A stretch of 64,000 nt of DNA from Deltaproteobacteria bacterium (lineage in GTDB: Bacteria > Myxococcota_A > Polyangia > Polyangiales > Houyiibacteriaceae): contig JAXMNT010000022.1 of assembly GCA_034670305.1 (NCBI GenBank), positions 1-64,000 of the forward strand, written 5' to 3'. How positions within the stretch are numbered: position 1 is the first letter of the stretch; every line of letters begins with the position of its first letter. Under the pieces are notes generated by a model that saw only the letters and a list, made by a program, of their open reading frames with translations, ran no database searches and was not told the origin of the DNA. Made by a program: the position numbers and the translations under genes. Below are positions 1 through 64,000 of the stretch, in pieces.

Positions 1-158
1 GGCTGCGCCGCGTAGCACCGACCGATGCCCGGCGGCTTCGTCCGCTGGGCATCGCGCTCCGATTCGCGCCTCGCCGTCGCGAAACACACGGCGTCCACGA
101 CGCGGGCAAGGGCACGGGCAACGGCAAGGGAGCAGGTCGCTTCTCAGCGACCTGCTAG
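1..158. mobile_element. Right end of a MITE (second copy of the element at 18598-19075), truncated by the window start
   Basis: Near-identical to about 18908-19075. It has the same GGGCAM repeats and terminal hairpin AGCAGGTCGCT-N4-AGCGACCTGCT, and ends in CTAG (155-158). Confidence 0.85.
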
Positions 159-198
159 GGCCGCCAGTCCCGCGAAGCGGGCCAGGCCCGTAGTGCAA

Positions 199-1101
199 TT
201 AGAAAGCGAACGCAGGGGTTGCGCGGAACTGCATGCCGGCGCTGATCTGTTCGCAGACGCCCATCTCGTTGCGGTTGAGGTCGCTCATGGTCGGGAGCAC
301 GATCTCGAGCAGCGGCGTGATCTGGGTCTCCTGCATGTCGTCCGCCATCATCGCGATGTTCAGGATCTGATCCATCGTGACCCCGCCGGCGATGATGCCG
401 CTCCAGCTGCCGTCCGGGTTCTGGGTCGCTTGCAGCGTCGAGTCGTGCAGACGCAGATCGAAGAAGACGTTGAAGACCGCGACGGGGAACTCCACGTCGA
501 ATGGGCCGGCTTCGAGGACGCCCTCGTGAATGCTGCCGCGGGTGATGCTCACCGGTGCTTCGGGGTCGATCTCGAAGGTCTGGTGCGACACGATTCGGTC
601 CGACGCGCTCAGGTCGGGGCGGCCCATGCCGAGCATGACGCGGACTTCGACCGAGTCGTCTTCGAATGGATCGTCGACGCCCGACATCTCGATCATGAGC
701 AGCAGTCGACCTTCGTTGATCGTGCCCTGGATGATGCCTTCGACCGCGCCGGGGAACTGGTCTTCGATCGTCTCGTAGAGAAGCGCGAACTGGTTGTCGA
801 TGCCCTCCTCTCCGGCTGGCGACACGAAGTCCCGGCGCCGGCAGCCTTCGAGGTCCCGCGCATCGCTGTTGCGGTCGTCGAGGTTCAATCCCGCCGCGAC
901 GTTGCGATCGCCGGACATCAGCACTTCGCCGTCTTCGCCACGCGCGAGTTTGCCGAAGGTCAGCTCGGTCAGCACCACGGCACTCGTCTCGCCCGTCGTC
1001 TCCGAACCGCAGGCGGGCAACGCCAAGATCGACAGCGCGACCCCACACGCCAACACCGTGGCCGCAGGCCAGGCACGAAACACATTTCCGTGGTTCATCA
1101 T
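199..1101 (-). CDS. Hypothetical lipoprotein, third gene of the DUF1592/DUF1552 operon
   Basis: 300 aa with a signal peptide and lipobox (LPAC). Its start overlaps the stop of the upstream gene (1098-1101). Confidence 0.8.
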   Translation of the reverse strand: MMNHGNVFRAWPAATVLACGVALSILALPACGSETTGETSAVVLTELTFGKLARGEDGEVLMSGDRNVAAGLNLDDRNSDARDLEGCRRRDFVSPAGEEGIDNQFALLYETIEDQFPGAVEGIIQGTINEGRLLLMIEMSGVDDPFEDDSVEVRVMLGMGRPDLSASDRIVSHQTFEIDPEAPVSITRGSIHEGVLEAGPFDVEFPVAVFNVFFDLRLHDSTLQATQNPDGSWSGIIAGGVTMDQILNIAMMADDMQETQITPLLEIVLPTMSDLNRNEMGVCEQISAGMQFRATPAFAF

Positions 1102-2540
1102 TCGATCCTCTCGAGTGCGGCGAACCCTCGGTCCACGCGTCCTTCGTCGCGGCCCCAGCTTTCCAGTGGAATGCCCATCGCGCGAATCAAACTCAGTCCG
1201 ACCCGGCTGGCGTTCTCGCCGCTCGACCGGATGTGGGTGCCGGTGACGAGCCGGTCGCAGCAGCTCCCGAAGGTCAGGATCGGGAAGTCCTCGAGCGAGT
1301 GCAGCCGAGGGTTCGAGCTGTCCGTCGTGGCCAGCAGCACCATGTTCTCGAGCATCGAACGGTCGCCTTCGGTGATGTCGCGGAACTGATCCACGAACGT
1401 CGCGAGCGACGCGGTGATGAACTTCATGATCTCGTTCACCCGCAACATCGGCTCGCCATCGGTGTCCGGCTCGTTGTGGGTGAGGTCGTGGTGGCCGCGA
1501 ATGACGAGTTCGCCACCCTCCATCACTTCGATGCCATCGACCGGGAAGATCACGTCGCCGACCGGCCGGGTGAGGATGTGGGAGAACACCCGCGTCTGGT
1601 CGCAGGCGAACGCCATCGCGAGCAGCTCGCCCATCAGCTGGGTCCGCAGCGCCATCTGCGGCCGCCCGCGTTCGTCGTCGCCGATCTCTTCAGGCGGCAA
1701 GGTCGGGAACATGCAGGCCGCGAGGTTGGGCGGGTCGTCTTCGAGTCGCGCGAGCCGAAGCTCCAGTTCTCGGACGTGCTGCAAGTGGTCGTCGAGGCGC
1801 ACCCGGTCCGCTGCGCCGACGCGCCGCTGCAGCGCCCGGTTCTGCTGAAGCACCGCGTCGAGCACCGAGCGGCGAAGCGCCACGGTGGGGTCGATGATGG
1901 GTTCGTCGCCCGGGAGCCGGAAGCCCCCTGTGAAGAGGCGCTGGTAGAGCGCGAAGGGGCTCTTCTCCGCCGGGTTGCGCTGGTCTTCGCCGCTGTACGA
2001 CACACTCGAGTCGACCGGAATGGTCCCCGTCTCGAGCGACCGGTATTTCGTGCTGCCGCCGATGCGCTGGGCGATGACCTGGTCGATGGTCGGGTCGCGC
2101 CAGAACTCGCGGTCGCCGTCCGTCACCAGCAACGAGGCGCCGGTCAACATCCCGCAGATCGCGGAGTTGTGCGGAATGCGGCCGCCGGTCTTCACGTCGG
2201 TGCCGCTGATCACCGTCATCACGTCTTTGTGGCGGGCGAGCGGTTCGAGCTGCTCGCTCAGATCGTAGTTCGGACCCGTGGTGCCCGGGATCCAGCGCCA
2301 AGGGAGCACACCGTTGCCCCAGAAGAACACGCCGAAGCGGCGGGGGAACGCGGTGCCGTCGGCGTGCGCGGTGCCCTCGTCGTTCAGAAAGATGTCGAGG
2401 GCTGGGAGACCCACGGCCACCGCGGTGGCGCCCAGTGCGCCTCGCAGGAAGGTGCGCCGCGGCAACCGATGCTTCGCGCTTCGTTTGCTCGGCTTGAGCT
2501 TCGCTTCGTGGTGCGCCTCGCGCTCGTCCAACGGATTCAT
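1098..2540 (-). CDS. DUF1552 (HXXSHH-type) family protein with Tat-like signal
   Basis: RRTFLRG twin-Arg motif, GLPALD, RFGVFFWGNG, TIDQVIA, RRSVLDAV, AFACDQTRV, HHDLTH. The ATG at 2540 overlaps the stop of the upstream gene; the ORF-track start at 2741 is too far upstream. Confidence 0.9.
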   Translation of the reverse strand: MNPLDEREAHHEAKLKPSKRSAKHRLPRRTFLRGALGATAVAVGLPALDIFLNDEGTAHADGTAFPRRFGVFFWGNGVLPWRWIPGTTGPNYDLSEQLEPLARHKDVMTVISGTDVKTGGRIPHNSAICGMLTGASLLVTDGDREFWRDPTIDQVIAQRIGGSTKYRSLETGTIPVDSSVSYSGEDQRNPAEKSPFALYQRLFTGGFRLPGDEPIIDPTVALRRSVLDAVLQQNRALQRRVGAADRVRLDDHLQHVRELELRLARLEDDPPNLAACMFPTLPPEEIGDDERGRPQMALRTQLMGELLAMAFACDQTRVFSHILTRPVGDVIFPVDGIEVMEGGELVIRGHHDLTHNEPDTDGEPMLRVNEIMKFITASLATFVDQFRDITEGDRSMLENMVLLATTDSSNPRLHSLEDFPILTFGSCCDRLVTGTHIRSSGENASRVGLSLIRAMGIPLESWGRDEGRVDRGFAALERIE

Positions 2541-4216
2541 TCTTCCACCTCCGCGCCGGGCACGGTTTCGTCGGGCGGGCCCACCGAGCGGAACCCATCG
2601 GAGAGCGCGATCGATCGCAGCAGCTCGAGCACCTGGTACCCGGAACCGACAAACGCGCGGTACCCGCCGTTGACGCTGGCCGCTTCGCCGACGCGCTCGT
2701 TGCGTCCGACCGCGTACCGGTAGGCGGTGCGGGCGACACACCGGGGCACTTCGTCACTCTCGGCGAGTACTTGGCCCATCTCGATCACGTTGCTGAACTC
2801 CTGCGTGTTCAAGGAGCCACTCGCGTCGATCGGTTCGCCGTTGTCGATGGTTCGGTGGCCGCCGAGCGCGTCGAAGTTCTCGAGCCCGAGACCGAGCGGG
2901 TCCATCAAGCGGTGGCAGCCTGCACAGGTCGGGTCTTGAAGATGCTTCTGGACCCGCTGACGCAGCGTGATGATCTCTTCTTCTTCGCTGGGCTCTGGGA
3001 TCGACGTGTCGACGTTGGCCGGCGGGGCCGGCACCGAACCGCACAGGATGCGCCGCCGAACGAACAGGCCGCGCAAGGTCGGCGAGGTCGAGCCGAAGTG
3101 GCTGTTGCCCGCGAGCACGCTGACGTGGCCGAGCAGTCCCGCACGCGGCGAGTCGGCCGGAAACGTGAATGGCGCGAACCCATCGATGCTCGGTGCCCGC
3201 ACGCCGTAGATGCTCGCGAGGCGGCGGTTGATGAAGGTCGAACGGCGGGTGAAGATGGTCCGGTAGTCCTTGCGGCCGAAGACCACGTCTTCGAGCACCC
3301 GCAGTGTCTCTTCGCGGGCGCTCGGCCCGACGTCGGGGCCGAAGTGATCGAACACCGCTGGGTCCTTGCCGAGCTCGTCGAGTCCATCGAGGGCGAGCAT
3401 GTCGGAGAAGAAAGCGCGCATGCCCTGCCGCGCCCGATCGTCGGCGAGCATGCCGTCCACGATCGGACCGAGCGTCTCGAGGTCGTCGAGTTCGCCCGCG
3501 GCAGCGGCGTCGAGCAGCGCTTCGTCCGGTCCGGTGTTCCAGAGGAAGAACGCGAGCCGTTCGCCGAGCTCCCAACCGTCGAGTGGCCGCACGGCGTCGC
3601 CGTCGACGACCGCATCGGACGCCCCGAACTCGGTGCGGAACAATGTCCGTGGCGACTGCAGCACCGCGGAGAGTGCGTAGGCGAGGCCTCCATGGAAGTC
3701 GCCCACCGTCTCGGCGGCGTGCGCGGCGATGCGGACCAGTGTCTCGATCTCGGCGCCGTCGGCCGGTCGGCGCCACGCGCGGCGGGTCACGCGCACGAGC
3801 ACGCGCCGCGCGCAGGCATCGTCGACGGTGCCGGTGGGGTCGCAGGGCATCCAGGCGTCTCGCGCTTCGGACGGCGTCATCGCTTGTTCGGCGATCTGGA
3901 ACGCGGCGGACTCGTACTGTTCGACGCCGCGCGGCGAGTAGCCGCGGCTCGAGGTGGCGACCGACTGCAGCCCACCGATCGAGTCGAAGGGATCGATGCG
4001 CGAAGGGACGACGACGGGACCGAGCACGTCGTTCACGACGTTTGCGTACTGGGTGTCGGTGAGCCGCCGCATCTGCGCGGGCGCCGGCACGAAGGGCGGG
4101 TCCGGGACTTCGGCGGATTCGGCCGGCGGTGCATCGATGCGGCCGTCGCAACCAAGCGACGCAATCGACGAAACGAACAAGCCACAGAGCAGGGCACGGC
4201 GGAGGACGGTCGGCAT
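2537..4216 (-). CDS. DUF1592/1588/1595/1587/1585 multidomain lipoprotein with a c-type haem motif
   Basis: Lipobox (SLGC), [43 protein letters not shown] and CAGCH. This is the usual partner of DUF1552. Confidence 0.9.
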
Positions 4217-4353
4217 GGGAGAATTGGTATTACCACTGCGCCCGCCCCTCGTCCACACCATGCCTTCATGGAACTGGCCTGGGGCGCTGGCGGCCCGCAC
4301 GCCCCGCACGTGCACGCCGCCGAACGCTCAGCGGGCTGCTATGCTGGATTCCC

Positions 4354-5463
4354 GTGTCGCTGAAGATCGATCAGGATCATTCCCGCTTTCGAGCCATCGT
4401 GCGGGGCAAGATTCGACAGAACCTTCGCCGGTACATCTCCCAGGGTGAGCTGATGGGGAAGCAGGGCAAGGACAAGGTGTCCATCCCGCTTCCGCAGATC
4501 GACATTCCGAAGTTCCGATTCGCCGACAAGAAGCAGGGCGGGGTCGGACAAGGCGACGGCGAACCCGGCGACCCGGTCGGCAAGGGCGACGGCAAACCGG
4601 GGGAGGGCGGCGAAGCCGGCGGCGACCCGGGCGAACACGCGCTCGAGGTCGAGGTCACGCTCGAAGAGCTCGCAGACATTCTCGGCGAAGAGCTCGCGCT
4701 GCCCAACATCGAGAACAAGGGCAAGACCTCGATCGTCGACAAGAAGGACCGGTACACCGGCATCCGCTCGGTGGGACCGAACTCGCTGCGCCACTTCAAG
4801 CGCACGTTCAAGACCGCACTCAAGCGCCAGATCTCGCTCGGCAAATACAACAAGAACCGGCCCATCATCATCCCGACCCGCGACGACATGCGGTTCAAGT
4901 CGTGGAAGACGGACATCGAGCCGGTCGCGAACGCGGCGATCATCTACATGATGGATGTGTCGGGCTCGATGGGCGACGAGCAGAAGGAGATCGTGCGCAT
5001 CGAATCCTTCTGGCTCGACACCTGGTTGCGGCGTCAGTACCAGGGCATCGAGACGCGGTTCGTGATTCACGACGCGGTCGCACGCGAAGTCGATCGAGAC
5101 ACCTTCTTCCGCACCCGCGAGAGCGGAGGAACGATGATCAGCAGCGCCTACAAGGTGTGCGCGAAGATGATCGACGACGACTACCCGCCGAGCGAGTGGA
5201 ACATCTACCCGTTCCACTTCTCCGACGGCGACAACTGGTCCGTTGACGACACGCTGCTGTGCGTGGAGCTCTTGAAGAACAAGATCCTCCCGGCCTCCAA
5301 CGTCTTCTCCTACGGCCAGGTGGAGAGCCCGTACGGCTCGGGCCAGTTCATCAAAGACCTAAAAGAACACTTCGGCGGCGACGACCGATTGATCACCAGT
5401 GAGATCCGCGACCGCGACGCCATCGTGGGCAGCATTCGAGACTTCCTCGGGCCAGGGAAATAG
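4354..5463 (+). CDS. yeaH: DUF444 YeaH/YhbH family vWA-like protein
   Basis: Gly-rich GVGQGDG segment, [19 protein letters not shown] (MIDAS), [22 protein letters not shown] start at 4354; adjacent to spoVR. Confidence 0.93.
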
Positions 5464-7010
5464 TGGGCAGCTTCATCATGCGGACCGAGCTGCCGCGCTA
5501 CCTCTGGGAGCAGCAGCAGCAGATCGAACAGCACGCCCGGGACTTCGGCCTCGACTTCTACCCGACCGTGTTCGAAGTGCTCTCGTACGATCGGATGAAC
5601 GAGATCGCGGCGTTCGGAGGGTTCCCGACGCGCTACCCGCACTGGCGCTTCGGCATGGAGTTCGAGCGCCTCGCCAAGAGCTACGAGTACGGCCTCTCGA
5701 AGATCTACGAGATGGTGATCAACAACAATCCGTCGGTCGCGTACCTGCTCGAGGGCAACTCGCTCGTCGATCAGAAACTCGTGATGGCGCACGTGCTCGG
5801 CCACGTGGACTTCTTCAAGAACAACTTCGCGTTCTCGATCACCGACCAGGGTCGCGATCCGAAGGACGGCAGCGCGGTGCGCAAGTGGATCGACACCATG
5901 GCGAACCACGGTTCGATCGTGCGCCGCTGGGTGAAGCGCATCGGCATCGAGAAGGTCGAAGAGTTCCTCGATGTGTGCCTGAGCCTCGAGAACCTCATCG
6001 ATCCGCAGCGTCCCTTTGCCCCGCCGAAGGAACGCAAGGGCCCGCTCTCCCAGCTCGAAGATCCAGACGAGACACCCGAAGAGCTGCGGCTGCTTCGGGT
6101 GGACCGCGACTACATGGAGTCGTTCATCAACCCGCAGGAGTTCGTCGACTCGCAGCGCAAGAAGCTCGAGGACGAGAAAGCCGCGGCGAAGAAGTTCCCC
6201 GAGTCGCCGCGCCGCGACGTGCTGAGTTTCCTTCTGGAGTTCGCGCCGCTCGAGCGCTGGGAACGCGACGTGCTCAACGTCATCCGCAAGGAGGCGTACT
6301 ACTTCCTGCCGCAGATGCAGACGAAGATCATGAACGAAGGCTGGGCCAGCTACTGGCACAGCCGGCTCATGACCGAGAAGGTGTGTGACGCGTCGGAGAT
6401 CGTGGACTACGCGGACCGCAACGCGGGCGTGCTCGCGACCGCGCCGGGACAGCTCAACCCGTACAAGCTCGGCGTCGAACTCTTTCGCCACATCGAAGAA
6501 CGATGGGACAAGGGGCAGTTCGGCAAGGAGTGGGACGAGTGCGAGGACTGGGCGGAGAAACGTGCGTGGGATCGGCGCACCGGGCTCGGTCGCGCGAAGG
6601 TCTTCGAGGTCCGCAAGCTCTACACCGACGTGACCTTCATCGACGAGTTCCTCACGCCGGAGTTCGTCTTCGATCAGAAGATGTACACGTTCGGCTACAA
6701 CACCCGGAACGACCGCTGGGAAGTCGACAGCCGCGCGTTCGAGAAGGTGAAGCAGCAACTGCTCACGCAGCTCACCAATGCGGGCAACCCGATCATTCGC
6801 GTGGTCGATGGCAACCAGAGCAACCGCGGCGAGCTTCAGCTGCAGCACGACCACATGGGCGTCGACCTGCGTCTCGACTGGGCCCAGGAAGTCCTGCGTT
6901 CGCTCGTGCGGGTATGGCGCCGGCCGGTGGAGATCTTGACGGTGGTCGACGACAAGCCGACGAGCCTCCGCTTCGACGGCAGCGAACACACCCGCCGCAC
7001 CATCAAATAG
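5463..7010 (+). CDS. spoVR: SpoVR/YcgB family protein
   Basis: [60 protein letters not shown]. Alternative ATG at 5478. Confidence 0.96.
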
Positions 7011-7048
7011 CCATCCACTCCGCGAAGCGGCTTCGGTAGTCTCGGGAG

Positions 7049-8203
7049 ATGAACATCGAGGACACGCTCGCGAAGGCGGGCGAAACCAGCCGGCCCTCGG
7101 CCGAACGCGCGGCCCTCTACCGCTCGGTGATGGAGCATGCGAAAGCCAAAAAGGCGATCCGCGCAGACGCCGGGGTGAAGGGGCTCGTGCTCGAGTTCGA
7201 GCTGGCCCGCGAGTCGGAAGGCGACGACCTGATCCCGCGGACCCTCGAGGTGCTCGGGCTGCTCAAGAAGAAGGACCGCGACGCCGCCTGGAAGCTCTGC
7301 TACCCGGCCTTCCCGTACGTCGAGCGGCTCGGGCTGCGCGACGACGCGGTCGCGCTCTTCTTGAAGTTCACCGACTTCGCGATCACCAAGTCTTCGATTC
7401 CAGGCGACGCGGTGGCACGGGTCCCAAGCTTCCTGGACGATCCGCGCTTGCAGGCCCTGCTCGCGCCGAAGCCGCCGAAGAAGCTCTTGCCGCACAAAGA
7501 AGCACTCGAGCGGACCCTTCTGCCGCGGCGGTGTTTCAGCGGCCGCAGCTCCCACACGCCGAGCCCGCAGGCGAATGTGCTCGGTGGCGAACCGGGCCTC
7601 TCGACCGGGATGGAGTGGCCGCGCGATTCGAAGGGCCAGCCGATGCACTTTCTCGCGCGTCTGCAGCTCGACAACTTTCGTTTTCCGGGTTGGCCGAGAG
7701 AGGGGCGGCTGCTGTTCTTCGTCTCCGACGAAGCGGCGCGGTGCCTGCGTGGCGAATGCCGGGTGCTGCATTCGGGCGGCATCCACAACGTGGACAGCAA
7801 GCCGGTGCAGGCCGAGGTCGAGAAACTCTTCGGTGGGCCCCTGGTCAAGACGCCGGGCACCTTCCACCTGCACTCGTACTTGCAGCCGATGAGCGGGTGC
7901 GACTACCGCTTCGATCAGGTCGCGCCGGGCATCGACGCGAAGACGAAGAAGAAGTGGACCGACAAACACTCGCCGCTCCCGGTGAAGAACCAGGTCGGTG
8001 GGTACCCGTACTTCACCCAAGACGAAGACCAGCGCCGCGCCACCGACGATCCCGAGACCGATGTGCTCCTGCTGCAGATCGACAGCGACCCTCAGTTCGG
8101 ACTGAGCTGGGGCGACAACGGCATCGTGCAGTTCTTCGTGCCTGCCAGCGACCTCGCCAAGGGCGACTTCACGCGCGTGCGGTTTCTGGGCGACTGCCTC
8201 TGA
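7049..8203 (+). CDS. DUF1963 (YwqG-like) protein with an N-terminal helical domain
   Basis: LGGEP...EWP....PMHFLARL, GRLLFF, QVGGYPYFTQ, LLLQIDSD, WGDNGIVQFF, DL.KGDF are typical DUF1963 motifs. Confidence 0.85.
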   Translation: MNIEDTLAKAGETSRPSAERAALYRSVMEHAKAKKAIRADAGVKGLVLEFELARESEGDDLIPRTLEVLGLLKKKDRDAAWKLCYPAFPYVERLGLRDDAVALFLKFTDFAITKSSIPGDAVARVPSFLDDPRLQALLAPKPPKKLLPHKEALERTLLPRRCFSGRSSHTPSPQANVLGGEPGLSTGMEWPRDSKGQPMHFLARLQLDNFRFPGWPREGRLLFFVSDEAARCLRGECRVLHSGGIHNVDSKPVQAEVEKLFGGPLVKTPGTFHLHSYLQPMSGCDYRFDQVAPGIDAKTKKKWTDKHSPLPVKNQVGGYPYFTQDEDQRRATDDPETDVLLLQIDSDPQFGLSWGDNGIVQFFVPASDLAKGDFTRVRFLGDCL

Positions 8204-8300
8204 GCCGGATGGCCACGACGCCTCGACCGGTCGGGGCCTGGGCGGTACACCTGCCGAGGTCCTGCGATCGATGGGACCGCTTCACGTGGGGGTGGACGCG

Positions 8301-8816
8301 GTGAAACCAAAGGACGTCGAGAAGGTGCTCCAGCAAGCCGCCAACATTGGCCGGCCGGTGCAGTCTCGCATCGAGCTCTATGCGTCCATCGCGGGCGACG
8401 CCTCCCTCCCGCGACCCGCGCGCGCCGAGGCGAGCGCCAAAGCGCTCATGCTGGAGCTGCATGCGCGCGCCCAGCACGGATCCGAACCGCCAGGACGCAA
8501 GCCCACGCCGCGTCCCGAACCCACCGCGACGCAGCGGTTCGACGAGCCGACGCCCGCATCGCTGGTGGTCCGACTCTTCGACGCCTGTGCCTTGCTGAAG
8601 CCCAGTGAGGCGGACTGGTTCTTCGGGCTGGCGGCCGCCGCGTTCCCCTATCTCGCGCGCATCGGCGACCGCGACGCGAGCGTGAAACTCTTCTGGATCT
8701 TCACCACGTTTCAGACCGACGCCACGGGCTGGGCGGACGACGTGGCGCGTCTGATCCCGGAGTGCGCAGACGACGACCGAGTGCGCGCGCTCCTGTTGCA
8801 GGGCACGACCGACTGA
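8301..8816 (+). CDS. Hypothetical protein, paralog of the N-terminal domain of the 7049-8203 product
   Basis: AFPYLARIGDRDASVKLF aligns with AFPYVERLGLRDDAVALF, and DDDRVRALL with DDPRLQALL. Start is uncertain (GTG 8301 or ATG 8271). Confidence 0.75.
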   Translation: MKPKDVEKVLQQAANIGRPVQSRIELYASIAGDASLPRPARAEASAKALMLELHARAQHGSEPPGRKPTPRPEPTATQRFDEPTPASLVVRLFDACALLKPSEADWFFGLAAAAFPYLARIGDRDASVKLFWIFTTFQTDATGWADDVARLIPECADDDRVRALLLQGTTD

Positions 8817-8870
8817 GCAAGACGCTGCCGAGGCATCGGGTCCGTCACAGCCTCTTGATAGCGTGGCCGC

Positions 8871-9656
8871 ATGTCCGAATCCCCGAGTGAGCCGACGGTC
8901 CCCACGCCGCCCGCCCCGTTCGCACTCTCGCGGCTCGATGCGGTGGCGTGGCTCGAGTCGCTCGGCAGCGGCTCGGTGGATCTCGTGGTCACCGACCCGC
9001 CCTACGAGTCGCTCGAGAAACACCGGGCGGTCGGCACGACGACCCGGCTCTCGAAGAGCAGCGCGTCCAGCAACGAGTGGTTCGAGACCTTTCCGAACGA
9101 CCGGTTCGAAGCGCTCTTCGTCGAGCTCTTCCGGGTGCTTCGCGACGACCGGCACTTCTACCTGTTCTGCGATCAGGAGACGATGTTCGTCGCCAAACCG
9201 ATCGCCGAAGCGGTGGGCTTTCGGTTCTGGAAACCGATCGTCTGGGACAAGGTGAAGATCGGGATGGGGTACCACTACCGCGCGCGGTACGAGTTCATCC
9301 TGTTCTTCGAGAAGGGCAAACGGAACCTCAACGATCTGTCGGTGCCGGATGTGCTGACGGCGCCGCGAGTCGACCGTGGCTACCCCACCGAGAAGCCGGT
9401 CTCGATCGTCGAGACGTTGATCGCGCAGAGCACCCAGCCGGGCGAGCTGGTCGTCGATCCGTTCATGGGCAGCGGCTCGACCGGCGACGCGTCGGTGCGG
9501 CTCGGCCGGCCGTTTCTCGGCAACGACCTCGGCGAGGCAGCGCTCGCGTCGACCGGCGAACGACTTCGCGCGCTCGGGGCACCCGAGATGGACGACGCGA
9601 CGCTCGAGGGCTGGACCCATCCAAAGGACGAACAACTCCGGCTGGGCCTGAGCTAG
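8871..9656 (+). CDS. Site-specific DNA methyltransferase (N6-adenine/N4-cytosine, beta class)
   Basis: [10 protein letters not shown] (motif IV) precedes YPTEKP and [12 protein letters not shown] (motif I). Confidence 0.92.
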
Positions 9657-9659
9657 CGC

Positions 9660-9962
9660 GGGGTCGGGGTCGGGGTCGGCTTCGGGATCGCCTTCGGCTT
9701 CGGCTTCGGGGTCGGCTTCGGGGTCGGCTTCGGGGTCGGCTTCGGGATCGGCTTCGGCTTCGGGATCGGCTTCGGTTTCGGCTTCGGCTTCGGGGTCGGC
9801 TTCGGGATCGGCTTCGGCTTCGGGATCGGCTTCGGTTTCGGCTTCGGCTTCGGCTTCAGCGACAGCACCAGCACCAGCAACAGCACCAGCGACAGCGACA
9901 GCGACAGCGACAGAACCAGCAACAGCGACAGCGACAGCAACAGCACCAGCACCAGCACCAGC
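9660..9962. repeat. Intergenic hexamer-periodic tract A: (GGCTTC/GGGGTC/GGGATC)n followed by (CAGCGA/CAGCAC/CAGCAA)n
   Basis: Directly visible 6-bp periodicity over about 300 bp. Confidence 0.95.
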
Positions 9963-10208
9963 TCATGCTCTCCTTCGGAGTCGCACGTCTTCAGCCTCTT
10001 CCTTCGGAACTCGATTCGGAAGTACCAGGTGGGGCTTGCTGGCTCGGCGGCAATTTCATCGTGGCGGAGTGCTCGGGCGCGTCAAGCGTGCCTTCGGCCC
10101 CAGCCTTCGGAAGGCTGGCTTCGCCCTGGACCCGCCCTCCGCTCTCCACCGGGCGCACGAGGCCCGCGCGGGGTCGCGGGCCTCGGCTTCGGTTGGTTCT
10201 CTTCCGGT

Positions 10209-10613
10209 TCAGTTCTGGACGGCGATGCGTCGGGTGCTTGGGGCGGGACGCTTTGGGAGTCGCAGCGTCAGCACTCCGTCGGTGAGCTTGGCTTCGATCG
10301 TCTCGTCGTCGACCGTCTCGGGGAGCGAGAACGAACGACTGAAGCTGCCTCGGTAGCGTTCGACGCGGCGGTAGCCCTCGGCGTCGACTTCGTCGGTCTC
10401 ACTGCGCTCGGCGCGAATGGTGAGCACGTTCTTCTCCAGGTCGACGTGGACCTGGTCGGCCTGGATCCCTGGGACCTCGACGAACAGGGTGAACGCTTCG
10501 TCGGACTCGTGGATGTCGACGGCGGGTTTGTACTCCGCGCGGCGTCCAGCGACGAAGGCGTCGTGCAGTCGGTTCATCTCGGCGAATGGATCCCATCGGG
10601 TGACTGAGGTCAT
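10209..10613 (-). CDS. Hsp20/alpha-crystallin small heat shock protein
   Basis: WDPF, PAVDIHE, EVPG, LTIRAER, ERYRGSFSRSFSLP, AKLTDGVLTLRLPK. ATG at 10613. Confidence 0.96.
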   Translation of the reverse strand: MTSVTRWDPFAEMNRLHDAFVAGRRAEYKPAVDIHESDEAFTLFVEVPGIQADQVHVDLEKNVLTIRAERSETDEVDAEGYRRVERYRGSFSRSFSLPETVDDETIEAKLTDGVLTLRLPKRPAPSTRRIAVQN

Positions 10614-10721
10614 GGCGCAAGTCTCCAGTGCGGCGCGTGGCCGCTGGTTGAGTAGGTGGGTCGTGTGTGCGGCGGGGCGGGTGCTGTGTCCCCGCCCTCG
10701 CCTCATCTGCGAACGTTCGCC

Positions 10722-10749
10722 AACCTAAACAGACGCATCCGGGTGTCAA
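10722..10749 (-). promoter_or_regulatory. Putative sigma70-type promoter of hsp20
   Basis: TTGACA-N16-TAGGTT on the minus strand. Confidence 0.5.
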
Positions 10750-10825
10750 CGGACCCGCGAGAGGGACACGTGAAGAACATCACGCACCCGTCATGCGACG
10801 CAATCCAGGGCCATCCACCAGTTGC

Positions 10826-11527
10826 TCAGTGGGCGGCGGCTTCGCCCCACAACTCGGTCAGCCGCGCGTCGCGTCCGCAGCCGCGGCGGTAGCGCGTGTA
10901 GTGCGCCGGGTTCGTTCGGTAGAAGTCCTGGTGGTAGTCCTCGGCGACCCAGAACTCGTCCGTGGACTCGATGCGCGCTTCGATGGTTTCGCCAAGGGTC
11001 TGACCGGTCGCGGCGATGCTCGCGGTGGCGGCCGCGCGCTGCGCGTCGTCGACCGGGAAGATCGCGGGCCGGTACTGTTCGCCACGGTCGCAGAACTGTC
11101 CGTCGCCGTCGGTCGGATCGATGTTGTGCCAGAACACTTCGAGCAGCGCTTCGTAGGTCACGACGGCCGGATCGTAGAGCACGCGGATCGCTTCGGTGTG
11201 GCCGGTCGAGTGGCTCGAGACCTGGCGGTAGGTCGGGTGTCGTTCGGGTCCGCCGGCGTAGCCCGAGAGCACGGACTCGACGCCGGCGATCGCTTCGAAC
11301 GGCCCTTCCATGCACCAGAAGCATCCGCCCGCGAAGATGGCGACGGCGCGGCCCTCGGGCGGGGCGGGCGCGGCTTCGGTTCCATCGGCCGGTACTTCGG
11401 CTTCGGCGCCGACGGCCGCTTCGTTCGTCGTCGGGTTGGAAGAGGAAGCGCTCTCGTCTTCTCCGCCGCAGGACGAACACGCGGCGAGAAGAAAGAGGCA
11501 GGCGAGCAAGCTGCGCGGGTTGGCCAC
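10826..11527 (-). CDS. msrA: Peptide-methionine (S)-S-oxide reductase MsrA, lipoprotein
   Basis: FAGGCFWCME, SGYAGG, TGHTEA, GQFCDRGEQYR, AEDYHQDFY; lipobox LAAC. GTG at 11527; the longer ORF-track N-terminus is repeat DNA. Confidence 0.96.
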   Translation of the reverse strand: MANPRSLLACLFLLAACSSCGGEDESASSSNPTTNEAAVGAEAEVPADGTEAAPAPPEGRAVAIFAGGCFWCMEGPFEAIAGVESVLSGYAGGPERHPTYRQVSSHSTGHTEAIRVLYDPAVVTYEALLEVFWHNIDPTDGDGQFCDRGEQYRPAIFPVDDAQRAAATASIAATGQTLGETIEARIESTDEFWVAEDYHQDFYRTNPAHYTRYRRGCGRDARLTELWGEAAAH

Positions 11528-11576
11528 GCCCCATCGTACGCGAGGTGGGGGCCGGCCGTTACGCCTCTCGACAGCA

Positions 11577-12037
11577 CAGCGGTCGCGGTAGCGGTCGCGG
11601 AAGCGGGAGCGGAAGCGGAAGCGGAGGCGGAAGCGGAGGCGGAAGCGGAAGCGGAAGCGGAGGCGGAAGCGGAAGCGGAAGCGGAAGCGGAGGCGGTCGC
11701 GGTCGCGGTCGCGGAAGCCGGTTCTGTCGCTGGTGCTGGTTCTGTCGCTGTCTCTGTCGCTGTCGCTGTCTCTGTCGCTGTCGCTGCTTCTGTCGCTGTC
11801 GCTGTTTCTGTCGCTCGTGCTGTTTCTGTCGCTGGTGCTGACTCTGGTTCTGGTTCTGTCGCTGGTTCTGTCGCTGATTCTGCTTCTGATGCCGACTCTG
11901 GTTCTGCTTCTGGCGATGGTGCTGGTCAGGACCTGTTCTGGTTCTGGTGCTCCGGAGGCTTCGGCGGTCGGCTTCAATCGGGCACGGGCACGGGCACGGG
12001 CACGGGCACGGGCACGGGCACGGGCACGGGCACGGGG
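11577..12037. repeat. Intergenic hexamer-periodic tract B: (GCGGAA/GCGGTC)n, (CTGTCG/CTGGTT)n, then (GGGCAC)9
   Basis: Directly visible; nine perfect GGGCAC copies at 11980-12033. Confidence 0.95.
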
Positions 12038-12059
12038 CCCTTTCGTCTTTCGTTCGCCT

Positions 12060-15000
12060 TCAGTCCATGTCGATGCGGGCGACCACCGCTTCGTCGCCTC
12101 GGTCGCGCAGCGGCACCACGTAGTGGCGGACTTGTTCTTGGGCGCTGCCGACGTGGGTGGCGACGGTCAGCGTGACGTACGTCAGCGCGAGCAGGCGGTT
12201 GCCGTTGTTGCCGTAGTACTTGGCGCGCACGGTGTAGACGCCTTCTTCCGCGTCGCGGGCCTGGAAGCGTTCGGGGCCGAAGCCCTGGGTGACGTCGGCC
12301 AGCAGCTCGCCGCCGCTCGGGATGTTGCGGTTGCCGTAGTAGCACTCGTCGCCGCGGGGATCGGTGACCCAGAGATCGATGTCGGTGTTGTCGGTGTTCC
12401 AGGTCATGGTCACGCGCAGGTCGACCTCGGGCACGGTGAGCGAGAGCGCTTGTTGGCGGTCGGCGAGGAACGCCGCGAGTGGACTGCGCGGCGCCTGCCT
12501 TTGCCACGCGCGGGTGAAGAGCGCGTACTCCTCGCGCACGATGTCGACCACGCCGCGGAACCGTCCGTCCCAGTTTCCGGCGAGCACCGCTTCGTAGAGC
12601 ATGGCGGTCAGGCTCGGGCGGCGGGTCCACAGCACGGTCGCGAGATCGCGGTAACTCTGCGGTTCGTAGGGGCGCTTCTCGAGCACGCCGAAAAAGAGCT
12701 CGGCGGCTTCGGCGCGCGCGCCCCAGCTCGAGAGGGTGTAGCCGACGAGGCGCGCGATCTCCGCGTCCGAAGGCGCGTTCTCTACCGCGCTCGAGACGGC
12801 CCGAATCGCGGCGCCGAGTTCGCCCTGCGCACGGCGGCGTTCGCCTTCGGCGCGGTAGTGCTCGGCGTGTTCCGGGTTCGTGTCCATGCTTCGGCGGTAC
12901 CCCCTCGGTGTGTCGCCCGGGCGCACAGCGGGGATGTCTTGGCGGCCGCGCACGAAGTCGATCGGCCGGGTCGACGCGATGCCGGAGAGGGCCGACCACA
13001 CCGAGTCGTCCAAGCGGTGATGCTCCTGCGCGGTGCGCATCGCGCGTGCGAGCCGCTCCCAGGAGGTGCGCGCGGACTGGCGCTGCTGCTGGATGCCGCG
13101 CGCAAGCTCGCCGACCGATCCCGGGTGCTGCCGCTGTTCGTTCTCGAGGGAGTACTGCTCGTATTCGGCGTCGGTCTCGAGCACCAGGAACGAGGTGGCG
13201 CGGCTCGGGACGCGGTAGTGCTGGCTGAGCGCGACCGCGTAGCTTTCGAGGTCTTCGTCGTGGGTCGAGAGCAGGTGTGCGATCGCGATCTCCGCCCAGG
13301 CCCGCGACGCCAAGGTGCCCTGCGGCTGCAAGGTCACCGGATAGCGCAGCGTGCGGGTCTCGCCGCCGACCTTGCCGCGGATCCGGATCTCGGCCGTGCC
13401 TCCACGGGTCAGCTTGCCCGCGATGAGCAGTTCGCCGCCGCGGGTGAGGGTGGCCGCGCCGCCGGCGACCAAGACGTCGTGGGTGGCGGCGGGGGCGCTG
13501 CCCACGCCGACGACGGTGAGCTCTTCGATTTGAAAGCCCGCCGCGTGGTGCGCGGTCGCGCAGGTCGGGACGCTCGCGGTGCTGAGGCAGTTGAAGACGG
13601 CGCCGTCGCCGCTCGTGAGCCGGCGCATGAGATCCGCGTTCTCGGCGCCGAGCCCGGTGCGGTACGCGAAGAAGCGGCTGCGCCAGGGAGAGGCGGCCTG
13701 GTGGCGGCGGATGAGGGTGTCCACGTCGCGTTCGCCCCAGCTCAGTGCGCCGTCGGTCAGTAGGAACACATCGAGCGCGGTGTTGCGCGCGTTGCGCATC
13801 GGCGGGTGTGTGAGCGCGTCGAGGGCGGCGCCGAGGTCGGTCGCGCCCTCGAGCAGGATCTCCCGGAGTGCGTCGAGTGCGCCCTCGCGTCCGTCTTCGT
13901 CGTTCGACATCCAGCGCTGGGAGAGCCATCGGGCGCCGGCGTCGAAGGTGATCACGTTGAAGCGCTGAATGCGCGGCGAGCGCTCGAGAATTTGCTGGAG
14001 CAGCGCGACGTCGATGTTGAAGCGGTCGGCGTTCTCCGAGAGCGAGGTGTCGACCAAGAACACCGCATGTTCGGCGCTGGTGTCGCCCCCAGCGGCCGGG
14101 ATCTGCGCGTCGCCGTGGAGGCGCGCGACGAAGTGCCGTTCGTCCCGTTCGGGGTGCACGCCCGAGAGCACCTCGACCGGTCCGGCCGGTGCGCGAAAAC
14201 GGAACGCGTAGGTGCCGCCCTGCACCGAGCCGGCGAGCCGGTGCGAGAAGTGGTGGCTGCCGTGGGCGGTGCGCGAGGCGACCTCGGCGACGTCGCCGGT
14301 GTAGCGCGCCCGCGGGGTGAGTCGGGCGTCCGCACGGACATCGATGTCGAAGGACTCGACCGTGCCGTTCGGGAGCGGGAAGAGGTACTCGAGTTCGGCG
14401 CCGACGCGGGGCAACGTCTGCTCGTAGCTCACGATGACGCGGTGGAAGCCGTTGGCCTGGATCGGAAACACGCGCGCTTCGAAGGTGTTGGGGGCGACCT
14501 CTTCCACGAGTGCGGGATCGACCTGGCGGCGCGTGACGTTCTCGTAGACCTCGCGTCCGCGCTCCGCTTTCACGATGCGACCGATGCGAAGCTCGCCCCA
14601 GTTCTGAGGATCGATGCTGGCGATGCGCTGGTCGAAACCCTGCTGTTGCTCTTGGAGTTGGCGTTGCGAGCCGAAGAAGTCGGGCGCCTGCTGCGGGCTC
14701 GTGCCGGTGCCCGATCCCAAGAACATCGCGTAGCTCGAGATGCTGGCTTCCGGCGGGAGCGGGTAGCGAAAGGTGCCTTCGATGGTGCGCGCGTGCGGGT
14801 TGTAGAAGATGTGGTCGACGATGGTGCGCGCGCGCAGGCCTTCGACCTGGACGTCGACGCGCACTTTGCGGAGTTCGAGCGTGGCACCGCCTCCGAGCGA
14901 CACCGTGGCGAACCGGCTCTGGTTGCTGACCCGTCGCCAGCTCTGAGCTTCGGGCGCTTGGGCTTGCGCTCCGCCGGCGTCTTCTCCTGCGCCGTCTCCG

Positions 15001-15296
15001 CCTCCTGGGGCGTTGACCGTCTGCACGCTCGGCGAGGCGGTTTGCCTCGAGGAGGGGTCGCGGCGGACGCTCTCGGACTCGGCGTAGCCCGTGGGGGCCG
15101 GCGCGTACGAATCGTCCATGTCGGCCATCGGCTCGCTCGGCGCCATCTCGCCGCCGGAGACATCGCCGCCAGAGACCGCGCCGCCGGATTCTTGGGCACT
15201 CCAGCTGTTCGTCTCAGGGCTGGCGCCGCAGGCCAACAGGGTCAGGAGGAAGAAGGGCGTGAGCCCCCGCCGCGCGCGCTCGGAAGTGTCCAACAT
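12060..15296 (-). CDS. Lipoprotein with VIT, vWA, TPR-like and C-terminal DUF2135/YfaP-like domains
   Basis: Lipobox LLAC; VIT (FYNP..RTIEGTFRYPLP, DPALVE, FEARVFPI); MIDAS VDTSLS, GATDL, LLTDG; C-terminal MTWNTDNTDIDLWVTDP and DVTQGFGPE. Confidence 0.88.
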   Translation of the reverse strand: MLDTSERARRGLTPFFLLTLLACGASPETNSWSAQESGGAVSGGDVSGGEMAPSEPMADMDDSYAPAPTGYAESESVRRDPSSRQTASPSVQTVNAPGGGDGAGEDAGGAQAQAPEAQSWRRVSNQSRFATVSLGGGATLELRKVRVDVQVEGLRARTIVDHIFYNPHARTIEGTFRYPLPPEASISSYAMFLGSGTGTSPQQAPDFFGSQRQLQEQQQGFDQRIASIDPQNWGELRIGRIVKAERGREVYENVTRRQVDPALVEEVAPNTFEARVFPIQANGFHRVIVSYEQTLPRVGAELEYLFPLPNGTVESFDIDVRADARLTPRARYTGDVAEVASRTAHGSHHFSHRLAGSVQGGTYAFRFRAPAGPVEVLSGVHPERDERHFVARLHGDAQIPAAGGDTSAEHAVFLVDTSLSENADRFNIDVALLQQILERSPRIQRFNVITFDAGARWLSQRWMSNDEDGREGALDALREILLEGATDLGAALDALTHPPMRNARNTALDVFLLTDGALSWGERDVDTLIRRHQAASPWRSRFFAYRTGLGAENADLMRRLTSGDGAVFNCLSTASVPTCATAHHAAGFQIEELTVVGVGSAPAATHDVLVAGGAATLTRGGELLIAGKLTRGGTAEIRIRGKVGGETRTLRYPVTLQPQGTLASRAWAEIAIAHLLSTHDEDLESYAVALSQHYRVPSRATSFLVLETDAEYEQYSLENEQRQHPGSVGELARGIQQQRQSARTSWERLARAMRTAQEHHRLDDSVWSALSGIASTRPIDFVRGRQDIPAVRPGDTPRGYRRSMDTNPEHAEHYRAEGERRRAQGELGAAIRAVSSAVENAPSDAEIARLVGYTLSSWGARAEAAELFFGVLEKRPYEPQSYRDLATVLWTRRPSLTAMLYEAVLAGNWDGRFRGVVDIVREEYALFTRAWQRQAPRSPLAAFLADRQQALSLTVPEVDLRVTMTWNTDNTDIDLWVTDPRGDECYYGNRNIPSGGELLADVTQGFGPERFQARDAEEGVYTVRAKYYGNNGNRLLALTYVTLTVATHVGSAQEQVRHYVVPLRDRGDEAVVARIDMD

Positions 15297-15355
15297 GAGG
15301 ACCCAACGCTGCCACGGGACGGGGACTTACAGTTGTTCTCAACGACGCGCGTCGG

Positions 15356-15478
15356 CTATTCGTCTTTCCCTTCGAAGTAGCGGAGGGCGGAGTCGATGCC
15401 GGAGACGACGAGGGATCCGCCGATGGCCCCGCCGAGCGCGAGCGCCCAAGCGAGCAGCATGATTTGGTTGACGTCCAT
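15356..15478 (-). CDS. Small membrane protein, 40 aa (MDVNQIMLLAWALALGGAIGGSLVVSGIDSALRYFEGKDE)
   Basis: Single hydrophobic helix and GC3-rich codons; starts 5 nt after the stop of the upstream small ORF. Confidence 0.55.
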   Translation of the reverse strand: MDVNQIMLLAWALALGGAIGGSLVVSGIDSALRYFEGKDE

Positions 15479-15483
15479 GACGT

Positions 15484-15636
15484 TCAGCGTTCGTCCGGCT
15501 GCTGGTCGAGGCCGATGTCGCCTGCCTGCAGTTCGATGGGAAAATCGGCGTAGTCGAGCCGGAAGGAAGCGATCCAGCTGCGCCAGAGGGTGGTCAGCGT
15601 GGAGAGGCTTCGTGGGGTGGGGGTGGTTGTGGACAT
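15484..15636 (-). CDS. Small protein, 50 aa (MSTTTPTPRSLSTLTTLWRSWIASFRLDYADFPIELQAGDIGLDQQPDER)
   Basis: Strong SD (AAAGGAGG) 5 nt before the ATG; not in the ORF track. Confidence 0.6.
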   Translation of the reverse strand: MSTTTPTPRSLSTLTTLWRSWIASFRLDYADFPIELQAGDIGLDQQPDER

Positions 15637-15907
15637 GACGTCCTCCTTTCGTCCCGCCAAGGCGGGCGTTCGCAGGCTCGGGGCCTGCTCGGGATGACAC
15701 CATCCTGAGGATGATAACGCACCGCGTCAAGAACCGAGGTGCAGATTCTTGGAGGTGCGTCAAACGCGTACGTCCCACCTACATAGGGGCCAAGTGTAGT
15801 TTCGGAGACCTTCGGGTTGACTGGAATAACGCGCTGCGTTAGAAGAAATGACGCAACGACGCGCCGCGTTGGCGGATCGCGTCATTACGGATAGTCAGGA
15901 GTGCCCC

Positions 15908-16486
15908 ATGACCGAAATCGTTCGACGGTTGGATGAGACCCGCAGCCGAGTGCGCGCGGAAAGCGCCCAGTTCCTTGTCCGAACCCGGGAAGCCACCGCG
16001 CTTCTTGGGCAGGACGCCCGCGATGCGGGTCAGGTCTGGTGGAAGAGTGCCCAGCAGGCGTCGTTGGATCTGCGGGGCGGGCTGCAGGCGGAAGCGAGCG
16101 CCCTCGTCGGTGAACTCTCGGACGAGATCGCCGGTCTCACGGCGAAGATCACGGAACTCCGCCCGGCGCCCGCGGCTCCCACCGAGGGACTCGAGCCCAC
16201 CCGGCATCTTCAGCTGGAGCTGCTGGTGCGCCTGAAGCAGGTGCTGGCCACCCTCGACGGCCGCGTCCAGGCCCGGCTGGAGGGTCTGGCGTCTCAGACC
16301 CCGCTGCAGGCGGTGCCGAAAGCGCCGAAACCACCGTTCGCGGGGTACGACGACTGCACCGCCAAGGAGGTCGTGGCGGCGCTCGACGGGTTGAGCGCCA
16401 AGAAGCGCGCGGCGCTGGTGGCCTACGAACGCGCCCACAAGAGCCGCCGCACGGTGTTGCGGGCGGCGGAGCGACTGGCCGCCTGA
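15908..16486 (+). CDS. Helical protein, possibly phasin/lipid-droplet-associated
   Basis: SD CAGGAG; amphipathic helices; C-terminal P(F)AGYDD.TAKEVV..L..L.......L..YER.HK.R.TVL module of the kind seen in granule-associated proteins. Confidence 0.65.
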   Translation: MTEIVRRLDETRSRVRAESAQFLVRTREATALLGQDARDAGQVWWKSAQQASLDLRGGLQAEASALVGELSDEIAGLTAKITELRPAPAAPTEGLEPTRHLQLELLVRLKQVLATLDGRVQARLEGLASQTPLQAVPKAPKPPFAGYDDCTAKEVVAALDGLSAKKRAALVAYERAHKSRRTVLRAAERLAA

Positions 16487-16561
16487 GCCTGATTTCCACA
16501 GAGGTCGAGGGACGAGAGTCCAGTTGACCGGCCTCGGTGGGCGTGTTTCAACCGCACCCAC

Positions 16562-17320
16562 ATGAAGAACGTCCTGTTCGCCACCCTCGTGAACCTGCAG
16601 ACCGGGGGCGACAACCCCGCGGGCAGCCACGCGGCCCTCGATCCCTGGCAGCTCGTCGCCGACGCCAGCACCGTCGTGAAGTCGGTGATGATCATCCTCG
16701 TGCTGATGGGGGTGATCTGCGCCTTCATCATCGGGGCCAAGTCGGTCCGCCTCTTCCAGGCCATGAGCAAGAGCAAGGGTTTCCTCGGCGCCTTCTGGGG
16801 CGGCGAAGAAGGGCCCAACTGGTCGACCGAACGGCTCGAGGGGCTGTACTCCCAGGTGGGTCACTTCACCGGGTCTCCGATCGCCGCGGTCTACAAGGCG
16901 GGGTACGTCGAGCTCGCCCGGGTCATGGGCGCTGCGTCGCCCACCGACGCGGGCGACATCGACAACGTCGAACGTGCGCTCCGCCGCACCGCGACCGCGG
17001 AGATGACCCGCATCGAAGCGTTGCTTCCGTTTCTCGCGACCACGGGTGCAACGGCGCCGTTCATCGGTCTGTTCGGAACGGTGTGGGGCATCATGAACGC
17101 GTTCATCAACATCGGCGCGCAAGCGAGCGCGAGTCTCGACGTCGTCGCGCCGGGCATCGCCGAAGCGCTCATCGCGACCGCCATCGGCCTCGTCGCAGCG
17201 ATCCCCGCCGTCATGGCGTACAACTTCTTCCTCCGCCGCATCAAGGTGCTCGAGAGCGAGCTCGAGACGTTCTCGAACGACTACCTCAACATCGTGCGCC
17301 GGCACTTCTTGAGGAGCTGA
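16562..17320 (+). CDS. tolQ: TolQ/ExbB proton channel protein
   Basis: FLATTGATAPFIGLFGTVWGIM and VVAPGIAEALIATAIGLVAAIPAV. Confidence 0.95.
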   Translation: MKNVLFATLVNLQTGGDNPAGSHAALDPWQLVADASTVVKSVMIILVLMGVICAFIIGAKSVRLFQAMSKSKGFLGAFWGGEEGPNWSTERLEGLYSQVGHFTGSPIAAVYKAGYVELARVMGAASPTDAGDIDNVERALRRTATAEMTRIEALLPFLATTGATAPFIGLFGTVWGIMNAFINIGAQASASLDVVAPGIAEALIATAIGLVAAIPAVMAYNFFLRRIKVLESELETFSNDYLNIVRRHFLRS

Positions 17321-17324
17321 CCCC

Positions 17325-17774
17325 TTGGGTTTTTCGACCGGAGGGGGTGGCCGCGCGCCGCTCGGAGAGATCAACGTCACGCCGCTCGTGGACGTGATGC
17401 TGGTCTTGCTCATCATCTTCATGGTGGCCGCGCCGATGATGGCGACCGGCGTCGAGGTGGACCTGCCCCGCACGCGTGCCCCGCGCATGGAGCTCGACGA
17501 GGAGAAGTTGATCCTCACGATCGACGAGAACCGCGACGTCTGGCTCGGCGAGGAACAGGTCCCGCCCGAGCGTCTCGAAGAGGTGTTGCTCAACAACGCC
17601 CGGCTTCAGGAAGACGACGAGATCTACGTGCGGGCCGATGAATCGGTCCCGTATGGCTTCGTACTCCGGGTTTTCACGATCGTTCGCCAAGCTGGCATCG
17701 AGAAGCTGGGTCTCGTCACCGACCCCGCTGGTGGGGCGGCGCATCCGCCTCAAGGAACCGAACCCGAGCCGTGA
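17325..17774 (+). CDS. tolR: TolR/ExbD protein
   Basis: EINVTPLVDVMLVLLIIFMV, VDLP, RADESVPYG; TTG start. Confidence 0.93.
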   Translation: MGFSTGGGGRAPLGEINVTPLVDVMLVLLIIFMVAAPMMATGVEVDLPRTRAPRMELDEEKLILTIDENRDVWLGEEQVPPERLEEVLLNNARLQEDDEIYVRADESVPYGFVLRVFTIVRQAGIEKLGLVTDPAGGAAHPPQGTEPEP

Positions 17775-18601
17775 CCCATCCCTTCGAAGACGAGCCGCGT
17801 CGTGCGATGCCCGTGGCGGCAGGGGATTGGGTCCCTGCGACCAGCTTCAACACCGACGCGCTCGATGCCCCCTCGATCATCGGTGGGGTGTGCACGAGCA
17901 CGTTGGTCAGTGGGATCCTCTCGCTCTTCGTGGTCGTGTCGGTCGTGTCCTCGGACGACGTGTCCGCGGACGACGCCACGGAGATCGAAGAGCACGAAGT
18001 GGTGGCGGCGCGGTTCGTCAAACTCGGCCGCGACTTCCGCGAAGAACTTCCGAACCGCAACGTACCGCTCAAGTCCACGGCGCCGCCGGACACCACCGCG
18101 ATCTCGAAGGTCCAGCGGGAGCGCCAAGAAGTGCCCGATGCCGGCCCACGGCCGGTGGACCCGATGGACGATCCGCTTCAGCGCCTGGTGGACCGCGCGG
18201 ATCTCTTCGCGGAGCTCGCCGAGGAGCGCGAGCGCGAAGGCAACCCCGAAGGCATCGAAGAGGGCACCGAGACCGAAGCCCAGGCGGGCGACCTGTACGC
18301 GGGCCAGATCTATTCGTTCTTTCGCCGCGGCTGGTCCGTGCCCGAGACGATCGACGCCGAGGCGCTGCGGGATCTGACCGTCGAGGTGACGATCCGGGTC
18401 GGGGAAGACCTCGAGATCGTCTCCGGGACCTTGCGGGGCACGAGCGGGAACGCGGACTTCGACGCGAGCGTGCTCGGCCAGATCGAGCGGTTGCGGTTGA
18501 GCGATGCGACGATTCCAGAGCCACCCATCCTCGTGCGGCCGACGTACGTCGGCAACCCGTTCACGCTGCGCTTCCGCGGCCGCCACGCAGCCCGCGACTA
18601 G
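17771..18601 (+). CDS. TolA/TonB-like energy transducer
   Basis: One TM segment, Pro/acidic linker and a C-terminal TonB_2-like domain (W.VP, SGNADFDASV); follows tolQR. Confidence 0.8.
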   Translation: MTHPFEDEPRRAMPVAAGDWVPATSFNTDALDAPSIIGGVCTSTLVSGILSLFVVVSVVSSDDVSADDATEIEEHEVVAARFVKLGRDFREELPNRNVPLKSTAPPDTTAISKVQRERQEVPDAGPRPVDPMDDPLQRLVDRADLFAELAEEREREGNPEGIEEGTETEAQAGDLYAGQIYSFFRRGWSVPETIDAEALRDLTVEVTIRVGEDLEIVSGTLRGTSGNADFDASVLGQIERLRLSDATIPEPPILVRPTYVGNPFTLRFRGRHAARD

Positions 18602-19075
18602 CAGGCTGCTGAAGAACGCCCGCAGGGCGTTCTCGCAGCCTGCCCCTTGCCCCTGCCCTTGCCTTTGCCCTTGCCCGCGGATCAGCGGTCAGATCGCTTG
18701 ATCAGCGCGACGAGCATCGCGACGACCTGCTCAAGGTGGGCGAGAGCCCGTTCGATATTTCTTGGGGGCACGGCCCCCAAACCCCGTCCGTGACACGGCT
18801 TGCTCGCTTCGCTCGGCTTCGCCGCGTCGAATATCGAGGCAGACGCAAGACACAGTTCGCCGCCTACCTGGCCGGCGCCGCATACAAACTCCTACGCGTC
18901 GCGCGGCTGCGGAGCTGCGCAGCGTAGCACCGACCGATGCCCGGCGGCTTCGTCCGCTGGGCATCGGGCTCCGATTCGCGGCCTCGCCGTCGCGAAACAC
19001 GGCGTCCACGACGCGGGCAAGGGCACGGGCAAGGGCAACGGCAAGGGAGCAGGTCGCTTTTCAGCGACCTGCTAG
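18598..19075. mobile_element. MITE / internally deleted IS (IS5/IS1182-like ends), bounded by CTAG
   Basis: Left end CTAGCAGGCTGCTGAA, right end TTCAGCGACCTGCTAG. Subterminal inverted (TGCCCT)n/(GGGCAA)n blocks; second copy at 1-158. Confidence 0.85.
18796..18927 (+). pseudogene. C-terminal remnant of a DDE transposase inside the MITE
   Basis: LRRVEYRGRRKTQFAAYLAGAAYKLLRVARL resembles the R.RG..K......L...AYNL.R terminus of IS5/IS1182-type transposases. Confidence 0.65.
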
Positions 19076-20901
19076 TCGCGGGCGACGCGGAGGGTCCGGA
19101 TCGCGGCGCCCGCCGGGGCACGCACCCCGAGCCCGACCTGGTTGCCGAGGCCCTCGAGGGTGCAGGTCCGTTCGTCGAGATCGGTCGTGATCGTCACCCG
19201 GGGGCCGCGCCGCACGAGCGCGATCTCGGTCCCGGCGCTCCGCCGCACGGTACAGAGGCGCGGACCCACTTCGGTGGGAAACACGGTGACTGTGATCGGC
19301 GGCAGCCCGTCGGGACGCAATAGGATCTCGACGCCGGCGAGCGCGTCCTCGACCGCCATGGTCATCGAGAAGTCGCGGAACTCGAGCGTGGCCAGATCCA
19401 CCCGGGCTCCGTCGACCCGCGCGCGCAGCTGCAGGCCGTCGATCTGCCAGTGCTCCGCGGTGTCGAGCGCGAGGTCTTCGGGCAACAGCGTGGCTGGCGG
19501 GTTGTGCAGGCGGGTGCGAAGTGGCGGCCTTCGCAACGACGCGCCGTCGTCGTCGAGCTCCGCGAAGGTGCCGTCGACCATGGCGACGAGCTGGCCGGGC
19601 ACCCGCGTCGCATCGAGCGAAACCGCGGTGCGGGCGGCGACGTCCACCTGGTACGCGACGGGGCGTCCCGCTTCCGATCCGGTCAAGAGCACATCGCCAT
19701 CTGGAAGCGCGGCGACCTGTACGTCGACCACCGCGCCGAGTCCCTCGATGTCGAACCGCTCCGACACGAGCTCGATCCGGAGTGCGGTGCCGACGCTTCG
19801 CAAGAGCACGACGTCGCGGGTGGGCGCGCCTTCCTGTTCGTCGCTGACAAGCAGCGCGCGCCCCCCCGGAAGCGCCACGGCGCGCCAGGCATCGCGCGGC
19901 TGGATGCGCACGGGGGTTGCGGCAAACGTCTCCGCCTCGCTGTCGTAGACGAGCACGTCGCTCAATGTGCCGCCGCCGGTCCCGGTGCCCGCGGCGACGA
20001 CGACGACGCCGTCGTCGAGCGCCACGACCCGCGGGTTCAGTCGAGGGGTGGGCAGGGTGCCCACGGACTGGCTTCCGGTCGCGGTCACCAGCTCCGCCGT
20101 GTCGACCGGCGCGCTCTCTGCGGTGGGACGTCCGCCGACGATCAGCACCGCCTCGGTCGCGGGCACCACCGCCCAGCCGAAGTCGCGGCGGGGTTCGCCA
20201 AGCCGCAGCAGCTCGACCGAGCCGTCGCCGGAGGCAAGACCCGCGACCTCGTACCGCTCGAAGGTGTCGTGGGCGGGGCCCGAGACCCCGAGTGCGCCCC
20301 CGATCACGAGCACCCGATCGTCGACCACCGCGACCCCGTGTCCAACGCGAGGGAGCTCGAGTTCGCTCGGCACGGCCAGCTGATTGCCCGGCTGGAGCAC
20401 CGCGAGCCGCCGGGAACCGACCCCCTCGCGCGCGCCGCCGGCCAGGATCAACCCGCCGAGTGGCAGCGCCGCCGCGACCCCGCCGGGTTGGCCAAGCGCG
20501 GGGTCCGGAAGTGGGCAGCTGCGGTTCTCGGGAAGCAGCACCATGTCTCCGACCTCGTCCAGGTCGGACAAGAAGCGCGCCGCGCGACCCTCCCAGTCCC
20601 CCGCGCGTGCCCGGACCGTGACCAGCTGGGTGTCGGACGGGAACCGGTCGATCGTCGCCGGCTCGGCGTTCGGACGCAGCACGTCGATGGTGTTCTCGTC
20701 GCTCGGCGGAAAATCACCGAACGCTTCGACGACGATCTCGGTGACGGTTCGGGTCGGCCGGCAGTCCGAGGCGTTCGGGAGCCGGAGGGTGAGGCCCGCG
20801 ACCCGGATGTCGGCGTCGGGGGCACAGCCGGCCGCGCATAGGAGCGCGCAGCCGAGCGGGCAGGTGAGCAGGACGAGGGCGACCCTCCACGCGTACGCCA
20901 T
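19072..20901 (-). CDS. Kelch-like beta-propeller lipoprotein
   Basis: Signal with AAGC lipobox; repeated LILAGG, VLVIGG, VLIVGG and PR motifs. ATG at 20901. Confidence 0.75.
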   Translation of the reverse strand: MAYAWRVALVLLTCPLGCALLCAAGCAPDADIRVAGLTLRLPNASDCRPTRTVTEIVVEAFGDFPPSDENTIDVLRPNAEPATIDRFPSDTQLVTVRARAGDWEGRAARFLSDLDEVGDMVLLPENRSCPLPDPALGQPGGVAAALPLGGLILAGGAREGVGSRRLAVLQPGNQLAVPSELELPRVGHGVAVVDDRVLVIGGALGVSGPAHDTFERYEVAGLASGDGSVELLRLGEPRRDFGWAVVPATEAVLIVGGRPTAESAPVDTAELVTATGSQSVGTLPTPRLNPRVVALDDGVVVVAAGTGTGGGTLSDVLVYDSEAETFAATPVRIQPRDAWRAVALPGGRALLVSDEQEGAPTRDVVLLRSVGTALRIELVSERFDIEGLGAVVDVQVAALPDGDVLLTGSEAGRPVAYQVDVAARTAVSLDATRVPGQLVAMVDGTFAELDDDGASLRRPPLRTRLHNPPATLLPEDLALDTAEHWQIDGLQLRARVDGARVDLATLEFRDFSMTMAVEDALAGVEILLRPDGLPPITVTVFPTEVGPRLCTVRRSAGTEIALVRRGPRVTITTDLDERTCTLEGLGNQVGLGVRAPAGAAIRTLRVARD

Positions 20902-21127
20902 CGTTCCAGTCAGGGGCACAGGCCCGAGCGTACTCCGACCGCACGCTCCGTGGGTGAGGGGACGCAATGCTGTGGTCGAGGCCACACAACGCGTGCCGAC
21001 CGACCGAACCGTGCCCTCGGACGTCTGAACGGGTGGTGCTGCTCTGGATCGTACGGGGTCGGGCAATTCTCCTGGTGCCGGGAACAATTGACCCGCGTCG
21101 CCCCTCTCAACCGCATCGGCGTCTGTT

Positions 21128-21144
21128 CTGGCGCGGGAGTTGCT
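21128..21144 (+). promoter_or_regulatory. Sigma54 (-24/-12) promoter of the MoxR-vWA operon
   Basis: CTGGCGCGGGAGTTGCT with exact GG-N10-GC spacing, about 40 nt before the first gene. Confidence 0.7.
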
Positions 21145-21185
21145 CAGTCCGCCCTGGGACCGAGTGGTCGGGAAGGGAGGGCTGA

Positions 21186-22958
21186 GTGGATCGACACAAG
21201 ACGGTGGAACGCGCGGTCCGGACCGCATCCCGGCGGCTTGCCGCGGGCCGGGCGCGCACGGCGCTTCGCCGCGGGACGTGGCCGATCGTCGGTGTGGCTT
21301 CGTTGGCGGCGGCGTCTCGCCCTTGGGCCTGGCCGCTCGACGACTCCGCACCGCTCTGGGCGGGGACCCCGCGTGCCGCGCTGATCGCCGCGGGCGTCGG
21401 GACGCTGCTTGCCGGGCTCGTGTACCTCGTCGCCCGCAAGGCGCCGAGCGCGTTGACGGTCCACCGAACGATCGACCGGTCGCTCGGCCTGCGCGACGTG
21501 GTGGCGTCGGGGCTCGCGCTCGGGGTCCACCAAGAGGGCACCGAACTCGAGCGGCTCGCGCGGCTTCGCGCCGAAGAGGCCGCGACTACTTTCGATGCCT
21601 CGCGCCTGCCCGTGCCGACCTTGCGACCCCGCGCTTCTCGCGCTGTGCTCGGGGCCCTGGCGCTCCTCGTCGCGTCGCTTTTCGGCGGGTACGATCCAGC
21701 GCTCGCGCGGGTGCTCGAGTCGCCGCCGACCGTCGCGGAACACGACGCGGCCGAGGCGCTCGAGGAGGCCGTCGCGGCACTGGCGACGGAACCCCAAGAA
21801 GAAACGGACGCCGAGACCGACGTGCCCACGCTGCAGGAACGGGCGCGCTCGATCGCGCGGGATCTGAGCCGTTCGGATCGGGAGTCTGCGCTCGCGCAGC
21901 TGCAGGCCCTCCGCGAAGCGAGCCAGGCCCGGTTGTCTGCAGCCCGCACCTTGCGACAGCAGGCGCGCAACCTGGCCCGGCACCTCGACACCCGGAGCCG
22001 AACGGGGAGTCGGGCGCCCGGCGATCCGACCCAGACGTCGTCCGAGTCCGGGCAAGACGCGTCTTCGCCATCCACTCCGTCCGGTGCCGGCAACCGGAGC
22101 TCGACCCGCGCCACGTCGCCGCTCGAGCAGTCGATGCGCCTTCTCGCGCGCCAGCTCCGTTCCCCGCAGGCGGCGGGCGCCCAGGACGCCCAAGAGTCGC
22201 GGCGCACGCTGGAGCGCCTGAGCCGCGCCGCCGACGAAGCGCGTCGCGCTTCCGATCCATCCGCGGCGGCGTTGGCAGAATCTCTGAACCGTGCGGCCGA
22301 GGCGATGGCGACGGAGAACTGGGAGGCCGCCGCCGAAGCCCTCGACCGAGCCGTACAGCAGGCGGCACGGATGCGTCGCGCGCAAGAGCGCATGGACCGC
22401 ACCGCCGAAGCCCTCGCGCGGCTGCTCGAGCAAGCCGGTTCGCTCGAGCGCGCCGTGCAGCTCGCGATGATGGGCCGCGACGCACTGCCCGGAGAGATGG
22501 AAGGCGGCATGCCGGGTGGGGCGCCCGGTGCAGAGCCCAGCGGCGGAGCCCGGGGTCTCGCGGCAGAACTGCGCGCTCGGTTGGCGGCTCTTGGTCTCAG
22601 CGAAGGCCCCGCTGCGCCGGGCGGTCGGTCGGGACCCGGAGGCCGCGGTCCGAGTGCGCCCGGGCCCCGCACCCGCTCCGGCCTCGAGCCCCAGGGCGAT
22701 GTCTCCGCGCCCAGCCGGGTAGGGGAGGGCGAGCGTGCGGTGCAGGTGCTCGCGGGCCTCGGACAGAACGGCGAAGCGCAGACCGGCTACTCGGATGTCT
22801 ACCCGAGCTACGGCGCCATCGCCGAAGACGCGCTCGCGTCCGACACCGTGCCGGCCGCGCGCCGGGACGCCGTGCGCCGTTACTTCGAATCCATTCGCCC
22901 CGGCGCCGAGATCGCCGAAGCCGGACCCGACACCCTCGATGAACCGACCGCTCCATGA
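21186..22958 (+). CDS. Membrane-anchored coiled-coil protein of the MoxR operon
   Basis: N-terminal TM helices, ID..LGLRD motif, long coiled coil, Gly-rich linker, and a C-terminal VPAARRDAVRRYF motif typical of MoxR/vWA cluster proteins. Confidence 0.8.
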   Translation: MDRHKTVERAVRTASRRLAAGRARTALRRGTWPIVGVASLAAASRPWAWPLDDSAPLWAGTPRAALIAAGVGTLLAGLVYLVARKAPSALTVHRTIDRSLGLRDVVASGLALGVHQEGTELERLARLRAEEAATTFDASRLPVPTLRPRASRAVLGALALLVASLFGGYDPALARVLESPPTVAEHDAAEALEEAVAALATEPQEETDAETDVPTLQERARSIARDLSRSDRESALAQLQALREASQARLSAARTLRQQARNLARHLDTRSRTGSRAPGDPTQTSSESGQDASSPSTPSGAGNRSSTRATSPLEQSMRLLARQLRSPQAAGAQDAQESRRTLERLSRAADEARRASDPSAAALAESLNRAAEAMATENWEAAAEALDRAVQQAARMRRAQERMDRTAEALARLLEQAGSLERAVQLAMMGRDALPGEMEGGMPGGAPGAEPSGGARGLAAELRARLAALGLSEGPAAPGGRSGPGGRGPSAPGPRTRSGLEPQGDVSAPSRVGEGERAVQVLAGLGQNGEAQTGYSDVYPSYGAIAEDALASDTVPAARRDAVRRYFESIRPGAEIAEAGPDTLDEPTAP

Positions 22959-24120
22959 ACCCCCATTTGCCCAACCATTTGCCAAACCATTCGAAAGCGA
23001 GGACCCCGTGAGGGAAGCGACCGCCACCCGCACGCACGAGACCGACGTCCCAGACGCCGGCGTGCCGACCCTCAAACCGCCCGGGGTCACGACGACTTTG
23101 CTCGAGAAGAAGCTGGCCGAAGCCCGCGCGCTCGGCGAAGCACTGATGGAAGGGCTCAACGAGGTCATCCTCGGGCAAGCGCAGGTCGTGGAGCACGTCG
23201 TGACCGCGCTGCTCGCCGACGGGCACGTGTTGCTCGAAGGCGCGCCTGGGCTCGGCAAGACCCAGCTCGTACGCACGCTCTCGGGGTTGATCGGTGGCCA
23301 GTTCGCGCGCATCCAGTTCACGCCGGATCTGATGCCGAGCGACATCCTCGGGACCTCGCTCGTCGTGCAAGGCGGCGACGGGCAGAAGGACCTGCGGTTT
23401 CGCGAAGGCCCCATCTTCGCGAACCTCGTGCTCGCGGACGAGATCAACCGCGCCACGCCAAAGACCCAGAGCGCGCTGCTCGAAGCGATGTCGGAGAGCA
23501 CCGTCAGCGTGGAGGGGCGCCCCCGGCCACTCCCGGATCCGTTCTTCGTGCTCGCCACCGAGAACCCGATCGAGATGGAGGGGGTGTTTCCTCTTCCGGA
23601 AGCTCAGCTCGACCGGTTCTTGCTCAAGCTGATCCTGCGCATGCCGGATCTCGACACGCTGGCCCGCATCGGTGCACGCGCGGAAGCGCCGAGGATGCCC
23701 GAGCCGGTCACGACGCCGGAGGCGCTCCTGCAGGCCCAGGCGCTCGCGCGCTCGATTCCATCCGCCCCGCACGTGCAACGTTTCGCGGCCGAGCTCGTCC
23801 TCGCCACCCACGCGCCGAGCGAGGTTCGGTTCGGGGCGGGTCCGCGCGCGGTCCAAGCGCTGATGGCGTGTGGCCGGGTGCGTGCATTGCTCGACGGCCG
23901 GGTGGCGGTCGCCGTCGACGACCTGCGAGACGTGGCGGTCGCGGTGCTCACCCACCGCATCGCGCTCGGATTCGAAGCGGAGGCACGCGGGCGCACCGCG
24001 GACCAGGTGATCGCCGACGTGCTCGCGTCGGTGCAGGTGCCGGGCGACGACGTCGCGGTGCTTCCCGTCGATGCGGCGGTCGATGCGGCGACGTCTGCCG
24101 AGGACGCCGACCATGGGTGA
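22939..24120 (+). CDS. moxR: MoxR family AAA+ ATPase
   Basis: GHVLLEGAPGLGKT, RIQFTPDLMPSDILG, LADEINRATPKTQSALLEAM, ATENPIE, LPEAQLDRF. Start approximate. Confidence 0.96.
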   Translation: MNRPLHEPPFAQPFAKPFESEDPVREATATRTHETDVPDAGVPTLKPPGVTTTLLEKKLAEARALGEALMEGLNEVILGQAQVVEHVVTALLADGHVLLEGAPGLGKTQLVRTLSGLIGGQFARIQFTPDLMPSDILGTSLVVQGGDGQKDLRFREGPIFANLVLADEINRATPKTQSALLEAMSESTVSVEGRPRPLPDPFFVLATENPIEMEGVFPLPEAQLDRFLLKLILRMPDLDTLARIGARAEAPRMPEPVTTPEALLQAQALARSIPSAPHVQRFAAELVLATHAPSEVRFGAGPRAVQALMACGRVRALLDGRVAVAVDDLRDVAVAVLTHRIALGFEAEARGRTADQVIADVLASVQVPGDDVAVLPVDAAVDAATSAEDADHG

Positions 24121-25078
24121 CGCCGCACTGCAGCCGGACGACGGGCTCCTCTCCCCCGCCTTTCTCGCGCGGCTCGCCCACCTTCAGATCGTATCTCGCA
24201 AACGCGCAGACGCCCGCCACCGGGCGCGCCGCCGAACCCGCCGCGCCGGGGGCGGCACCGAGTCGATCGACGTGCGTGCCTACGCGCCCGGCGACGACCC
24301 ACGCCGCATCGATTGGAACGCCTACGCGCGTTTCGAGCGCTTGCTGGTCCGCGTGGTCGCGGAAGAGTCTCCGCTGCGCCTCGGTCTCGTCGTCGACACC
24401 AGCGCGTCGATGGGGTTCGGTCAGCCGAGCAAACTTCGTCAGGCCTGCCGCATCGCCGCCGGGCTCGCAGCCATCGCGCTCCGGGCCGAAGATCGCGTCG
24501 CCGCCTTGAGCGCCGCCGACCAACCCAAGCTCGTCACCCGCGCGTCGGGTGGCCGCCGCGGGCTCCAACAGCTGCTCGCGGGTTTGAACGCGCTCGAGCC
24601 GGAGCGCCTCACCCACTTGGCGGCTGCTTCCCATGCGGTCACGGCCGCGCTCGGAGGAAGGGGCCTCTGCGTGATCCTCAGCGACTTGCTCGATCCCAGC
24701 GGCGCGCTCACCGCCGCGCGCGCGCTCCGCTTGCGGGGCCACGAAGTCGCGCTCGTCGAGGTGCTCACCCCGTTCGAACTCGATCCAGGGCTCGTCGCCG
24801 ACGACCTCGAAGGCTGCGATCTCGTCGACGCCGAGACCGGTGAGCTCGTCGAACTTCCGCCGCACGGCGCGCTCGCGGCCTATCGGGAGACGCTCGCCGA
24901 ACACCGCATGCAGCTCGAGCAAGAAGCGTCGGAGCTCGAGGTCCCGGTGCTCAGCGTCTCGACCGAAGATCCGTTCGACGAGGTCGTCTCGCTCGCTCTC
25001 GAGCGTGGCGTCTTGCGCGGTGCCGGCATGGGGACCGCGTCCGCGACTCGTCCGAGCGACGTCGGCGAAGCGGCGTGA
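24113..25078 (+). CDS. DUF58 family protein
   Basis: RAYAPGDDPRRIDWNAYAR, VDTSASM, ILSD. Confidence 0.93.
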   Translation: MGDAALQPDDGLLSPAFLARLAHLQIVSRKRADARHRARRRTRRAGGGTESIDVRAYAPGDDPRRIDWNAYARFERLLVRVVAEESPLRLGLVVDTSASMGFGQPSKLRQACRIAAGLAAIALRAEDRVAALSAADQPKLVTRASGGRRGLQQLLAGLNALEPERLTHLAAASHAVTAALGGRGLCVILSDLLDPSGALTAARALRLRGHEVALVEVLTPFELDPGLVADDLEGCDLVDAETGELVELPPHGALAAYRETLAEHRMQLEQEASELEVPVLSVSTEDPFDEVVSLALERGVLRGAGMGTASATRPSDVGEAA

Positions 25079-26895
25079 GCTTCGCGTCCCCCACGCTGCT
25101 CTGGGCACTGCTGCTGCTGGTGCCGGTGGTCGCCGCGTTCCTCGTTCGGCGCCGCCGACGGGTGGTCGAGGTGCCGTCGGTGTTGCGGTGGCGGCTCGCG
25201 GCGGTCAGTCGGCACCGCTCGCGCCGGTTCCGTTTTCTCAGCCGGTGGGTGGCGTTGCTCGCGTGCGTGGTCGCGGTGTGGTCGCTCGTGGTCGCCGCGG
25301 CCGATCCGGGTGGTGGGGGGACCGCCCGCACCACGTGGGTGGTGCTCGATGGGTCGGCGTCGATGGGCGACGCGGAGGGACCGTGGGCGGAATCGCTGCG
25401 GACGGTGCGATCGATGGTGTCGCTTCGCGCCGCCGGCGAACACATCGGCATCGTGGTGGCGACCGAGGCGCCCGTCCGGTTGGTCGGCGCGACGACCAAC
25501 GCCTCGCTTCTCGATGCCGCGGTCGACCGCCTCGAGGGTGCGGTGTTCGTGGGCGACGACACGGACGACGAGGGTGTGCTCGGGGTGGACGCGGAGGATC
25601 CGCAGGAGCGCGACGACCCAGGGCTTGGGCGAGTGTTTCGGCGCGGCCACACCGCGGATCTGGCCGCTGCGATCGCGCTCGCGGATCAGCTGGCCCAAGG
25701 GGCGCGACACGACGCGCGGATCGTCCTGCTTCACGACGGCGGGCAGGCCGTGGTTCCCACTGCGGTGACGACGCCGATCGTTGCGCGGGTGTTTGGAGCC
25801 GGCCGCGAGAACGTCGGCATCACCGCCTTCGGCGCCGAGCATGCGGAGCTGCGCGGAAGCGATGCGGAACGAGACGTACTCGTCGGGGTCGCGTGCGCTG
25901 GAAACGCCGCCCGTCGTGCGACGGTGCGGCTGGAAGCGGACGGCGTCCGGGTGGGCGAACAGACCGTCGAGTTGCTGCCCGGAGAGGAAACCGACGTGCG
26001 GTTTCGCCTCCGGCTCGCCGCCTCGCGCCTCGTCGCGGTGGTGCATCCGGCGGACGGCGTCGCGGACGACCTGCCGCTGGACGATCGCGCCGAACTCTCG
26101 CTTGGCCGGATCGATCCGCCCGCGGTGTGGACGGTGTCGGACGGGGACGACACCGCAGCGTTCTTTGGCAGCCGCGCGCTTCGGGCGGCGGGCGCCACCG
26201 CGGTCGAAGCGCTCGAGGGCGAACAGGTGCCGGAGGGCGACGTCGCGGTGAGTTTTGGGCCACCGCACCGCCGGATTCGAGGGCCGCTTCTGGTGCTTGG
26301 CGGCCGTGCACTCCCCGCCGATGTCTCCACCGGCGCCGACGCCGACGCCGCTCCTCCTCCAAATGCTGCGCCCCTTGCCGACCCATCCGAGCGCTGGCCA
26401 GAGGGCGTCTTGCCGCAGCCGTTGCTCGGCGCGGGGGCCGTGGCGCTTCGCGCGGTCGACGACCACCATCCGGTCACCCGCGGTGTGGCGCTCGACGGCG
26501 TCACGGTGGTGCGCGCGTCCCCCGTCGATCCAGGCGCGGGTGCCGCGCTCGTGGAACTCGACGGAGGCACGGTGGTCGCGGCCGGAGGCGCCGGCGCGGG
26601 GCGCTGGGTGTACCTCGGCCTCGAACCGGGCGGTTCCGACGTCGTGCTCCGCGTCGCCTATCCGCTGCTGGTCGCCAACGCCCTCGTCTGGCTGCGCGGC
26701 GGTTCTGGTGTGGCGAGTGCCGCCACGCCCCCGCCCGCAGAAGTCCGCCTCACCCAACCGGCCGAGGCCGAGACCCTCACCGCGCTCGGAGTGCCGGAGT
26801 TGCCTGTGCCACCACTGCCGGTCGCCTTCGGGTTGCTTGCGTGCGTGCTCCTCGGCCTCGAGGGGTTGGCCTATGCGCGTGGGTACGTGCGATGA
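25075..26895 (+). CDS. BatA-like N-terminal domain plus vWA membrane protein
   Basis: MSFASP.LLW.LLLL.P, RRRR..VPS; MIDAS LDGSASM, LHDG; C-terminal TM helix. Confidence 0.85.
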   Translation: MSFASPTLLWALLLLVPVVAAFLVRRRRRVVEVPSVLRWRLAAVSRHRSRRFRFLSRWVALLACVVAVWSLVVAAADPGGGGTARTTWVVLDGSASMGDAEGPWAESLRTVRSMVSLRAAGEHIGIVVATEAPVRLVGATTNASLLDAAVDRLEGAVFVGDDTDDEGVLGVDAEDPQERDDPGLGRVFRRGHTADLAAAIALADQLAQGARHDARIVLLHDGGQAVVPTAVTTPIVARVFGAGRENVGITAFGAEHAELRGSDAERDVLVGVACAGNAARRATVRLEADGVRVGEQTVELLPGEETDVRFRLRLAASRLVAVVHPADGVADDLPLDDRAELSLGRIDPPAVWTVSDGDDTAAFFGSRALRAAGATAVEALEGEQVPEGDVAVSFGPPHRRIRGPLLVLGGRALPADVSTGADADAAPPPNAAPLADPSERWPEGVLPQPLLGAGAVALRAVDDHHPVTRGVALDGVTVVRASPVDPGAGAALVELDGGTVVAAGGAGAGRWVYLGLEPGGSDVVLRVAYPLLVANALVWLRGGSGVASAATPPPAEVRLTQPAEAETLTALGVPELPVPPLPVAFGLLACVLLGLEGLAYARGYVR

Positions 26896-29627
26896 CGACG
26901 ACCCGACAGCGCGCAGTCTCCTGGCCCCGTCGCGTCGCCCTGGCGCTTCGACTTCTCGCGATGGGCGTCGTCGCTGCCGCCGTCTTTGCGCCCGATCGAC
27001 TCGTGCCTTCGGAAGGGAGCGCGGTCGTGTACGTCGTCGATGAGTCGCACAGCACCCGCGGTGCGCGCGAGTCGATCCGCACCTTCCTCGGCGAGGTGTT
27101 CCGGCGCGCGGAAGGCACTGGCCAGCTCGTCTGCGTGGTCCGCTTCGACGGAGCGCCCACCCTGACCCGCGCGTGTGCATCGGTCGACTCGGGCGACGCC
27201 GCAAGCGCATTCGGCCTCGCGATGCACGAGGACGCCGACGCCGTGGACACGCCCGGTTCGGACCTGCAGTCCGCGGTTCGACTCGCGACGGCCGCGCTGC
27301 CCGACCTCGGTGCGCGGCGCATCGTGGTGCTCACCGACGGACGCGAGACCCGAGGCCAGGTGCGCGACGCGGTCGCACCCCTGTCTCGATCCGGCGTGGC
27401 GTTCGACGTGGTCTCGTTCGGACATGAGCCAGCGGTCACGACGCACCTCGGAGCGCTCGAACGACACGAGAGCCACGTGCGTTCCGGGGAGAGCGTCCGG
27501 CTGGAAGTGGACGTCGTCGGGCAGCCAGGCGAGCGGGTGCGCATGGCGTACTACCGGGACGGCGCGCGCCAGACCCAGCGCCAAGTGAACTTGGATGGGG
27601 AGGGCCGTTTTCGGGACGCCTTCGTCGATCACGAACCGAGCGGTGGCGTGCACGTCTACGAGGCGCAGATCTTGCGCGGCGGAGGCGCCGTGGACCGCAC
27701 GCGCCGTCAGGCCGCGGTGCTCGTCGGCGGCAAACCGCGGGTGCTGGTGGTGACCTTGCTCGGCGACCAACCGACCTTGCTGGTCGACGCGCTGCGACAG
27801 GCGGACGCCGATGTGACCCACCTGCAGCTGACGGAAGCGCCGCTGGACGCGTCCAGGCTCAGTGGGGTCGACCTCGTGGTACTCGCCGACCTGCCTCTCG
27901 AGCGCGCGGGTGAGGTCAGCTTGATCAACGGGCTCGGTCCGGAGGCCCAGGACGCGCTCGTCGAGTTCGTCGGCGGCGGGGGCGGCCTCATCGCCACCGG
28001 TGGCGCGTTCGGCTTCGGGCCCGACTGGGCGGACACGCCACTTGCCCGCATCATGCCGGTGCACATCGAAGACCAGGGCGAAGTCGACGACCCGCCGGTC
28101 GCACTGGCGGTGATGCTCGACCGTTCGGGATCGATGGGAGCCCGCGTCGGGTCGCACTCCAAGATGGAGTTGGCGGTGGAAGCTTCGCTCGCGGCCGCGG
28201 CGACGTTGCGCCCGACCGATCGCATCGGCATCGCGACCGTCGACACCAACACGACCTGGACCTACGCGCTCGCGGACGTCGCCGGGGTGGGACCGCATCG
28301 GGACCGCGTGCGCCGCATCCGCGCGGGGGGCGGAGGCATCTACGTCTACACCGCGCTCGTCGACGCCTACGACGCGCTGCGCACCGCGCCCGAGCCGATC
28401 CGGCACGTCATCCTCTTCAGCGACACGGCAGACAGCGAAGAGCAGTACCAGGGATGTCCGTTTGGACACTGCGGCAGGCACATGCCGTACGCCGTCGACC
28501 TGGCGCGCGAAGTGCGCGCGCTTGGGCTGACCACCAGCGTGGTGGGCATCGGGAGCGCGCACGACAGCGACGTGGGCTTCCTCCAGGATCTCGCCGCCGC
28601 CGGAGGTGGACGGTTCTACCTCACAACCCGTGGCGCGGACCTCCGGCGGATCTTCGTCACCGAGACCCGTGCGGCGGCGTTGTCCAACTTGCGCGAAGAG
28701 CCGACGGGCGTGGAAGCGGTCGGTCGGAGCCCCATGGTGGATGGCGTCGGACCGGTCCCCGAGTTGTCCGGGTTCGTGCAGAGCCAGCCGCGTCCCACCG
28801 CCGACACCGCGCTGCGCACCACGGACGGTCACCCGCTCCTCGCGAGCTGGCGCCACGGACTCGGCACCGTGGTCGCGTTCACGAGCGACGCGGGCGGACG
28901 TTGGAGCCAGAGCTGGTCCGAATGGCCGGGCGCGGGTCAACTGATGCGTCAGATGGCCCGCTTCGCTCAGCGGAGACGGGCGGCCACCAGCGCGGACGCG
29001 GCGGTGTCGTTGGAGGGCGACGAGATCGTCGTAGACGTCCGCGTGCCGGCCGGAGGCGAACCGCCCGCGGGTCTGGAGATCTTCGCGCACAGCGCGGCCG
29101 GTGGAACCCCTGCGCCGGTCACCGCAGACCTCGAGCGGGTCGGTCCCGGACACTGGCGCGCCCGCACGGTTGCGACGACCGTTCAGGGAGGCGGCGCCGC
29201 GGTCGTGGTGGCACGCGCCCGCGACGCCCAAGGAGGGCTCTTGGCCGAGGCGCTCGGACAGCAGTCCGCAGCCAGCGAGTGGTCCGTGACAGGACCGGAC
29301 CAAGCGCTCCTCTCACAGCTGGTTCGACTCGGCGAAGGCCGCCTCGATCCCTCGCCCGCAGAGACCCTGGTGCCCGCGCCCACGTCGGTTCCGCGCCCCG
29401 TGCCGACCTGGCCCTGGTGGTTGCTCGCCGCGGCTGCGCTGGTGGTGATGGATCTCTTCGCCCGCCGGCTCGAGCGGTCGAAGTCGGGCGCTCGTCGTCG
29501 TCTCGGAGAAGCCATGGACGCACGGCGCGCCCGCAGCAGGGCCACCGTTCCGAACGACGGGGCGAACGCGGGGACGAACGAGGAAGCGGCGGCCGCGGTG
29601 GATTCGCCGGCGGAGCGTGCGGCCTAG
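26892..29627 (+). CDS. Double-vWA membrane protein with glutamine-amidotransferase-like domain
   Basis: MIDAS VDESHS and LDRSGSM; LTDG.ET; FV..GGGLIATGG; PLLASWRHGLG.VVAFTSD; C-terminal TM helix. The ATG at 26892 overlaps the upstream stop. Confidence 0.88.
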   Translation: MTTTRQRAVSWPRRVALALRLLAMGVVAAAVFAPDRLVPSEGSAVVYVVDESHSTRGARESIRTFLGEVFRRAEGTGQLVCVVRFDGAPTLTRACASVDSGDAASAFGLAMHEDADAVDTPGSDLQSAVRLATAALPDLGARRIVVLTDGRETRGQVRDAVAPLSRSGVAFDVVSFGHEPAVTTHLGALERHESHVRSGESVRLEVDVVGQPGERVRMAYYRDGARQTQRQVNLDGEGRFRDAFVDHEPSGGVHVYEAQILRGGGAVDRTRRQAAVLVGGKPRVLVVTLLGDQPTLLVDALRQADADVTHLQLTEAPLDASRLSGVDLVVLADLPLERAGEVSLINGLGPEAQDALVEFVGGGGGLIATGGAFGFGPDWADTPLARIMPVHIEDQGEVDDPPVALAVMLDRSGSMGARVGSHSKMELAVEASLAAAATLRPTDRIGIATVDTNTTWTYALADVAGVGPHRDRVRRIRAGGGGIYVYTALVDAYDALRTAPEPIRHVILFSDTADSEEQYQGCPFGHCGRHMPYAVDLAREVRALGLTTSVVGIGSAHDSDVGFLQDLAAAGGGRFYLTTRGADLRRIFVTETRAAALSNLREEPTGVEAVGRSPMVDGVGPVPELSGFVQSQPRPTADTALRTTDGHPLLASWRHGLGTVVAFTSDAGGRWSQSWSEWPGAGQLMRQMARFAQRRRAATSADAAVSLEGDEIVVDVRVPAGGEPPAGLEIFAHSAAGGTPAPVTADLERVGPGHWRARTVATTVQGGGAAVVVARARDAQGGLLAEALGQQSAASEWSVTGPDQALLSQLVRLGEGRLDPSPAETLVPAPTSVPRPVPTWPWWLLAAAALVVMDLFARRLERSKSGARRRLGEAMDARRARSRATVPNDGANAGTNEEAAAAVDSPAERAA

Positions 29628-29688
29628 CGCACGTGGCAGGTGGCGGGCTCGGTCTGGAAAGTCGGGGCAAACCATGTAGGCTCCCGCC

Positions 29689-31677
29689 ATGCGAACGTTC
29701 CTGCTCACACTCTTGGTCCTCGGATGCGGTGGCGGCACCACCACCGAGCCCACGGAAGTGTCCTCGACCGAAGGCGCCGAGGTCGCCACCCACGAGTCCG
29801 CGCGGGCGGCTTCGCCAGCGCTGCAGCCGTCGCTGATCGAGTCCGGTCCGCCCGAAGGCGAAGTCGAGCGCTACCAGGTGCCGCTGGGCGCCGCTCCGAT
29901 TCGCGGCGCGGGCCAACTCGTGACCATCGTCGCATTCAGCGAGTTCCAGTGCCCCTTCTGCGGCCGCGTGCAGCCCACCCTCGAGCAGGTGATGCGGCGC
30001 TACCCGGCCGAGGTCCGGCTCGTGTTTCGCAACCGCGTGCTCCCGTTTCACGCGAACGCGCGCCCCGCTGCACTGGCCGCTCTGGAAGTGCGCGCGCAAC
30101 TCGGCGACGAAGCGTTCTGGCGCATGCACGACACACTCTTCGCCAACCAGCGCAGTCTCGAGCTCGAGGATCTCGTCGCGGCGGCGCAGCGGATCGGGGC
30201 CGACGGTCGTGCGGTGCGCAACGCCATCCAACAAGACACGCACGCGGCGGTCCTCGACGAAGACGACGCGCTGGCGGTTCGGCTGAACGCGCTGGGCACT
30301 CCGACCTTCTTCATCAACGGCCGACCGCTGACCGGCGCCCAACCCTTCGAAGCCTTCGAGACGATGGTCGAAGAGGAGATCGCGCTGGCCCGACAGAACC
30401 AGGCCAACCCGGCTGGGTACTACGAGTCGTTGCTCGCCTCCGCTCCGACCGAGCGCAGCCGTCCCTCGCCGAGCGGTGGGGCAGCGCCGGCCCTGCCGGA
30501 CACCACCGTCTACCACCTGCCGGTCGGAGACGCGCCGACCCGAGGCCCCGACGACGCGCTGGTGACCATCGTCGCGTTCACCGACCTCGAGTGTCCGTTC
30601 TGCGCCCGGGCAGCGGCCACGCTCACCGAGCTCGAACAACGCTACGGGCGCGATCTTCGGATCGTCTTCCGACACCTCCCGCTGCCCTTTCATCAACACG
30701 CGATCGAAGCCCACGAGTTCGCGCTCGCGGTGAAAGCCAACCGCAACGACGAAGCGTTCTGGCGGTTCACGGATCTCGCGTTCACCAACCGCACCGCGCT
30801 CGAACGCGCCGACCTCGAACGGTATGCGCAAGAAGCCGGCGCCAACCTGCGGCGCGTGCGTCGCGACGTCGACCGCCACACCCATCGACCGCGCATCGAC
30901 GCCGACGTCGAGATCACCCGCCGTCTCCGAATCACCGGCACGCCGACCTTCTTCATCAACGGACGCAAACTGACCGGCGCCCAACCGGTGGAATCGTTCG
31001 TTCGACTCATCGACGAGGTGAAGACCGCCGCCGAGCAACTCGTGCAACAGGGCACACCGCGCAGCGGGGTCTACGCGGCGGTCATCGCCGACGGCGTGCA
31101 GGATGTGGCGGCCCCCCCGCCTGCCCCTGGCGCCGGGCCCACGGTGCTCCCGAACCCGCCCGCGGTGCCGTCGAGCACGCCCTCCCGCGGCTCGAGCGAT
31201 CCGAACGCGCTGACCGTTCAGATCTTCAGCGACTTCCAGTGTCCCTTCTGTTCGCGCGCGGTGCCCACCATCGACCGGGTCGCGCAGACATACCCGCAGG
31301 TGCGCATCGTCTTCCGGCAGATGCCCTTGGCGTTTCACAACAACGCGCGTGAGGCGGCCGAGGCGTCGCTCGAAGTACGCGCCCAAGCCGGAGACGAAGC
31401 GTTCTGGCGCTACCACGACTTGCTCTTCGCCAACCAACGCGCGCTCGAGCGTGCCGATCTCGAACGCTACGCCCAGCAGGTCGGTGGCGTGAACCTCGCC
31501 CGGTTCCGGAGCGCGCTCGACCAAGACGTGCACGTCCCCCAGATCGACGCCGACATCGCTGCCGCCGGCACGATCGGCATCCGGGGCACGCCCTCCTTCG
31601 TGGTCGGCAACCAGGTGGTGCGGGGCGCGCAGCCCTTCACGGCGTTCGAAGACGCGATCGACGCCCAACTGCCTTGA
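29689..31677 (+). CDS. Lipoprotein with three tandem DsbA/thioredoxin domains
   Basis: Lipobox VLGC; three CPFC motifs (FSEFQCPFC, FTDLECPFC, FSDFQCPFC), each followed by GTP and GAQP. Confidence 0.93.
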   Translation: MRTFLLTLLVLGCGGGTTTEPTEVSSTEGAEVATHESARAASPALQPSLIESGPPEGEVERYQVPLGAAPIRGAGQLVTIVAFSEFQCPFCGRVQPTLEQVMRRYPAEVRLVFRNRVLPFHANARPAALAALEVRAQLGDEAFWRMHDTLFANQRSLELEDLVAAAQRIGADGRAVRNAIQQDTHAAVLDEDDALAVRLNALGTPTFFINGRPLTGAQPFEAFETMVEEEIALARQNQANPAGYYESLLASAPTERSRPSPSGGAAPALPDTTVYHLPVGDAPTRGPDDALVTIVAFTDLECPFCARAAATLTELEQRYGRDLRIVFRHLPLPFHQHAIEAHEFALAVKANRNDEAFWRFTDLAFTNRTALERADLERYAQEAGANLRRVRRDVDRHTHRPRIDADVEITRRLRITGTPTFFINGRKLTGAQPVESFVRLIDEVKTAAEQLVQQGTPRSGVYAAVIADGVQDVAAPPPAPGAGPTVLPNPPAVPSSTPSRGSSDPNALTVQIFSDFQCPFCSRAVPTIDRVAQTYPQVRIVFRQMPLAFHNNAREAAEASLEVRAQAGDEAFWRYHDLLFANQRALERADLERYAQQVGGVNLARFRSALDQDVHVPQIDADIAAAGTIGIRGTPSFVVGNQVVRGAQPFTAFEDAIDAQLP

Positions 31678-33626
31678 ACGAGTGGACGCCCCAAGGCGGG
31701 CGGTACGAGAAGCTCATCTTGCTGCAGTCTCGCCCCGGCGGCGAGCTCTACCGGGCGTTCGATCGACACCTGGAACGAGGCGTGTGGATCAAGCGGTTCA
31801 CGCGCACGGACGAGCCGGCGCGGTTCGCGCGAGAAGCGGCGATCCTCGGCTCGCTGAAGCACGTGGCGCTCCCGTGGATACACGAAGCCGTCGCGGAGCC
31901 CGAGGCGTACCTCGTGATGCGCCCCGCGCACGGTCGGTTCCTGTCGCAGTTGCTCGACAAAGGTCCGGTTCCGGAAGTCGAGCTGATTCAGTGGATGGTC
32001 GATCTCCTCGGCGCGCTCGAAGAAGCCCACCGCCTTGGTTTCGTGCACCGAGACGTCCGCCCGGAGAACGTCTTCATCGAGCGGAGCAACAATCGACGAT
32101 CGCCACTGTTGCTCGGGTTCACGCGGGCTCGGGCGACGGGCAGTCAGCGCACCAGCACCGGTCAGAGCGACGGCGGCATCCACGGCTTCGTCGCGCCCGA
32201 AGAGATCACCTCCGACCGAGTGGACCTGCGGACCGACGTGCACGGGGTGGCGGCCGTCCTCTACTACGCGCTGGAAGGTCGTGAGCCACGGCCGCTGGCG
32301 TTGTCGCCGAACGAGCCCCCGAAACCACCGGAACAATGTTCGCCCCGCCTGGCCGCGGTGCTCATGCACGCGCTCGACCCCGATCCCAGCCGGCGGTTTC
32401 AGTCCGCCGCCGCATTCGCGGACGAGCTCCGCGGCAAACCCTCTCGGATCCCAGGCGGGGTCGAACTCGGCGACACCATCGGCCGTCTCGAGACCCGCGC
32501 GATCCTCGGCCACGGCGGCATGGGCGTCGTCTACCTGGCGTGGGACCGCCTGCTCAAACGGCACGTCGCGCTGAAGTTGCTCTCGGGCGTCGCGGACCCG
32601 GACGAGCTGCTCGCCGAAGCCCGCGCGATGGCCAAGGTGCAGCACCCCAACATCGTCTCGGTCTACGAGGCCGGCATGCAGGGGCACCGCGCGTATCTGG
32701 TGATGGAGCACATCGCCGGCGGCTCCCTCGCGAAGCTCCTCGCCGAAGGCCCCGTCTCCCTTCCGACCATGCTCTGGGTGCTCGAACAAGCGGCGCGTGG
32801 CCTCGACGCGGTCCACCGCGCGGGCCTCACCCACGGCGACATCAAACCCGCCAACATCTTGCTCGGTCCGGCCGGCCGGGTGTGCCTCGCGGACTTCGGA
32901 CTCGCCCGTGCCCGCGCGACCACAGGAGAGCTCGGATACACCCCCGCGTACGCGGCACCCGAGCTCTTCGGCAGTCACGGGATATCCACCGCCGCGAGCG
33001 ACATCTACCAGCTGGGTGTGGTCGTCTTCGAGATGATCACCGGCCGGCTCCCCTTCGACGCCAGCGGGGACGACGCGTGGCGACGGGCCCACCGCGATGC
33101 GCTGGTGCCGGTCCCGAGCGAGATCGTGCACACCCCGTTCGAACTCGATCTGCTGATCCAGCAGCTGCTCGCCAAGTCGCCGAAGGACCGTCCGGGCACC
33201 CAAGAGATCGCGCGGCGTGCGGCGAAGCTGGCGGATACGGGCAACCGGCCGGTGTCGGTGTTGATCGTCGATTCGCCCTCCTCCGCGAGTGCGCTCTCGT
33301 TCACGGTGCAGCACTGGAAGTCCGACGCGGTCGTGCGAACCGCGTCAACCGCCGCCGAGGCACTGGCGCTCATCGCAGAAGGCAGCTTTGATCTCGTGTT
33401 CTTCGAGCTCGAGCTCGAGGGGAACGAGAACGGCGTGGAGTTCGTCGCCCGTTCGCGCGCCGAGTTGGAGACCGTGCCTCCCCTGGTCGCGATCTCCGCC
33501 ACCGGTGCCGCGGCGGACTGGCAAGTGCTCTCTGCCCTCGGCGTCCGCGCCTTTCTCCCGAAGCCGATCAACTCGGATTCTCTCGACATCCACCTCGCCC
33601 GCCTCCTCCCTGACGGTGGCCCCTAA
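31674..33626 (+). CDS. Ser/Thr kinase with N-terminal pseudokinase and C-terminal receiver-like domain
   Basis: Domain 1 has HRDVRPEN and no DFG. Domain 2 has LGHGGMGVVY, VALK, HGDIKPAN, DFG and APE. The tail has VLIVD, FDLVFFE and FLPKP. TTG start overlaps the upstream stop. Confidence 0.88.
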   Translation: MNEWTPQGGRYEKLILLQSRPGGELYRAFDRHLERGVWIKRFTRTDEPARFAREAAILGSLKHVALPWIHEAVAEPEAYLVMRPAHGRFLSQLLDKGPVPEVELIQWMVDLLGALEEAHRLGFVHRDVRPENVFIERSNNRRSPLLLGFTRARATGSQRTSTGQSDGGIHGFVAPEEITSDRVDLRTDVHGVAAVLYYALEGREPRPLALSPNEPPKPPEQCSPRLAAVLMHALDPDPSRRFQSAAAFADELRGKPSRIPGGVELGDTIGRLETRAILGHGGMGVVYLAWDRLLKRHVALKLLSGVADPDELLAEARAMAKVQHPNIVSVYEAGMQGHRAYLVMEHIAGGSLAKLLAEGPVSLPTMLWVLEQAARGLDAVHRAGLTHGDIKPANILLGPAGRVCLADFGLARARATTGELGYTPAYAAPELFGSHGISTAASDIYQLGVVVFEMITGRLPFDASGDDAWRRAHRDALVPVPSEIVHTPFELDLLIQQLLAKSPKDRPGTQEIARRAAKLADTGNRPVSVLIVDSPSSASALSFTVQHWKSDAVVRTASTAAEALALIAEGSFDLVFFELELEGNENGVEFVARSRAELETVPPLVAISATGAAADWQVLSALGVRAFLPKPINSDSLDIHLARLLPDGGP

Positions 33627-33680
33627 GAGAAAGGACCGAAGCGCCGATGCGCTCCGGTCCTTGCCTCACGTCATGCTCGC

Positions 33681-36600
33681 TCAGCGGGTGCGGCGTCGGC
33701 GCAGCATCAGCACCAGCGCGCCGCACAGGAGCGCTGCGGAGCCGCCGCCTTCGCCGCCCGCAGCGCAGAACGCCCCGCCGGTGTAGCCGCCCATACCGCT
33801 CGGGGGTGTGCCGCCCGAGGGGTCGAGGTAGTTGGGGATTCCGTCGCCGTCGTCGTCGCCGGTGCCCTCGGTTTCGTCGGAGGCTCCGTCGCCATCTGAA
33901 TCGGTGTCGAGCCAGTTGTCGATCCCATCCATGTCGACGTCGTTGCCGTGCGTGGCGCCATCGGCGATTTCGGTGGCGGTCGGGATGCCGTCGCCGTCGT
34001 CGTCGCTGTCCAAGAAGTCGCTCGTGCCGTCGCGGTCGGTGTCGATCGGTGACGCGAAGCCGCCCGGTCCGAGCTCGTCCATCGTCAAGATTCCATCGCC
34101 GTCGTCGTCGTTGTCGAGGTGGTTCGGCGTTCCGTCGCCGTCGGTGTCCTGGTCGCCGGCCGGTCGTTCGTTGATCGTCGGCACGCCGTCCCCGTCGTCG
34201 TCCGGATCGAGGAAGTCGGGCGTTCCGTCGCCGTCGGTGTCGGGGCAGCTGGCCGGCATCGAGGGGTCGTCGCACTCGACGAGGTCCGGGATGCCATCGA
34301 GATCCTGGTCGCGCGGGGCGGAGTCCGGGTCGAGGTAATCCGGGATGCCGTCGCCATCCATGTCGAGCGTGCCCGTCTCCATCAAGTCCGACGCGCCGTC
34401 TCCATCCGAGTCCTCGTCGAGGTACGCCGGGATGCCGTCGTCGTCCGGGTTGCCGTGCACGAGCACGTCCGCGATCTCCTGAGCGGTCGTGATGTCGTCG
34501 CCGTCGTCGTCGTCGTCCTGGAAGTCCGGCAGCGCATCGCCGTCGAGGTTCGGGGTGGGGGCCGGCACGCCGATCACACCACCGCACACCGCGTCGACGC
34601 AGTCCTCGTCGAACGCATCGTCGAGTCCGTCCATGTCGGTGTCGGTGCCGGACGCGATCACGTCCGCCACTCCGTCGTGGTCGGCGTCGTGGCCTTCCAC
34701 GGCGTCGTCCACTCCGTCGCCGTCCGCGTCGGTGTCGAGGTAGTCGGGGCCACCGACTCCGTCGGTGTTGGCGCAATCGCCTTCGCCGCACTCGACGTCG
34801 TCGGTGATGCCATCGCCGTCCGCGTCGATGTCGAGGTGGTCGGGCAGCCCGTCTTCGTCGGTGTCGACCGCGGGGGGCGTGGCGTCTTCGTAGGCGTCGT
34901 CGACGCCGTCCATGTCCGCGTCTTCGCCGGTGGGCGTCGTGTCGGCCATGCCGTCGCCGTCCGCATCCCAGGCTTCGGTGGCGGTCGGGATTCCGTCGCC
35001 GTCGTCGTCCGCGTCCCGGTAGTTCGGGGCCCCGTCGCCGTCGATGTCGGTCGTCGGCTCATCGACGGTCAGCAGCCCGTCGCCGTCGTCGTCCGCATCG
35101 CGGTAGTCGGGTCGACCGTCCTCGTCGGTGTCTTCGCACATCGTCGCCACGCGGCATTCGTCGATGGTCGGCACGCCGTCGTCGTCGTCGTCCGGATCCA
35201 TGTAGTCGTCCATGCCGTCGCCGTCCGAGTCCGGGCAGCCGTCGCTCGGCAGGCCCATGCACTCGATCGTGTCCGGCACGCCGTCGCCGTCGGTGTCCAC
35301 CGGGGACGAGTCCGGGTCGAGGTAGTCGGGCACGCCATCGCCGTCGAGGTCGACGGTCCCTTCGGTGCGGTCGAGCACGCCGTCACCGTCGGAGTCGTCG
35401 TCGAGCCATGCATCGTCCGCGTCGCCGTCGGGGGTGCCGTGAATGGCCTGGTCCGCGATCTCTTGGTCGGTGTCGATGCCGTCGCCGTCGTCGTCCGGGT
35501 CCCGGAAGTCTTCCAGCGTGTCCGCCGGCGCGTCGGTGTTGCGGCACGGCAGGCTCGGGCACTCGGTCATGTCCGACAGGCCGTCCCCGTCCGAGTCGTC
35601 GTCCAGGTAGTCCGCCACGCCGTCGCCGTCCGACGACTCGCAGGTCGCCGTCTCGCCCGTCGTACACTCGACGCCGGTCGGGATGCCGTCGTTGTCGTCG
35701 TCCGGATCGAGGTACGGAGGCAGCGCGTCGCCGTCGCTGTTGGGCGCGGTGCGCTCTTCGTCGGTTGGCAGGCCGTCGCCGTCGTCGTCTGGGTCCTGCC
35801 AGTTGCGCGGTGCGGTGCCATCGCTGTTCGGCAGCGGAGCGACGACGCCCACAGTGCCCATGCAGAGCGCCGCGGTGCAGTCCGGGTCGAAGGCATCGTC
35901 CAGGCCGTCGCCGTCCGTGTCCCGTCCGACGGGCATGCGGTCGGGCATGCCGTCCTCGTCCCGGTCGTGGCCCTCGATGAGGTCGAGCACGCCATCGCCG
36001 TCTGCGTCGTCGTCGAGGTGGTCCGGGGTTCCGTCGCTGTTCGTGTCGACGAAACGCACGACCCGGTCGTTCAGTCCGTCGCCGTCGGCGTCGACCTTGG
36101 TGTCCACCCGTCCGTCGCCGTTCCGGTCGGTGATCGTGCCGAGTTCACGGCCATCGGTGATCCCGTCGCCGTCGCTGTCGACGTCGCGGTAGTCCTCTTG
36201 GCCGTCCATGTCCGTGTCGGGCGGCATGGCCGAACTGGCGAACATGCTGGCGTCCATCGGGGCGGTGTCGAACGCGTCGATCATGCCATCGAGATCGGTG
36301 TCCGTGAGATCGTCCGGCACGCCGTCGCCGTCGGCGTCGAGCATCATGTTGCCGGACTCCCAGAGGTCTGGGATGCCGTCGTCGTCGTGGTCGCGGTCCA
36401 GGTGGTTGGGCACGCCGTCGCCGTCGAAGTCGTAGCGGTCGTCGGTTCCGTTGCCATCCGCGTCCACGTACCCGGGCTCGTCCGAGTCGCCCCAGTCCGG
36501 GACGCCGTCGCCGTCCCGGTCGCCGCTGACATCGACCCCACCGAGTTCGTCGACGTCGGAGATGCCGTCGTTGTCGTCGTCGGGATCGAGGGCATCGATG

Positions 36601-37721
36601 AGTCCGTCGCCGTCCGAGTCGAGAGCGGTGCACTCGAGCGCCTGCTCGAGCGCGCTCGGATCGAGGGTGTAGACCACCCCGAATCGAACCCGCTCACCCG
36701 CTCGGAGGGCGTAGCGCACCGAGATCGAGATCGCCTCGTCCTGGGTGTCGGTGCCGGATTCGTTGAGATCGCCCCCGGGTGTGCAGCCGGTGCAGACGCC
36801 GCCTTCGAAGACGGCCCGCGGGTTGCGCACGAGGAAGCTGCCGTGGGTGACCCGCGCGTTCGCGTTGCGCGCGCCGAGCGCGATGTAGCTGTCCGTGCTG
36901 ACACCCGGGACCGCGTCCTGGGTCGCGGACACGAGCGCGTCTTCGCTGCCCATCACACCCGGCTGCCCGTCGATGGTGTTCGTCGTGTCGTAGTCGCCGG
37001 TCAGGCTCACGTTGTTGTCCGGGTCGACCGTGCGGAGGTAGTAGACCTCCGGCATGTCGGTGTCGGTGGTGTTGTGCAGCGTCACCTCGACGACGATGAA
37101 GAGCCCCTCGTGGAGCACTTTGAAAGTCTGGGTGATGTCCAGCCCATCGATGGTCCCCGCCCAGGTCCCCTGGGCGCCGCCGCGCCGGCCGCACACGTCG
37201 CGCGGGAGGCACTCGAGGGTGGCCGGATCGAACGCACCGGGCACATCGGCGCCGCCGCCAGCGCTGCTGTTGATGTGGATGTCGTCGCCGATCTGCACGC
37301 CCCAAGATTCCTCTGGGGTGCCCGGGAAGAAGAAGTCGCCGTCGGGTGTCAGCCAACCGCCCGCGCCGCCGGGCATGCCGTCCGGGTCCGCCACGAACCC
37401 GAGGTTGCGTGCGGCGCTGTCGTTGCGTGGATGCCAGGGCCCGAGCAGGTCCGCCGCGGGCACCGCACTGGCGGAGCCGAACGAGCCGCGTGCACGCGCC
37501 CCCATCTCGACGAAACGGGTGCGGAGGAACGCGTCTCCGCCGGCCGAGACCACCTCGCAGTAGTCGTCGCAGCCCGTCACATCGACGGAGGTCGCGGGCG
37601 GGGTGCCTGGACACTCGTCTCGGGGGTCGAGCACCCCGTCGGCGTCGGCGTCCTGGGCCAGGGTGGGGAGGGCGACGGCGGAGGCGACCACCACCGTGAA
37701 GAAGCGAAGGAGTGAGTGCAC
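33681..37721 (-). CDS. Large cell-surface protein with TSP3-like Ca-binding repeats and MYXO-CTERM-like tail
   Basis: Signal peptide; dozens of DxDxDG.PDYLD repeats; C-terminal GG..C...hydrophobic-RRRR tail. Confidence 0.92.
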   Translation of the reverse strand: MHSLLRFFTVVVASAVALPTLAQDADADGVLDPRDECPGTPPATSVDVTGCDDYCEVVSAGGDAFLRTRFVEMGARARGSFGSASAVPAADLLGPWHPRNDSAARNLGFVADPDGMPGGAGGWLTPDGDFFFPGTPEESWGVQIGDDIHINSSAGGGADVPGAFDPATLECLPRDVCGRRGGAQGTWAGTIDGLDITQTFKVLHEGLFIVVEVTLHNTTDTDMPEVYYLRTVDPDNNVSLTGDYDTTNTIDGQPGVMGSEDALVSATQDAVPGVSTDSYIALGARNANARVTHGSFLVRNPRAVFEGGVCTGCTPGGDLNESGTDTQDEAISISVRYALRAGERVRFGVVYTLDPSALEQALECTALDSDGDGLIDALDPDDDNDGISDVDELGGVDVSGDRDGDGVPDWGDSDEPGYVDADGNGTDDRYDFDGDGVPNHLDRDHDDDGIPDLWESGNMMLDADGDGVPDDLTDTDLDGMIDAFDTAPMDASMFASSAMPPDTDMDGQEDYRDVDSDGDGITDGRELGTITDRNGDGRVDTKVDADGDGLNDRVVRFVDTNSDGTPDHLDDDADGDGVLDLIEGHDRDEDGMPDRMPVGRDTDGDGLDDAFDPDCTAALCMGTVGVVAPLPNSDGTAPRNWQDPDDDGDGLPTDEERTAPNSDGDALPPYLDPDDDNDGIPTGVECTTGETATCESSDGDGVADYLDDDSDGDGLSDMTECPSLPCRNTDAPADTLEDFRDPDDDGDGIDTDQEIADQAIHGTPDGDADDAWLDDDSDGDGVLDRTEGTVDLDGDGVPDYLDPDSSPVDTDGDGVPDTIECMGLPSDGCPDSDGDGMDDYMDPDDDDDGVPTIDECRVATMCEDTDEDGRPDYRDADDDGDGLLTVDEPTTDIDGDGAPNYRDADDDGDGIPTATEAWDADGDGMADTTPTGEDADMDGVDDAYEDATPPAVDTDEDGLPDHLDIDADGDGITDDVECGEGDCANTDGVGGPDYLDTDADGDGVDDAVEGHDADHDGVADVIASGTDTDMDGLDDAFDEDCVDAVCGGVIGVPAPTPNLDGDALPDFQDDDDDGDDITTAQEIADVLVHGNPDDDGIPAYLDEDSDGDGASDLMETGTLDMDGDGIPDYLDPDSAPRDQDLDGIPDLVECDDPSMPASCPDTDGDGTPDFLDPDDDGDGVPTINERPAGDQDTDGDGTPNHLDNDDDGDGILTMDELGPGGFASPIDTDRDGTSDFLDSDDDGDGIPTATEIADGATHGNDVDMDGIDNWLDTDSDGDGASDETEGTGDDDGDGIPNYLDPSGGTPPSGMGGYTGGAFCAAGGEGGGSAALLCGALVLMLRRRRTR

Positions 37722-37733
37722 GCCTTAGGGTAA

Positions 37734-37750
37734 AGCAAACCGTGAGCCAC
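37734..37750 (-). promoter_or_regulatory. Sigma54 (-24/-12) promoter of the TSP3-repeat gene
   Basis: GTGGCTCACGGTTTGCT on the minus strand, GG-N10-GC. Confidence 0.6.
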
Positions 37751-37884
37751 CCCCAAACACGTGTTTGTAGCTCGTAGGGTGTGGACTGGTCCCCACAAAC
37801 GCAGACTTTTTCCTACGACTTGGGTCGGTAGGAGGCCCCCCACCTGGGGGAGACCAGAACCCACCAAGGCCGCACATGCTTGCC

Positions 37885-37913
37885 TTGACCCCGACCCCGA
37901 CCGCTTCTAGGGT
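37885..37913 (+). promoter_or_regulatory. Putative sigma70 promoter of the 37991 gene
   Basis: TTGACC-N17-TAGGGT. Confidence 0.55.
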
Positions 37914-37990
37914 GCGGCGCCCGAAAACATACGTTTTGTCCAGCACTTGCTGCGGAACGCCAAGGCCGGGCGAAGGGGTGATGGGAACCG

Positions 37991-38902
37991 ATGGCGCGAG
38001 CGAAGGCGAAAGCGAAACCGAAGGCGAAAACGACGCGGGCGAAGCCCACGGCAGTCGTCGAAGAGCTCTATTTCCGAAGCGACAGCGCGTACCTCTGCCT
38101 CATCCTGAACCGGCGCACGGACTTCGTGCGGGTGATCGACTTCCGGGCCGGCGCGCTGCCGGCGAAGCGGCTCTACATCCAATCGGTGGCGAAGCAGGAG
38201 GGGGTGGCGAAAGTCATCACCCTGGTCGAGAAGGACGAAGTCTCGTCGTGGACCAAAGTCGGCTTCGTGCGCGAGGGCACCATCCCGGGCTTTTACAAGC
38301 GAAGCGATGGTCACCTGTGCGGATGCGTCATCGGTGACCGCACCGCGTCGGTCGAAGTGACCGACAAGGGTGTGAAGCTCGCCGAGCGGACCATCAACAA
38401 GGCCAAGAAGGTCGCCAAGGACATCCCGGACAAGCTCCGCGGCGTCACCGTGCACGAGATCGAAGCCGAGGACGCGTTCAAGGCGCGCGACGCGGTCTGG
38501 AAGAAGGGACTCGGCATCGGGTCCTTCGACACCTTCGGCCGCGACGCGGCGCGTGGCTACTACGACTGCACGTACAAGAAGGCCAAGCCCAACTACATCT
38601 CGACCGAGTACCAAGACTGCTTCGGGCACTCGCTGATCGAGGTCCTGCGGGCCCCGACCGACGACGCCGAGACGCGTGCGCTCGTCGGCGGCCTTCGCAC
38701 CATCGGAGACTCGCTCACCGAGCGCGGCATCGTGTCCGCGTTCTCGTTTGCAGCGATCGACAACGTCGCGCTGGCCAACGCCTACGTGGCCGCCGGGTAC
38801 CGCAAGACGGGACTGCTCGCGATGGGCGTCAAGGTCGGCGACGAACGGCGAGACGCGATCCTCTGGACCCGCAAGCTCGCCAACCCAGCCGAAGATCCCT
38901 GA
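37991..38902 (+). CDS. GNAT-fold protein resembling beta-lysine N-acetyltransferase (AblB/YodP-like)
   Basis: Two GNAT-like C-terminal motifs (W.KVGFVREGTIPGFY and AYVAAGYRKTGLL); Lys-rich N-terminal tail. Confidence 0.6.
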   Translation: MARAKAKAKPKAKTTRAKPTAVVEELYFRSDSAYLCLILNRRTDFVRVIDFRAGALPAKRLYIQSVAKQEGVAKVITLVEKDEVSSWTKVGFVREGTIPGFYKRSDGHLCGCVIGDRTASVEVTDKGVKLAERTINKAKKVAKDIPDKLRGVTVHEIEAEDAFKARDAVWKKGLGIGSFDTFGRDAARGYYDCTYKKAKPNYISTEYQDCFGHSLIEVLRAPTDDAETRALVGGLRTIGDSLTERGIVSAFSFAAIDNVALANAYVAAGYRKTGLLAMGVKVGDERRDAILWTRKLANPAEDP

Positions 38903-38969
38903 CTCCGGTTCGTCGTCTCGGAACAACGAGGCGGTTTCTGGAAGCGGCGCAGTCTGATAGACGGTCGGG

Positions 38970-39395
38970 GTGAAGGTGCTTCGCTCGATCCTCATCGTCG
39001 ACGACAATCCAGCGGATTCGTTCTTCGTCGAGCTGACCTGGGAGCCGACCCGTCGAGTCCAGTTGGTCAACACGATCCACTCTTCGGAGCGCGCCCTGGC
39101 GGCGCTTCGAGATCCAGAGATCGGCAAGAAGCTGTTCAACGGCCGGCCGCTTCCGGACCTCGTCCTGCTCGACCTCAACATGCCTCGGGTGGATGGGTTC
39201 CAGTTCCTGGAGGCGCTGCCGAACTTCGGCGCGCCCATCGTCGTGCTGACCGGCTCGATGGATCCCCTCGAACGCGAGCGCGCCCTGAAGCTCGGCGCGG
39301 CGGACGTGCTCCGCAAACCGGTGCTGCCGCAGGACGCGCACGACCTCGCCGATAAGTTCGGGCACGCGCCCGATCCTTTGCAGTCCGGCCGATGA
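38970..39395 (+). CDS. Single-domain response regulator
   Basis: ILIVDDN, PDLVLLDLNMPRVDG, VVLTGS, LRKP. Confidence 0.92.
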   Translation: MKVLRSILIVDDNPADSFFVELTWEPTRRVQLVNTIHSSERALAALRDPEIGKKLFNGRPLPDLVLLDLNMPRVDGFQFLEALPNFGAPIVVLTGSMDPLERERALKLGAADVLRKPVLPQDAHDLADKFGHAPDPLQSGR

Positions 39396-39522
39396 AATAC
39401 GCGCGCTTGGCCGTGCGTACCGATCCACATGCCGTCCCTCTCGTGGTCTGCCGCGACACCCCCCGCGGGCCTCTCTCCGCGCATCCCGACCCCTGCCCCG
39501 ACCACTTTGCGGACCTCCGCGC

Positions 39523-39552
39523 TTTACAGCGCCCTCGGGGCCCCGATAGGCT
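39523..39552 (+). promoter_or_regulatory. Putative sigma70 promoter of the chaperone-pspA pair
   Basis: TTTACA-N18-TAGGCT. Confidence 0.45.
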
Positions 39553-39616
39553 GCCGCGGCTGCGTTGGCCTTTGCGACTTCACTCGAAAGGCAGCGTGGT
39601 TCGAATGAGGAGTTCG

Positions 39617-40030
39617 ATGCGTACCCGAGAAGACATCGAGTCGTACTTGATGAGGTCCAGCCTCTCGTACAAGAACGTCCATGTAGAGGACGGCACCGAC
39701 GACGGCATGTGGCTCGTCAAGGACGTGCACACCGAGCAAGCCTTGGTCGTCAGCGTCAGCGGACCGCTTCTCCTGTTCCGGATGAAGGTCATGACGCTCG
39801 ACGACGTGAAGGACAAAGCGGGTTTGTTCACCCAGCTGCTCCAGTACAACGCCAGCGACATGGTCCACGGCTCCTACGGCTTGTCCGACGGCGCGGTGGT
39901 GCTCACCGCGGGGCTGCTTCTCGAGAACCTCGACTACAACGAGTTCCAGGGCACGGTCGACGACATGACCCTGGCGCTCAACAACCACTACCAGAATTTG
40001 AGCGGCTACCGCGGCGACCACGCCGCGTGA
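39617..40030 (+). CDS. CesT/YbjN-like (type III chaperone fold) protein
   Basis: 137 aa, acidic; LF.QLLQYNA...VHGSYGL and LENLD.NEF. SD GAGGAG before the ATG at 39617. Confidence 0.8.
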   Translation: MRTREDIESYLMRSSLSYKNVHVEDGTDDGMWLVKDVHTEQALVVSVSGPLLLFRMKVMTLDDVKDKAGLFTQLLQYNASDMVHGSYGLSDGAVVLTAGLLLENLDYNEFQGTVDDMTLALNNHYQNLSGYRGDHAA

Positions 40031-40064
40031 CCCCCCTCACTGCAGAAAGCGGAGACTGAGTTCG

Positions 40065-40865
40065 ATGGGTTTCTTCGGCCGCCTCGCGCAGCTCATCAAG
40101 AGCAACCTCAACGATCTGATCAGCAAGTCGGAAGACCCGGCGAAGATGTTGAACCAGGTCATCCTCGACATGAACAAACAGCTCGTCGAGGCGAAGAAGC
40201 AAGTTGCTGTCGCCATCGCCGACGAGAAACGGCTTCGCAAGCAGCTGGAGAACGAAGGCGCCGTCGCTGAAGAGTGGGAGAAGAAGGCCATGATGGCCAT
40301 CCGCGCCGGCGACGACGAGCTGGCGAAGGAAGCCCTGCAGCGGAAGAAGGAGCACTCGTCGCTCGCCGCTCAGTACAAGGACCAGTGGGAGAAGCAGAAG
40401 ACCGCCACCGATCAGCTGAAGACGGCGCTCCGGGCGCTGAACCACAAGATCGAAGAAGCCAAGCGCAAGAAGAACGTGCTCATCGCACGCGAGCGCCGGG
40501 CCAAGGCGATGAAGAGCATCCAGGAGACGATGAGCGGGCTCTCCGACACGAGCGCGTTCGAGACCTTCGACCGGATGAGCGAGAAGATCGATCAGATGGA
40601 GTCCGAGGCCGAAGCCGCCTCGGAGCTCAGCGAGGAGTACTCGGGCGACGTGCTCAAGCACAAGTTCGCCACGCTCGAAGCCACCGCCGGTGCCGATGAA
40701 GATCTCGTCGAGCTGAAGAAGCGCATGGGCCTCATCGAAGAAGAAGCGCCCGCTGCGCCCGCGGTGGAAGCCCGCATCGATGCGGAAGAAGAGATCTCCG
40801 AGGAAGAGATGGCCGAGCTCGAAGAAGCCCTCGAAGCGCTCAAGCAGCGCGAAATGGGCGGCTGA
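40065..40865 (+). CDS. pspA: PspA/IM30 family protein
   Basis: MGFFGRL..LIKSNLN.LISKSEDP.KML.Q...DM, G.DELAKEAL, FDRMSEKI; acidic C-terminal extension. Confidence 0.96.
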   Translation: MGFFGRLAQLIKSNLNDLISKSEDPAKMLNQVILDMNKQLVEAKKQVAVAIADEKRLRKQLENEGAVAEEWEKKAMMAIRAGDDELAKEALQRKKEHSSLAAQYKDQWEKQKTATDQLKTALRALNHKIEEAKRKKNVLIARERRAKAMKSIQETMSGLSDTSAFETFDRMSEKIDQMESEAEAASELSEEYSGDVLKHKFATLEATAGADEDLVELKKRMGLIEEEAPAAPAVEARIDAEEEISEEEMAELEEALEALKQREMGG

Positions 40866-40880
40866 GCCACCCGTTCCGGA

Positions 40881-40929
40881 AGAACCAAGACGCATCGCCC
40901 GTACACTGGGCGATGCGTTTTCTTGTTCT
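40881..40929 (+). terminator. Intrinsic terminator after pspA
   Basis: Stem AAGACGCATCGCCC / GGGCGATGCGTTTT followed by CTTGTT. Confidence 0.8.
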
Positions 40930-41332
40930 GGCGGCCCTTGCGTGGACAGTCCTCCGGGCTCCACCCGCCCACAGTCAGCCGCCCGATTCCGCACCGTCCC
41001 AGGCCACTGTGCAGGGGGTCGTCGCCTCCGTGGTCGCCGCGGTTCTGGAAGTTCGGCTCACGGCCGAACTCGCAGGCGTGCGCGTCGAGTTCGGCTCGGC
41101 CCATCCGACCGTCGTCGCACTCCAGGCGCGACTCGATGCGGTCCGAGGCGCCGCCGGCCGCATCACGCCAGCGCAGCGCTCCGCCTTCTGCGCTGGGGTG
41201 GCCGACCTCCGTATCCACGCCGTCGACGACGGGTTGCGGCTCGGCCAGATCTACGGACCGCGCCACCCCGCGATCCGCCGGGCGACCGCTTACTCGAACG
41301 CCCTGACCGGCTGGGGCTGCCCGAGTCGGTAG
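40913..41332 (+). CDS. Small exported hypothetical protein
   Basis: Signal-like N-terminus; two internal (F/Y)G..HP motifs; two Cys. Confidence 0.6.
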   Translation: MRFLVLAALAWTVLRAPPAHSQPPDSAPSQATVQGVVASVVAAVLEVRLTAELAGVRVEFGSAHPTVVALQARLDAVRGAAGRITPAQRSAFCAGVADLRIHAVDDGLRLGQIYGPRHPAIRRATAYSNALTGWGCPSR

Positions 41333-41367
41333 GGCGCAGCGCCGCGTCCCTCAGCTGAAGGAAGCAG

Positions 41368-41505
41368 CCGCTGTCTCCGACTCTGCCGCTGTCTCTGCCG
41401 CTGTCTCTGCCGCTGTCTCTGCCGCTGTCTCTGCCGCTGTCTCTGCCGCTGTCTCTGCCGCTGTCTCTGCCGCTGTCTGCCGCTGTCTCTGCCGCTGCCG
41501 CTGTG
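41368..41505. repeat. Intergenic tract C: tandem 12-mer CTGCCGCTGTCT
   Basis: Directly visible tandem array with no spacers. Confidence 0.95.
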
Positions 41506-41552
41506 TTGCCTCCGAAGCCGAAGGCGAAGAGCCACGCCAAGCCGGAGGCGCG

Positions 41553-42656
41553 TCAGAACCCGAGCTCGACCCACTCCCCGCGGTCGGCCGGTCCGCGGCA
41601 GGCCCATGCTTTGCGCTCGCTCGGCGAACCGATGAACACCGCGTTGGTCGCGGTGCCTTGTGCGTCTTCCTCGTAGCGGTTGATGCTCAGCAGTCCGTCG
41701 GTCCGGTCCGCGAAGATGGTCTTCAGCGCCGCGACGTCGAGCTTGGAGCCGTCGGCCGGCTTCAGCATCGCGCCGAGGCGCGCGAACCGCTTCTCGCTGC
41801 TCTCGCCGCGCACCTCGCCTTCGAGTTTCTGGTGGCCGTCGAAGATGCAGTGGTTGGTTCGCCAGACCGGTCCCTCGCTGGTCTCCCGCAGGAAGAGCGC
41901 GTTGGGCGACGCCTCGAACTCGATCTGCGAATCGGCGTCCGCGAGCCAGTAGGTGTGCGCCCCCGCATGCGGCGCGTTCTCCACGATCGCGCGCGCGGCG
42001 GCGACGTCGTTCTCCCGGATCGCGCGGTGCAAGATCGAGAGGTAGCCGACCCCGGCCCGCGAGCCGTACGTCTTGACGTTGGTGGTGCCGACGGAGAGGC
42101 CGTGTTCGTTCATGCCGACGAGCGTCAGACACCCCGTGCAGGTCACCGACCAGGTCTTCGGCCCTTCGGTCGGGCTGCGTTTGACCGCGACCACGTACGC
42201 CACGTCCGGAGGGTTGAGATCCCAGGTCTGCCCCGCGTACGCGCGGCCGCCTTCGCCATGGCTGCCGGGCACCAGCACCGACGAGCAGCCCTCGTCGACG
42301 AGCTTCTTCAGGCGCGGACCCTCGGGCGCGGCCAGGAGCACCGCGTCCCGGAAGTCGGTCATGTTGCACGCGGTGTAGAGCCGCAGTGGATCGACCCCGG
42401 CGCCCTCCGCGATGCCGACCTGCTCAGCGTGCCCCTCCGGGTCCCAGGCCTCGTACAGCGCCTGCGCGGCCGTCCCCACCCCGAGCACCTTCTCGCGGTG
42501 GTCGCCGCTTCGGTACCCGCGGTCGTGGAAGTAACCGTCCATCGCTTCGAAGCGCATCTCGACGAAGCTGCGGATGCGCTCCCGGAACGCTTCGCCCTGC
42601 CCGCGACCGAGCGCCGCCGGGCTGCCCGACACTTCCAACCGTTCAAGCTGAATCAT
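41553..42656 (-). CDS. C45 family Ntn-hydrolase (acyl-CoA:6-APA acyltransferase-like)
   Basis: EGCSS autoprocessing site, GQTWD, GMNEHGL, TNH, S..R..R. Confidence 0.9.
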   Translation of the reverse strand: MIQLERLEVSGSPAALGRGQGEAFRERIRSFVEMRFEAMDGYFHDRGYRSGDHREKVLGVGTAAQALYEAWDPEGHAEQVGIAEGAGVDPLRLYTACNMTDFRDAVLLAAPEGPRLKKLVDEGCSSVLVPGSHGEGGRAYAGQTWDLNPPDVAYVVAVKRSPTEGPKTWSVTCTGCLTLVGMNEHGLSVGTTNVKTYGSRAGVGYLSILHRAIRENDVAAARAIVENAPHAGAHTYWLADADSQIEFEASPNALFLRETSEGPVWRTNHCIFDGHQKLEGEVRGESSEKRFARLGAMLKPADGSKLDVAALKTIFADRTDGLLSINRYEEDAQGTATNAVFIGSPSERKAWACRGPADRGEWVELGF

Positions 42657-42683
42657 GCCCGGAACCTACGGCGCGACCGGGGG

Positions 42684-43400
42684 TTAGGCCAGGCCGACGA
42701 AGAGGGTTTGTACGTCGTCGTCGGCGTCGAGGGCTTCGAGGAACGCTTCGACTTCGGCGAGGGCGTCGCCTTCGAGCGTGAGCGGGTTCTTCGCCTTGTG
42801 GATGAGGTTGGCGGCGCTCACCGTCCAGCCCCGCTCCTCGAGCGCGCGGCGCACCGCGTCCAGATCGGTGGCATCGGTGTAGAAGATGGTTCCCGCCGGA
42901 CTGCCGTCGTCGGCTTCGGCCGGTTCGAGGTCCTGGGCGCCGGCTTCGATCGCTTCGGTCTCGGGGTCGACCGCCTCCGGGTGTTCGGCTTCGATGCACC
43001 CGAGCCGGTCGAAGTCCCAGGTGACCGATCCGGACGCGCCGAGCTGCGCGTTGCCTTTGTCGAAGATGACTCGGATGTTGGCCGCGGTGCGGTTGCGGTT
43101 GTCCGTGAGGCATTCGACCACCACCGGCACCTGGTGCGGCGCGTAGCCTTCGTAGGTGACGGTGTCGTAGCGCACGCTGCCGTCCGTCAGCCCCGCGCCC
43201 TTCTTGATCGCGCGCTCGAGCGTCTCGCGGGTCATCGAAGCCTTCTTCGCGGCTTCGATCGCCATCCGCAGACGCGCGTTCATGCTCGGGTCCGCGCCGT
43301 CCCGGGCCGCGATCGCGATCTCCTTGGACAGCTTCGCAAAGATGCGCCCCTTGGCCGCGGCCGAGCTCTCCCGATGCTTCTGTTTCCACTGCGCGCCCAT
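42684..43400 (-). CDS. yebC: YebC/PmpR family protein
   Basis: [50 protein letters not shown]. Confidence 0.96.
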
Positions 43401-43731
43401 CCGAAAACCTCCGTGCCTCCAGATACCACGGACCCAGCTGCGAGCACGTGCAGGGCCGCCAGGGTCGCGGAAGGTGAGGGCGGCGGCACCCGCACGTGCA
43501 GGCGCCCAGGAGAGGAAGGCCGAAGGCAGGAGGAGGAACCCTTCCCGCTCAGACTCCGGGGCGCGACGTCCCACAGCGCAGCAGCAGCAGTGCGCGGCCC
43601 GCGACTGACGCGGACCTCGCACCCACGTTTGGCGGCTGAGCCGCCGCCGAGCCAGAGCCCTTCCGCCAGTGGGCGTTCCCAAAATCCGAAGGATTGAAGG
43701 GAGCCGACTTTCCGAAGGAAGAGGCTGCGGG

Positions 43732-43867
43732 CTGTTGCTGATTCTGATTCTGATTCTGGCTCTGCCTCTGCCTCTGATTCTGGTTCTGATTCTGATTCTG
43801 GTTCTGGTTCTGATTCTGGTTCTGGCTCTGCCTCTGATTCTGCCTCTGACACTGTCTCAGTCTCTGC
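43732..43867. repeat. Intergenic tract D: (CTGATT/CTGGTT/CTGCCT)n
   Basis: Directly visible 6-bp periodicity. Confidence 0.95.
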
Positions 43868-43907
43868 CCACCCAAGCCGCGCCGGGGTCGTGTGGCACAC
43901 TGCGGCT

Positions 43908-44693
43908 ATGGAAATCGAAGCTGCGGGCAAGAGCGACGTCGGGAAGGTTCGCTCGTCCAATGAAGACGCCTACCTGATCGACCTGAAGCTCGGCCTCTTC
44001 GCGGTGGCCGATGGCATGGGCGGACACAACGCGGGCGAGGTCGCGTCGCGGCTGGCGCTCGACACCCTCCAAGCGAAGGTGGCCGCTGCGTCTGCCGAGA
44101 CCCCACTCGCCGAGTGTGTGTCCGAAGCGATCGTCGCCGCGTCCCACGCGGTGGCATCGGCGGCGGCGGCCGACGAAGGCCGACAAGGCATGGGCACCAC
44201 GCTGACCGCGCTGCTCATCCGCGACGGAAAGGCCGTGGTGGGCCACGTGGGCGACTCGCGGCTCTACCAGGTGCGCTGGGGTGAGATCGAAAAGCTGACC
44301 GAAGACCACACCGCGGTCGCGGAGATGGTGCGGCTCGGCGCGATGGACGAAGAAGATGCCAAGGGACACCCGTGGGCGAGCATCCTGTCGCGGGTGGTCG
44401 GCAAGGGCGACGTCGAGGTGCAGACCGCAGCGATCGAGCTGGAGCCGGGCGACCGTTTTCTGATCTGCTCCGATGGCTTCAGCGACTCGCTCACCGACCC
44501 GGCCTGGGTCAGCTCCGTCGTCCAGCAGGCACCGCGCGAATCCGCCGAAGAACTGGTCTCCCGGGCGATCGAACTCGACGGCAGCGACAACGCGACCGCG
44601 CTCGTGATCGCGGTCGGTTCGAACGAGGTGCGGAAGGAGCGCCGCTCGCTCTGGAAACGCTTCCGCGAAGCGGTCTCCGGCAGCTCTTCTTGA
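43908..44693 (+). CDS. PP2C-type Ser/Thr protein phosphatase
   Basis: SDVGKVRSSNED, VADGMGGH, GMGTT, HVGDSRLY, LICSDG, DNAT. Confidence 0.96.
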   Translation: MEIEAAGKSDVGKVRSSNEDAYLIDLKLGLFAVADGMGGHNAGEVASRLALDTLQAKVAAASAETPLAECVSEAIVAASHAVASAAAADEGRQGMGTTLTALLIRDGKAVVGHVGDSRLYQVRWGEIEKLTEDHTAVAEMVRLGAMDEEDAKGHPWASILSRVVGKGDVEVQTAAIELEPGDRFLICSDGFSDSLTDPAWVSSVVQQAPRESAEELVSRAIELDGSDNATALVIAVGSNEVRKERRSLWKRFREAVSGSSS

Positions 44694-44744
44694 GTCACAC
44701 CACGGGCCTGGCGGCCCACCGCAACGGCGGCATCCGCCGTTGCG

Positions 44745-45047
44745 TCAGTCCTTGGCCTTCTTCGCGGTCTTCTTCGCGGGCTTGGATTCGGACTTCGTCG
44801 ACGAGGCGCTGTCGGAGCTCGACTCGGTCTTCGGGAGCTTCTTCTTCTTGCCGCCCTTGTTGGACGGGCCGCTGTAGAGGTCCGACTCCCAGCCACCGCC
44901 CTTGAGGATGAAGCTGCTGCCCGAAATCATGCGGCGCGCCTTGAGCTTGCCGCACTTCTTGCACTTCTTGATCGGGTCTTCCGTGATGCGCTGCTCGACG
45001 GAGAACTCCTTGTTGCAGGCATCGCACTTGTAGTCGTAAGTCGGCAT
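44745..45047 (-). CDS. FmdB family zinc-ribbon protein
   Basis: MPTYDYKCDAC...CKKCG...ILKGGGW; Lys/Ser-rich tail. Confidence 0.93.
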   Translation of the reverse strand: MPTYDYKCDACNKEFSVEQRITEDPIKKCKKCGKLKARRMISGSSFILKGGGWESDLYSGPSNKGGKKKKLPKTESSSDSASSTKSESKPAKKTAKKAKD

Positions 45048-45117
45048 CGGCGGATCTGTTAACCCACCGCCGAGGCAGGTCAAGCGGCGGGCCCTCGCAG
45101 CGGTCGGCGGGCCTCAT

Positions 45118-45320
45118 GGCGTCGCCGGCTTCGGGCTCGGCTTCGGCGTCGAGCTCGGCGTCGGGTCCGGCTTCGGCATCGGCGTCGGCTTCGGCTTCGG
45201 CTTCGGCGTCGGCTTCGGCTTCGGCGTCGGCTTCGGGTTCGGGTTCGGGGGTCGACTTCGGCTTCGGCTTCGGCGTCTTGCTTTCGGAGTCGGGCACGGG
45301 CACGGGCACGGGCACGGGGC
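45118..45320. repeat. Intergenic tract E: (GGCTTC/GGCGTC)n ending in (GGGCAC)4
   Basis: Directly visible 6-bp periodicity. Confidence 0.93.
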
Positions 45321-45339
45321 GGCCCGGCTCAGGCCGGGC

Positions 45340-47664
45340 CTAGGCCGGCTGCAGGAACCGTAGGGCCAGTCGCTTCTTCTCTCCGCTTTGGAAGATGACT
45401 TCGACCTTGGGAGTCATGCCCATGGTGTCGACGGAGAGGACTTTGCCGATGCCGAACTTCTTGTGGCGGACGCGCATGCCGCGCACGACGCCCGCGCCGA
45501 CTTCGCCGTAGTCGACGTAGCTCTCGCCGGACTCGACGACCGGGGAGGTGGGTGCGACCACGTCGTCCCAGGGATCGGACGCGATGGGTGCGCGCCCTCC
45601 GTAGCCGGCGCCGCTCCGGCCGCGCGTCGGTGCGGTGCCGCGGGGGGCGATGCCGATCCACTCGACGTCTTCGCGCGGCATCTCTTCGAGAAAGCGCGAT
45701 GGGTTGCCCGGGCGCACTTGGCCGTAGAGGCGGCGGATCTGGGCGTAGCTCAAGATCAGTTGTTTGCGGGCGCGGGTGAACGCGACGTAGGCGAGACGCC
45801 GCTCTTCTTCGAGCTCATCCGGGTCCTGTCCGTACTCGGTGCCGCGCATCGGGAAGGTGCCTTCTTCGAGGCCGGTCACCATGACGGTGTCGAACTCGAG
45901 GCCCTTGGCGGCGTGCACCGTCATCAACGTGACCTTCTCGCGCGCGTCGTCTTCGTCGGCGCTGGTCGCGAGGGTCACTTCTTCCAGGTAGTCCGAGACG
46001 CTCGGGTCGCCTTCTTGTTCGCCCGCCCGGTCGCGCAGGAATTCTTCCATCGAACCGACGAGCTCTTCGAGGTTCTGGATGCGCGCGTCGGACTCGGGGT
46101 TGTTGTCGAGTTTGAGCTTCGCGACGATGCCGGTCGCTTCGAGGATCTCGCCGGCCAACTCGTTGAGCACCAGCTCCGGCACCTTGGCGCGCAGCCGCTC
46201 GATCAGTTCCCGGAACCCGCGCAGCTTCTTCTTCGCGCCGGCGTTGAGCCGCGCGTGGTCGTCGGCTTGCTCGATCGCCTGCCAGACGCCGGTGCCGTGC
46301 AGGCTCGCGTGGTTCAAGAGCCGCTCGGCGGTGGTCTTGCCGATGCCGCGCGCGGGCACGTTCAAGATCCGGAGCACGCTCACGTCGTCCTCGGGGTTCA
46401 CGAGCACCCGCAGGTAGGCGAGCAGGTCTTTGACTTCCGCGCGGTCGTAGAAGCGCACGCCGCCGACCACGCGGTAGGGCACGTTGCGCTGGCGGAGCGC
46501 TTCTTCGAGCACGCGTGACTGGGCGTGGGTTCGGTAGAACACCGCGACCTCGTCGAGCGAGTCGCCTTTGCCGCTCAACTCCTCGATGCCGCGCACCACC
46601 ATGCGCGCTTCGTCGCGTTCGTCTTCGGTGCGGACCACGAACACCGGCTCGCCGAGCTCGTTGTCGGTCCACATCTCTTTCGGCTCGCGATCGACGTTGC
46701 GGGCGATGACCGCGTGGGCCACCCGCAGGATGCGCTGGGAGCTGCGGTAGTTCTGCTCGAGCTTGATGACCACGGCCTGCGGGTAGGCCTGCTTGAAGTC
46801 GAGGATGTTGCGCCGGTCGGCGCCGCGCCATCCGTAGATCGACTGGTCGTCGTCGCCCACCACGACCAGGTTGCCGTGGCCGCTGGCGAACGCGCGCACG
46901 AGCCGAAGCTGCGCGTGGTTCGTGTCTTGGAACTCGTCGACGAGCACATGCAGGAAGCGGCCGGCGAGCTCTTCGCGGAGCTTGGTGTTCTCTTCGAGGC
47001 CGAGCGCCATCCGGTAGATGAGATCGCCGAAGTCGAGCGCGTTCGCGCGCCGCATGTGTTTCTCGTAGGTGCCGTAGAGCCGGCGGATGACCTCGTGGAA
47101 GGGGTCGCCTTCGGTGACGTAGTCGTCGGGGCCGACCATCTCCTGTTTGGCGTGGTTGATCGCGCCCTGGATCGCTTTGGCCGCGATGCGCTTCGGGTTC
47201 ACGTTCAACTCGGTCATCACGCGCTTGATCATCGCGCGCTGATCCTGGTCGTCGTAGATCGAGAACCCGCGGTCGAGGCCGAGGTCGTTCGCGTGTTTGC
47301 GAAGGAGCCGCGCGCAGGTGGAGTGGAAGGTGCCGACCTGCAGGCTCTTGATGCCGCCGCGGGTGGAGACCTTGTGGCCGACCAGGACCTCGAGCCGCTC
47401 GCGCATCTCGGCGGCGGCTTTGTTGGTGAAGGTCACCGCCAAGATGCGGTAGGGGGAGACGCCGCGCTCGGCGATGAGGTGGGCGATCCGGTGGGTGATG
47501 ACCCGGGTCTTGCCGCTGCCCGCGCCCGCGAACACGACCAGTGGGCCGTCGCCATGAAGCACGGCTTCGCGCTGGGGATCGTTGAGCCCCTCGAGATCGA
47601 TCGTCTCGGTCTTGGCCGGCTGGTCGAAGAGGCCGCGCTGGAGGCTGTCTCGAAGGTCACTCAT
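45340..47664 (-). CDS. pcrA: UvrD/PcrA DNA helicase
   Basis: AGAGSGKT, TFTNKAA, VDEFQDTN, VGDDDQSIY, QNYRS, TVHAAKGLEF, EEERRLAYVA.TRA; C-terminal Tudor-like domain. Confidence 0.97.
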   Translation of the reverse strand: MSDLRDSLQRGLFDQPAKTETIDLEGLNDPQREAVLHGDGPLVVFAGAGSGKTRVITHRIAHLIAERGVSPYRILAVTFTNKAAAEMRERLEVLVGHKVSTRGGIKSLQVGTFHSTCARLLRKHANDLGLDRGFSIYDDQDQRAMIKRVMTELNVNPKRIAAKAIQGAINHAKQEMVGPDDYVTEGDPFHEVIRRLYGTYEKHMRRANALDFGDLIYRMALGLEENTKLREELAGRFLHVLVDEFQDTNHAQLRLVRAFASGHGNLVVVGDDDQSIYGWRGADRRNILDFKQAYPQAVVIKLEQNYRSSQRILRVAHAVIARNVDREPKEMWTDNELGEPVFVVRTEDERDEARMVVRGIEELSGKGDSLDEVAVFYRTHAQSRVLEEALRQRNVPYRVVGGVRFYDRAEVKDLLAYLRVLVNPEDDVSVLRILNVPARGIGKTTAERLLNHASLHGTGVWQAIEQADDHARLNAGAKKKLRGFRELIERLRAKVPELVLNELAGEILEATGIVAKLKLDNNPESDARIQNLEELVGSMEEFLRDRAGEQEGDPSVSDYLEEVTLATSADEDDAREKVTLMTVHAAKGLEFDTVMVTGLEEGTFPMRGTEYGQDPDELEEERRLAYVAFTRARKQLILSYAQIRRLYGQVRPGNPSRFLEEMPREDVEWIGIAPRGTAPTRGRSGAGYGGRAPIASDPWDDVVAPTSPVVESGESYVDYGEVGAGVVRGMRVRHKKFGIGKVLSVDTMGMTPKVEVIFQSGEKKRLALRFLQPA

Positions 47665-47856
47665 GTTCAGGGTTGGCCGTGCCCGACCATGTCCAGGCGT
47701 TCAGGTAGCACAAACCCAGGGCCCGTCGCGACCCGAGCGTTTGTTGTCCGAGGGACACTTTGACGGCCTTCGGCGCCCTCGACCGCACGTGGGCTCACCA
47801 CGCCTTTCAAAAACTGCCCCAAACCCGGCCACGTGTTAGAACGCTCGGCAAGACCC

Positions 47857-48630
47857 GTGTCGTCGCAACCCCAGCCAGAACCCGCGGACGAAGCCCCGCC
47901 CGAAGAGGACGCGGAGGGGACGGAAGACGCCGTCGACGAGGATCCGACCGCAGACGCGAAGTCGGTGAATCGATTCGGCAAAGCCGCGTCCAAACGATCA
48001 GCGGCCAGCGCGGAAGAGCGTGAGCGGGACAAGATCCTCGTCCGAGAAGTACAGGCGGGCGATCAGGTGGCGTTTCGGGCGTTGTTCGACCGGTACCACC
48101 GGCGGGCGTTCGCGGTGGCCTTCGGAGTCGTGAAGAACAAACAGGATGCGCTGGACGTCGTTCAAGACGCGTTCATCAAAGTCCACAAGCACATCGGCAA
48201 CTTTCAAGGCACTTCCAGCTTCTACACCTGGCTCTACCGTATCGTCATGAACCTCTCCATCGACCATGTTCGCCGTACCAAGAAGGGCCGAGACGTCGAC
48301 TACGACGATCGGATCCGACGGGACACGGAAGAACTGGCGGGCGATGGGTCGCTTTCGCCGACATTGCTCGGGTCCAACCCGCGCAAGACCGTGCTCCGCA
48401 AGGAGCTGGCCGAGGCCATCCAGAAGGCACTCGACGAACTTCCGGCCTACCACCGGGCGGTCATCATGCTCCGTGAGGTCGAGGGGCTGAGCTACGAGGA
48501 GATGGCCCGCGTGCTCGAAGTGCCGAAGGGCACCATCATGAGCCGGCTGTTTCACGCGCGCAGGAAGATGCAGGAGTCCCTCGAGGGCTACATCCAAGGA
48601 GAGCTCGAGATCCGGGGCGAAGAGCAATGA
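47857..48630 (+). CDS. ECF sigma factor with acidic N-terminal extension
   Basis: DALDVVQDAF, FYTWLYRI..N, LRE.EGLSYEE, GTIMSRLFHAR. Start uncertain (47833 or 47857). Confidence 0.93.
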   Translation: MSSQPQPEPADEAPPEEDAEGTEDAVDEDPTADAKSVNRFGKAASKRSAASAEERERDKILVREVQAGDQVAFRALFDRYHRRAFAVAFGVVKNKQDALDVVQDAFIKVHKHIGNFQGTSSFYTWLYRIVMNLSIDHVRRTKKGRDVDYDDRIRRDTEELAGDGSLSPTLLGSNPRKTVLRKELAEAIQKALDELPAYHRAVIMLREVEGLSYEEMARVLEVPKGTIMSRLFHARRKMQESLEGYIQGELEIRGEEQ

Positions 48631-49199
48631 CCACCGAGACCGAAGAACATCTGCCCGACGACACGTTGCAACGCTTCTTCGATGGCGAGGCCACCGAGGG
48701 CGAAGCCAACGATCTGCAGGCACAGCTCGAGACCGAACTCGAATTGGCCCGTCTCGAGCGTCTCGAGCGGCTCGGTGGGTTGCTGCGCGACCACGCCGAC
48801 ACGCTCGGTGCGGACATCGATTCGAACGCGCTCTTCGACGGGATCCAGGCGGGCATCGACAAGGCCAAGTCCGAAGGCCCCCGCCTCCGCCTGATCCAGG
48901 GCCAGCGCCGTCAGCGCGCCGGGGTGGCCGTAGCCCTCGCGGTTGCGATCGCCGCGGCCGTCGCCCTCGTCTTCTACTTGAAGCCGCCGGCCGACGACAA
49001 CCTCGCCGAAGCGCATCCCTTCGACACCACGCAGGAAGTCATCGTGCACGACCTGCACCCGGTCGAAGTGCATCCGCCCGGTGGTTCCGAGGTCGAAGAC
49101 GTCGATTTCGGTGGCAACACGGGCACCATCTTTCAGGTGCCAGGTGAACACGGGCAGCCGCTGGCCGTCGTATGGATCGACGAAGAGGCCCACCCATGA
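48627..49199 (+). CDS. Putative anti-sigma factor (single TM)
   Basis: Coupled to the sigma stop; LQRFFDGE (ZAS-like fold without Cys), one TM helix and a periplasmic tail. Confidence 0.8.
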   Translation: MTTETEEHLPDDTLQRFFDGEATEGEANDLQAQLETELELARLERLERLGGLLRDHADTLGADIDSNALFDGIQAGIDKAKSEGPRLRLIQGQRRQRAGVAVALAVAIAAAVALVFYLKPPADDNLAEAHPFDTTQEVIVHDLHPVEVHPPGGSEVEDVDFGGNTGTIFQVPGEHGQPLAVVWIDEEAHP

Positions 49200-49669
49200 T
49201 GAACCGCACCCACTCCCTTCTGCTCGCTGGCCTGGCCATCCTCTGTGGCGCCATCGCGCCTTCGGCGGGGCAGGCACAGCCGGGCACCATCCGCGGGGAA
49301 GTCCTCGTCGTGCTCGCCAAAGAGGCGCCGGGCGAGATCGACCCCGCGCTCGCGGACCTGAGCGCGCTGCGTCAGCCGCCATTCAACGCGTTCCGCTCCC
49401 TGTCCATCCTGGAGCGGCAGGCGGTGCGCCTCCGCCAGAACACCCCGCAGGACATCAACCTGCCGAACGGCCGCGTGCTTCGACTCGAGCTGCAGCGGGT
49501 GATGCCCGACGGGCGCCTTCGGGTGCGGGTCTCGATCAAACGGGAAGGCGAAGACGCCTACCTCCCGCTCCTGCAGGTCGTGACCGCGCCGGGCGATCCG
49601 TTCTTCGTGGCGGGCCAGTCTCACCAGGGCGGCACGCTGGTCATCGGCGTCCGACTCGGCTCCGCCTGA
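49196..49669 (+). CDS. Exported accessory protein of the ECF cluster
   Basis: Signal peptide (AQA); start overlaps the anti-sigma stop. Confidence 0.8.
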   Translation: MMNRTHSLLLAGLAILCGAIAPSAGQAQPGTIRGEVLVVLAKEAPGEIDPALADLSALRQPPFNAFRSLSILERQAVRLRQNTPQDINLPNGRVLRLELQRVMPDGRLRVRVSIKREGEDAYLPLLQVVTAPGDPFFVAGQSHQGGTLVIGVRLGSA

Positions 49670-49827
49670 CGGCTCGTTCACCCGAGGCGGTCGGACTGGA
49701 CCGTCGGGCCGGGCAGGGCGTACCGTCTCGGCATGTCGAGACGGCTGACCGAAATGCTGTTCGAAAGGCTGTGCGGGCGGCTTGAAACGCCGTGGGCGCG
49801 TGCGTCCGCTGGCGAACGGCTGGCCGG

Positions 49828-51027
49828 ATGAGCCAGGAACGGTTCATTCGATGTCCGCACTGCCGGTTGCCGCACGAGGCGACCGAATCGGTCTGTCCGA
49901 TGACCGGCAAGGCGATCGAGCTGCAGCCTCGCAAGAAGGACCCTGCCCCCCCGCCGAGCGACCGTCCGCGCTGGACGACGCCGGTGCCGGATCCGATGAC
50001 GCCGGTGGAGATGGAAGCGAGTCCGAGCGTCACCCGGATGTTCGGGCTCACCATCGACGGCAAGTACCGCCTCGACGAGCTCATCGGCCGAGGCGGCATG
50101 GGCGTCGTCTACAAGGGAGAACACGTCGGGCTCGGCCGCGAGGTCGCGGTGAAGGTCCTGCTTCGGGGCCACGAAGCCGGCAGCGCCGCCAAGAAACGGT
50201 TTCAGCGCGAAGCCCGCGCGGCCGGCACCATCGGCCACCCCAACATCGTTCAGGTCTTCGACCTCGGCACCCTGCCCGATGGGGTGCCCTACATCGTGAT
50301 GGAGTTGCTCGAGGGGGAGAACCTGGCCGATCGGCTCTCCATTCGAGGCGCGCTCGATCTCACCAAGTCCTGCCACATCGTGGCGCAGGCCCTGGCGGGA
50401 CTCGGCGCGGTGCACGAGTCGAACATCATCCACCGCGATCTGAAGCCGGACAACATCTTCCTCACGCCCGGCGGCGTGAAGCTCGTGGACTTCGGGATCT
50501 CGAAGACCATCGACGAGAACACCATGTCGCTCACCCGGACCGGGGTGGTGGTCGGCACGCCCTACTACCTCGCGCCCGAGCAGGCGCGCGGCCAGCGCGA
50601 CATCGACCACCGGGTCGATCTCTGGTCGGCCGGGGTGGTGCTCTACGAGTGCCTGACCGGGATGCTCCCGTTCCACGCGGGCAACTACAACGCGTTGCTC
50701 GCCAAGATCCTCTCGGTGCGGCCGGAGCCTCCGAGCAGCCTGCGGCCGGCGATCGGCGAGGGGCTCGACCGGGTGGTCATGAAGGCCCTCGCGTTCGCGC
50801 CGGAGGACCGGTACCAGAGCGCGCTCGAGATGAAGGAGGCGGTCGAGAAGGCCGCCCTCTCTCCACGCGGCGCCGGCGAGAGCCAAGTCGTCTCCGACGT
50901 GCTCGCCGAAGCCCGCAAACAAGGCCGCCTCGACGCCTCGACGGTGTCGCTCAAAGGCAAGCCGCCCGACGACCCGACCGAGGTCAGCGACTCCTTCATC
51001 CTCTCCGACCTCAAACCCGACGACTGA
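49828..51027 (+). CDS. Ser/Thr protein kinase with N-terminal zinc-ribbon-like motif
   Basis: CPHC..PH....CP; IGRGGMGVVY, VAVK, HRDLKPDN, DFG, GTPYYLAPEQ; no TM segment. Confidence 0.96.
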   Translation: MSQERFIRCPHCRLPHEATESVCPMTGKAIELQPRKKDPAPPPSDRPRWTTPVPDPMTPVEMEASPSVTRMFGLTIDGKYRLDELIGRGGMGVVYKGEHVGLGREVAVKVLLRGHEAGSAAKKRFQREARAAGTIGHPNIVQVFDLGTLPDGVPYIVMELLEGENLADRLSIRGALDLTKSCHIVAQALAGLGAVHESNIIHRDLKPDNIFLTPGGVKLVDFGISKTIDENTMSLTRTGVVVGTPYYLAPEQARGQRDIDHRVDLWSAGVVLYECLTGMLPFHAGNYNALLAKILSVRPEPPSSLRPAIGEGLDRVVMKALAFAPEDRYQSALEMKEAVEKAALSPRGAGESQVVSDVLAEARKQGRLDASTVSLKGKPPDDPTEVSDSFILSDLKPDD

Positions 51028-51096
51028 CGGGTGGGCCGGTGGGCAGACCGATTGGTGGCTGGTCGGGGTTCGTGACGCTTCGCCGAACGCGATCGG

Positions 51097-51124
51097 CCGC
51101 CGCCGAAATCGATCTCGGCGGCGG
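51097..51124. terminator. Hairpin between convergent genes
   Basis: CCGCCGCCGA-N8-TCGGCGGCGG; no U-tract. Confidence 0.45.
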
Positions 51125-51142
51125 CGGACGTTCAGGGGTCTG

Positions 51143-54100
51143 TCAGCGCGCGACCGAGACGTAGTCGAGACGGATGAGGATGTCGTCGATGCGGTCGAGG
51201 ACCAGGCCCTCGTCGTAGACGCCGCCGGCCGACTCTCGTGCGATGATCGCCGCTGGGATGAAGAGGGCGTACTGGCCGTAGAGGCCCCGTGCCGCGAGTT
51301 CGCTGCTCTCCCCGTTGGCGTAGTCGGGGGTCTCGAGGGTGCCGCGGTCGACGTTCACGAACGCTTGGATCCGCGCGCGTGTCTCGGAGCTGACGTCGAA
51401 TTCGGTGCCGAGTTCGCCACCGACGAGCTCTCCTTCGCCCGGCTCCCGGAAGAGGTTCCGGGTCGGGCGCGTGGAGGCCACCTGGTAGGGCTGCCCCTCG
51501 GGTGCGCTGCCACACCACTGGCTGAAGAAGGTGTTCCGTTTGAGCAGGTCCACCCGCACAAAGCTGGTGTCCGATCCGTTGATCACGTCTTCGCCGAGGA
51601 TCGATGCGTTGACCGACCAGATGCGTTCGGCGCAATCGGTCGCGGCGTAGATCGGCACCGCACCGGCATCGAAGCCGAACGCGCCGAGCGGGATCAGCTC
51701 GAACGGGATGCGCTGACCTTCCCAGTTGCCGGCTTCGTCGTAGACGGCGTGGTTCGGGTTTGCGAGGGCGAGCCGGAAACGTTCGATCGGCGTCAGCGGG
51801 TGGCTCTCGGCCGGCTGTCCGCTCTCGTCGCGCAAGCGCAGGACGTCGTCGCGGAGGCTCAGCACCGCTGAGAGATCACTGGGGCGCGAGCCACCGACGG
51901 TGCGGGTGGCGGCCGAGGTCCAAAGGCTCAGCAGGACCGCCCGCAGGTCGGCGGGCGTCGCTGCCTCGTAGATGTCCGTGCGTTCGGCAAGCGACTGCTG
52001 TTGTTCGTATTCGACCGCGCGGAGCGCCAAGTAGGTCGTCCGCCGTGCCAGCCGCATCTCGCGCACGAAGCTCGAGACGTTCTCGTCGATCCAGACGTCG
52101 CTGCCGGTGGGTCGGGCCGCGCTTCCGTCAAGCGCCATGAGGTAGTGGTGTCCCGTCAGCCAAGCGCGCTGCGCGTCGGCATGGAGGCCGTCGATGTTCG
52201 CGAATGCGCTTTGAAGATCGAACGCCGCCTGCTCGATGTCGAGGGCCGCCCGGTGCATGCCCACGAGTTCCGAGAGCGCGTCGTTGTAGCAGATCCAGAG
52301 ATCGCTGGCCTCCGCGAGCGCGGCCATCTGGTTCTCGTGGTTGAGTTGGGCCCCGTCGATCTCGCCCGTCAGCGAAGCGCTCGCGACTTGCGCAGCCGCC
52401 TGGACGCCGCCCGCGACACACGATGCGATCGCGAGCGCTGCGCCTGTGCCCGTTCCCCACGGCGTGTCTTTCACACCAGCGGCGCTGGCAGCGAGGCACT
52501 CCTTGGCCGCGCCTGCGACGGCGGCCGCGCTGTCGGCGGCGGCCCGTCCTCGGAACAGGCGCCCCATGTTCGCCTGGTGGTCGGAGCGGAGTCTGGTGGC
52601 CTCAGTGCCTGCCAATCTCTGCGTTGTGCAGGAATCCATCGCGATGTTGTAGGACTTGATGAACTCCGCGTGTGCGGCGCGTGCGGTCTGGAGCGCCCGC
52701 TCGGAGCTGACCACGTCGAGGTAGGCCTCGCCGATCGAGCCGGTCACACACGCTGGGATCTCGAGGGGTGAGCTCGGGTAGGGGACGTGTTCGCGCATCG
52801 AGGGATAGATCGCGCGGCACGTCTCGACCGCGGCGCTCCGAACCGCTGGGGGGACGACGTCCCCGATGCGCGTCGCCACCTGGGTGGGACGGGGATCCCT
52901 GCTGGGCTGGAGGTCCAGGGTGTCGGGTTCGAGAGGGAGCGGCTCGATGCTGTCGTCGCCGACGCAGAAGAGGCAGTTTCCTGTGTCGCACGCGGCGATG
53001 CGAACCACGTCCCAGCCATCGGTCGTATCCGAAGACGTCCCGATGTCGCGGACGCATCGTTCTGCGAAACTGCGCGCCGCACGATCCGTGAGGCCCACCA
53101 CATTGAAGGTGTTGTTGGTGAACGTGGCGACGCAGATGCGCCCGAGCACATCCGCTTCGGTCCAGCGCGTCCACCAGTCCTCCGGCTCGCCAGCGCACCG
53201 CGGGTTGATGGCATCGACCGCGCAGTTCTCGGACCGGAAGTTGGGGTCGTCGATGGGTGAGCCGGTGGTGGAGGAACCGCAGTAGTTGAAGAGCCGGACG
53301 TTGAACTGCTCCCGGACCTCGTCGAGCCATCGCTCGTGTTCGGCGGTGGCGACGTCGGCGCGGAAGGTCCGGTCGACTTCGCCGAGGAAACCAGCGCGCG
53401 CCGCATCGAGGGAGGACTCTGCCTGGCGCACCAAAGAAGGCGCCCACGCCGTGGAGTCCGGACCGGTGCCAAGGAGGAAGTCGCTCACCGCGGCGTAGCG
53501 CCCGCCGGGCCCAAAGCTGCCATCCGTGGCGCTGCCGTCGGCGAGGAAGTAGAGCGGCAGGTCGACGTCCTCGATGCCCAGCGGGTTGCCTCCGCTCTCA
53601 AGCCGGTAGGCGACGTCCTGGCTCTTCGAGAGAGCGGTGATTGCACGCGCTTCCGAGGCGCGGAAGTTGGTTTCCCAGCCAAGGGCCCCATCGGCGGCGC
53701 CCGCGGCGCGGTCGTAGAGGCCGTAGGCGAGGGCGCTCGCGAGCAGCACCCGAGGCATCACGGTCGCGAACTGGTCGAGGGCGGCGTCTGGTTCGAGTTC
53801 GAGGGCAGCCTCCTCCAAGACGGCCTGTTGCAGGTCGAGCTGGCTCGTGACCGTGTCGAGGATGGCCGCGGGCAGACTGTTCTGCTGCGGATCCCCGCGG
53901 CGAGGACTCACGCCGAGGACGGGCACGCGGTAGTCCTGCGTCTGCAATCCGCCTCCGAGCAGCTGCCCGAACGAGCCGGCCACCCGCGGGTGGAAGAGCA
54001 GATCCCACCCAGCGATGGATTGGTCGAGGCGCACGCCTGCTTCGACCATGGTCGGGTCGTCGGAGAAGACCGCGGCCATCTCCGCCTGAGAAGTCGCCTC

Positions 54101-56329
54101 CGAAGCGATCATGCCATGCAGCTCGAGGAAGCGGCCGATGCGGCGCAGCGCGAAGGCTCCGGCCTGAGCAACCTCTGGGGTCGGATCGTCGTCGTTGCGC
54201 AGCGTACGCAGACCATGCTGGATCGCCACCAAGAACCGACCCGGATCGACGCAGCGTCCGACGTCGAGGGCAGCGCCAGACGAACCGTTGCCGAGGAGGT
54301 GTTGGTAGCCGGAGCCGACCACGGACGGAGGCGCGCCGCGGAGGATGGCGAAGTCCGACAGACATTCGTCGATCAAGGCACGGACTCCAATGGTCTCCGT
54401 GTCCGTCAGGACGTCGGCCGCCAAGGCCCCACTTCGTGGGTGAACCGCACATTCGGCGTCGCGGGAGACCGTGCCAAGGCCCGAAGCAGGCATGTCGCCG
54501 ATCGACGCCAGACTCCCGGAGGGACGCGGCTCAGAGCATGCCGCGGTGAAGGCGCACGCCGGCTGGGTTTCTGGGATCCGGCACGAGCGTGTCCAACGCG
54601 CGGTGCCTACGAAGGGTGGCCGCGTGCCGCCCCCCTCGAGCCGCACATCCCCATCGACGGAGTACGTTCGTTCGGTGGTCGGGTCCAGGATGGTGCACCC
54701 CGTCCGTGCCCGCAGTTCGTCGCAGGTGTCGAACGCGACGTTCCTGACCGAGGTGCTGCTGCCGAGCGGGATGTCCACCGAGTAGTCGACGCTGCCCTCA
54801 CACGGCAGGTCGCGGGCCGGTCCGGGGATCGGGTCGCGGCCAATGGTGACGGGCACGAGGTAGTCTTCGCCCGCCATGACGGCGACCTGCACGATGGCGT
54901 TTCCGAAGGGCGTCTCTGCATGGATGTATCGCGATGCGTCCCCGTCCGCGGCGGCGAGCGCGGGCGTGATCCAGAAGCGGCTGTCGTTGAGCCCAAGCGC
55001 CGCGTACTTCGCGTCGGTGGCCGTGCCCGGGCTCTCCGAGACGAAGCAGTGTGCCCACTGGACTGGGGCATCGGTTCGCCAGAGGTCGAAGAAATCCGGC
55101 GTGAGCGAGCTGTCGCGAAGGACTTCGTCGAGCCGCTCCTCCCAGGGCAGGGTGGTGGCCTCGCGGGTCGCCTCGTCCGCGCTCAAGGTCGCATCCGAGC
55201 CGACGCTTGGAGCGGCGCCGCTGACATCGCCGGTGCGAGCGAGTTCGAGGGTCCAGCGTGCGGCAGGGCGGGTGTTGACGCCAAGCCCGACGAACTGCTG
55301 CGCGAGCTCGAGGCGCAGGGTGCGCGGCGTGTCGCGCAACTGCATGGTTGCGGTGACGATCTCGGACAGGACCTCGTAGTCGGCACCGAGGCCGAAGTCG
55401 GCGTCGAGGTAGGGCTGCACGGGGAACATCGCCGCGCCGCTCTGAAGCTCGCCATCGGCCGCCAGGGAGAACGTGCCGACGACCGCGCCGGCGCTTCCGA
55501 AGGCGCCACGGCGGTTGTCGATGGAGACGGTGCCGGCGCTGGGCGTGCCGTAGATCTCAACCGTGACTGGGAGCCGCACCGGGCCGACCGGTGCGGGCCC
55601 CGGATCGGCTGGGTCACCCAGTCCGCTCGCGGTGAGCACGGCGACACCGCGGTAGGTTCCGGAGAACTCGGCGCTGTCGATCGGGGTGTCGCCACGCCTG
55701 ATCGAGACGAAGGCCGCGTTGCCACCGCTGCTGAACACCCCGACCTCGCCCAGGCCCTCCGGGGAGCCCATGAAACGCACCGGGACAAGCGTGTCCCCAG
55801 CGGGCATCGCGTCGTAGACGCATTCGGTGGCGAAGGTCCCGTCCGGGCACTCGATCTCAGCGCCCTGGCGAGCGAGCAAACGCGCGCGGCCTCCGGCGCC
55901 CTGTGAGGTCAGATGGAGGACGCCCTCTCCGGTCGTCGCGTCGACACGGACGGACGTGTCGAGGGCTCGCAAATCCATACCGAGATCGCCCGCCGGCGGT
56001 GTGGGCACCAGGGCGGACTCTTCCATCCCGCGGCAGCGCCCGAACGAGTCGCAGCGCTCCCCGTCCCCGCAAGCGCTCTCGGCACCACACTCCGCGAGAC
56101 AAACCCCGAGGTCGCAGTACGTGCCGCACGGGCAGTGGTCGTCCGTGAGGCAGTCGCTCCGTTCGGCCACGAGGGCAGGGTCGACGGTGCATTGGATGGG
56201 GGCTGGCGCATCCGGGGACATCGTGTCGCCGGGGCCAGCGTCTTCCATGCCGCCCCCTCCGCCGCACGCGATGAGGGTGACGAAGGCGGTGGCGAGGTAG
56301 GACCGGATCGCGGCCAGAGGGAGATTCAT
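51143..56329 (-). CDS. 1728-aa Cys-rich lipoprotein with Tc-toxin-A-like C-terminal region
   Basis: Lipobox LIAC; Cys-rich module; helical stalk with a Gly/Ala hydrophobic hairpin; YLALRAVEYE; terminal GLYGQYALFI...IDDILIRLDYVS. The ORF is secure, the functional call is tentative. Confidence 0.75.
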   Translation of the reverse strand: MNLPLAAIRSYLATAFVTLIACGGGGGMEDAGPGDTMSPDAPAPIQCTVDPALVAERSDCLTDDHCPCGTYCDLGVCLAECGAESACGDGERCDSFGRCRGMEESALVPTPPAGDLGMDLRALDTSVRVDATTGEGVLHLTSQGAGGRARLLARQGAEIECPDGTFATECVYDAMPAGDTLVPVRFMGSPEGLGEVGVFSSGGNAAFVSIRRGDTPIDSAEFSGTYRGVAVLTASGLGDPADPGPAPVGPVRLPVTVEIYGTPSAGTVSIDNRRGAFGSAGAVVGTFSLAADGELQSGAAMFPVQPYLDADFGLGADYEVLSEIVTATMQLRDTPRTLRLELAQQFVGLGVNTRPAARWTLELARTGDVSGAAPSVGSDATLSADEATREATTLPWEERLDEVLRDSSLTPDFFDLWRTDAPVQWAHCFVSESPGTATDAKYAALGLNDSRFWITPALAAADGDASRYIHAETPFGNAIVQVAVMAGEDYLVPVTIGRDPIPGPARDLPCEGSVDYSVDIPLGSSTSVRNVAFDTCDELRARTGCTILDPTTERTYSVDGDVRLEGGGTRPPFVGTARWTRSCRIPETQPACAFTAACSEPRPSGSLASIGDMPASGLGTVSRDAECAVHPRSGALAADVLTDTETIGVRALIDECLSDFAILRGAPPSVVGSGYQHLLGNGSSGAALDVGRCVDPGRFLVAIQHGLRTLRNDDDPTPEVAQAGAFALRRIGRFLELHGMIASEATSQAEMAAVFSDDPTMVEAGVRLDQSIAGWDLLFHPRVAGSFGQLLGGGLQTQDYRVPVLGVSPRRGDPQQNSLPAAILDTVTSQLDLQQAVLEEAALELEPDAALDQFATVMPRVLLASALAYGLYDRAAGAADGALGWETNFRASEARAITALSKSQDVAYRLESGGNPLGIEDVDLPLYFLADGSATDGSFGPGGRYAAVSDFLLGTGPDSTAWAPSLVRQAESSLDAARAGFLGEVDRTFRADVATAEHERWLDEVREQFNVRLFNYCGSSTTGSPIDDPNFRSENCAVDAINPRCAGEPEDWWTRWTEADVLGRICVATFTNNTFNVVGLTDRAARSFAERCVRDIGTSSDTTDGWDVVRIAACDTGNCLFCVGDDSIEPLPLEPDTLDLQPSRDPRPTQVATRIGDVVPPAVRSAAVETCRAIYPSMREHVPYPSSPLEIPACVTGSIGEAYLDVVSSERALQTARAAHAEFIKSYNIAMDSCTTQRLAGTEATRLRSDHQANMGRLFRGRAAADSAAAVAGAAKECLAASAAGVKDTPWGTGTGAALAIASCVAGGVQAAAQVASASLTGEIDGAQLNHENQMAALAEASDLWICYNDALSELVGMHRAALDIEQAAFDLQSAFANIDGLHADAQRAWLTGHHYLMALDGSAARPTGSDVWIDENVSSFVREMRLARRTTYLALRAVEYEQQQSLAERTDIYEAATPADLRAVLLSLWTSAATRTVGGSRPSDLSAVLSLRDDVLRLRDESGQPAESHPLTPIERFRLALANPNHAVYDEAGNWEGQRIPFELIPLGAFGFDAGAVPIYAATDCAERIWSVNASILGEDVINGSDTSFVRVDLLKRNTFFSQWCGSAPEGQPYQVASTRPTRNLFREPGEGELVGGELGTEFDVSSETRARIQAFVNVDRGTLETPDYANGESSELAARGLYGQYALFIPAAIIARESAGGVYDEGLVLDRIDDILIRLDYVSVAR

Positions 56330-56503
56330 TCGGCCTCATGTCATACCGAGTACCCGACGTCAGCAGGGATCGGTACGCGCGCAAAACTATCCGAAGTCGG
56401 ACTCCGCAGCAGTCACCAGTCAGGGACGGTCGCCGCTTGCCGTTCGGAAACCGCTGCAACGGGTTTCAGCAAGACGCCCCGTGCATCCATCGCGTGAACT
56501 CGT

Positions 56504-57229
56504 ATGGTGCGGGCGATGCGTCGATCCGATCCCGATGCCTTCGAGGTTCAGTCTTCGGGGCCCCCGAAGCTCACCCATGATCCGGCGGTCGTGGTGGATG
56601 TGCTGGCGCCGCTCGTGACCGAAGAACGCCTCGCGCGGCTTCAGGGCGTGGTGGCGGCGCGCAGCCGGGCGGTGACGATCGTGCTGGAGAACATCGACGA
56701 TCCGCACAACGCGTCCGCGGTGCTGCGCAGCGCGGATGCGTTCGGGCTGCAGGACGTGCACGTGGTCGGCGAGCGGAGCTTCGTCGCGTCGCGCCAGGTC
56801 GCCAAGGGCACCCACCGCTGGCTGGACGTGAAGCGGCACCTGACCGCCGCCGAATGTGCGGCGGAACTCCACGCCGCGGGGTACCAGATCCTCGTCGCTT
56901 CGATGGAGGGTCAGACCACGCCGGCCGAGGCCGCGCGTCTCGAGCGGGTGGCGTTCGTGTTCGGAAACGAACACCGCGGGCCGAGCCCCGAGATGCGGGA
57001 AGTCGCCGATGGCACCTACGGGATCCCGATGCGCGGCTTCGTCGAGAGCCTCAATGTCTCGGTCGCGGCGGCGATCACGCTGCACGTGGCCACGGTGGAT
57101 CGGCCGAGCGATCTGGACGCGGCTGCCCGAGAGCGGCTTTTGGCGCGGTTCCTGATGGCGTCGGTGAAAGACAGCGGCGCGGTGCTCGCGGACCAGATCG
57201 CCCAGCGCCAACAACGGGCCAGCTCATGA
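56504..57229 (+). CDS. trmH: TrmH/SpoU family tRNA 2'-O-methyltransferase
   Basis: VLENIDDPHNASAVLRSADAFG, VFGNEHRG, IPMRGFVESLNVSVA. Confidence 0.92.
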   Translation: MVRAMRRSDPDAFEVQSSGPPKLTHDPAVVVDVLAPLVTEERLARLQGVVAARSRAVTIVLENIDDPHNASAVLRSADAFGLQDVHVVGERSFVASRQVAKGTHRWLDVKRHLTAAECAAELHAAGYQILVASMEGQTTPAEAARLERVAFVFGNEHRGPSPEMREVADGTYGIPMRGFVESLNVSVAAAITLHVATVDRPSDLDAAARERLLARFLMASVKDSGAVLADQIAQRQQRASS

Positions 57230-57308
57230 GTTCGTCGATCATGGCGGTTGCGCGGAATCTTGGGCAGACCCAAACCGGTTGCACCTTGGTGCAACGGGGA
57301 GGTCACGC

Positions 57309-59719
<2,411 letters not shown>

Positions 59720-59723
<4 letters not shown>

Positions 59724-61087
59724 GCGCAGTGGGTGGGACAGCACGAGCGGTGGTGTGTGCCGCAGCGCTTCTGTGCGGCGGACTCTGGAGCGCACCCGCA
59801 AAGGCGCAGAACGAGCCACCACCACCCGACAGCATCGCCGGCATCCACGTGCTGGAGCGCGCGGTGACCGAAGCAGCGCGGTCGTTGCTCGAAGGTGTGC
59901 CGCCGAGTGAGATCGTTCTGGAGTCGAGCTGGCCCTCCACCTCTACCGAACCGTCGGCGCTCGACGCGCGGCTTCGCACCGCGGTTCGGCGGGCGGCAAC
60001 CTCCGAGGGCGCCGGCGGTCCACCGCTGGTCGTGTCCGCGGAGGTCGTTCGTCGCGGCATCCGGGTCGAGTTGTCTCTCGCGACGCGGCTGCAGGATCGG
60101 AGCTGGGTCCGGCGTTTGTTCGTGGCGGCTTCTCCGGCCACGGTCCGCGTCGTCCAGGTGCCGCTCGATGCGTCGCTCCGCCGGTACGTCGCCGGCATCG
60201 CGCGGCTGACCAACGCCGGCGTGGTCGCGATCGCGACGCCGCTTCCCGCCCGCGGCTACCTCGCAGCGCAAGTCGTGAACCTCGATGGCGAAGGGCCGGA
60301 GGAGCTCGTCTTGCTGCGCGATGGAGACGTCGAGGTGTTTCGGGTCGCACCCGGCGCCCGGGCGGTCCCGAGGATGCGCCGCATCGCCCGGGTGCCTCTG
60401 CCGAGGTCTCCGCGTCCGGGCCACGGGACGCCCCGCCCCTTCGGTACGCTCTCGGTGGACACGGCGCCCGATGGGTCCGTGTCGTTGCTCGCGCGGGTGC
60501 GTTCCCGTGCTTCGGTGACGCGCATCCACATGCGCGACGGGGAGGTCGAGGCCACCGAGGCCACCGACCCGTGTCCTGCGCTCGGCCACCCCCTCGAAGA
60601 CGCGTGCGCGGTGCCGGTGGATGCGCGCGACTACTTCGCCTCCGAACTGATGGCCCGCGTGGGCCACTCCACCCCGCCCCGCGCGCCGACTTCGTTTCTA
60701 TCGCGCCGGCTCGCGCAGGTGGTGCGCGCCGACGGCACCACCGACCGGGTCGAGGCCGTCGTGACACCGCGGGGAAGGCTGGTCGTGCAAACGGGGACCC
60801 GCGCCGTCGGTGTGGCCGGCCATGGCGCGGCGTTCGGCATGGCCGACTTGGACGACGACGGCATGCTGGAGCTGCTCGCGAGTTCCGCGGCGCCGATCGG
60901 CGAACCGGATCGGCTGACGCTCTACCGGGTGACCGACGCGGGCGGCATGCGCACGCTCTGGCGCTCGGATCCGATCGCCGGTTCGGTGCTCGTGGGCACC
61001 CATGGGGACTTGGACGGCGACGGTCGGCCGGAACTCTTCGCGATCGAAGAGGGCGCCGAAGGCACCCAGCTGTGGTGGGTGCGCTGA
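59720..61087 (+). CDS. Exported protein with FG-GAP/VCBS-like repeats
   Basis: Signal peptide (AKA); NLDGEGPEEL, ADLDDDGMLEL, GDLDGDGRPEL. The ATG overlaps the mrcA stop. Confidence 0.82.
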
Positions 61088-62490
61088 TGGGGCAGACCGC
61101 GCGGCGGAACCCGCATCGATGGGTGTCTTCGTGTGCGACCGCCGCCGCTGTGCTGACAGCCGCGGCCGCGCTCGCGACGCCAGCACGGGGCGCGCTGCCG
61201 ACGACCTACGGCGGCCGGTTCACCGTGCCCTCGCTGACCGCCCTGCGGCTTCCGGATCCGCGCACCGCCTCGACGGCCCTCGAGTCGGCGCTCGCCCGCG
61301 CGGTCTACGACACGCTCTACACGAGCGACCTGTCCGGAGAGCCGACCCCCTCGCTCGCGGCGTACTTGCCGGAACGGGAAGAGAGCGTCGACGGCGCACC
61401 GCCACGGTTCCGGGTCCAGCTCCGCGGCGACGTGCGCCGACACGACCGGCGGACGTTGAGCGCGGACGACGTGGTGCAGTCGCTCCGCGCGGCTGCACGG
61501 TCGAGTGCCAAACCGTGGCTCGTGGGCCTTGGTCCTTCGCTGGCGGAGCCGGATGTCCGGGCGGTCGACCCGCTGACGCTCAGCTTCGCGTGGCGTGGGT
61601 CGGCGCGCGCACTGGCGGTGCGGCTCTCCGCGTTGCCGCTCTCGATCGTGCACCGCCGCGGCGGCACCGGCCCGTACCGAGCGCGACTGCGTTCGGGCGA
61701 ACTTCACCTCTCGCAGTTCCGTGCCGCCGCCCGGGGCGCGCCCTACGTACGCACGATCGTCGTGCGGCCGCCCGAGGATCGCGAACAAGAACTGCGCTCG
61801 TTCGAGCTCGAGCGGGCAGACGCGTCCTGGCGCGGCGCCGCGCTCTACGGACAGCCGAGGCGTCCGGTGCAGCGACTCGATTGGCCCGATGAGATCCCCG
61901 TGTTGCTCGTGCTCGGCCCTCGGGCCCAGCCGCACGCGGCGGCGCTCGACCGGGCGATCGATCGTCGGCGGCTCGCGCGCGTGGGCCTCGTGCCGACCGA
62001 CGCGTTGGCTCCGGGCGTGCCTACCGCTCGACTGACCGGCACCGCGCCGACCGGCCCGCTGCGGCTGGTCGTGCGTGCCGACGATCAGTTTCAGCGGGCG
62101 CTCGCGTCTGCGCTCGACGCCCGGTTCGACGAAGAGGGGTGGGATCTCGAGGTCGCCGCGCTCGAAGCCAGCCGGTATGCGCGCGCACTCTCGGCGGGAA
62201 CGTGGGACCTTCGTGTGGTGCAAGCGCCTCCAGCACTGCCGGACCCCGTCTCTCGTGTGGCGAGTGTGCTCGTGGCCGTCGGAGACGGTGGTGGCGCCGC
62301 CCGCGTCTTGAGTGAAGGCACCGCCGGGCTGGCGCACGCGGGCCGTTCGCTGCGCGCGATCCTTCTGGGTCGACGCGACTTGCAACTGCACGCGGTGGGC
62401 AGCTTGCGCGGCGCCTCGTTCGATGTGCTCGGGCGACTCCGGTTCGAGCGTCTGCACGTGGTGCTGGATCCCGAGGAACCGGAGGAGTGA
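61087..62490 (+). CDS. Degenerate family-5 solute-binding-like protein
   Basis: Signal peptide; YGG, VYDTLY, P.LA, LR..VR.HD.RTLSADDVV.SL, GTGPY, AIDR. Confidence 0.8.
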   Translation: MGQTARRNPHRWVSSCATAAAVLTAAAALATPARGALPTTYGGRFTVPSLTALRLPDPRTASTALESALARAVYDTLYTSDLSGEPTPSLAAYLPEREESVDGAPPRFRVQLRGDVRRHDRRTLSADDVVQSLRAAARSSAKPWLVGLGPSLAEPDVRAVDPLTLSFAWRGSARALAVRLSALPLSIVHRRGGTGPYRARLRSGELHLSQFRAAARGAPYVRTIVVRPPEDREQELRSFELERADASWRGAALYGQPRRPVQRLDWPDEIPVLLVLGPRAQPHAAALDRAIDRRRLARVGLVPTDALAPGVPTARLTGTAPTGPLRLVVRADDQFQRALASALDARFDEEGWDLEVAALEASRYARALSAGTWDLRVVQAPPALPDPVSRVASVLVAVGDGGGAARVLSEGTAGLAHAGRSLRAILLGRRDLQLHAVGSLRGASFDVLGRLRFERLHVVLDPEEPEE

Positions 62491-64000
62491 ACCTCCGTCT
62501 GCGGCTCTTCTTGCTCTTCCTCGTGGCGGCGTTCGTGCCGCTGGGCGCGTTCGGGTACGTGGTGCAGTCCGGGCTCGTCGAACAACTCGAAGAGGATCAC
62601 CGCCGGCAACTCGAGACCCGCGCGTCGTCGGCCCGCCGCCGCATCGACGAGATGCGTGCCGCGGATCGGCGCGCGGTGGATGCGCTCTGCGAACACGACC
62701 TGGTCATCGACCGGGTGCTGCTCGATCTCGCGACCGATCGTTTCGATCCGGCGGCGGAACAGAACCTCGTGGCGCTCTTGCCGCCGATGATGCGCGGCCG
62801 CCGTTTCGACACGCTGCACCTCGTGGACGCGCGCTCCGGCGCCGACCGCGGGCGGGTGCTGGGGGCCGGCCACCATCCGGAACAGGTCGGCATGCGCGCG
62901 CCCGAGCTCCTCGACGCGCTCACCCGGGCTCAGGATCGTGCGTTCGTGCAGAACGTTCGGGTGGTGGATCCGTCCGGCACCCACGAAGAACGCACCTGGC
63001 TCGCGGGCTGCATGGTCCAGCGCGACGGAGCCGCGATCGCGGTGCTCGGCGGGCGGTTTCTGCGCGACGACCTCGCCCAGACGCTGCTCGGAGACATCAG
63101 CCCGGTGAGCCTGGGCCTCGAGGCGGTGCTCGACGACGCGGGGGCGGAGACGATCGCGACCTTCGACGACGCGTCCGGGGACCCGGTCGTGGCGCTTGTG
63201 GCCACGATCGACGACGCGCCGTTGCGCGCAGGGGTCGACGCGATGCGCGAGCGCAGTCTGCTCATCGCGCTCGGCGCGCTCGCGGCCGCCCTGCTGATGG
63301 CGTTGCTCGTCACGTGGTCGCTCACGCGTCCGCTTCGCGAACTGGAAGAGGCGACCCGCCGCGTCGCCGGGGGTGATCTCGAATCGCAGGTGTCCGAACG
63401 CACCGGTGAGGTCGGTCGCACGATGCGCGCGTTCAACGAGATGACCAAAGAGCTCGCGAGCACCCGCACCAAGTTGCTCCGCGCCGAACGCATCGCCGCG
63501 TGGCGGGAAGTCGCGCGGCGGATCGCGCACGAGATCAAGAACCCGCTGCAACCGATCCAGATGGAGATCGAGACGATGCGCAAACTCCATGCGCGCAAAC
63601 ACCCGAGCTTCGACGAGGAGTTCGGACCCTCGACACTGGTGATCCTCGAAGAGGTGCGCCGCCTCAACGAGATGGTCACCGAGTTCAGCAAGTTTGCGCG
63701 TTTGCCGCGTCCAAACGCAGAAGCCCTCGATCTGCGCGAGGTGGTCGAACATGTGGCGAGTCTCCATGGCAGCTCCGGGGCGTCGCTCGAGGTCGAGTCG
63801 CCGGACGAGCCGCTGGTGGTGCGGGCCGACCGGTCCCAGTTCACGCAGGTGCTGGTGAACCTCGTCCAGAACGCCGGCGATGCGGCCGAGAGCCGCCACG
63901 GCGCCACCGGCGGCACGGTGCGACTCGTGCTCACGCCCACCGAGGACGGAGCCGAGTTGCGCATCGAGGACAACGGGCCCGGCATCGCGCCCGACGATCG
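62487..64000 (+). CDS. Membrane HAMP histidine kinase (NtrY-like), truncated at the window end
   Basis: Translated by hand from GTG 62487: two TM helices, HAMP (TRPLRELEEA...VAGGDL), H-box AWREVARRIAHEIKNPL, N-box QVLVNLVQNA, G1 IEDNGPGI. Absent from the ORF track. Confidence 0.93.
   Translation, partial: MNLRLRLFLLFLVAAFVPLGAFGYVVQSGLVEQLEEDHRRQLETRASSARRRIDEMRAADRRAVDALCEHDLVIDRVLLDLATDRFDPAAEQNLVALLPPMMRGRRFDTLHLVDARSGADRGRVLGAGHHPEQVGMRAPELLDALTRAQDRAFVQNVRVVDPSGTHEERTWLAGCMVQRDGAAIAVLGGRFLRDDLAQTLLGDISPVSLGLEAVLDDAGAETIATFDDASGDPVVALVATIDDAPLRAGVDAMRERSLLIALGALAAALLMALLVTWSLTRPLRELEEATRRVAGGDLESQVSERTGEVGRTMRAFNEMTKELASTRTKLLRAERIAAWREVARRIAHEIKNPLQPIQMEIETMRKLHARKHPSFDEEFGPSTLVILEEVRRLNEMVTEFSKFARLPRPNAEALDLREVVEHVASLHGSSGASLEVESPDEPLVVRADRSQFTQVLVNLVQNAGDAAESRHGATGGTVRLVLTPTEDGAELRIEDNGPGIAPDD

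Follow-up and report, generated by a model that had tools for sequence, protein, structure and literature searches.

The question raised by this locus is whether a lipid-anchored giant protein that is encoded apart from any toxin operon can be a relative of the Tc toxin translocon. Pathogens of insects and humans are known to use Tc toxins, soluble syringes of the A5-B-C type. The window (the entire 64,000-nucleotide stretch of DNA analyzed here) contains an open reading frame of 1728 amino acids plus a stop codon on the minus strand (51143-56329), and a sequence-only reading of its product, P0001, had proposed a lipoprotein with a TcA-like stalk. The analysis described below largely supports the TcA-like reading of P0001, and the earlier interpretation as a whole in part.

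An isolated gene and its family

The P0001 gene is the sole minus-strand gene between a kinase gene and a methylase gene that are both on the plus strand (Table 1), which agrees with the earlier description of it as isolated and opposite to its neighbors. It had also been judged to be slightly less GC3-biased, but its computed GC3 (0.84) falls within the range of the neighboring genes (0.79-0.90), and it is consequently no outlier. The reading frame and all of the motifs quoted from it are real and could be located in P0001.

An exhaustive search recovers 549 cluster representatives of the P0001 family (E <= 0.001). The carriers bear the label Myxococcota or Bradymonadales, taxa with social and predatory members; among them, Persicimonas caeni and Lujinxingia vulgaris (homologs P0008 and P0013) are cultured and non-pathogenic. 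The family is present in 32 of 401 sampled genomes of the phylum. P0001 matches no Pfam or NCBIfam family at E <= 1, and searches of PDB sequences with phmmer and with the family HMM return nothing relevant and no TcA. Pfam matches to 27 members amount to 16 families in all, each a single stray match (Somatomedin_B and PAN_1, for example, occur in one member each). Among the papers searched, none describes a lipoprotein of TcA-like type from Myxococcota or Bradymonadales.

The family appears to be exported. Of 63 family proteins, 45 (P0001 included) satisfy a strict test for a signal peptide with a lipobox, and most of those that fail are N-terminally truncated. Together with the LIAC lipobox (Cys22) and 39 cysteines of P0001, this family-wide signal upholds the earlier prediction of a Sec-exported, disulfide-rich lipoprotein. 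Most of these cysteines are shared by 21-27 of 27 homologs. Each cysteine of the module at residues 47-99, which holds ten of them, is retained in 21-23 of the 27, and C1017, C1036, C1045 and C1194 are each retained in all 27.

Other positions are invariant in the same 27 diverse homologs (N915, G918, P925, L926, Y927, A1428, R1430, L1434, E1440, Y1441, R1720 and D1722), so the motifs of P0001 are not chance resemblances. Several of them belong to an invariant motif of the alpha-helical domain, G-x-N-P-L-G-I ... D-L-P-L-Y-F. Mean identity to P0001 is highest in the C-terminal beta domain (0.46) and the post-hairpin helices (0.43) and is 0.14-0.28 elsewhere, with residues 386-629 the least conserved part.

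Domain organization of P0001

Table 1. Features of the P0001 gene and its neighbors, with positions in the window
Feature	Residues	Positions	Strand	Remarks
Ser/Thr kinase gene		49792-51027	+	Neighbor of P0001 gene
C-terminal beta domain	1480-1728	51146-51892	-	Fold like the TcdA1 TcB-binding domain
Post-hairpin helices	1403-1479	51893-52123	-	Motif MRLARR..YLAVRAVEYE.Q
RLARRTTYLALRAVEYE	1426-1442	52004-52054	-	
Long antiparallel helical hairpin	1197-1402	52124-52741	-	Aligned to TcA channel helices
Hairpin tip	loop 1285-1295, stretch to 1320	52370-52477	-	Variable loop, then Ala/Gly-rich hydrophobic stretch
Gly/Ala tip stretch	1291-1320	52370-52459	-	
Cys-rich insert	1017-1196	52742-53281	-	Short strands; from helical domain to hairpin
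Alpha-helical domain	630-1016	53282-54442	-	Candidate shell; AF2 helices
GGNPLG and DLPLYF	913-918 and 923-928	53546-53593	-	Inside alpha-helical domain
Mixed alpha/beta region	386-629	54443-55174	-	Conserved Cys
Closed up-and-down beta barrel	218-367	55229-55678	-	VIA-align
Ig-like / PapD-like beta sandwich	115-216	55682-55987	-	AF2 model
Cys-rich module	47-99	56033-56191	-	Ten Cys; without a Pfam name
Lipoprotein signal peptide		56264-56329	-	Lipobox LIAC (Cys22), then Gly-rich linker
SpoU methylase gene		56504-57229	+	Neighbor of P0001 gene

The Cys-rich module that follows the signal peptide is confidently modeled (pLDDT about 89-94). It had been called EGF/Dickkopf-like, and of this description only the richness in cysteine stands, for the label has no significant support in Pfam (Dickkopf_N is matched by 1 of 27 homologs, E = 0.22). 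An AlphaFold2 model of the N-terminal part places beta-rich domains at residues 115-367. The sandwich scores Z about 8-9 against PapD-type chaperones and SbsC domains in a wide VIA-align search, and PapD is also matched by Foldseek, but this fold is generic. The same is true of the barrel, which aligns with OmpW (Z = 10.1, rmsd 4.0, 133 residues aligned) and with avidin- and Cap15-like barrels (Z 8-9). Residues 386-629 have no specific fold among the matches listed, which the two beta domains filled. Over about 700 residues, the N-terminal model finds no row specific to a TcA shell, a neuraminidase-like domain or a receptor-binding domain (RBD), an absence that excludes no relationship.

Farther downstream, the alpha-helical domain has generic helical-repeat matches only (VIA-align Z about 8-9). 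It is followed, after the Cys-rich insert, by a hairpin whose arms, helices 1197-1284 and 1296-1402 (model residues 568-655 and 667-773), flank the loop at 1285-1295 in the AlphaFold2 model. The protein closes with the beta domain, which ends in GLYGQYALFIP...LDRIDDILIRLDYVS.

Similarity to the TcA fold

Residues 630-1728 were modeled with AlphaFold2 (pLDDT 82.2, pTM 0.61) and compared with known structures, as the earlier reading had proposed. The best 20 Foldseek matches in the PDB are all TcA proteins (TcdA1, TcdA4, XptA1/2, YenTcA and TcaA-TcaB) with E from 3.5e-6 to 9.3e-4 and probabilities of 0.99-1.00, and the next match has a probability of 0.33. VIA-align pairs model residues 286-1097 with TcdA1 2008-2516 (Z 13.4-15.1 over the TcA rows). 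For the TcB-binding part alone, it aligns model residues 853-1097 with TcdA1 2327-2516 in 6l7i_A (Z = 9.3, rmsd 3.9 A, 148 of 179 residues aligned), and the Foldseek TMt of the C-terminal beta domain is 0.50.

A search that is independent of Foldseek returns 6rwb_A (Z = 13.4, 367 residues aligned), 6rwa_A (Z = 12.8) and 6ogd_B (Z = 10.6), and only its TcA representatives extend over the hairpin as well as the beta domain. Judged by Z score only, long helix bundles of a generic kind do as well as TcA (TTYH 14.5-15.6, maquettes about 15, McpS 13-14), and the helix bundles of Hbl, ClyA and MakA reach 10-12. An ESM-Atlas language-model search with residues 1190-1728 also points to TcA: 20 of 30 named matches are clusters of PF18276 (TcA_TcB_BD), with scores of 0.94 and 0.93 and with 213 of 256 and 207 of 256 features in common. 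These models and comparisons indicate that the C-terminal beta domain has the predicted fold of a TcB-binding domain and that the hairpin would be the counterpart of the TcA channel helices, with a conserved hydrophobic tip.

Sequence profiles do not follow the fold. Pfam finds no match to PF18276 in P0001 or in any of the 27 members, a negative outcome of the profile check that the earlier reading had suggested, and a six-frame scan of P0001's genome with TcA_TcB_BD gives 0 matches at E <= 1. When two family alignments were compared by hhalign with the C-termini of four canonical Myxococcota TcAs, the probabilities were not significant (5.9% and 1.0%), although this is a weak negative because the TcA alignment, with four C-termini, is shallow. 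The proposed TcA-like stalk is thus borne out at the level of fold by Foldseek, VIA-align and ESM and is not seen by Pfam or hhalign.

Hairpin tip and cysteine pairs

Across 49 homologs, no stretch is more hydrophobic or less charged than the hairpin tip. The family mean hydropathy peaks at residue 1300 (1.28, against a mean of -0.14 and a standard deviation of 0.42), where the charged fraction is 0.03. This coincidence of a hydropathy maximum and a charge minimum agrees with the highly hydrophobic tip of the TcA channel described in PMC6795518. A classical transmembrane helix exceeds this peak value, which was taken over 19 residues, and an E or D lies near the tip in many homologs. The hydrophobic Gly/Ala hairpin between long helices that had been noticed by eye is therefore recovered both in the AlphaFold2 arms and as conserved tip hydropathy. 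Lack of structural likeness to TcA or alpha-pore formers together with a tip that is not conserved as hydrophobic had been named as what would speak against the proposal; the tip is instead conserved as the hydrophobic maximum.

Two cysteine pairs are symmetric about the loop center and covary. Cys1278/Cys1304 bracket the tip and are present together in 22 of 27 homologs and absent together in 4 of 27, and Cys1234/Cys1347 form the second pair. The pattern fits a role for both pairs as putative disulfide staples of an exported hairpin.

Genomic neighborhoods and BC genes

The flanks fetched for 80 family loci contain no BC-like gene, in agreement with the original view of a stand-alone gene, and the 677 flanking ORFs of these loci include no universal partner. 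The flanking genes that recur encode regulators, of the LuxR/GerE type (about 10 loci), an ECF sigma factor (6 loci) or NtrC-type activators. A 679-aa lipoprotein that is unrelated to the family and blank in Pfam is encoded directly upstream in 10 loci. One RHS giant is found about 5 kb from a family gene (genome G006), but an integrase-like remnant, in lower-GC DNA, separates the two, and we draw no functional link.

At the level of whole genomes, SpvB occurs in 15 of 32 family carriers compared with 116 of 369 other genomes, an enrichment that is mild and phylogenetically confounded. It was not found in the other 17 carriers, several of which are 96-99% complete, and RHS-core genes are present in 13 of these 17. 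All SpvB / TcdB_toxin_midN matches of P0001's genome are on other contigs, so the window has none. The earlier statement that TcB/TcC is missing consequently holds for the window and fails for the genome, where the recommended search found three BC-type genes, each a giant with SpvB, FG-GAP, TcdB_midN and RHS parts. Immediately upstream of the BC gene on contig C3 there is no large gene. The other two have their own upstream giants, L093 (2245 aa) and L094 (2129 aa). L093 is weakly similar to the family (hhalign probabilities of 59% and 22%) and not significantly similar to canonical TcA, and L094 shows no hhalign similarity to the family.

Clearer relatives are linked to BC genes in other genomes. 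L095, a 2138-aa protein of another Myxococcota genome, matches P0001 1188-1725, which takes in the hairpin and the C-terminal domain (BLASTP E = 4e-65, 31% identity), and also 692-1021 (E = 1e-17), a region that includes the GGNPLG...DLPLYF motif. Its gene directly precedes, in the same orientation, an SpvB+FG-GAP+TcdB_toxin_midN+RHS gene. In the alignment, L095 has no cysteine opposite Cys1278 or Cys1304. L097, a 1269-aa lipoprotein with a lipoprotein-type signal at its start, matches family columns 1370-1730 (hhalign probability 99.5%, E = 1.3e-22) and is encoded directly upstream of an SpvB/TcdB_midN/RHS gene. The N-terminal Cys-rich module of P0001 recurs in other giants, among them the BC-linked L096 (1581 aa; hhalign probability 96.7%), where it follows a lipobox-like ..SSCGG stretch. 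The location of the L093-L097 giants directly upstream of an SpvB/TcdB_midN/RHS gene is a difference from the P0001 family.

A-like genes upstream of BC fusions, in P0001's genome and in others, gave no Pfam match where they were scanned. Among 401 sampled genomes, 131 have SpvB-type genes and only 22 have canonical TcA_TcB_BD, and surveys based on domains could therefore miss A components. Neither "Myxococc" nor "Deltaproteobacteria" appears in the main text of PMC7861908, and its supplements may list such loci.

Interpretation

We favor the explanation that P0001 is a disulfide-rich protein, exported through the Sec/lipoprotein pathway, whose C-terminal ~800 residues are probably a very diverged and compact homolog of the TcA translocon core, made up of a helical domain, an antiparallel hairpin of about 200 residues with its hydrophobic tip, and a beta domain as the counterpart of the TcB-binding domain. 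The N-terminal third, with its Cys-rich module, Ig-like sandwich and small barrel, would take the place of the TcA receptor-binding domains. Lipid-anchored copies in the envelope of the producer might assemble around their hairpins, possibly five at a time, in line with the bottle-shaped homopentamer of TcA. The N-terminal beta domains would then bind a target surface, and the hydrophobic hairpin tips would be driven into the foreign membrane. The outcome could be a lytic pore formed by the protein alone or a conduit for cargo that is encoded elsewhere. Oligomerization, membrane insertion, surface exposure and a target among prey or competitor cells are all steps that we infer.

The conservation of the C-terminal domain, the most conserved part and one with a TcB-binding fold, is also what would be expected if P0001 were the A component of a split holotoxin that docks a TcB/TcC-type or RHS/YD cocoon encoded elsewhere and injects its cargo. 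The three BC giants of the genome, one of them (contig C3) without a large upstream gene, the relatives that are A genes of A-BC loci, and the RHS-core genes of most SpvB-less carriers all fit such an arrangement. It is nevertheless unlikely, given that BC-like genes are absent from the fetched flanks of all 80 family loci, that SpvB was not found in 17 of 32 carriers, several of them nearly complete, and that the other two BC genes already have giants of their own. A different role, without toxicity and in the envelope or at the surface (as an adhesin, an envelope scaffold, or a factor in outer-membrane exchange or cell contact), in which the TcA-like fold is kept and the ability to pierce is lost, would suit the lipid anchor, the many disulfides and the N-terminal Ig-like and barrel domains, which are typical of surface proteins. 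Housekeeping neighbors, recurrent regulators (LuxR-type and ECF sigma factor) and the lack of an immunity-like or cargo gene adjoining the P0001 gene are compatible with this role as well, but a charge-free hydrophobic tip in 49 sequences and a TcB-binding-like domain that is the most constrained part are hard to reconcile with a passive adhesin, and we regard it as improbable.

The helices considered alone resemble those of alpha-pore-forming toxins (VIA-align Z = 9.8 for ClyA 4phq, 11.8 for Hbl-B 2nrj, 11.3 for HblL1 7nmq and 10.3 for MakA 6ezv). With the canonical TcA hhalign comparison not significant, P0001 could belong with the ClyA/Hbl/MakA toxins or be an unrelated helical bundle, its likeness to TcA being convergent in either case. 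This is highly improbable, since these matches are confined to the helices (model residues 370-776) at Z scores common for helical bundles and leave the beta domain uncovered. Foldseek gives high probability to TcA only, the ESM features lead to TcA_TcB_BD, relatives occur in A-BC operons, and no ClyA or Hbl Pfam match is found.

Under the favored explanation, a diverged TcA translocon core, the family would extend the Tc translocon to a large unannotated clade in a form that is Sec-exported, lipid-anchored, disulfide-stapled and without cargo genes. If its members pierce membranes, they would be candidates for contact-dependent prey killing and would offer a compact translocon scaffold. A further reading, which we hold to be quite unlikely, is that predatory Myxococcota / Bradymonadia use the family as a surface-anchored, contact-fired injector that is loaded in trans. 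Orphan RHS/YD cocoon proteins, of which these genomes have many, would be docked by the strongly conserved TcB-binding-like crown; among them are BC fusions that lack a neighboring A gene and also teneurin-like lipoproteins, for which, according to PMC13018210, there is no known delivery machinery. The disulfide-stapled hairpin would be fired into prey membranes. If this were true, it would be a Tc-type syringe tethered to the outer membrane of the producer and not released by lysis.

Comparison with known systems

ClyA, Hbl and MakA share with P0001 a long bundle of helices, one end of which carries a hydrophobic element. Their alignments extend over about 190-217 residues at Z 9.8-11.8, a range common for helical bundles, and they have no counterpart of the C-terminal beta domain. 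ClyA and Hbl match neither P0001 nor the 27 members in Pfam and are not supported by Foldseek or ESM.

P0001 differs from TcA in several respects. P0001 has 1728 residues, compared with frames of 2400-5069 aa for canonical TcAs in the same phylum, and it matches neither TcA_TcB_BD nor VRP1 in Pfam. TcA has, besides an alpha-helical shell with a trefoil knot and a stretched linker, a neuraminidase-like domain and RBDs; the N-terminal part of P0001 gives Ig-like and barrel folds that are not recognizable as either of these, and two conserved cysteine pairs in the family hairpin are a further departure. We know of no precedent among described TcAs for a lipid anchor combined with many disulfides. 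TcA is encoded beside tcB/tcC or a BC fusion, and the family has no adjacent TcB/TcC at 80 loci. P0001 has a lipoprotein signal and 39 cysteines, whereas described TcAs are synthesized in the cytoplasm and have no signal peptide; their release by lysis is given in PMC10847048.

The similarities are those of architecture. TcA structures (TcdA1, TcdA4, XptA1/2, YenA1/A2 and TcaA-TcaB; PDB 4o9y, 6rw6, 5lki, 6rwb and 6ogd) have the helical domain, the hairpin and the C-terminal beta domain in the same order as the family. In both, conservation is strongest in the pore and C-terminal region (for TcA, as given in PMC6795518). The C-terminal D-D-I-L-L-R-L-D-Y of P0001 also resembles the endings of canonical Myxococcota TcAs (..EDVVLVVSYTT and ..EDVLLVIDYGL).

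Predicted fold and its likeness to TcA

The best-supported reading of P0001, the 1728-aa product of the minus-strand ORF at 51143-56329, is that of a very diverged and compact TcA-like translocon protein that would be exported and lipid-anchored. The sequence-only reading had proposed a lipid-anchored TcA-like translocon or pore former, and the TcA-like part of this proposal is supported by the predicted fold, by language-model features and by the gene context of relatives, but not by sequence profiles.

AlphaFold2 models of P0001 were built from alignments of its family (residues 630-1728: pLDDT 82.2, pTM 0.61; residues 1-700: pLDDT 80.7, pTM 0.77). As the claimed structural likeness to TcA predicts, the best 20 Foldseek hits of the C-terminal model in the PDB are all TcA (E 3.5e-6 to 9.3e-4, probability 0.99-1.00), and the top non-TcA hit has a probability of 0.33. 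[quoted passage not shown] For the TcB-binding part taken by itself (6l7i_A), the alignment has Z 9.3 (rmsd 3.9 A, 148/179 residues). A Foldseek-independent search also has TcA among its best matches (6rwb_A, Z 13.4 over 367 aligned residues; 6rwa_A, Z 12.8; 6ogd_B, Z 10.6), Z values of this size being common for helical models. Generic long helix bundles (TTYH, maquettes, McpS, Hbl, ClyA and MakA) attain comparable Z when just the helices are aligned; only TcA representatives have rows that cover hairpin and beta domain together. Finally, clusters of PF18276 (Pfam TcA_TcB_BD) make up 20 of the 30 named hits in a protein-language-model search with residues 1190-1728 (scores 0.94 and 0.93).

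The similarity to TcA_TcB_BD does not extend to HMMER-type comparison: neither PF18276 nor VRP1 matches P0001 or any frame of its genome, and PF18276 hits 0/27 family members. P0001 likewise has no match at E<=1 in Pfam, NCBIfam or PDB sequences. Comparison of the family with four canonical TcA C-termini of the phylum by hhalign gives probabilities of 5.9% and 1.0%, a weak negative from a shallow TcA alignment.

Gene and domain organization

The ORF is real, with 1728 uninterrupted codons, and every motif that had been read in it is in place. It is also isolated as claimed, being the sole minus-strand gene between those for a kinase and a methylase. Its GC3 of 0.84 is a typical coding value here (neighbors 0.79-0.90), contrary to the suggestion that it is slightly less GC3-biased. 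Farther away, the DNA encodes an ECF sigma factor, UvrD, a class A PBP and a histidine kinase. The ECF sigma factor gene (47833-48630, +) runs toward the 3' end of the P0001 gene, and its stop is overlapped by a Pfam-blank 190-aa ORF (48627-49199, +) that is possibly an anti-sigma factor; together with the kinase gene, both converge on that 3' end (47833-51027, +). ECF sigma and LuxR-type regulators are recurrent neighbors of family genes in other loci. At 59134-62490, long candidate ORFs overlap on both strands with similar GC3 (0.75-0.80), and they have solely weak Pfam matches (FG-GAP_3 and SBP_bac_5, below cut-off).

Features of P0001, its gene neighborhood and the BC-type loci of its genome
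Feature	Position	Strand	Remark
Signal peptide and lipobox	residues 1-22
Lipobox LIAC	Cys22 of P0001	-
Ten-Cys module	residues 47-99
Ig-like sandwich	residues 115-216		AlphaFold2
Closed beta barrel	residues 218-367		AlphaFold2
Mixed region	residues 386-629		poorly conserved
Helical domain	residues 630-1016		invariant GxNPLGI...DLPLYF motif
Cys-rich insert	residues 1017-1196
Antiparallel helical hairpin	descending arm 1197-1284, loop 1285-1295, ascending arm 1296-1402		~200 residues
Conserved helices	residues 1403-1479
Beta domain	residues 1480-1728
GGNPLG/DLPLYF	53546-53593	-
Gly/Ala tip	52370-52459	-
RLARRTTYLALRAVEYE	52004-52054	-
C-terminal ending of P0001			...LDRIDDILIRLDYVS
Ser/Thr kinase gene	49792-51027	+	flanks P0001 gene
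SpoU methylase gene	56504-57229	+	flanks P0001 gene
Contig C27 (L093)	1281-8015, then 8991-17345	+, +	Pfam-blank 2245-aa giant, then BC gene
Contig C5 (L094)	10812-17198, then 3330-10763	-, -	Pfam-blank 2129-aa giant, then BC gene
Contig C3 (L092)	9649-17844	+	BC gene, no large upstream gene

Of 63 family proteins, 45 pass a strict test for a signal peptide plus lipobox, P0001 included, and the 18 failures mostly have visibly truncated or mis-started N-termini. We know of no described TcA with a lipoprotein signal or many disulfides. The 'EGF/Dickkopf-like' label given to the Cys-rich module is not borne out, and fold searches with the N-terminal model return only generic folds at Z 8-10, either Ig-like (PapD, SbsC) or barrel (OmpW, avidin, Cap15). 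Mean identity to P0001 is 0.46 in the C-terminal beta domain and 0.43 in the post-hairpin helices, and most other regions lie at 0.14-0.28.

The hairpin tip is kept hydrophobic among homologs, which answers the refutation test set by the sequence-only reading. Family-mean Kyte-Doolittle hydropathy (19-residue window, 49 sequences, C-terminal 1099 residues) has its global maximum at residue 1300 (1.28 versus a mean of -0.14, sd 0.42), and the charged-residue fraction is lowest at the tip (0.03). The tip is Ala/Gly-rich and not strongly apolar, and the loop varies in length and sequence. Cys1278 and Cys1304 lie 13 residues either side of the loop center and are co-present in 22/27 and co-absent in 4/27 homologs, while Cys1234 and Cys1347, at 57 and 56 residues from it, occur in 27/27. 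These cysteines may form two predicted disulfide staples across the hairpin.

Distribution of the family

At E<=0.001, a word-indexed search with P0001 brings up 64 further proteins, 62 of which also pass E<=1e-100. The majority are full length at about 1550-2050 aa and, where the source names them, uniformly 'hypothetical protein'; Persicimonas caeni and Lujinxingia vulgaris are among the named records. Exhaustive phmmer with residues 630-1728 yields 549 cluster representatives at E<=0.001, of which 351 reach E<=1e-30. Relatives are encoded in 110 of 138 candidate stretches of species-representative genomes. The 80 loci kept from these for examination are nearly all Myxococcota-type by title (Bradymonadales, Polyangiales, Sandaracinaceae, Haliangium, Myxococcaceae, Archangium, Kofleriaceae and older 'Deltaproteobacteria' labels), with at most three copies per chromosome. 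In an even sample of the phylum, the family profile matches at least 48 of 401 genomes at E<=1e-10 and covers the C-terminal part in at least 32 of those, both counts being lower bounds.

In 16 sampled genomes the N-terminal lipoprotein and Cys-rich module accounts for most or all of the profile match (for example G176:C1, G013:C1, G043, G311, G371 and L096:3570-8312); the frames concerned measure about 760-1700 aa, apart from two short fragments at contig ends. This module seems, from such matches, to be a 'head' common to several giant protein families. Ten Myxococcaceae/Archangium-type loci (L046, L050, L053, L055, L058, L060, L065, L074, L079 and L080) have a Pfam-blank lipoprotein of ~680 aa encoded immediately upstream of the family gene and in the same orientation (e.g. 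L058:6480-8516, +); it is ruled out as a family homolog (hhalign probability 0.1%). An ECF sigma gene lies directly downstream of the family gene in four of these ten loci and in six family loci overall.

Relatives beside BC genes

Two relatives in other Myxococcota genomes precede BC genes, which encode TcB-TcC-type giants. L095 (2138 aa, Pfam-blank) matches P0001 residues 1188-1725 (E 4e-65, 31% identity) and 692-1021 (E 1e-17), and it lies upstream of an SpvB+FG-GAP+TcdB_toxin_midN+RHS gene on the same strand with one 457-aa ORF intervening. The 1269-aa lipoprotein L097 aligns with family columns 1370-1730 (hhalign probability 99.5%) and likewise precedes an SpvB/TcdB_toxin_midN/RHS-type gene. 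A third BC-linked protein, L096, has only the N-terminal Cys module in common with the family (probability 96.7%); it is directly upstream of an SpvB gene. From this linkage and similarity, the family forms one branch of a broader Pfam-blank A-like set in the phylum, which includes some A genes of A-BC loci.

The search of P0001's own genome (7.9 Mb, 96% complete) for TcB/TcC or paralogs finds both, on other contigs. The one family paralog, on contig C34 (L091:8686-13065, +), has 1460 aa, its own lipobox and 36% identity over residues 718-1727, and it is surrounded by at least four other genes with lipoprotein-type signal starts. The three BC-type giants (SpvB, FG-GAP, TcdB_toxin_midN, RHS) are on C3, C27 and C5. 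The giants directly preceding the latter two are mutually homologous (E 6e-25), with a Cys...Gly/Ala-loop...Cys tip and a TcA-like ending ...IEDVQLMLKYRYWT, and are probably cryptic A components judging by these features. Their similarity to the family is weak (hhalign 59% or 22% for L093, nothing for L094).

Canonical TcA_TcB_BD is present in 22 of the 401 Myxococcota genomes sampled, with frame lengths of 2400-5069 aa (e.g. L099, L103, L104), versus SpvB in 131, which leaves the majority of SpvB genes in the phylum without an A partner recognisable by Pfam in their own genome.

Proposed function

By analogy with TcA, P0001 would oligomerise around its hairpins, whose hydrophobic tips would insert into a foreign membrane, and the N-terminal beta domains would supply target binding. 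The protein may form pores by itself. Alternatively, it may dock a cargo, the cocoon partner, encoded elsewhere. A nearby cargo gene finds no support in the flanks of the family loci, where 0/80 have a BC-like gene (1.23 Mb in total, tblastn E<=1e-5), a result that also counts against TcA membership. SpvB is present in 15 of 32 family-carrying genomes, compared with a base rate of 131/401, and was not found in 17, several of them 96-99% complete; 13 of these 17 still carry RHS-core genes, and a partner acting in trans is therefore possible. An RHS giant in another genome (L098, G006:C3:73000-92999; 59% G+C overall) was rejected as a partner: its 2953-aa RHS-core frame ends ~5 kb from the family gene, convergent, with an integrase-like remnant between, and looks like an insertion. 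The family may also be a non-toxic surface protein by now.

Our literature search found no paper on such proteins, and the main text of PMC7861908 contains neither 'Myxococc' nor 'Deltaproteobacteria'. A lipoprotein signal and many disulfides, not known from described TcAs (released by lysis, PMC10847048), count against placing the family among them. The TcA-like reading of P0001 has a parallel in conservation: TcAs show the same pattern as the family (PMC6795518), highest in the C-terminal domain and the post-hairpin region.
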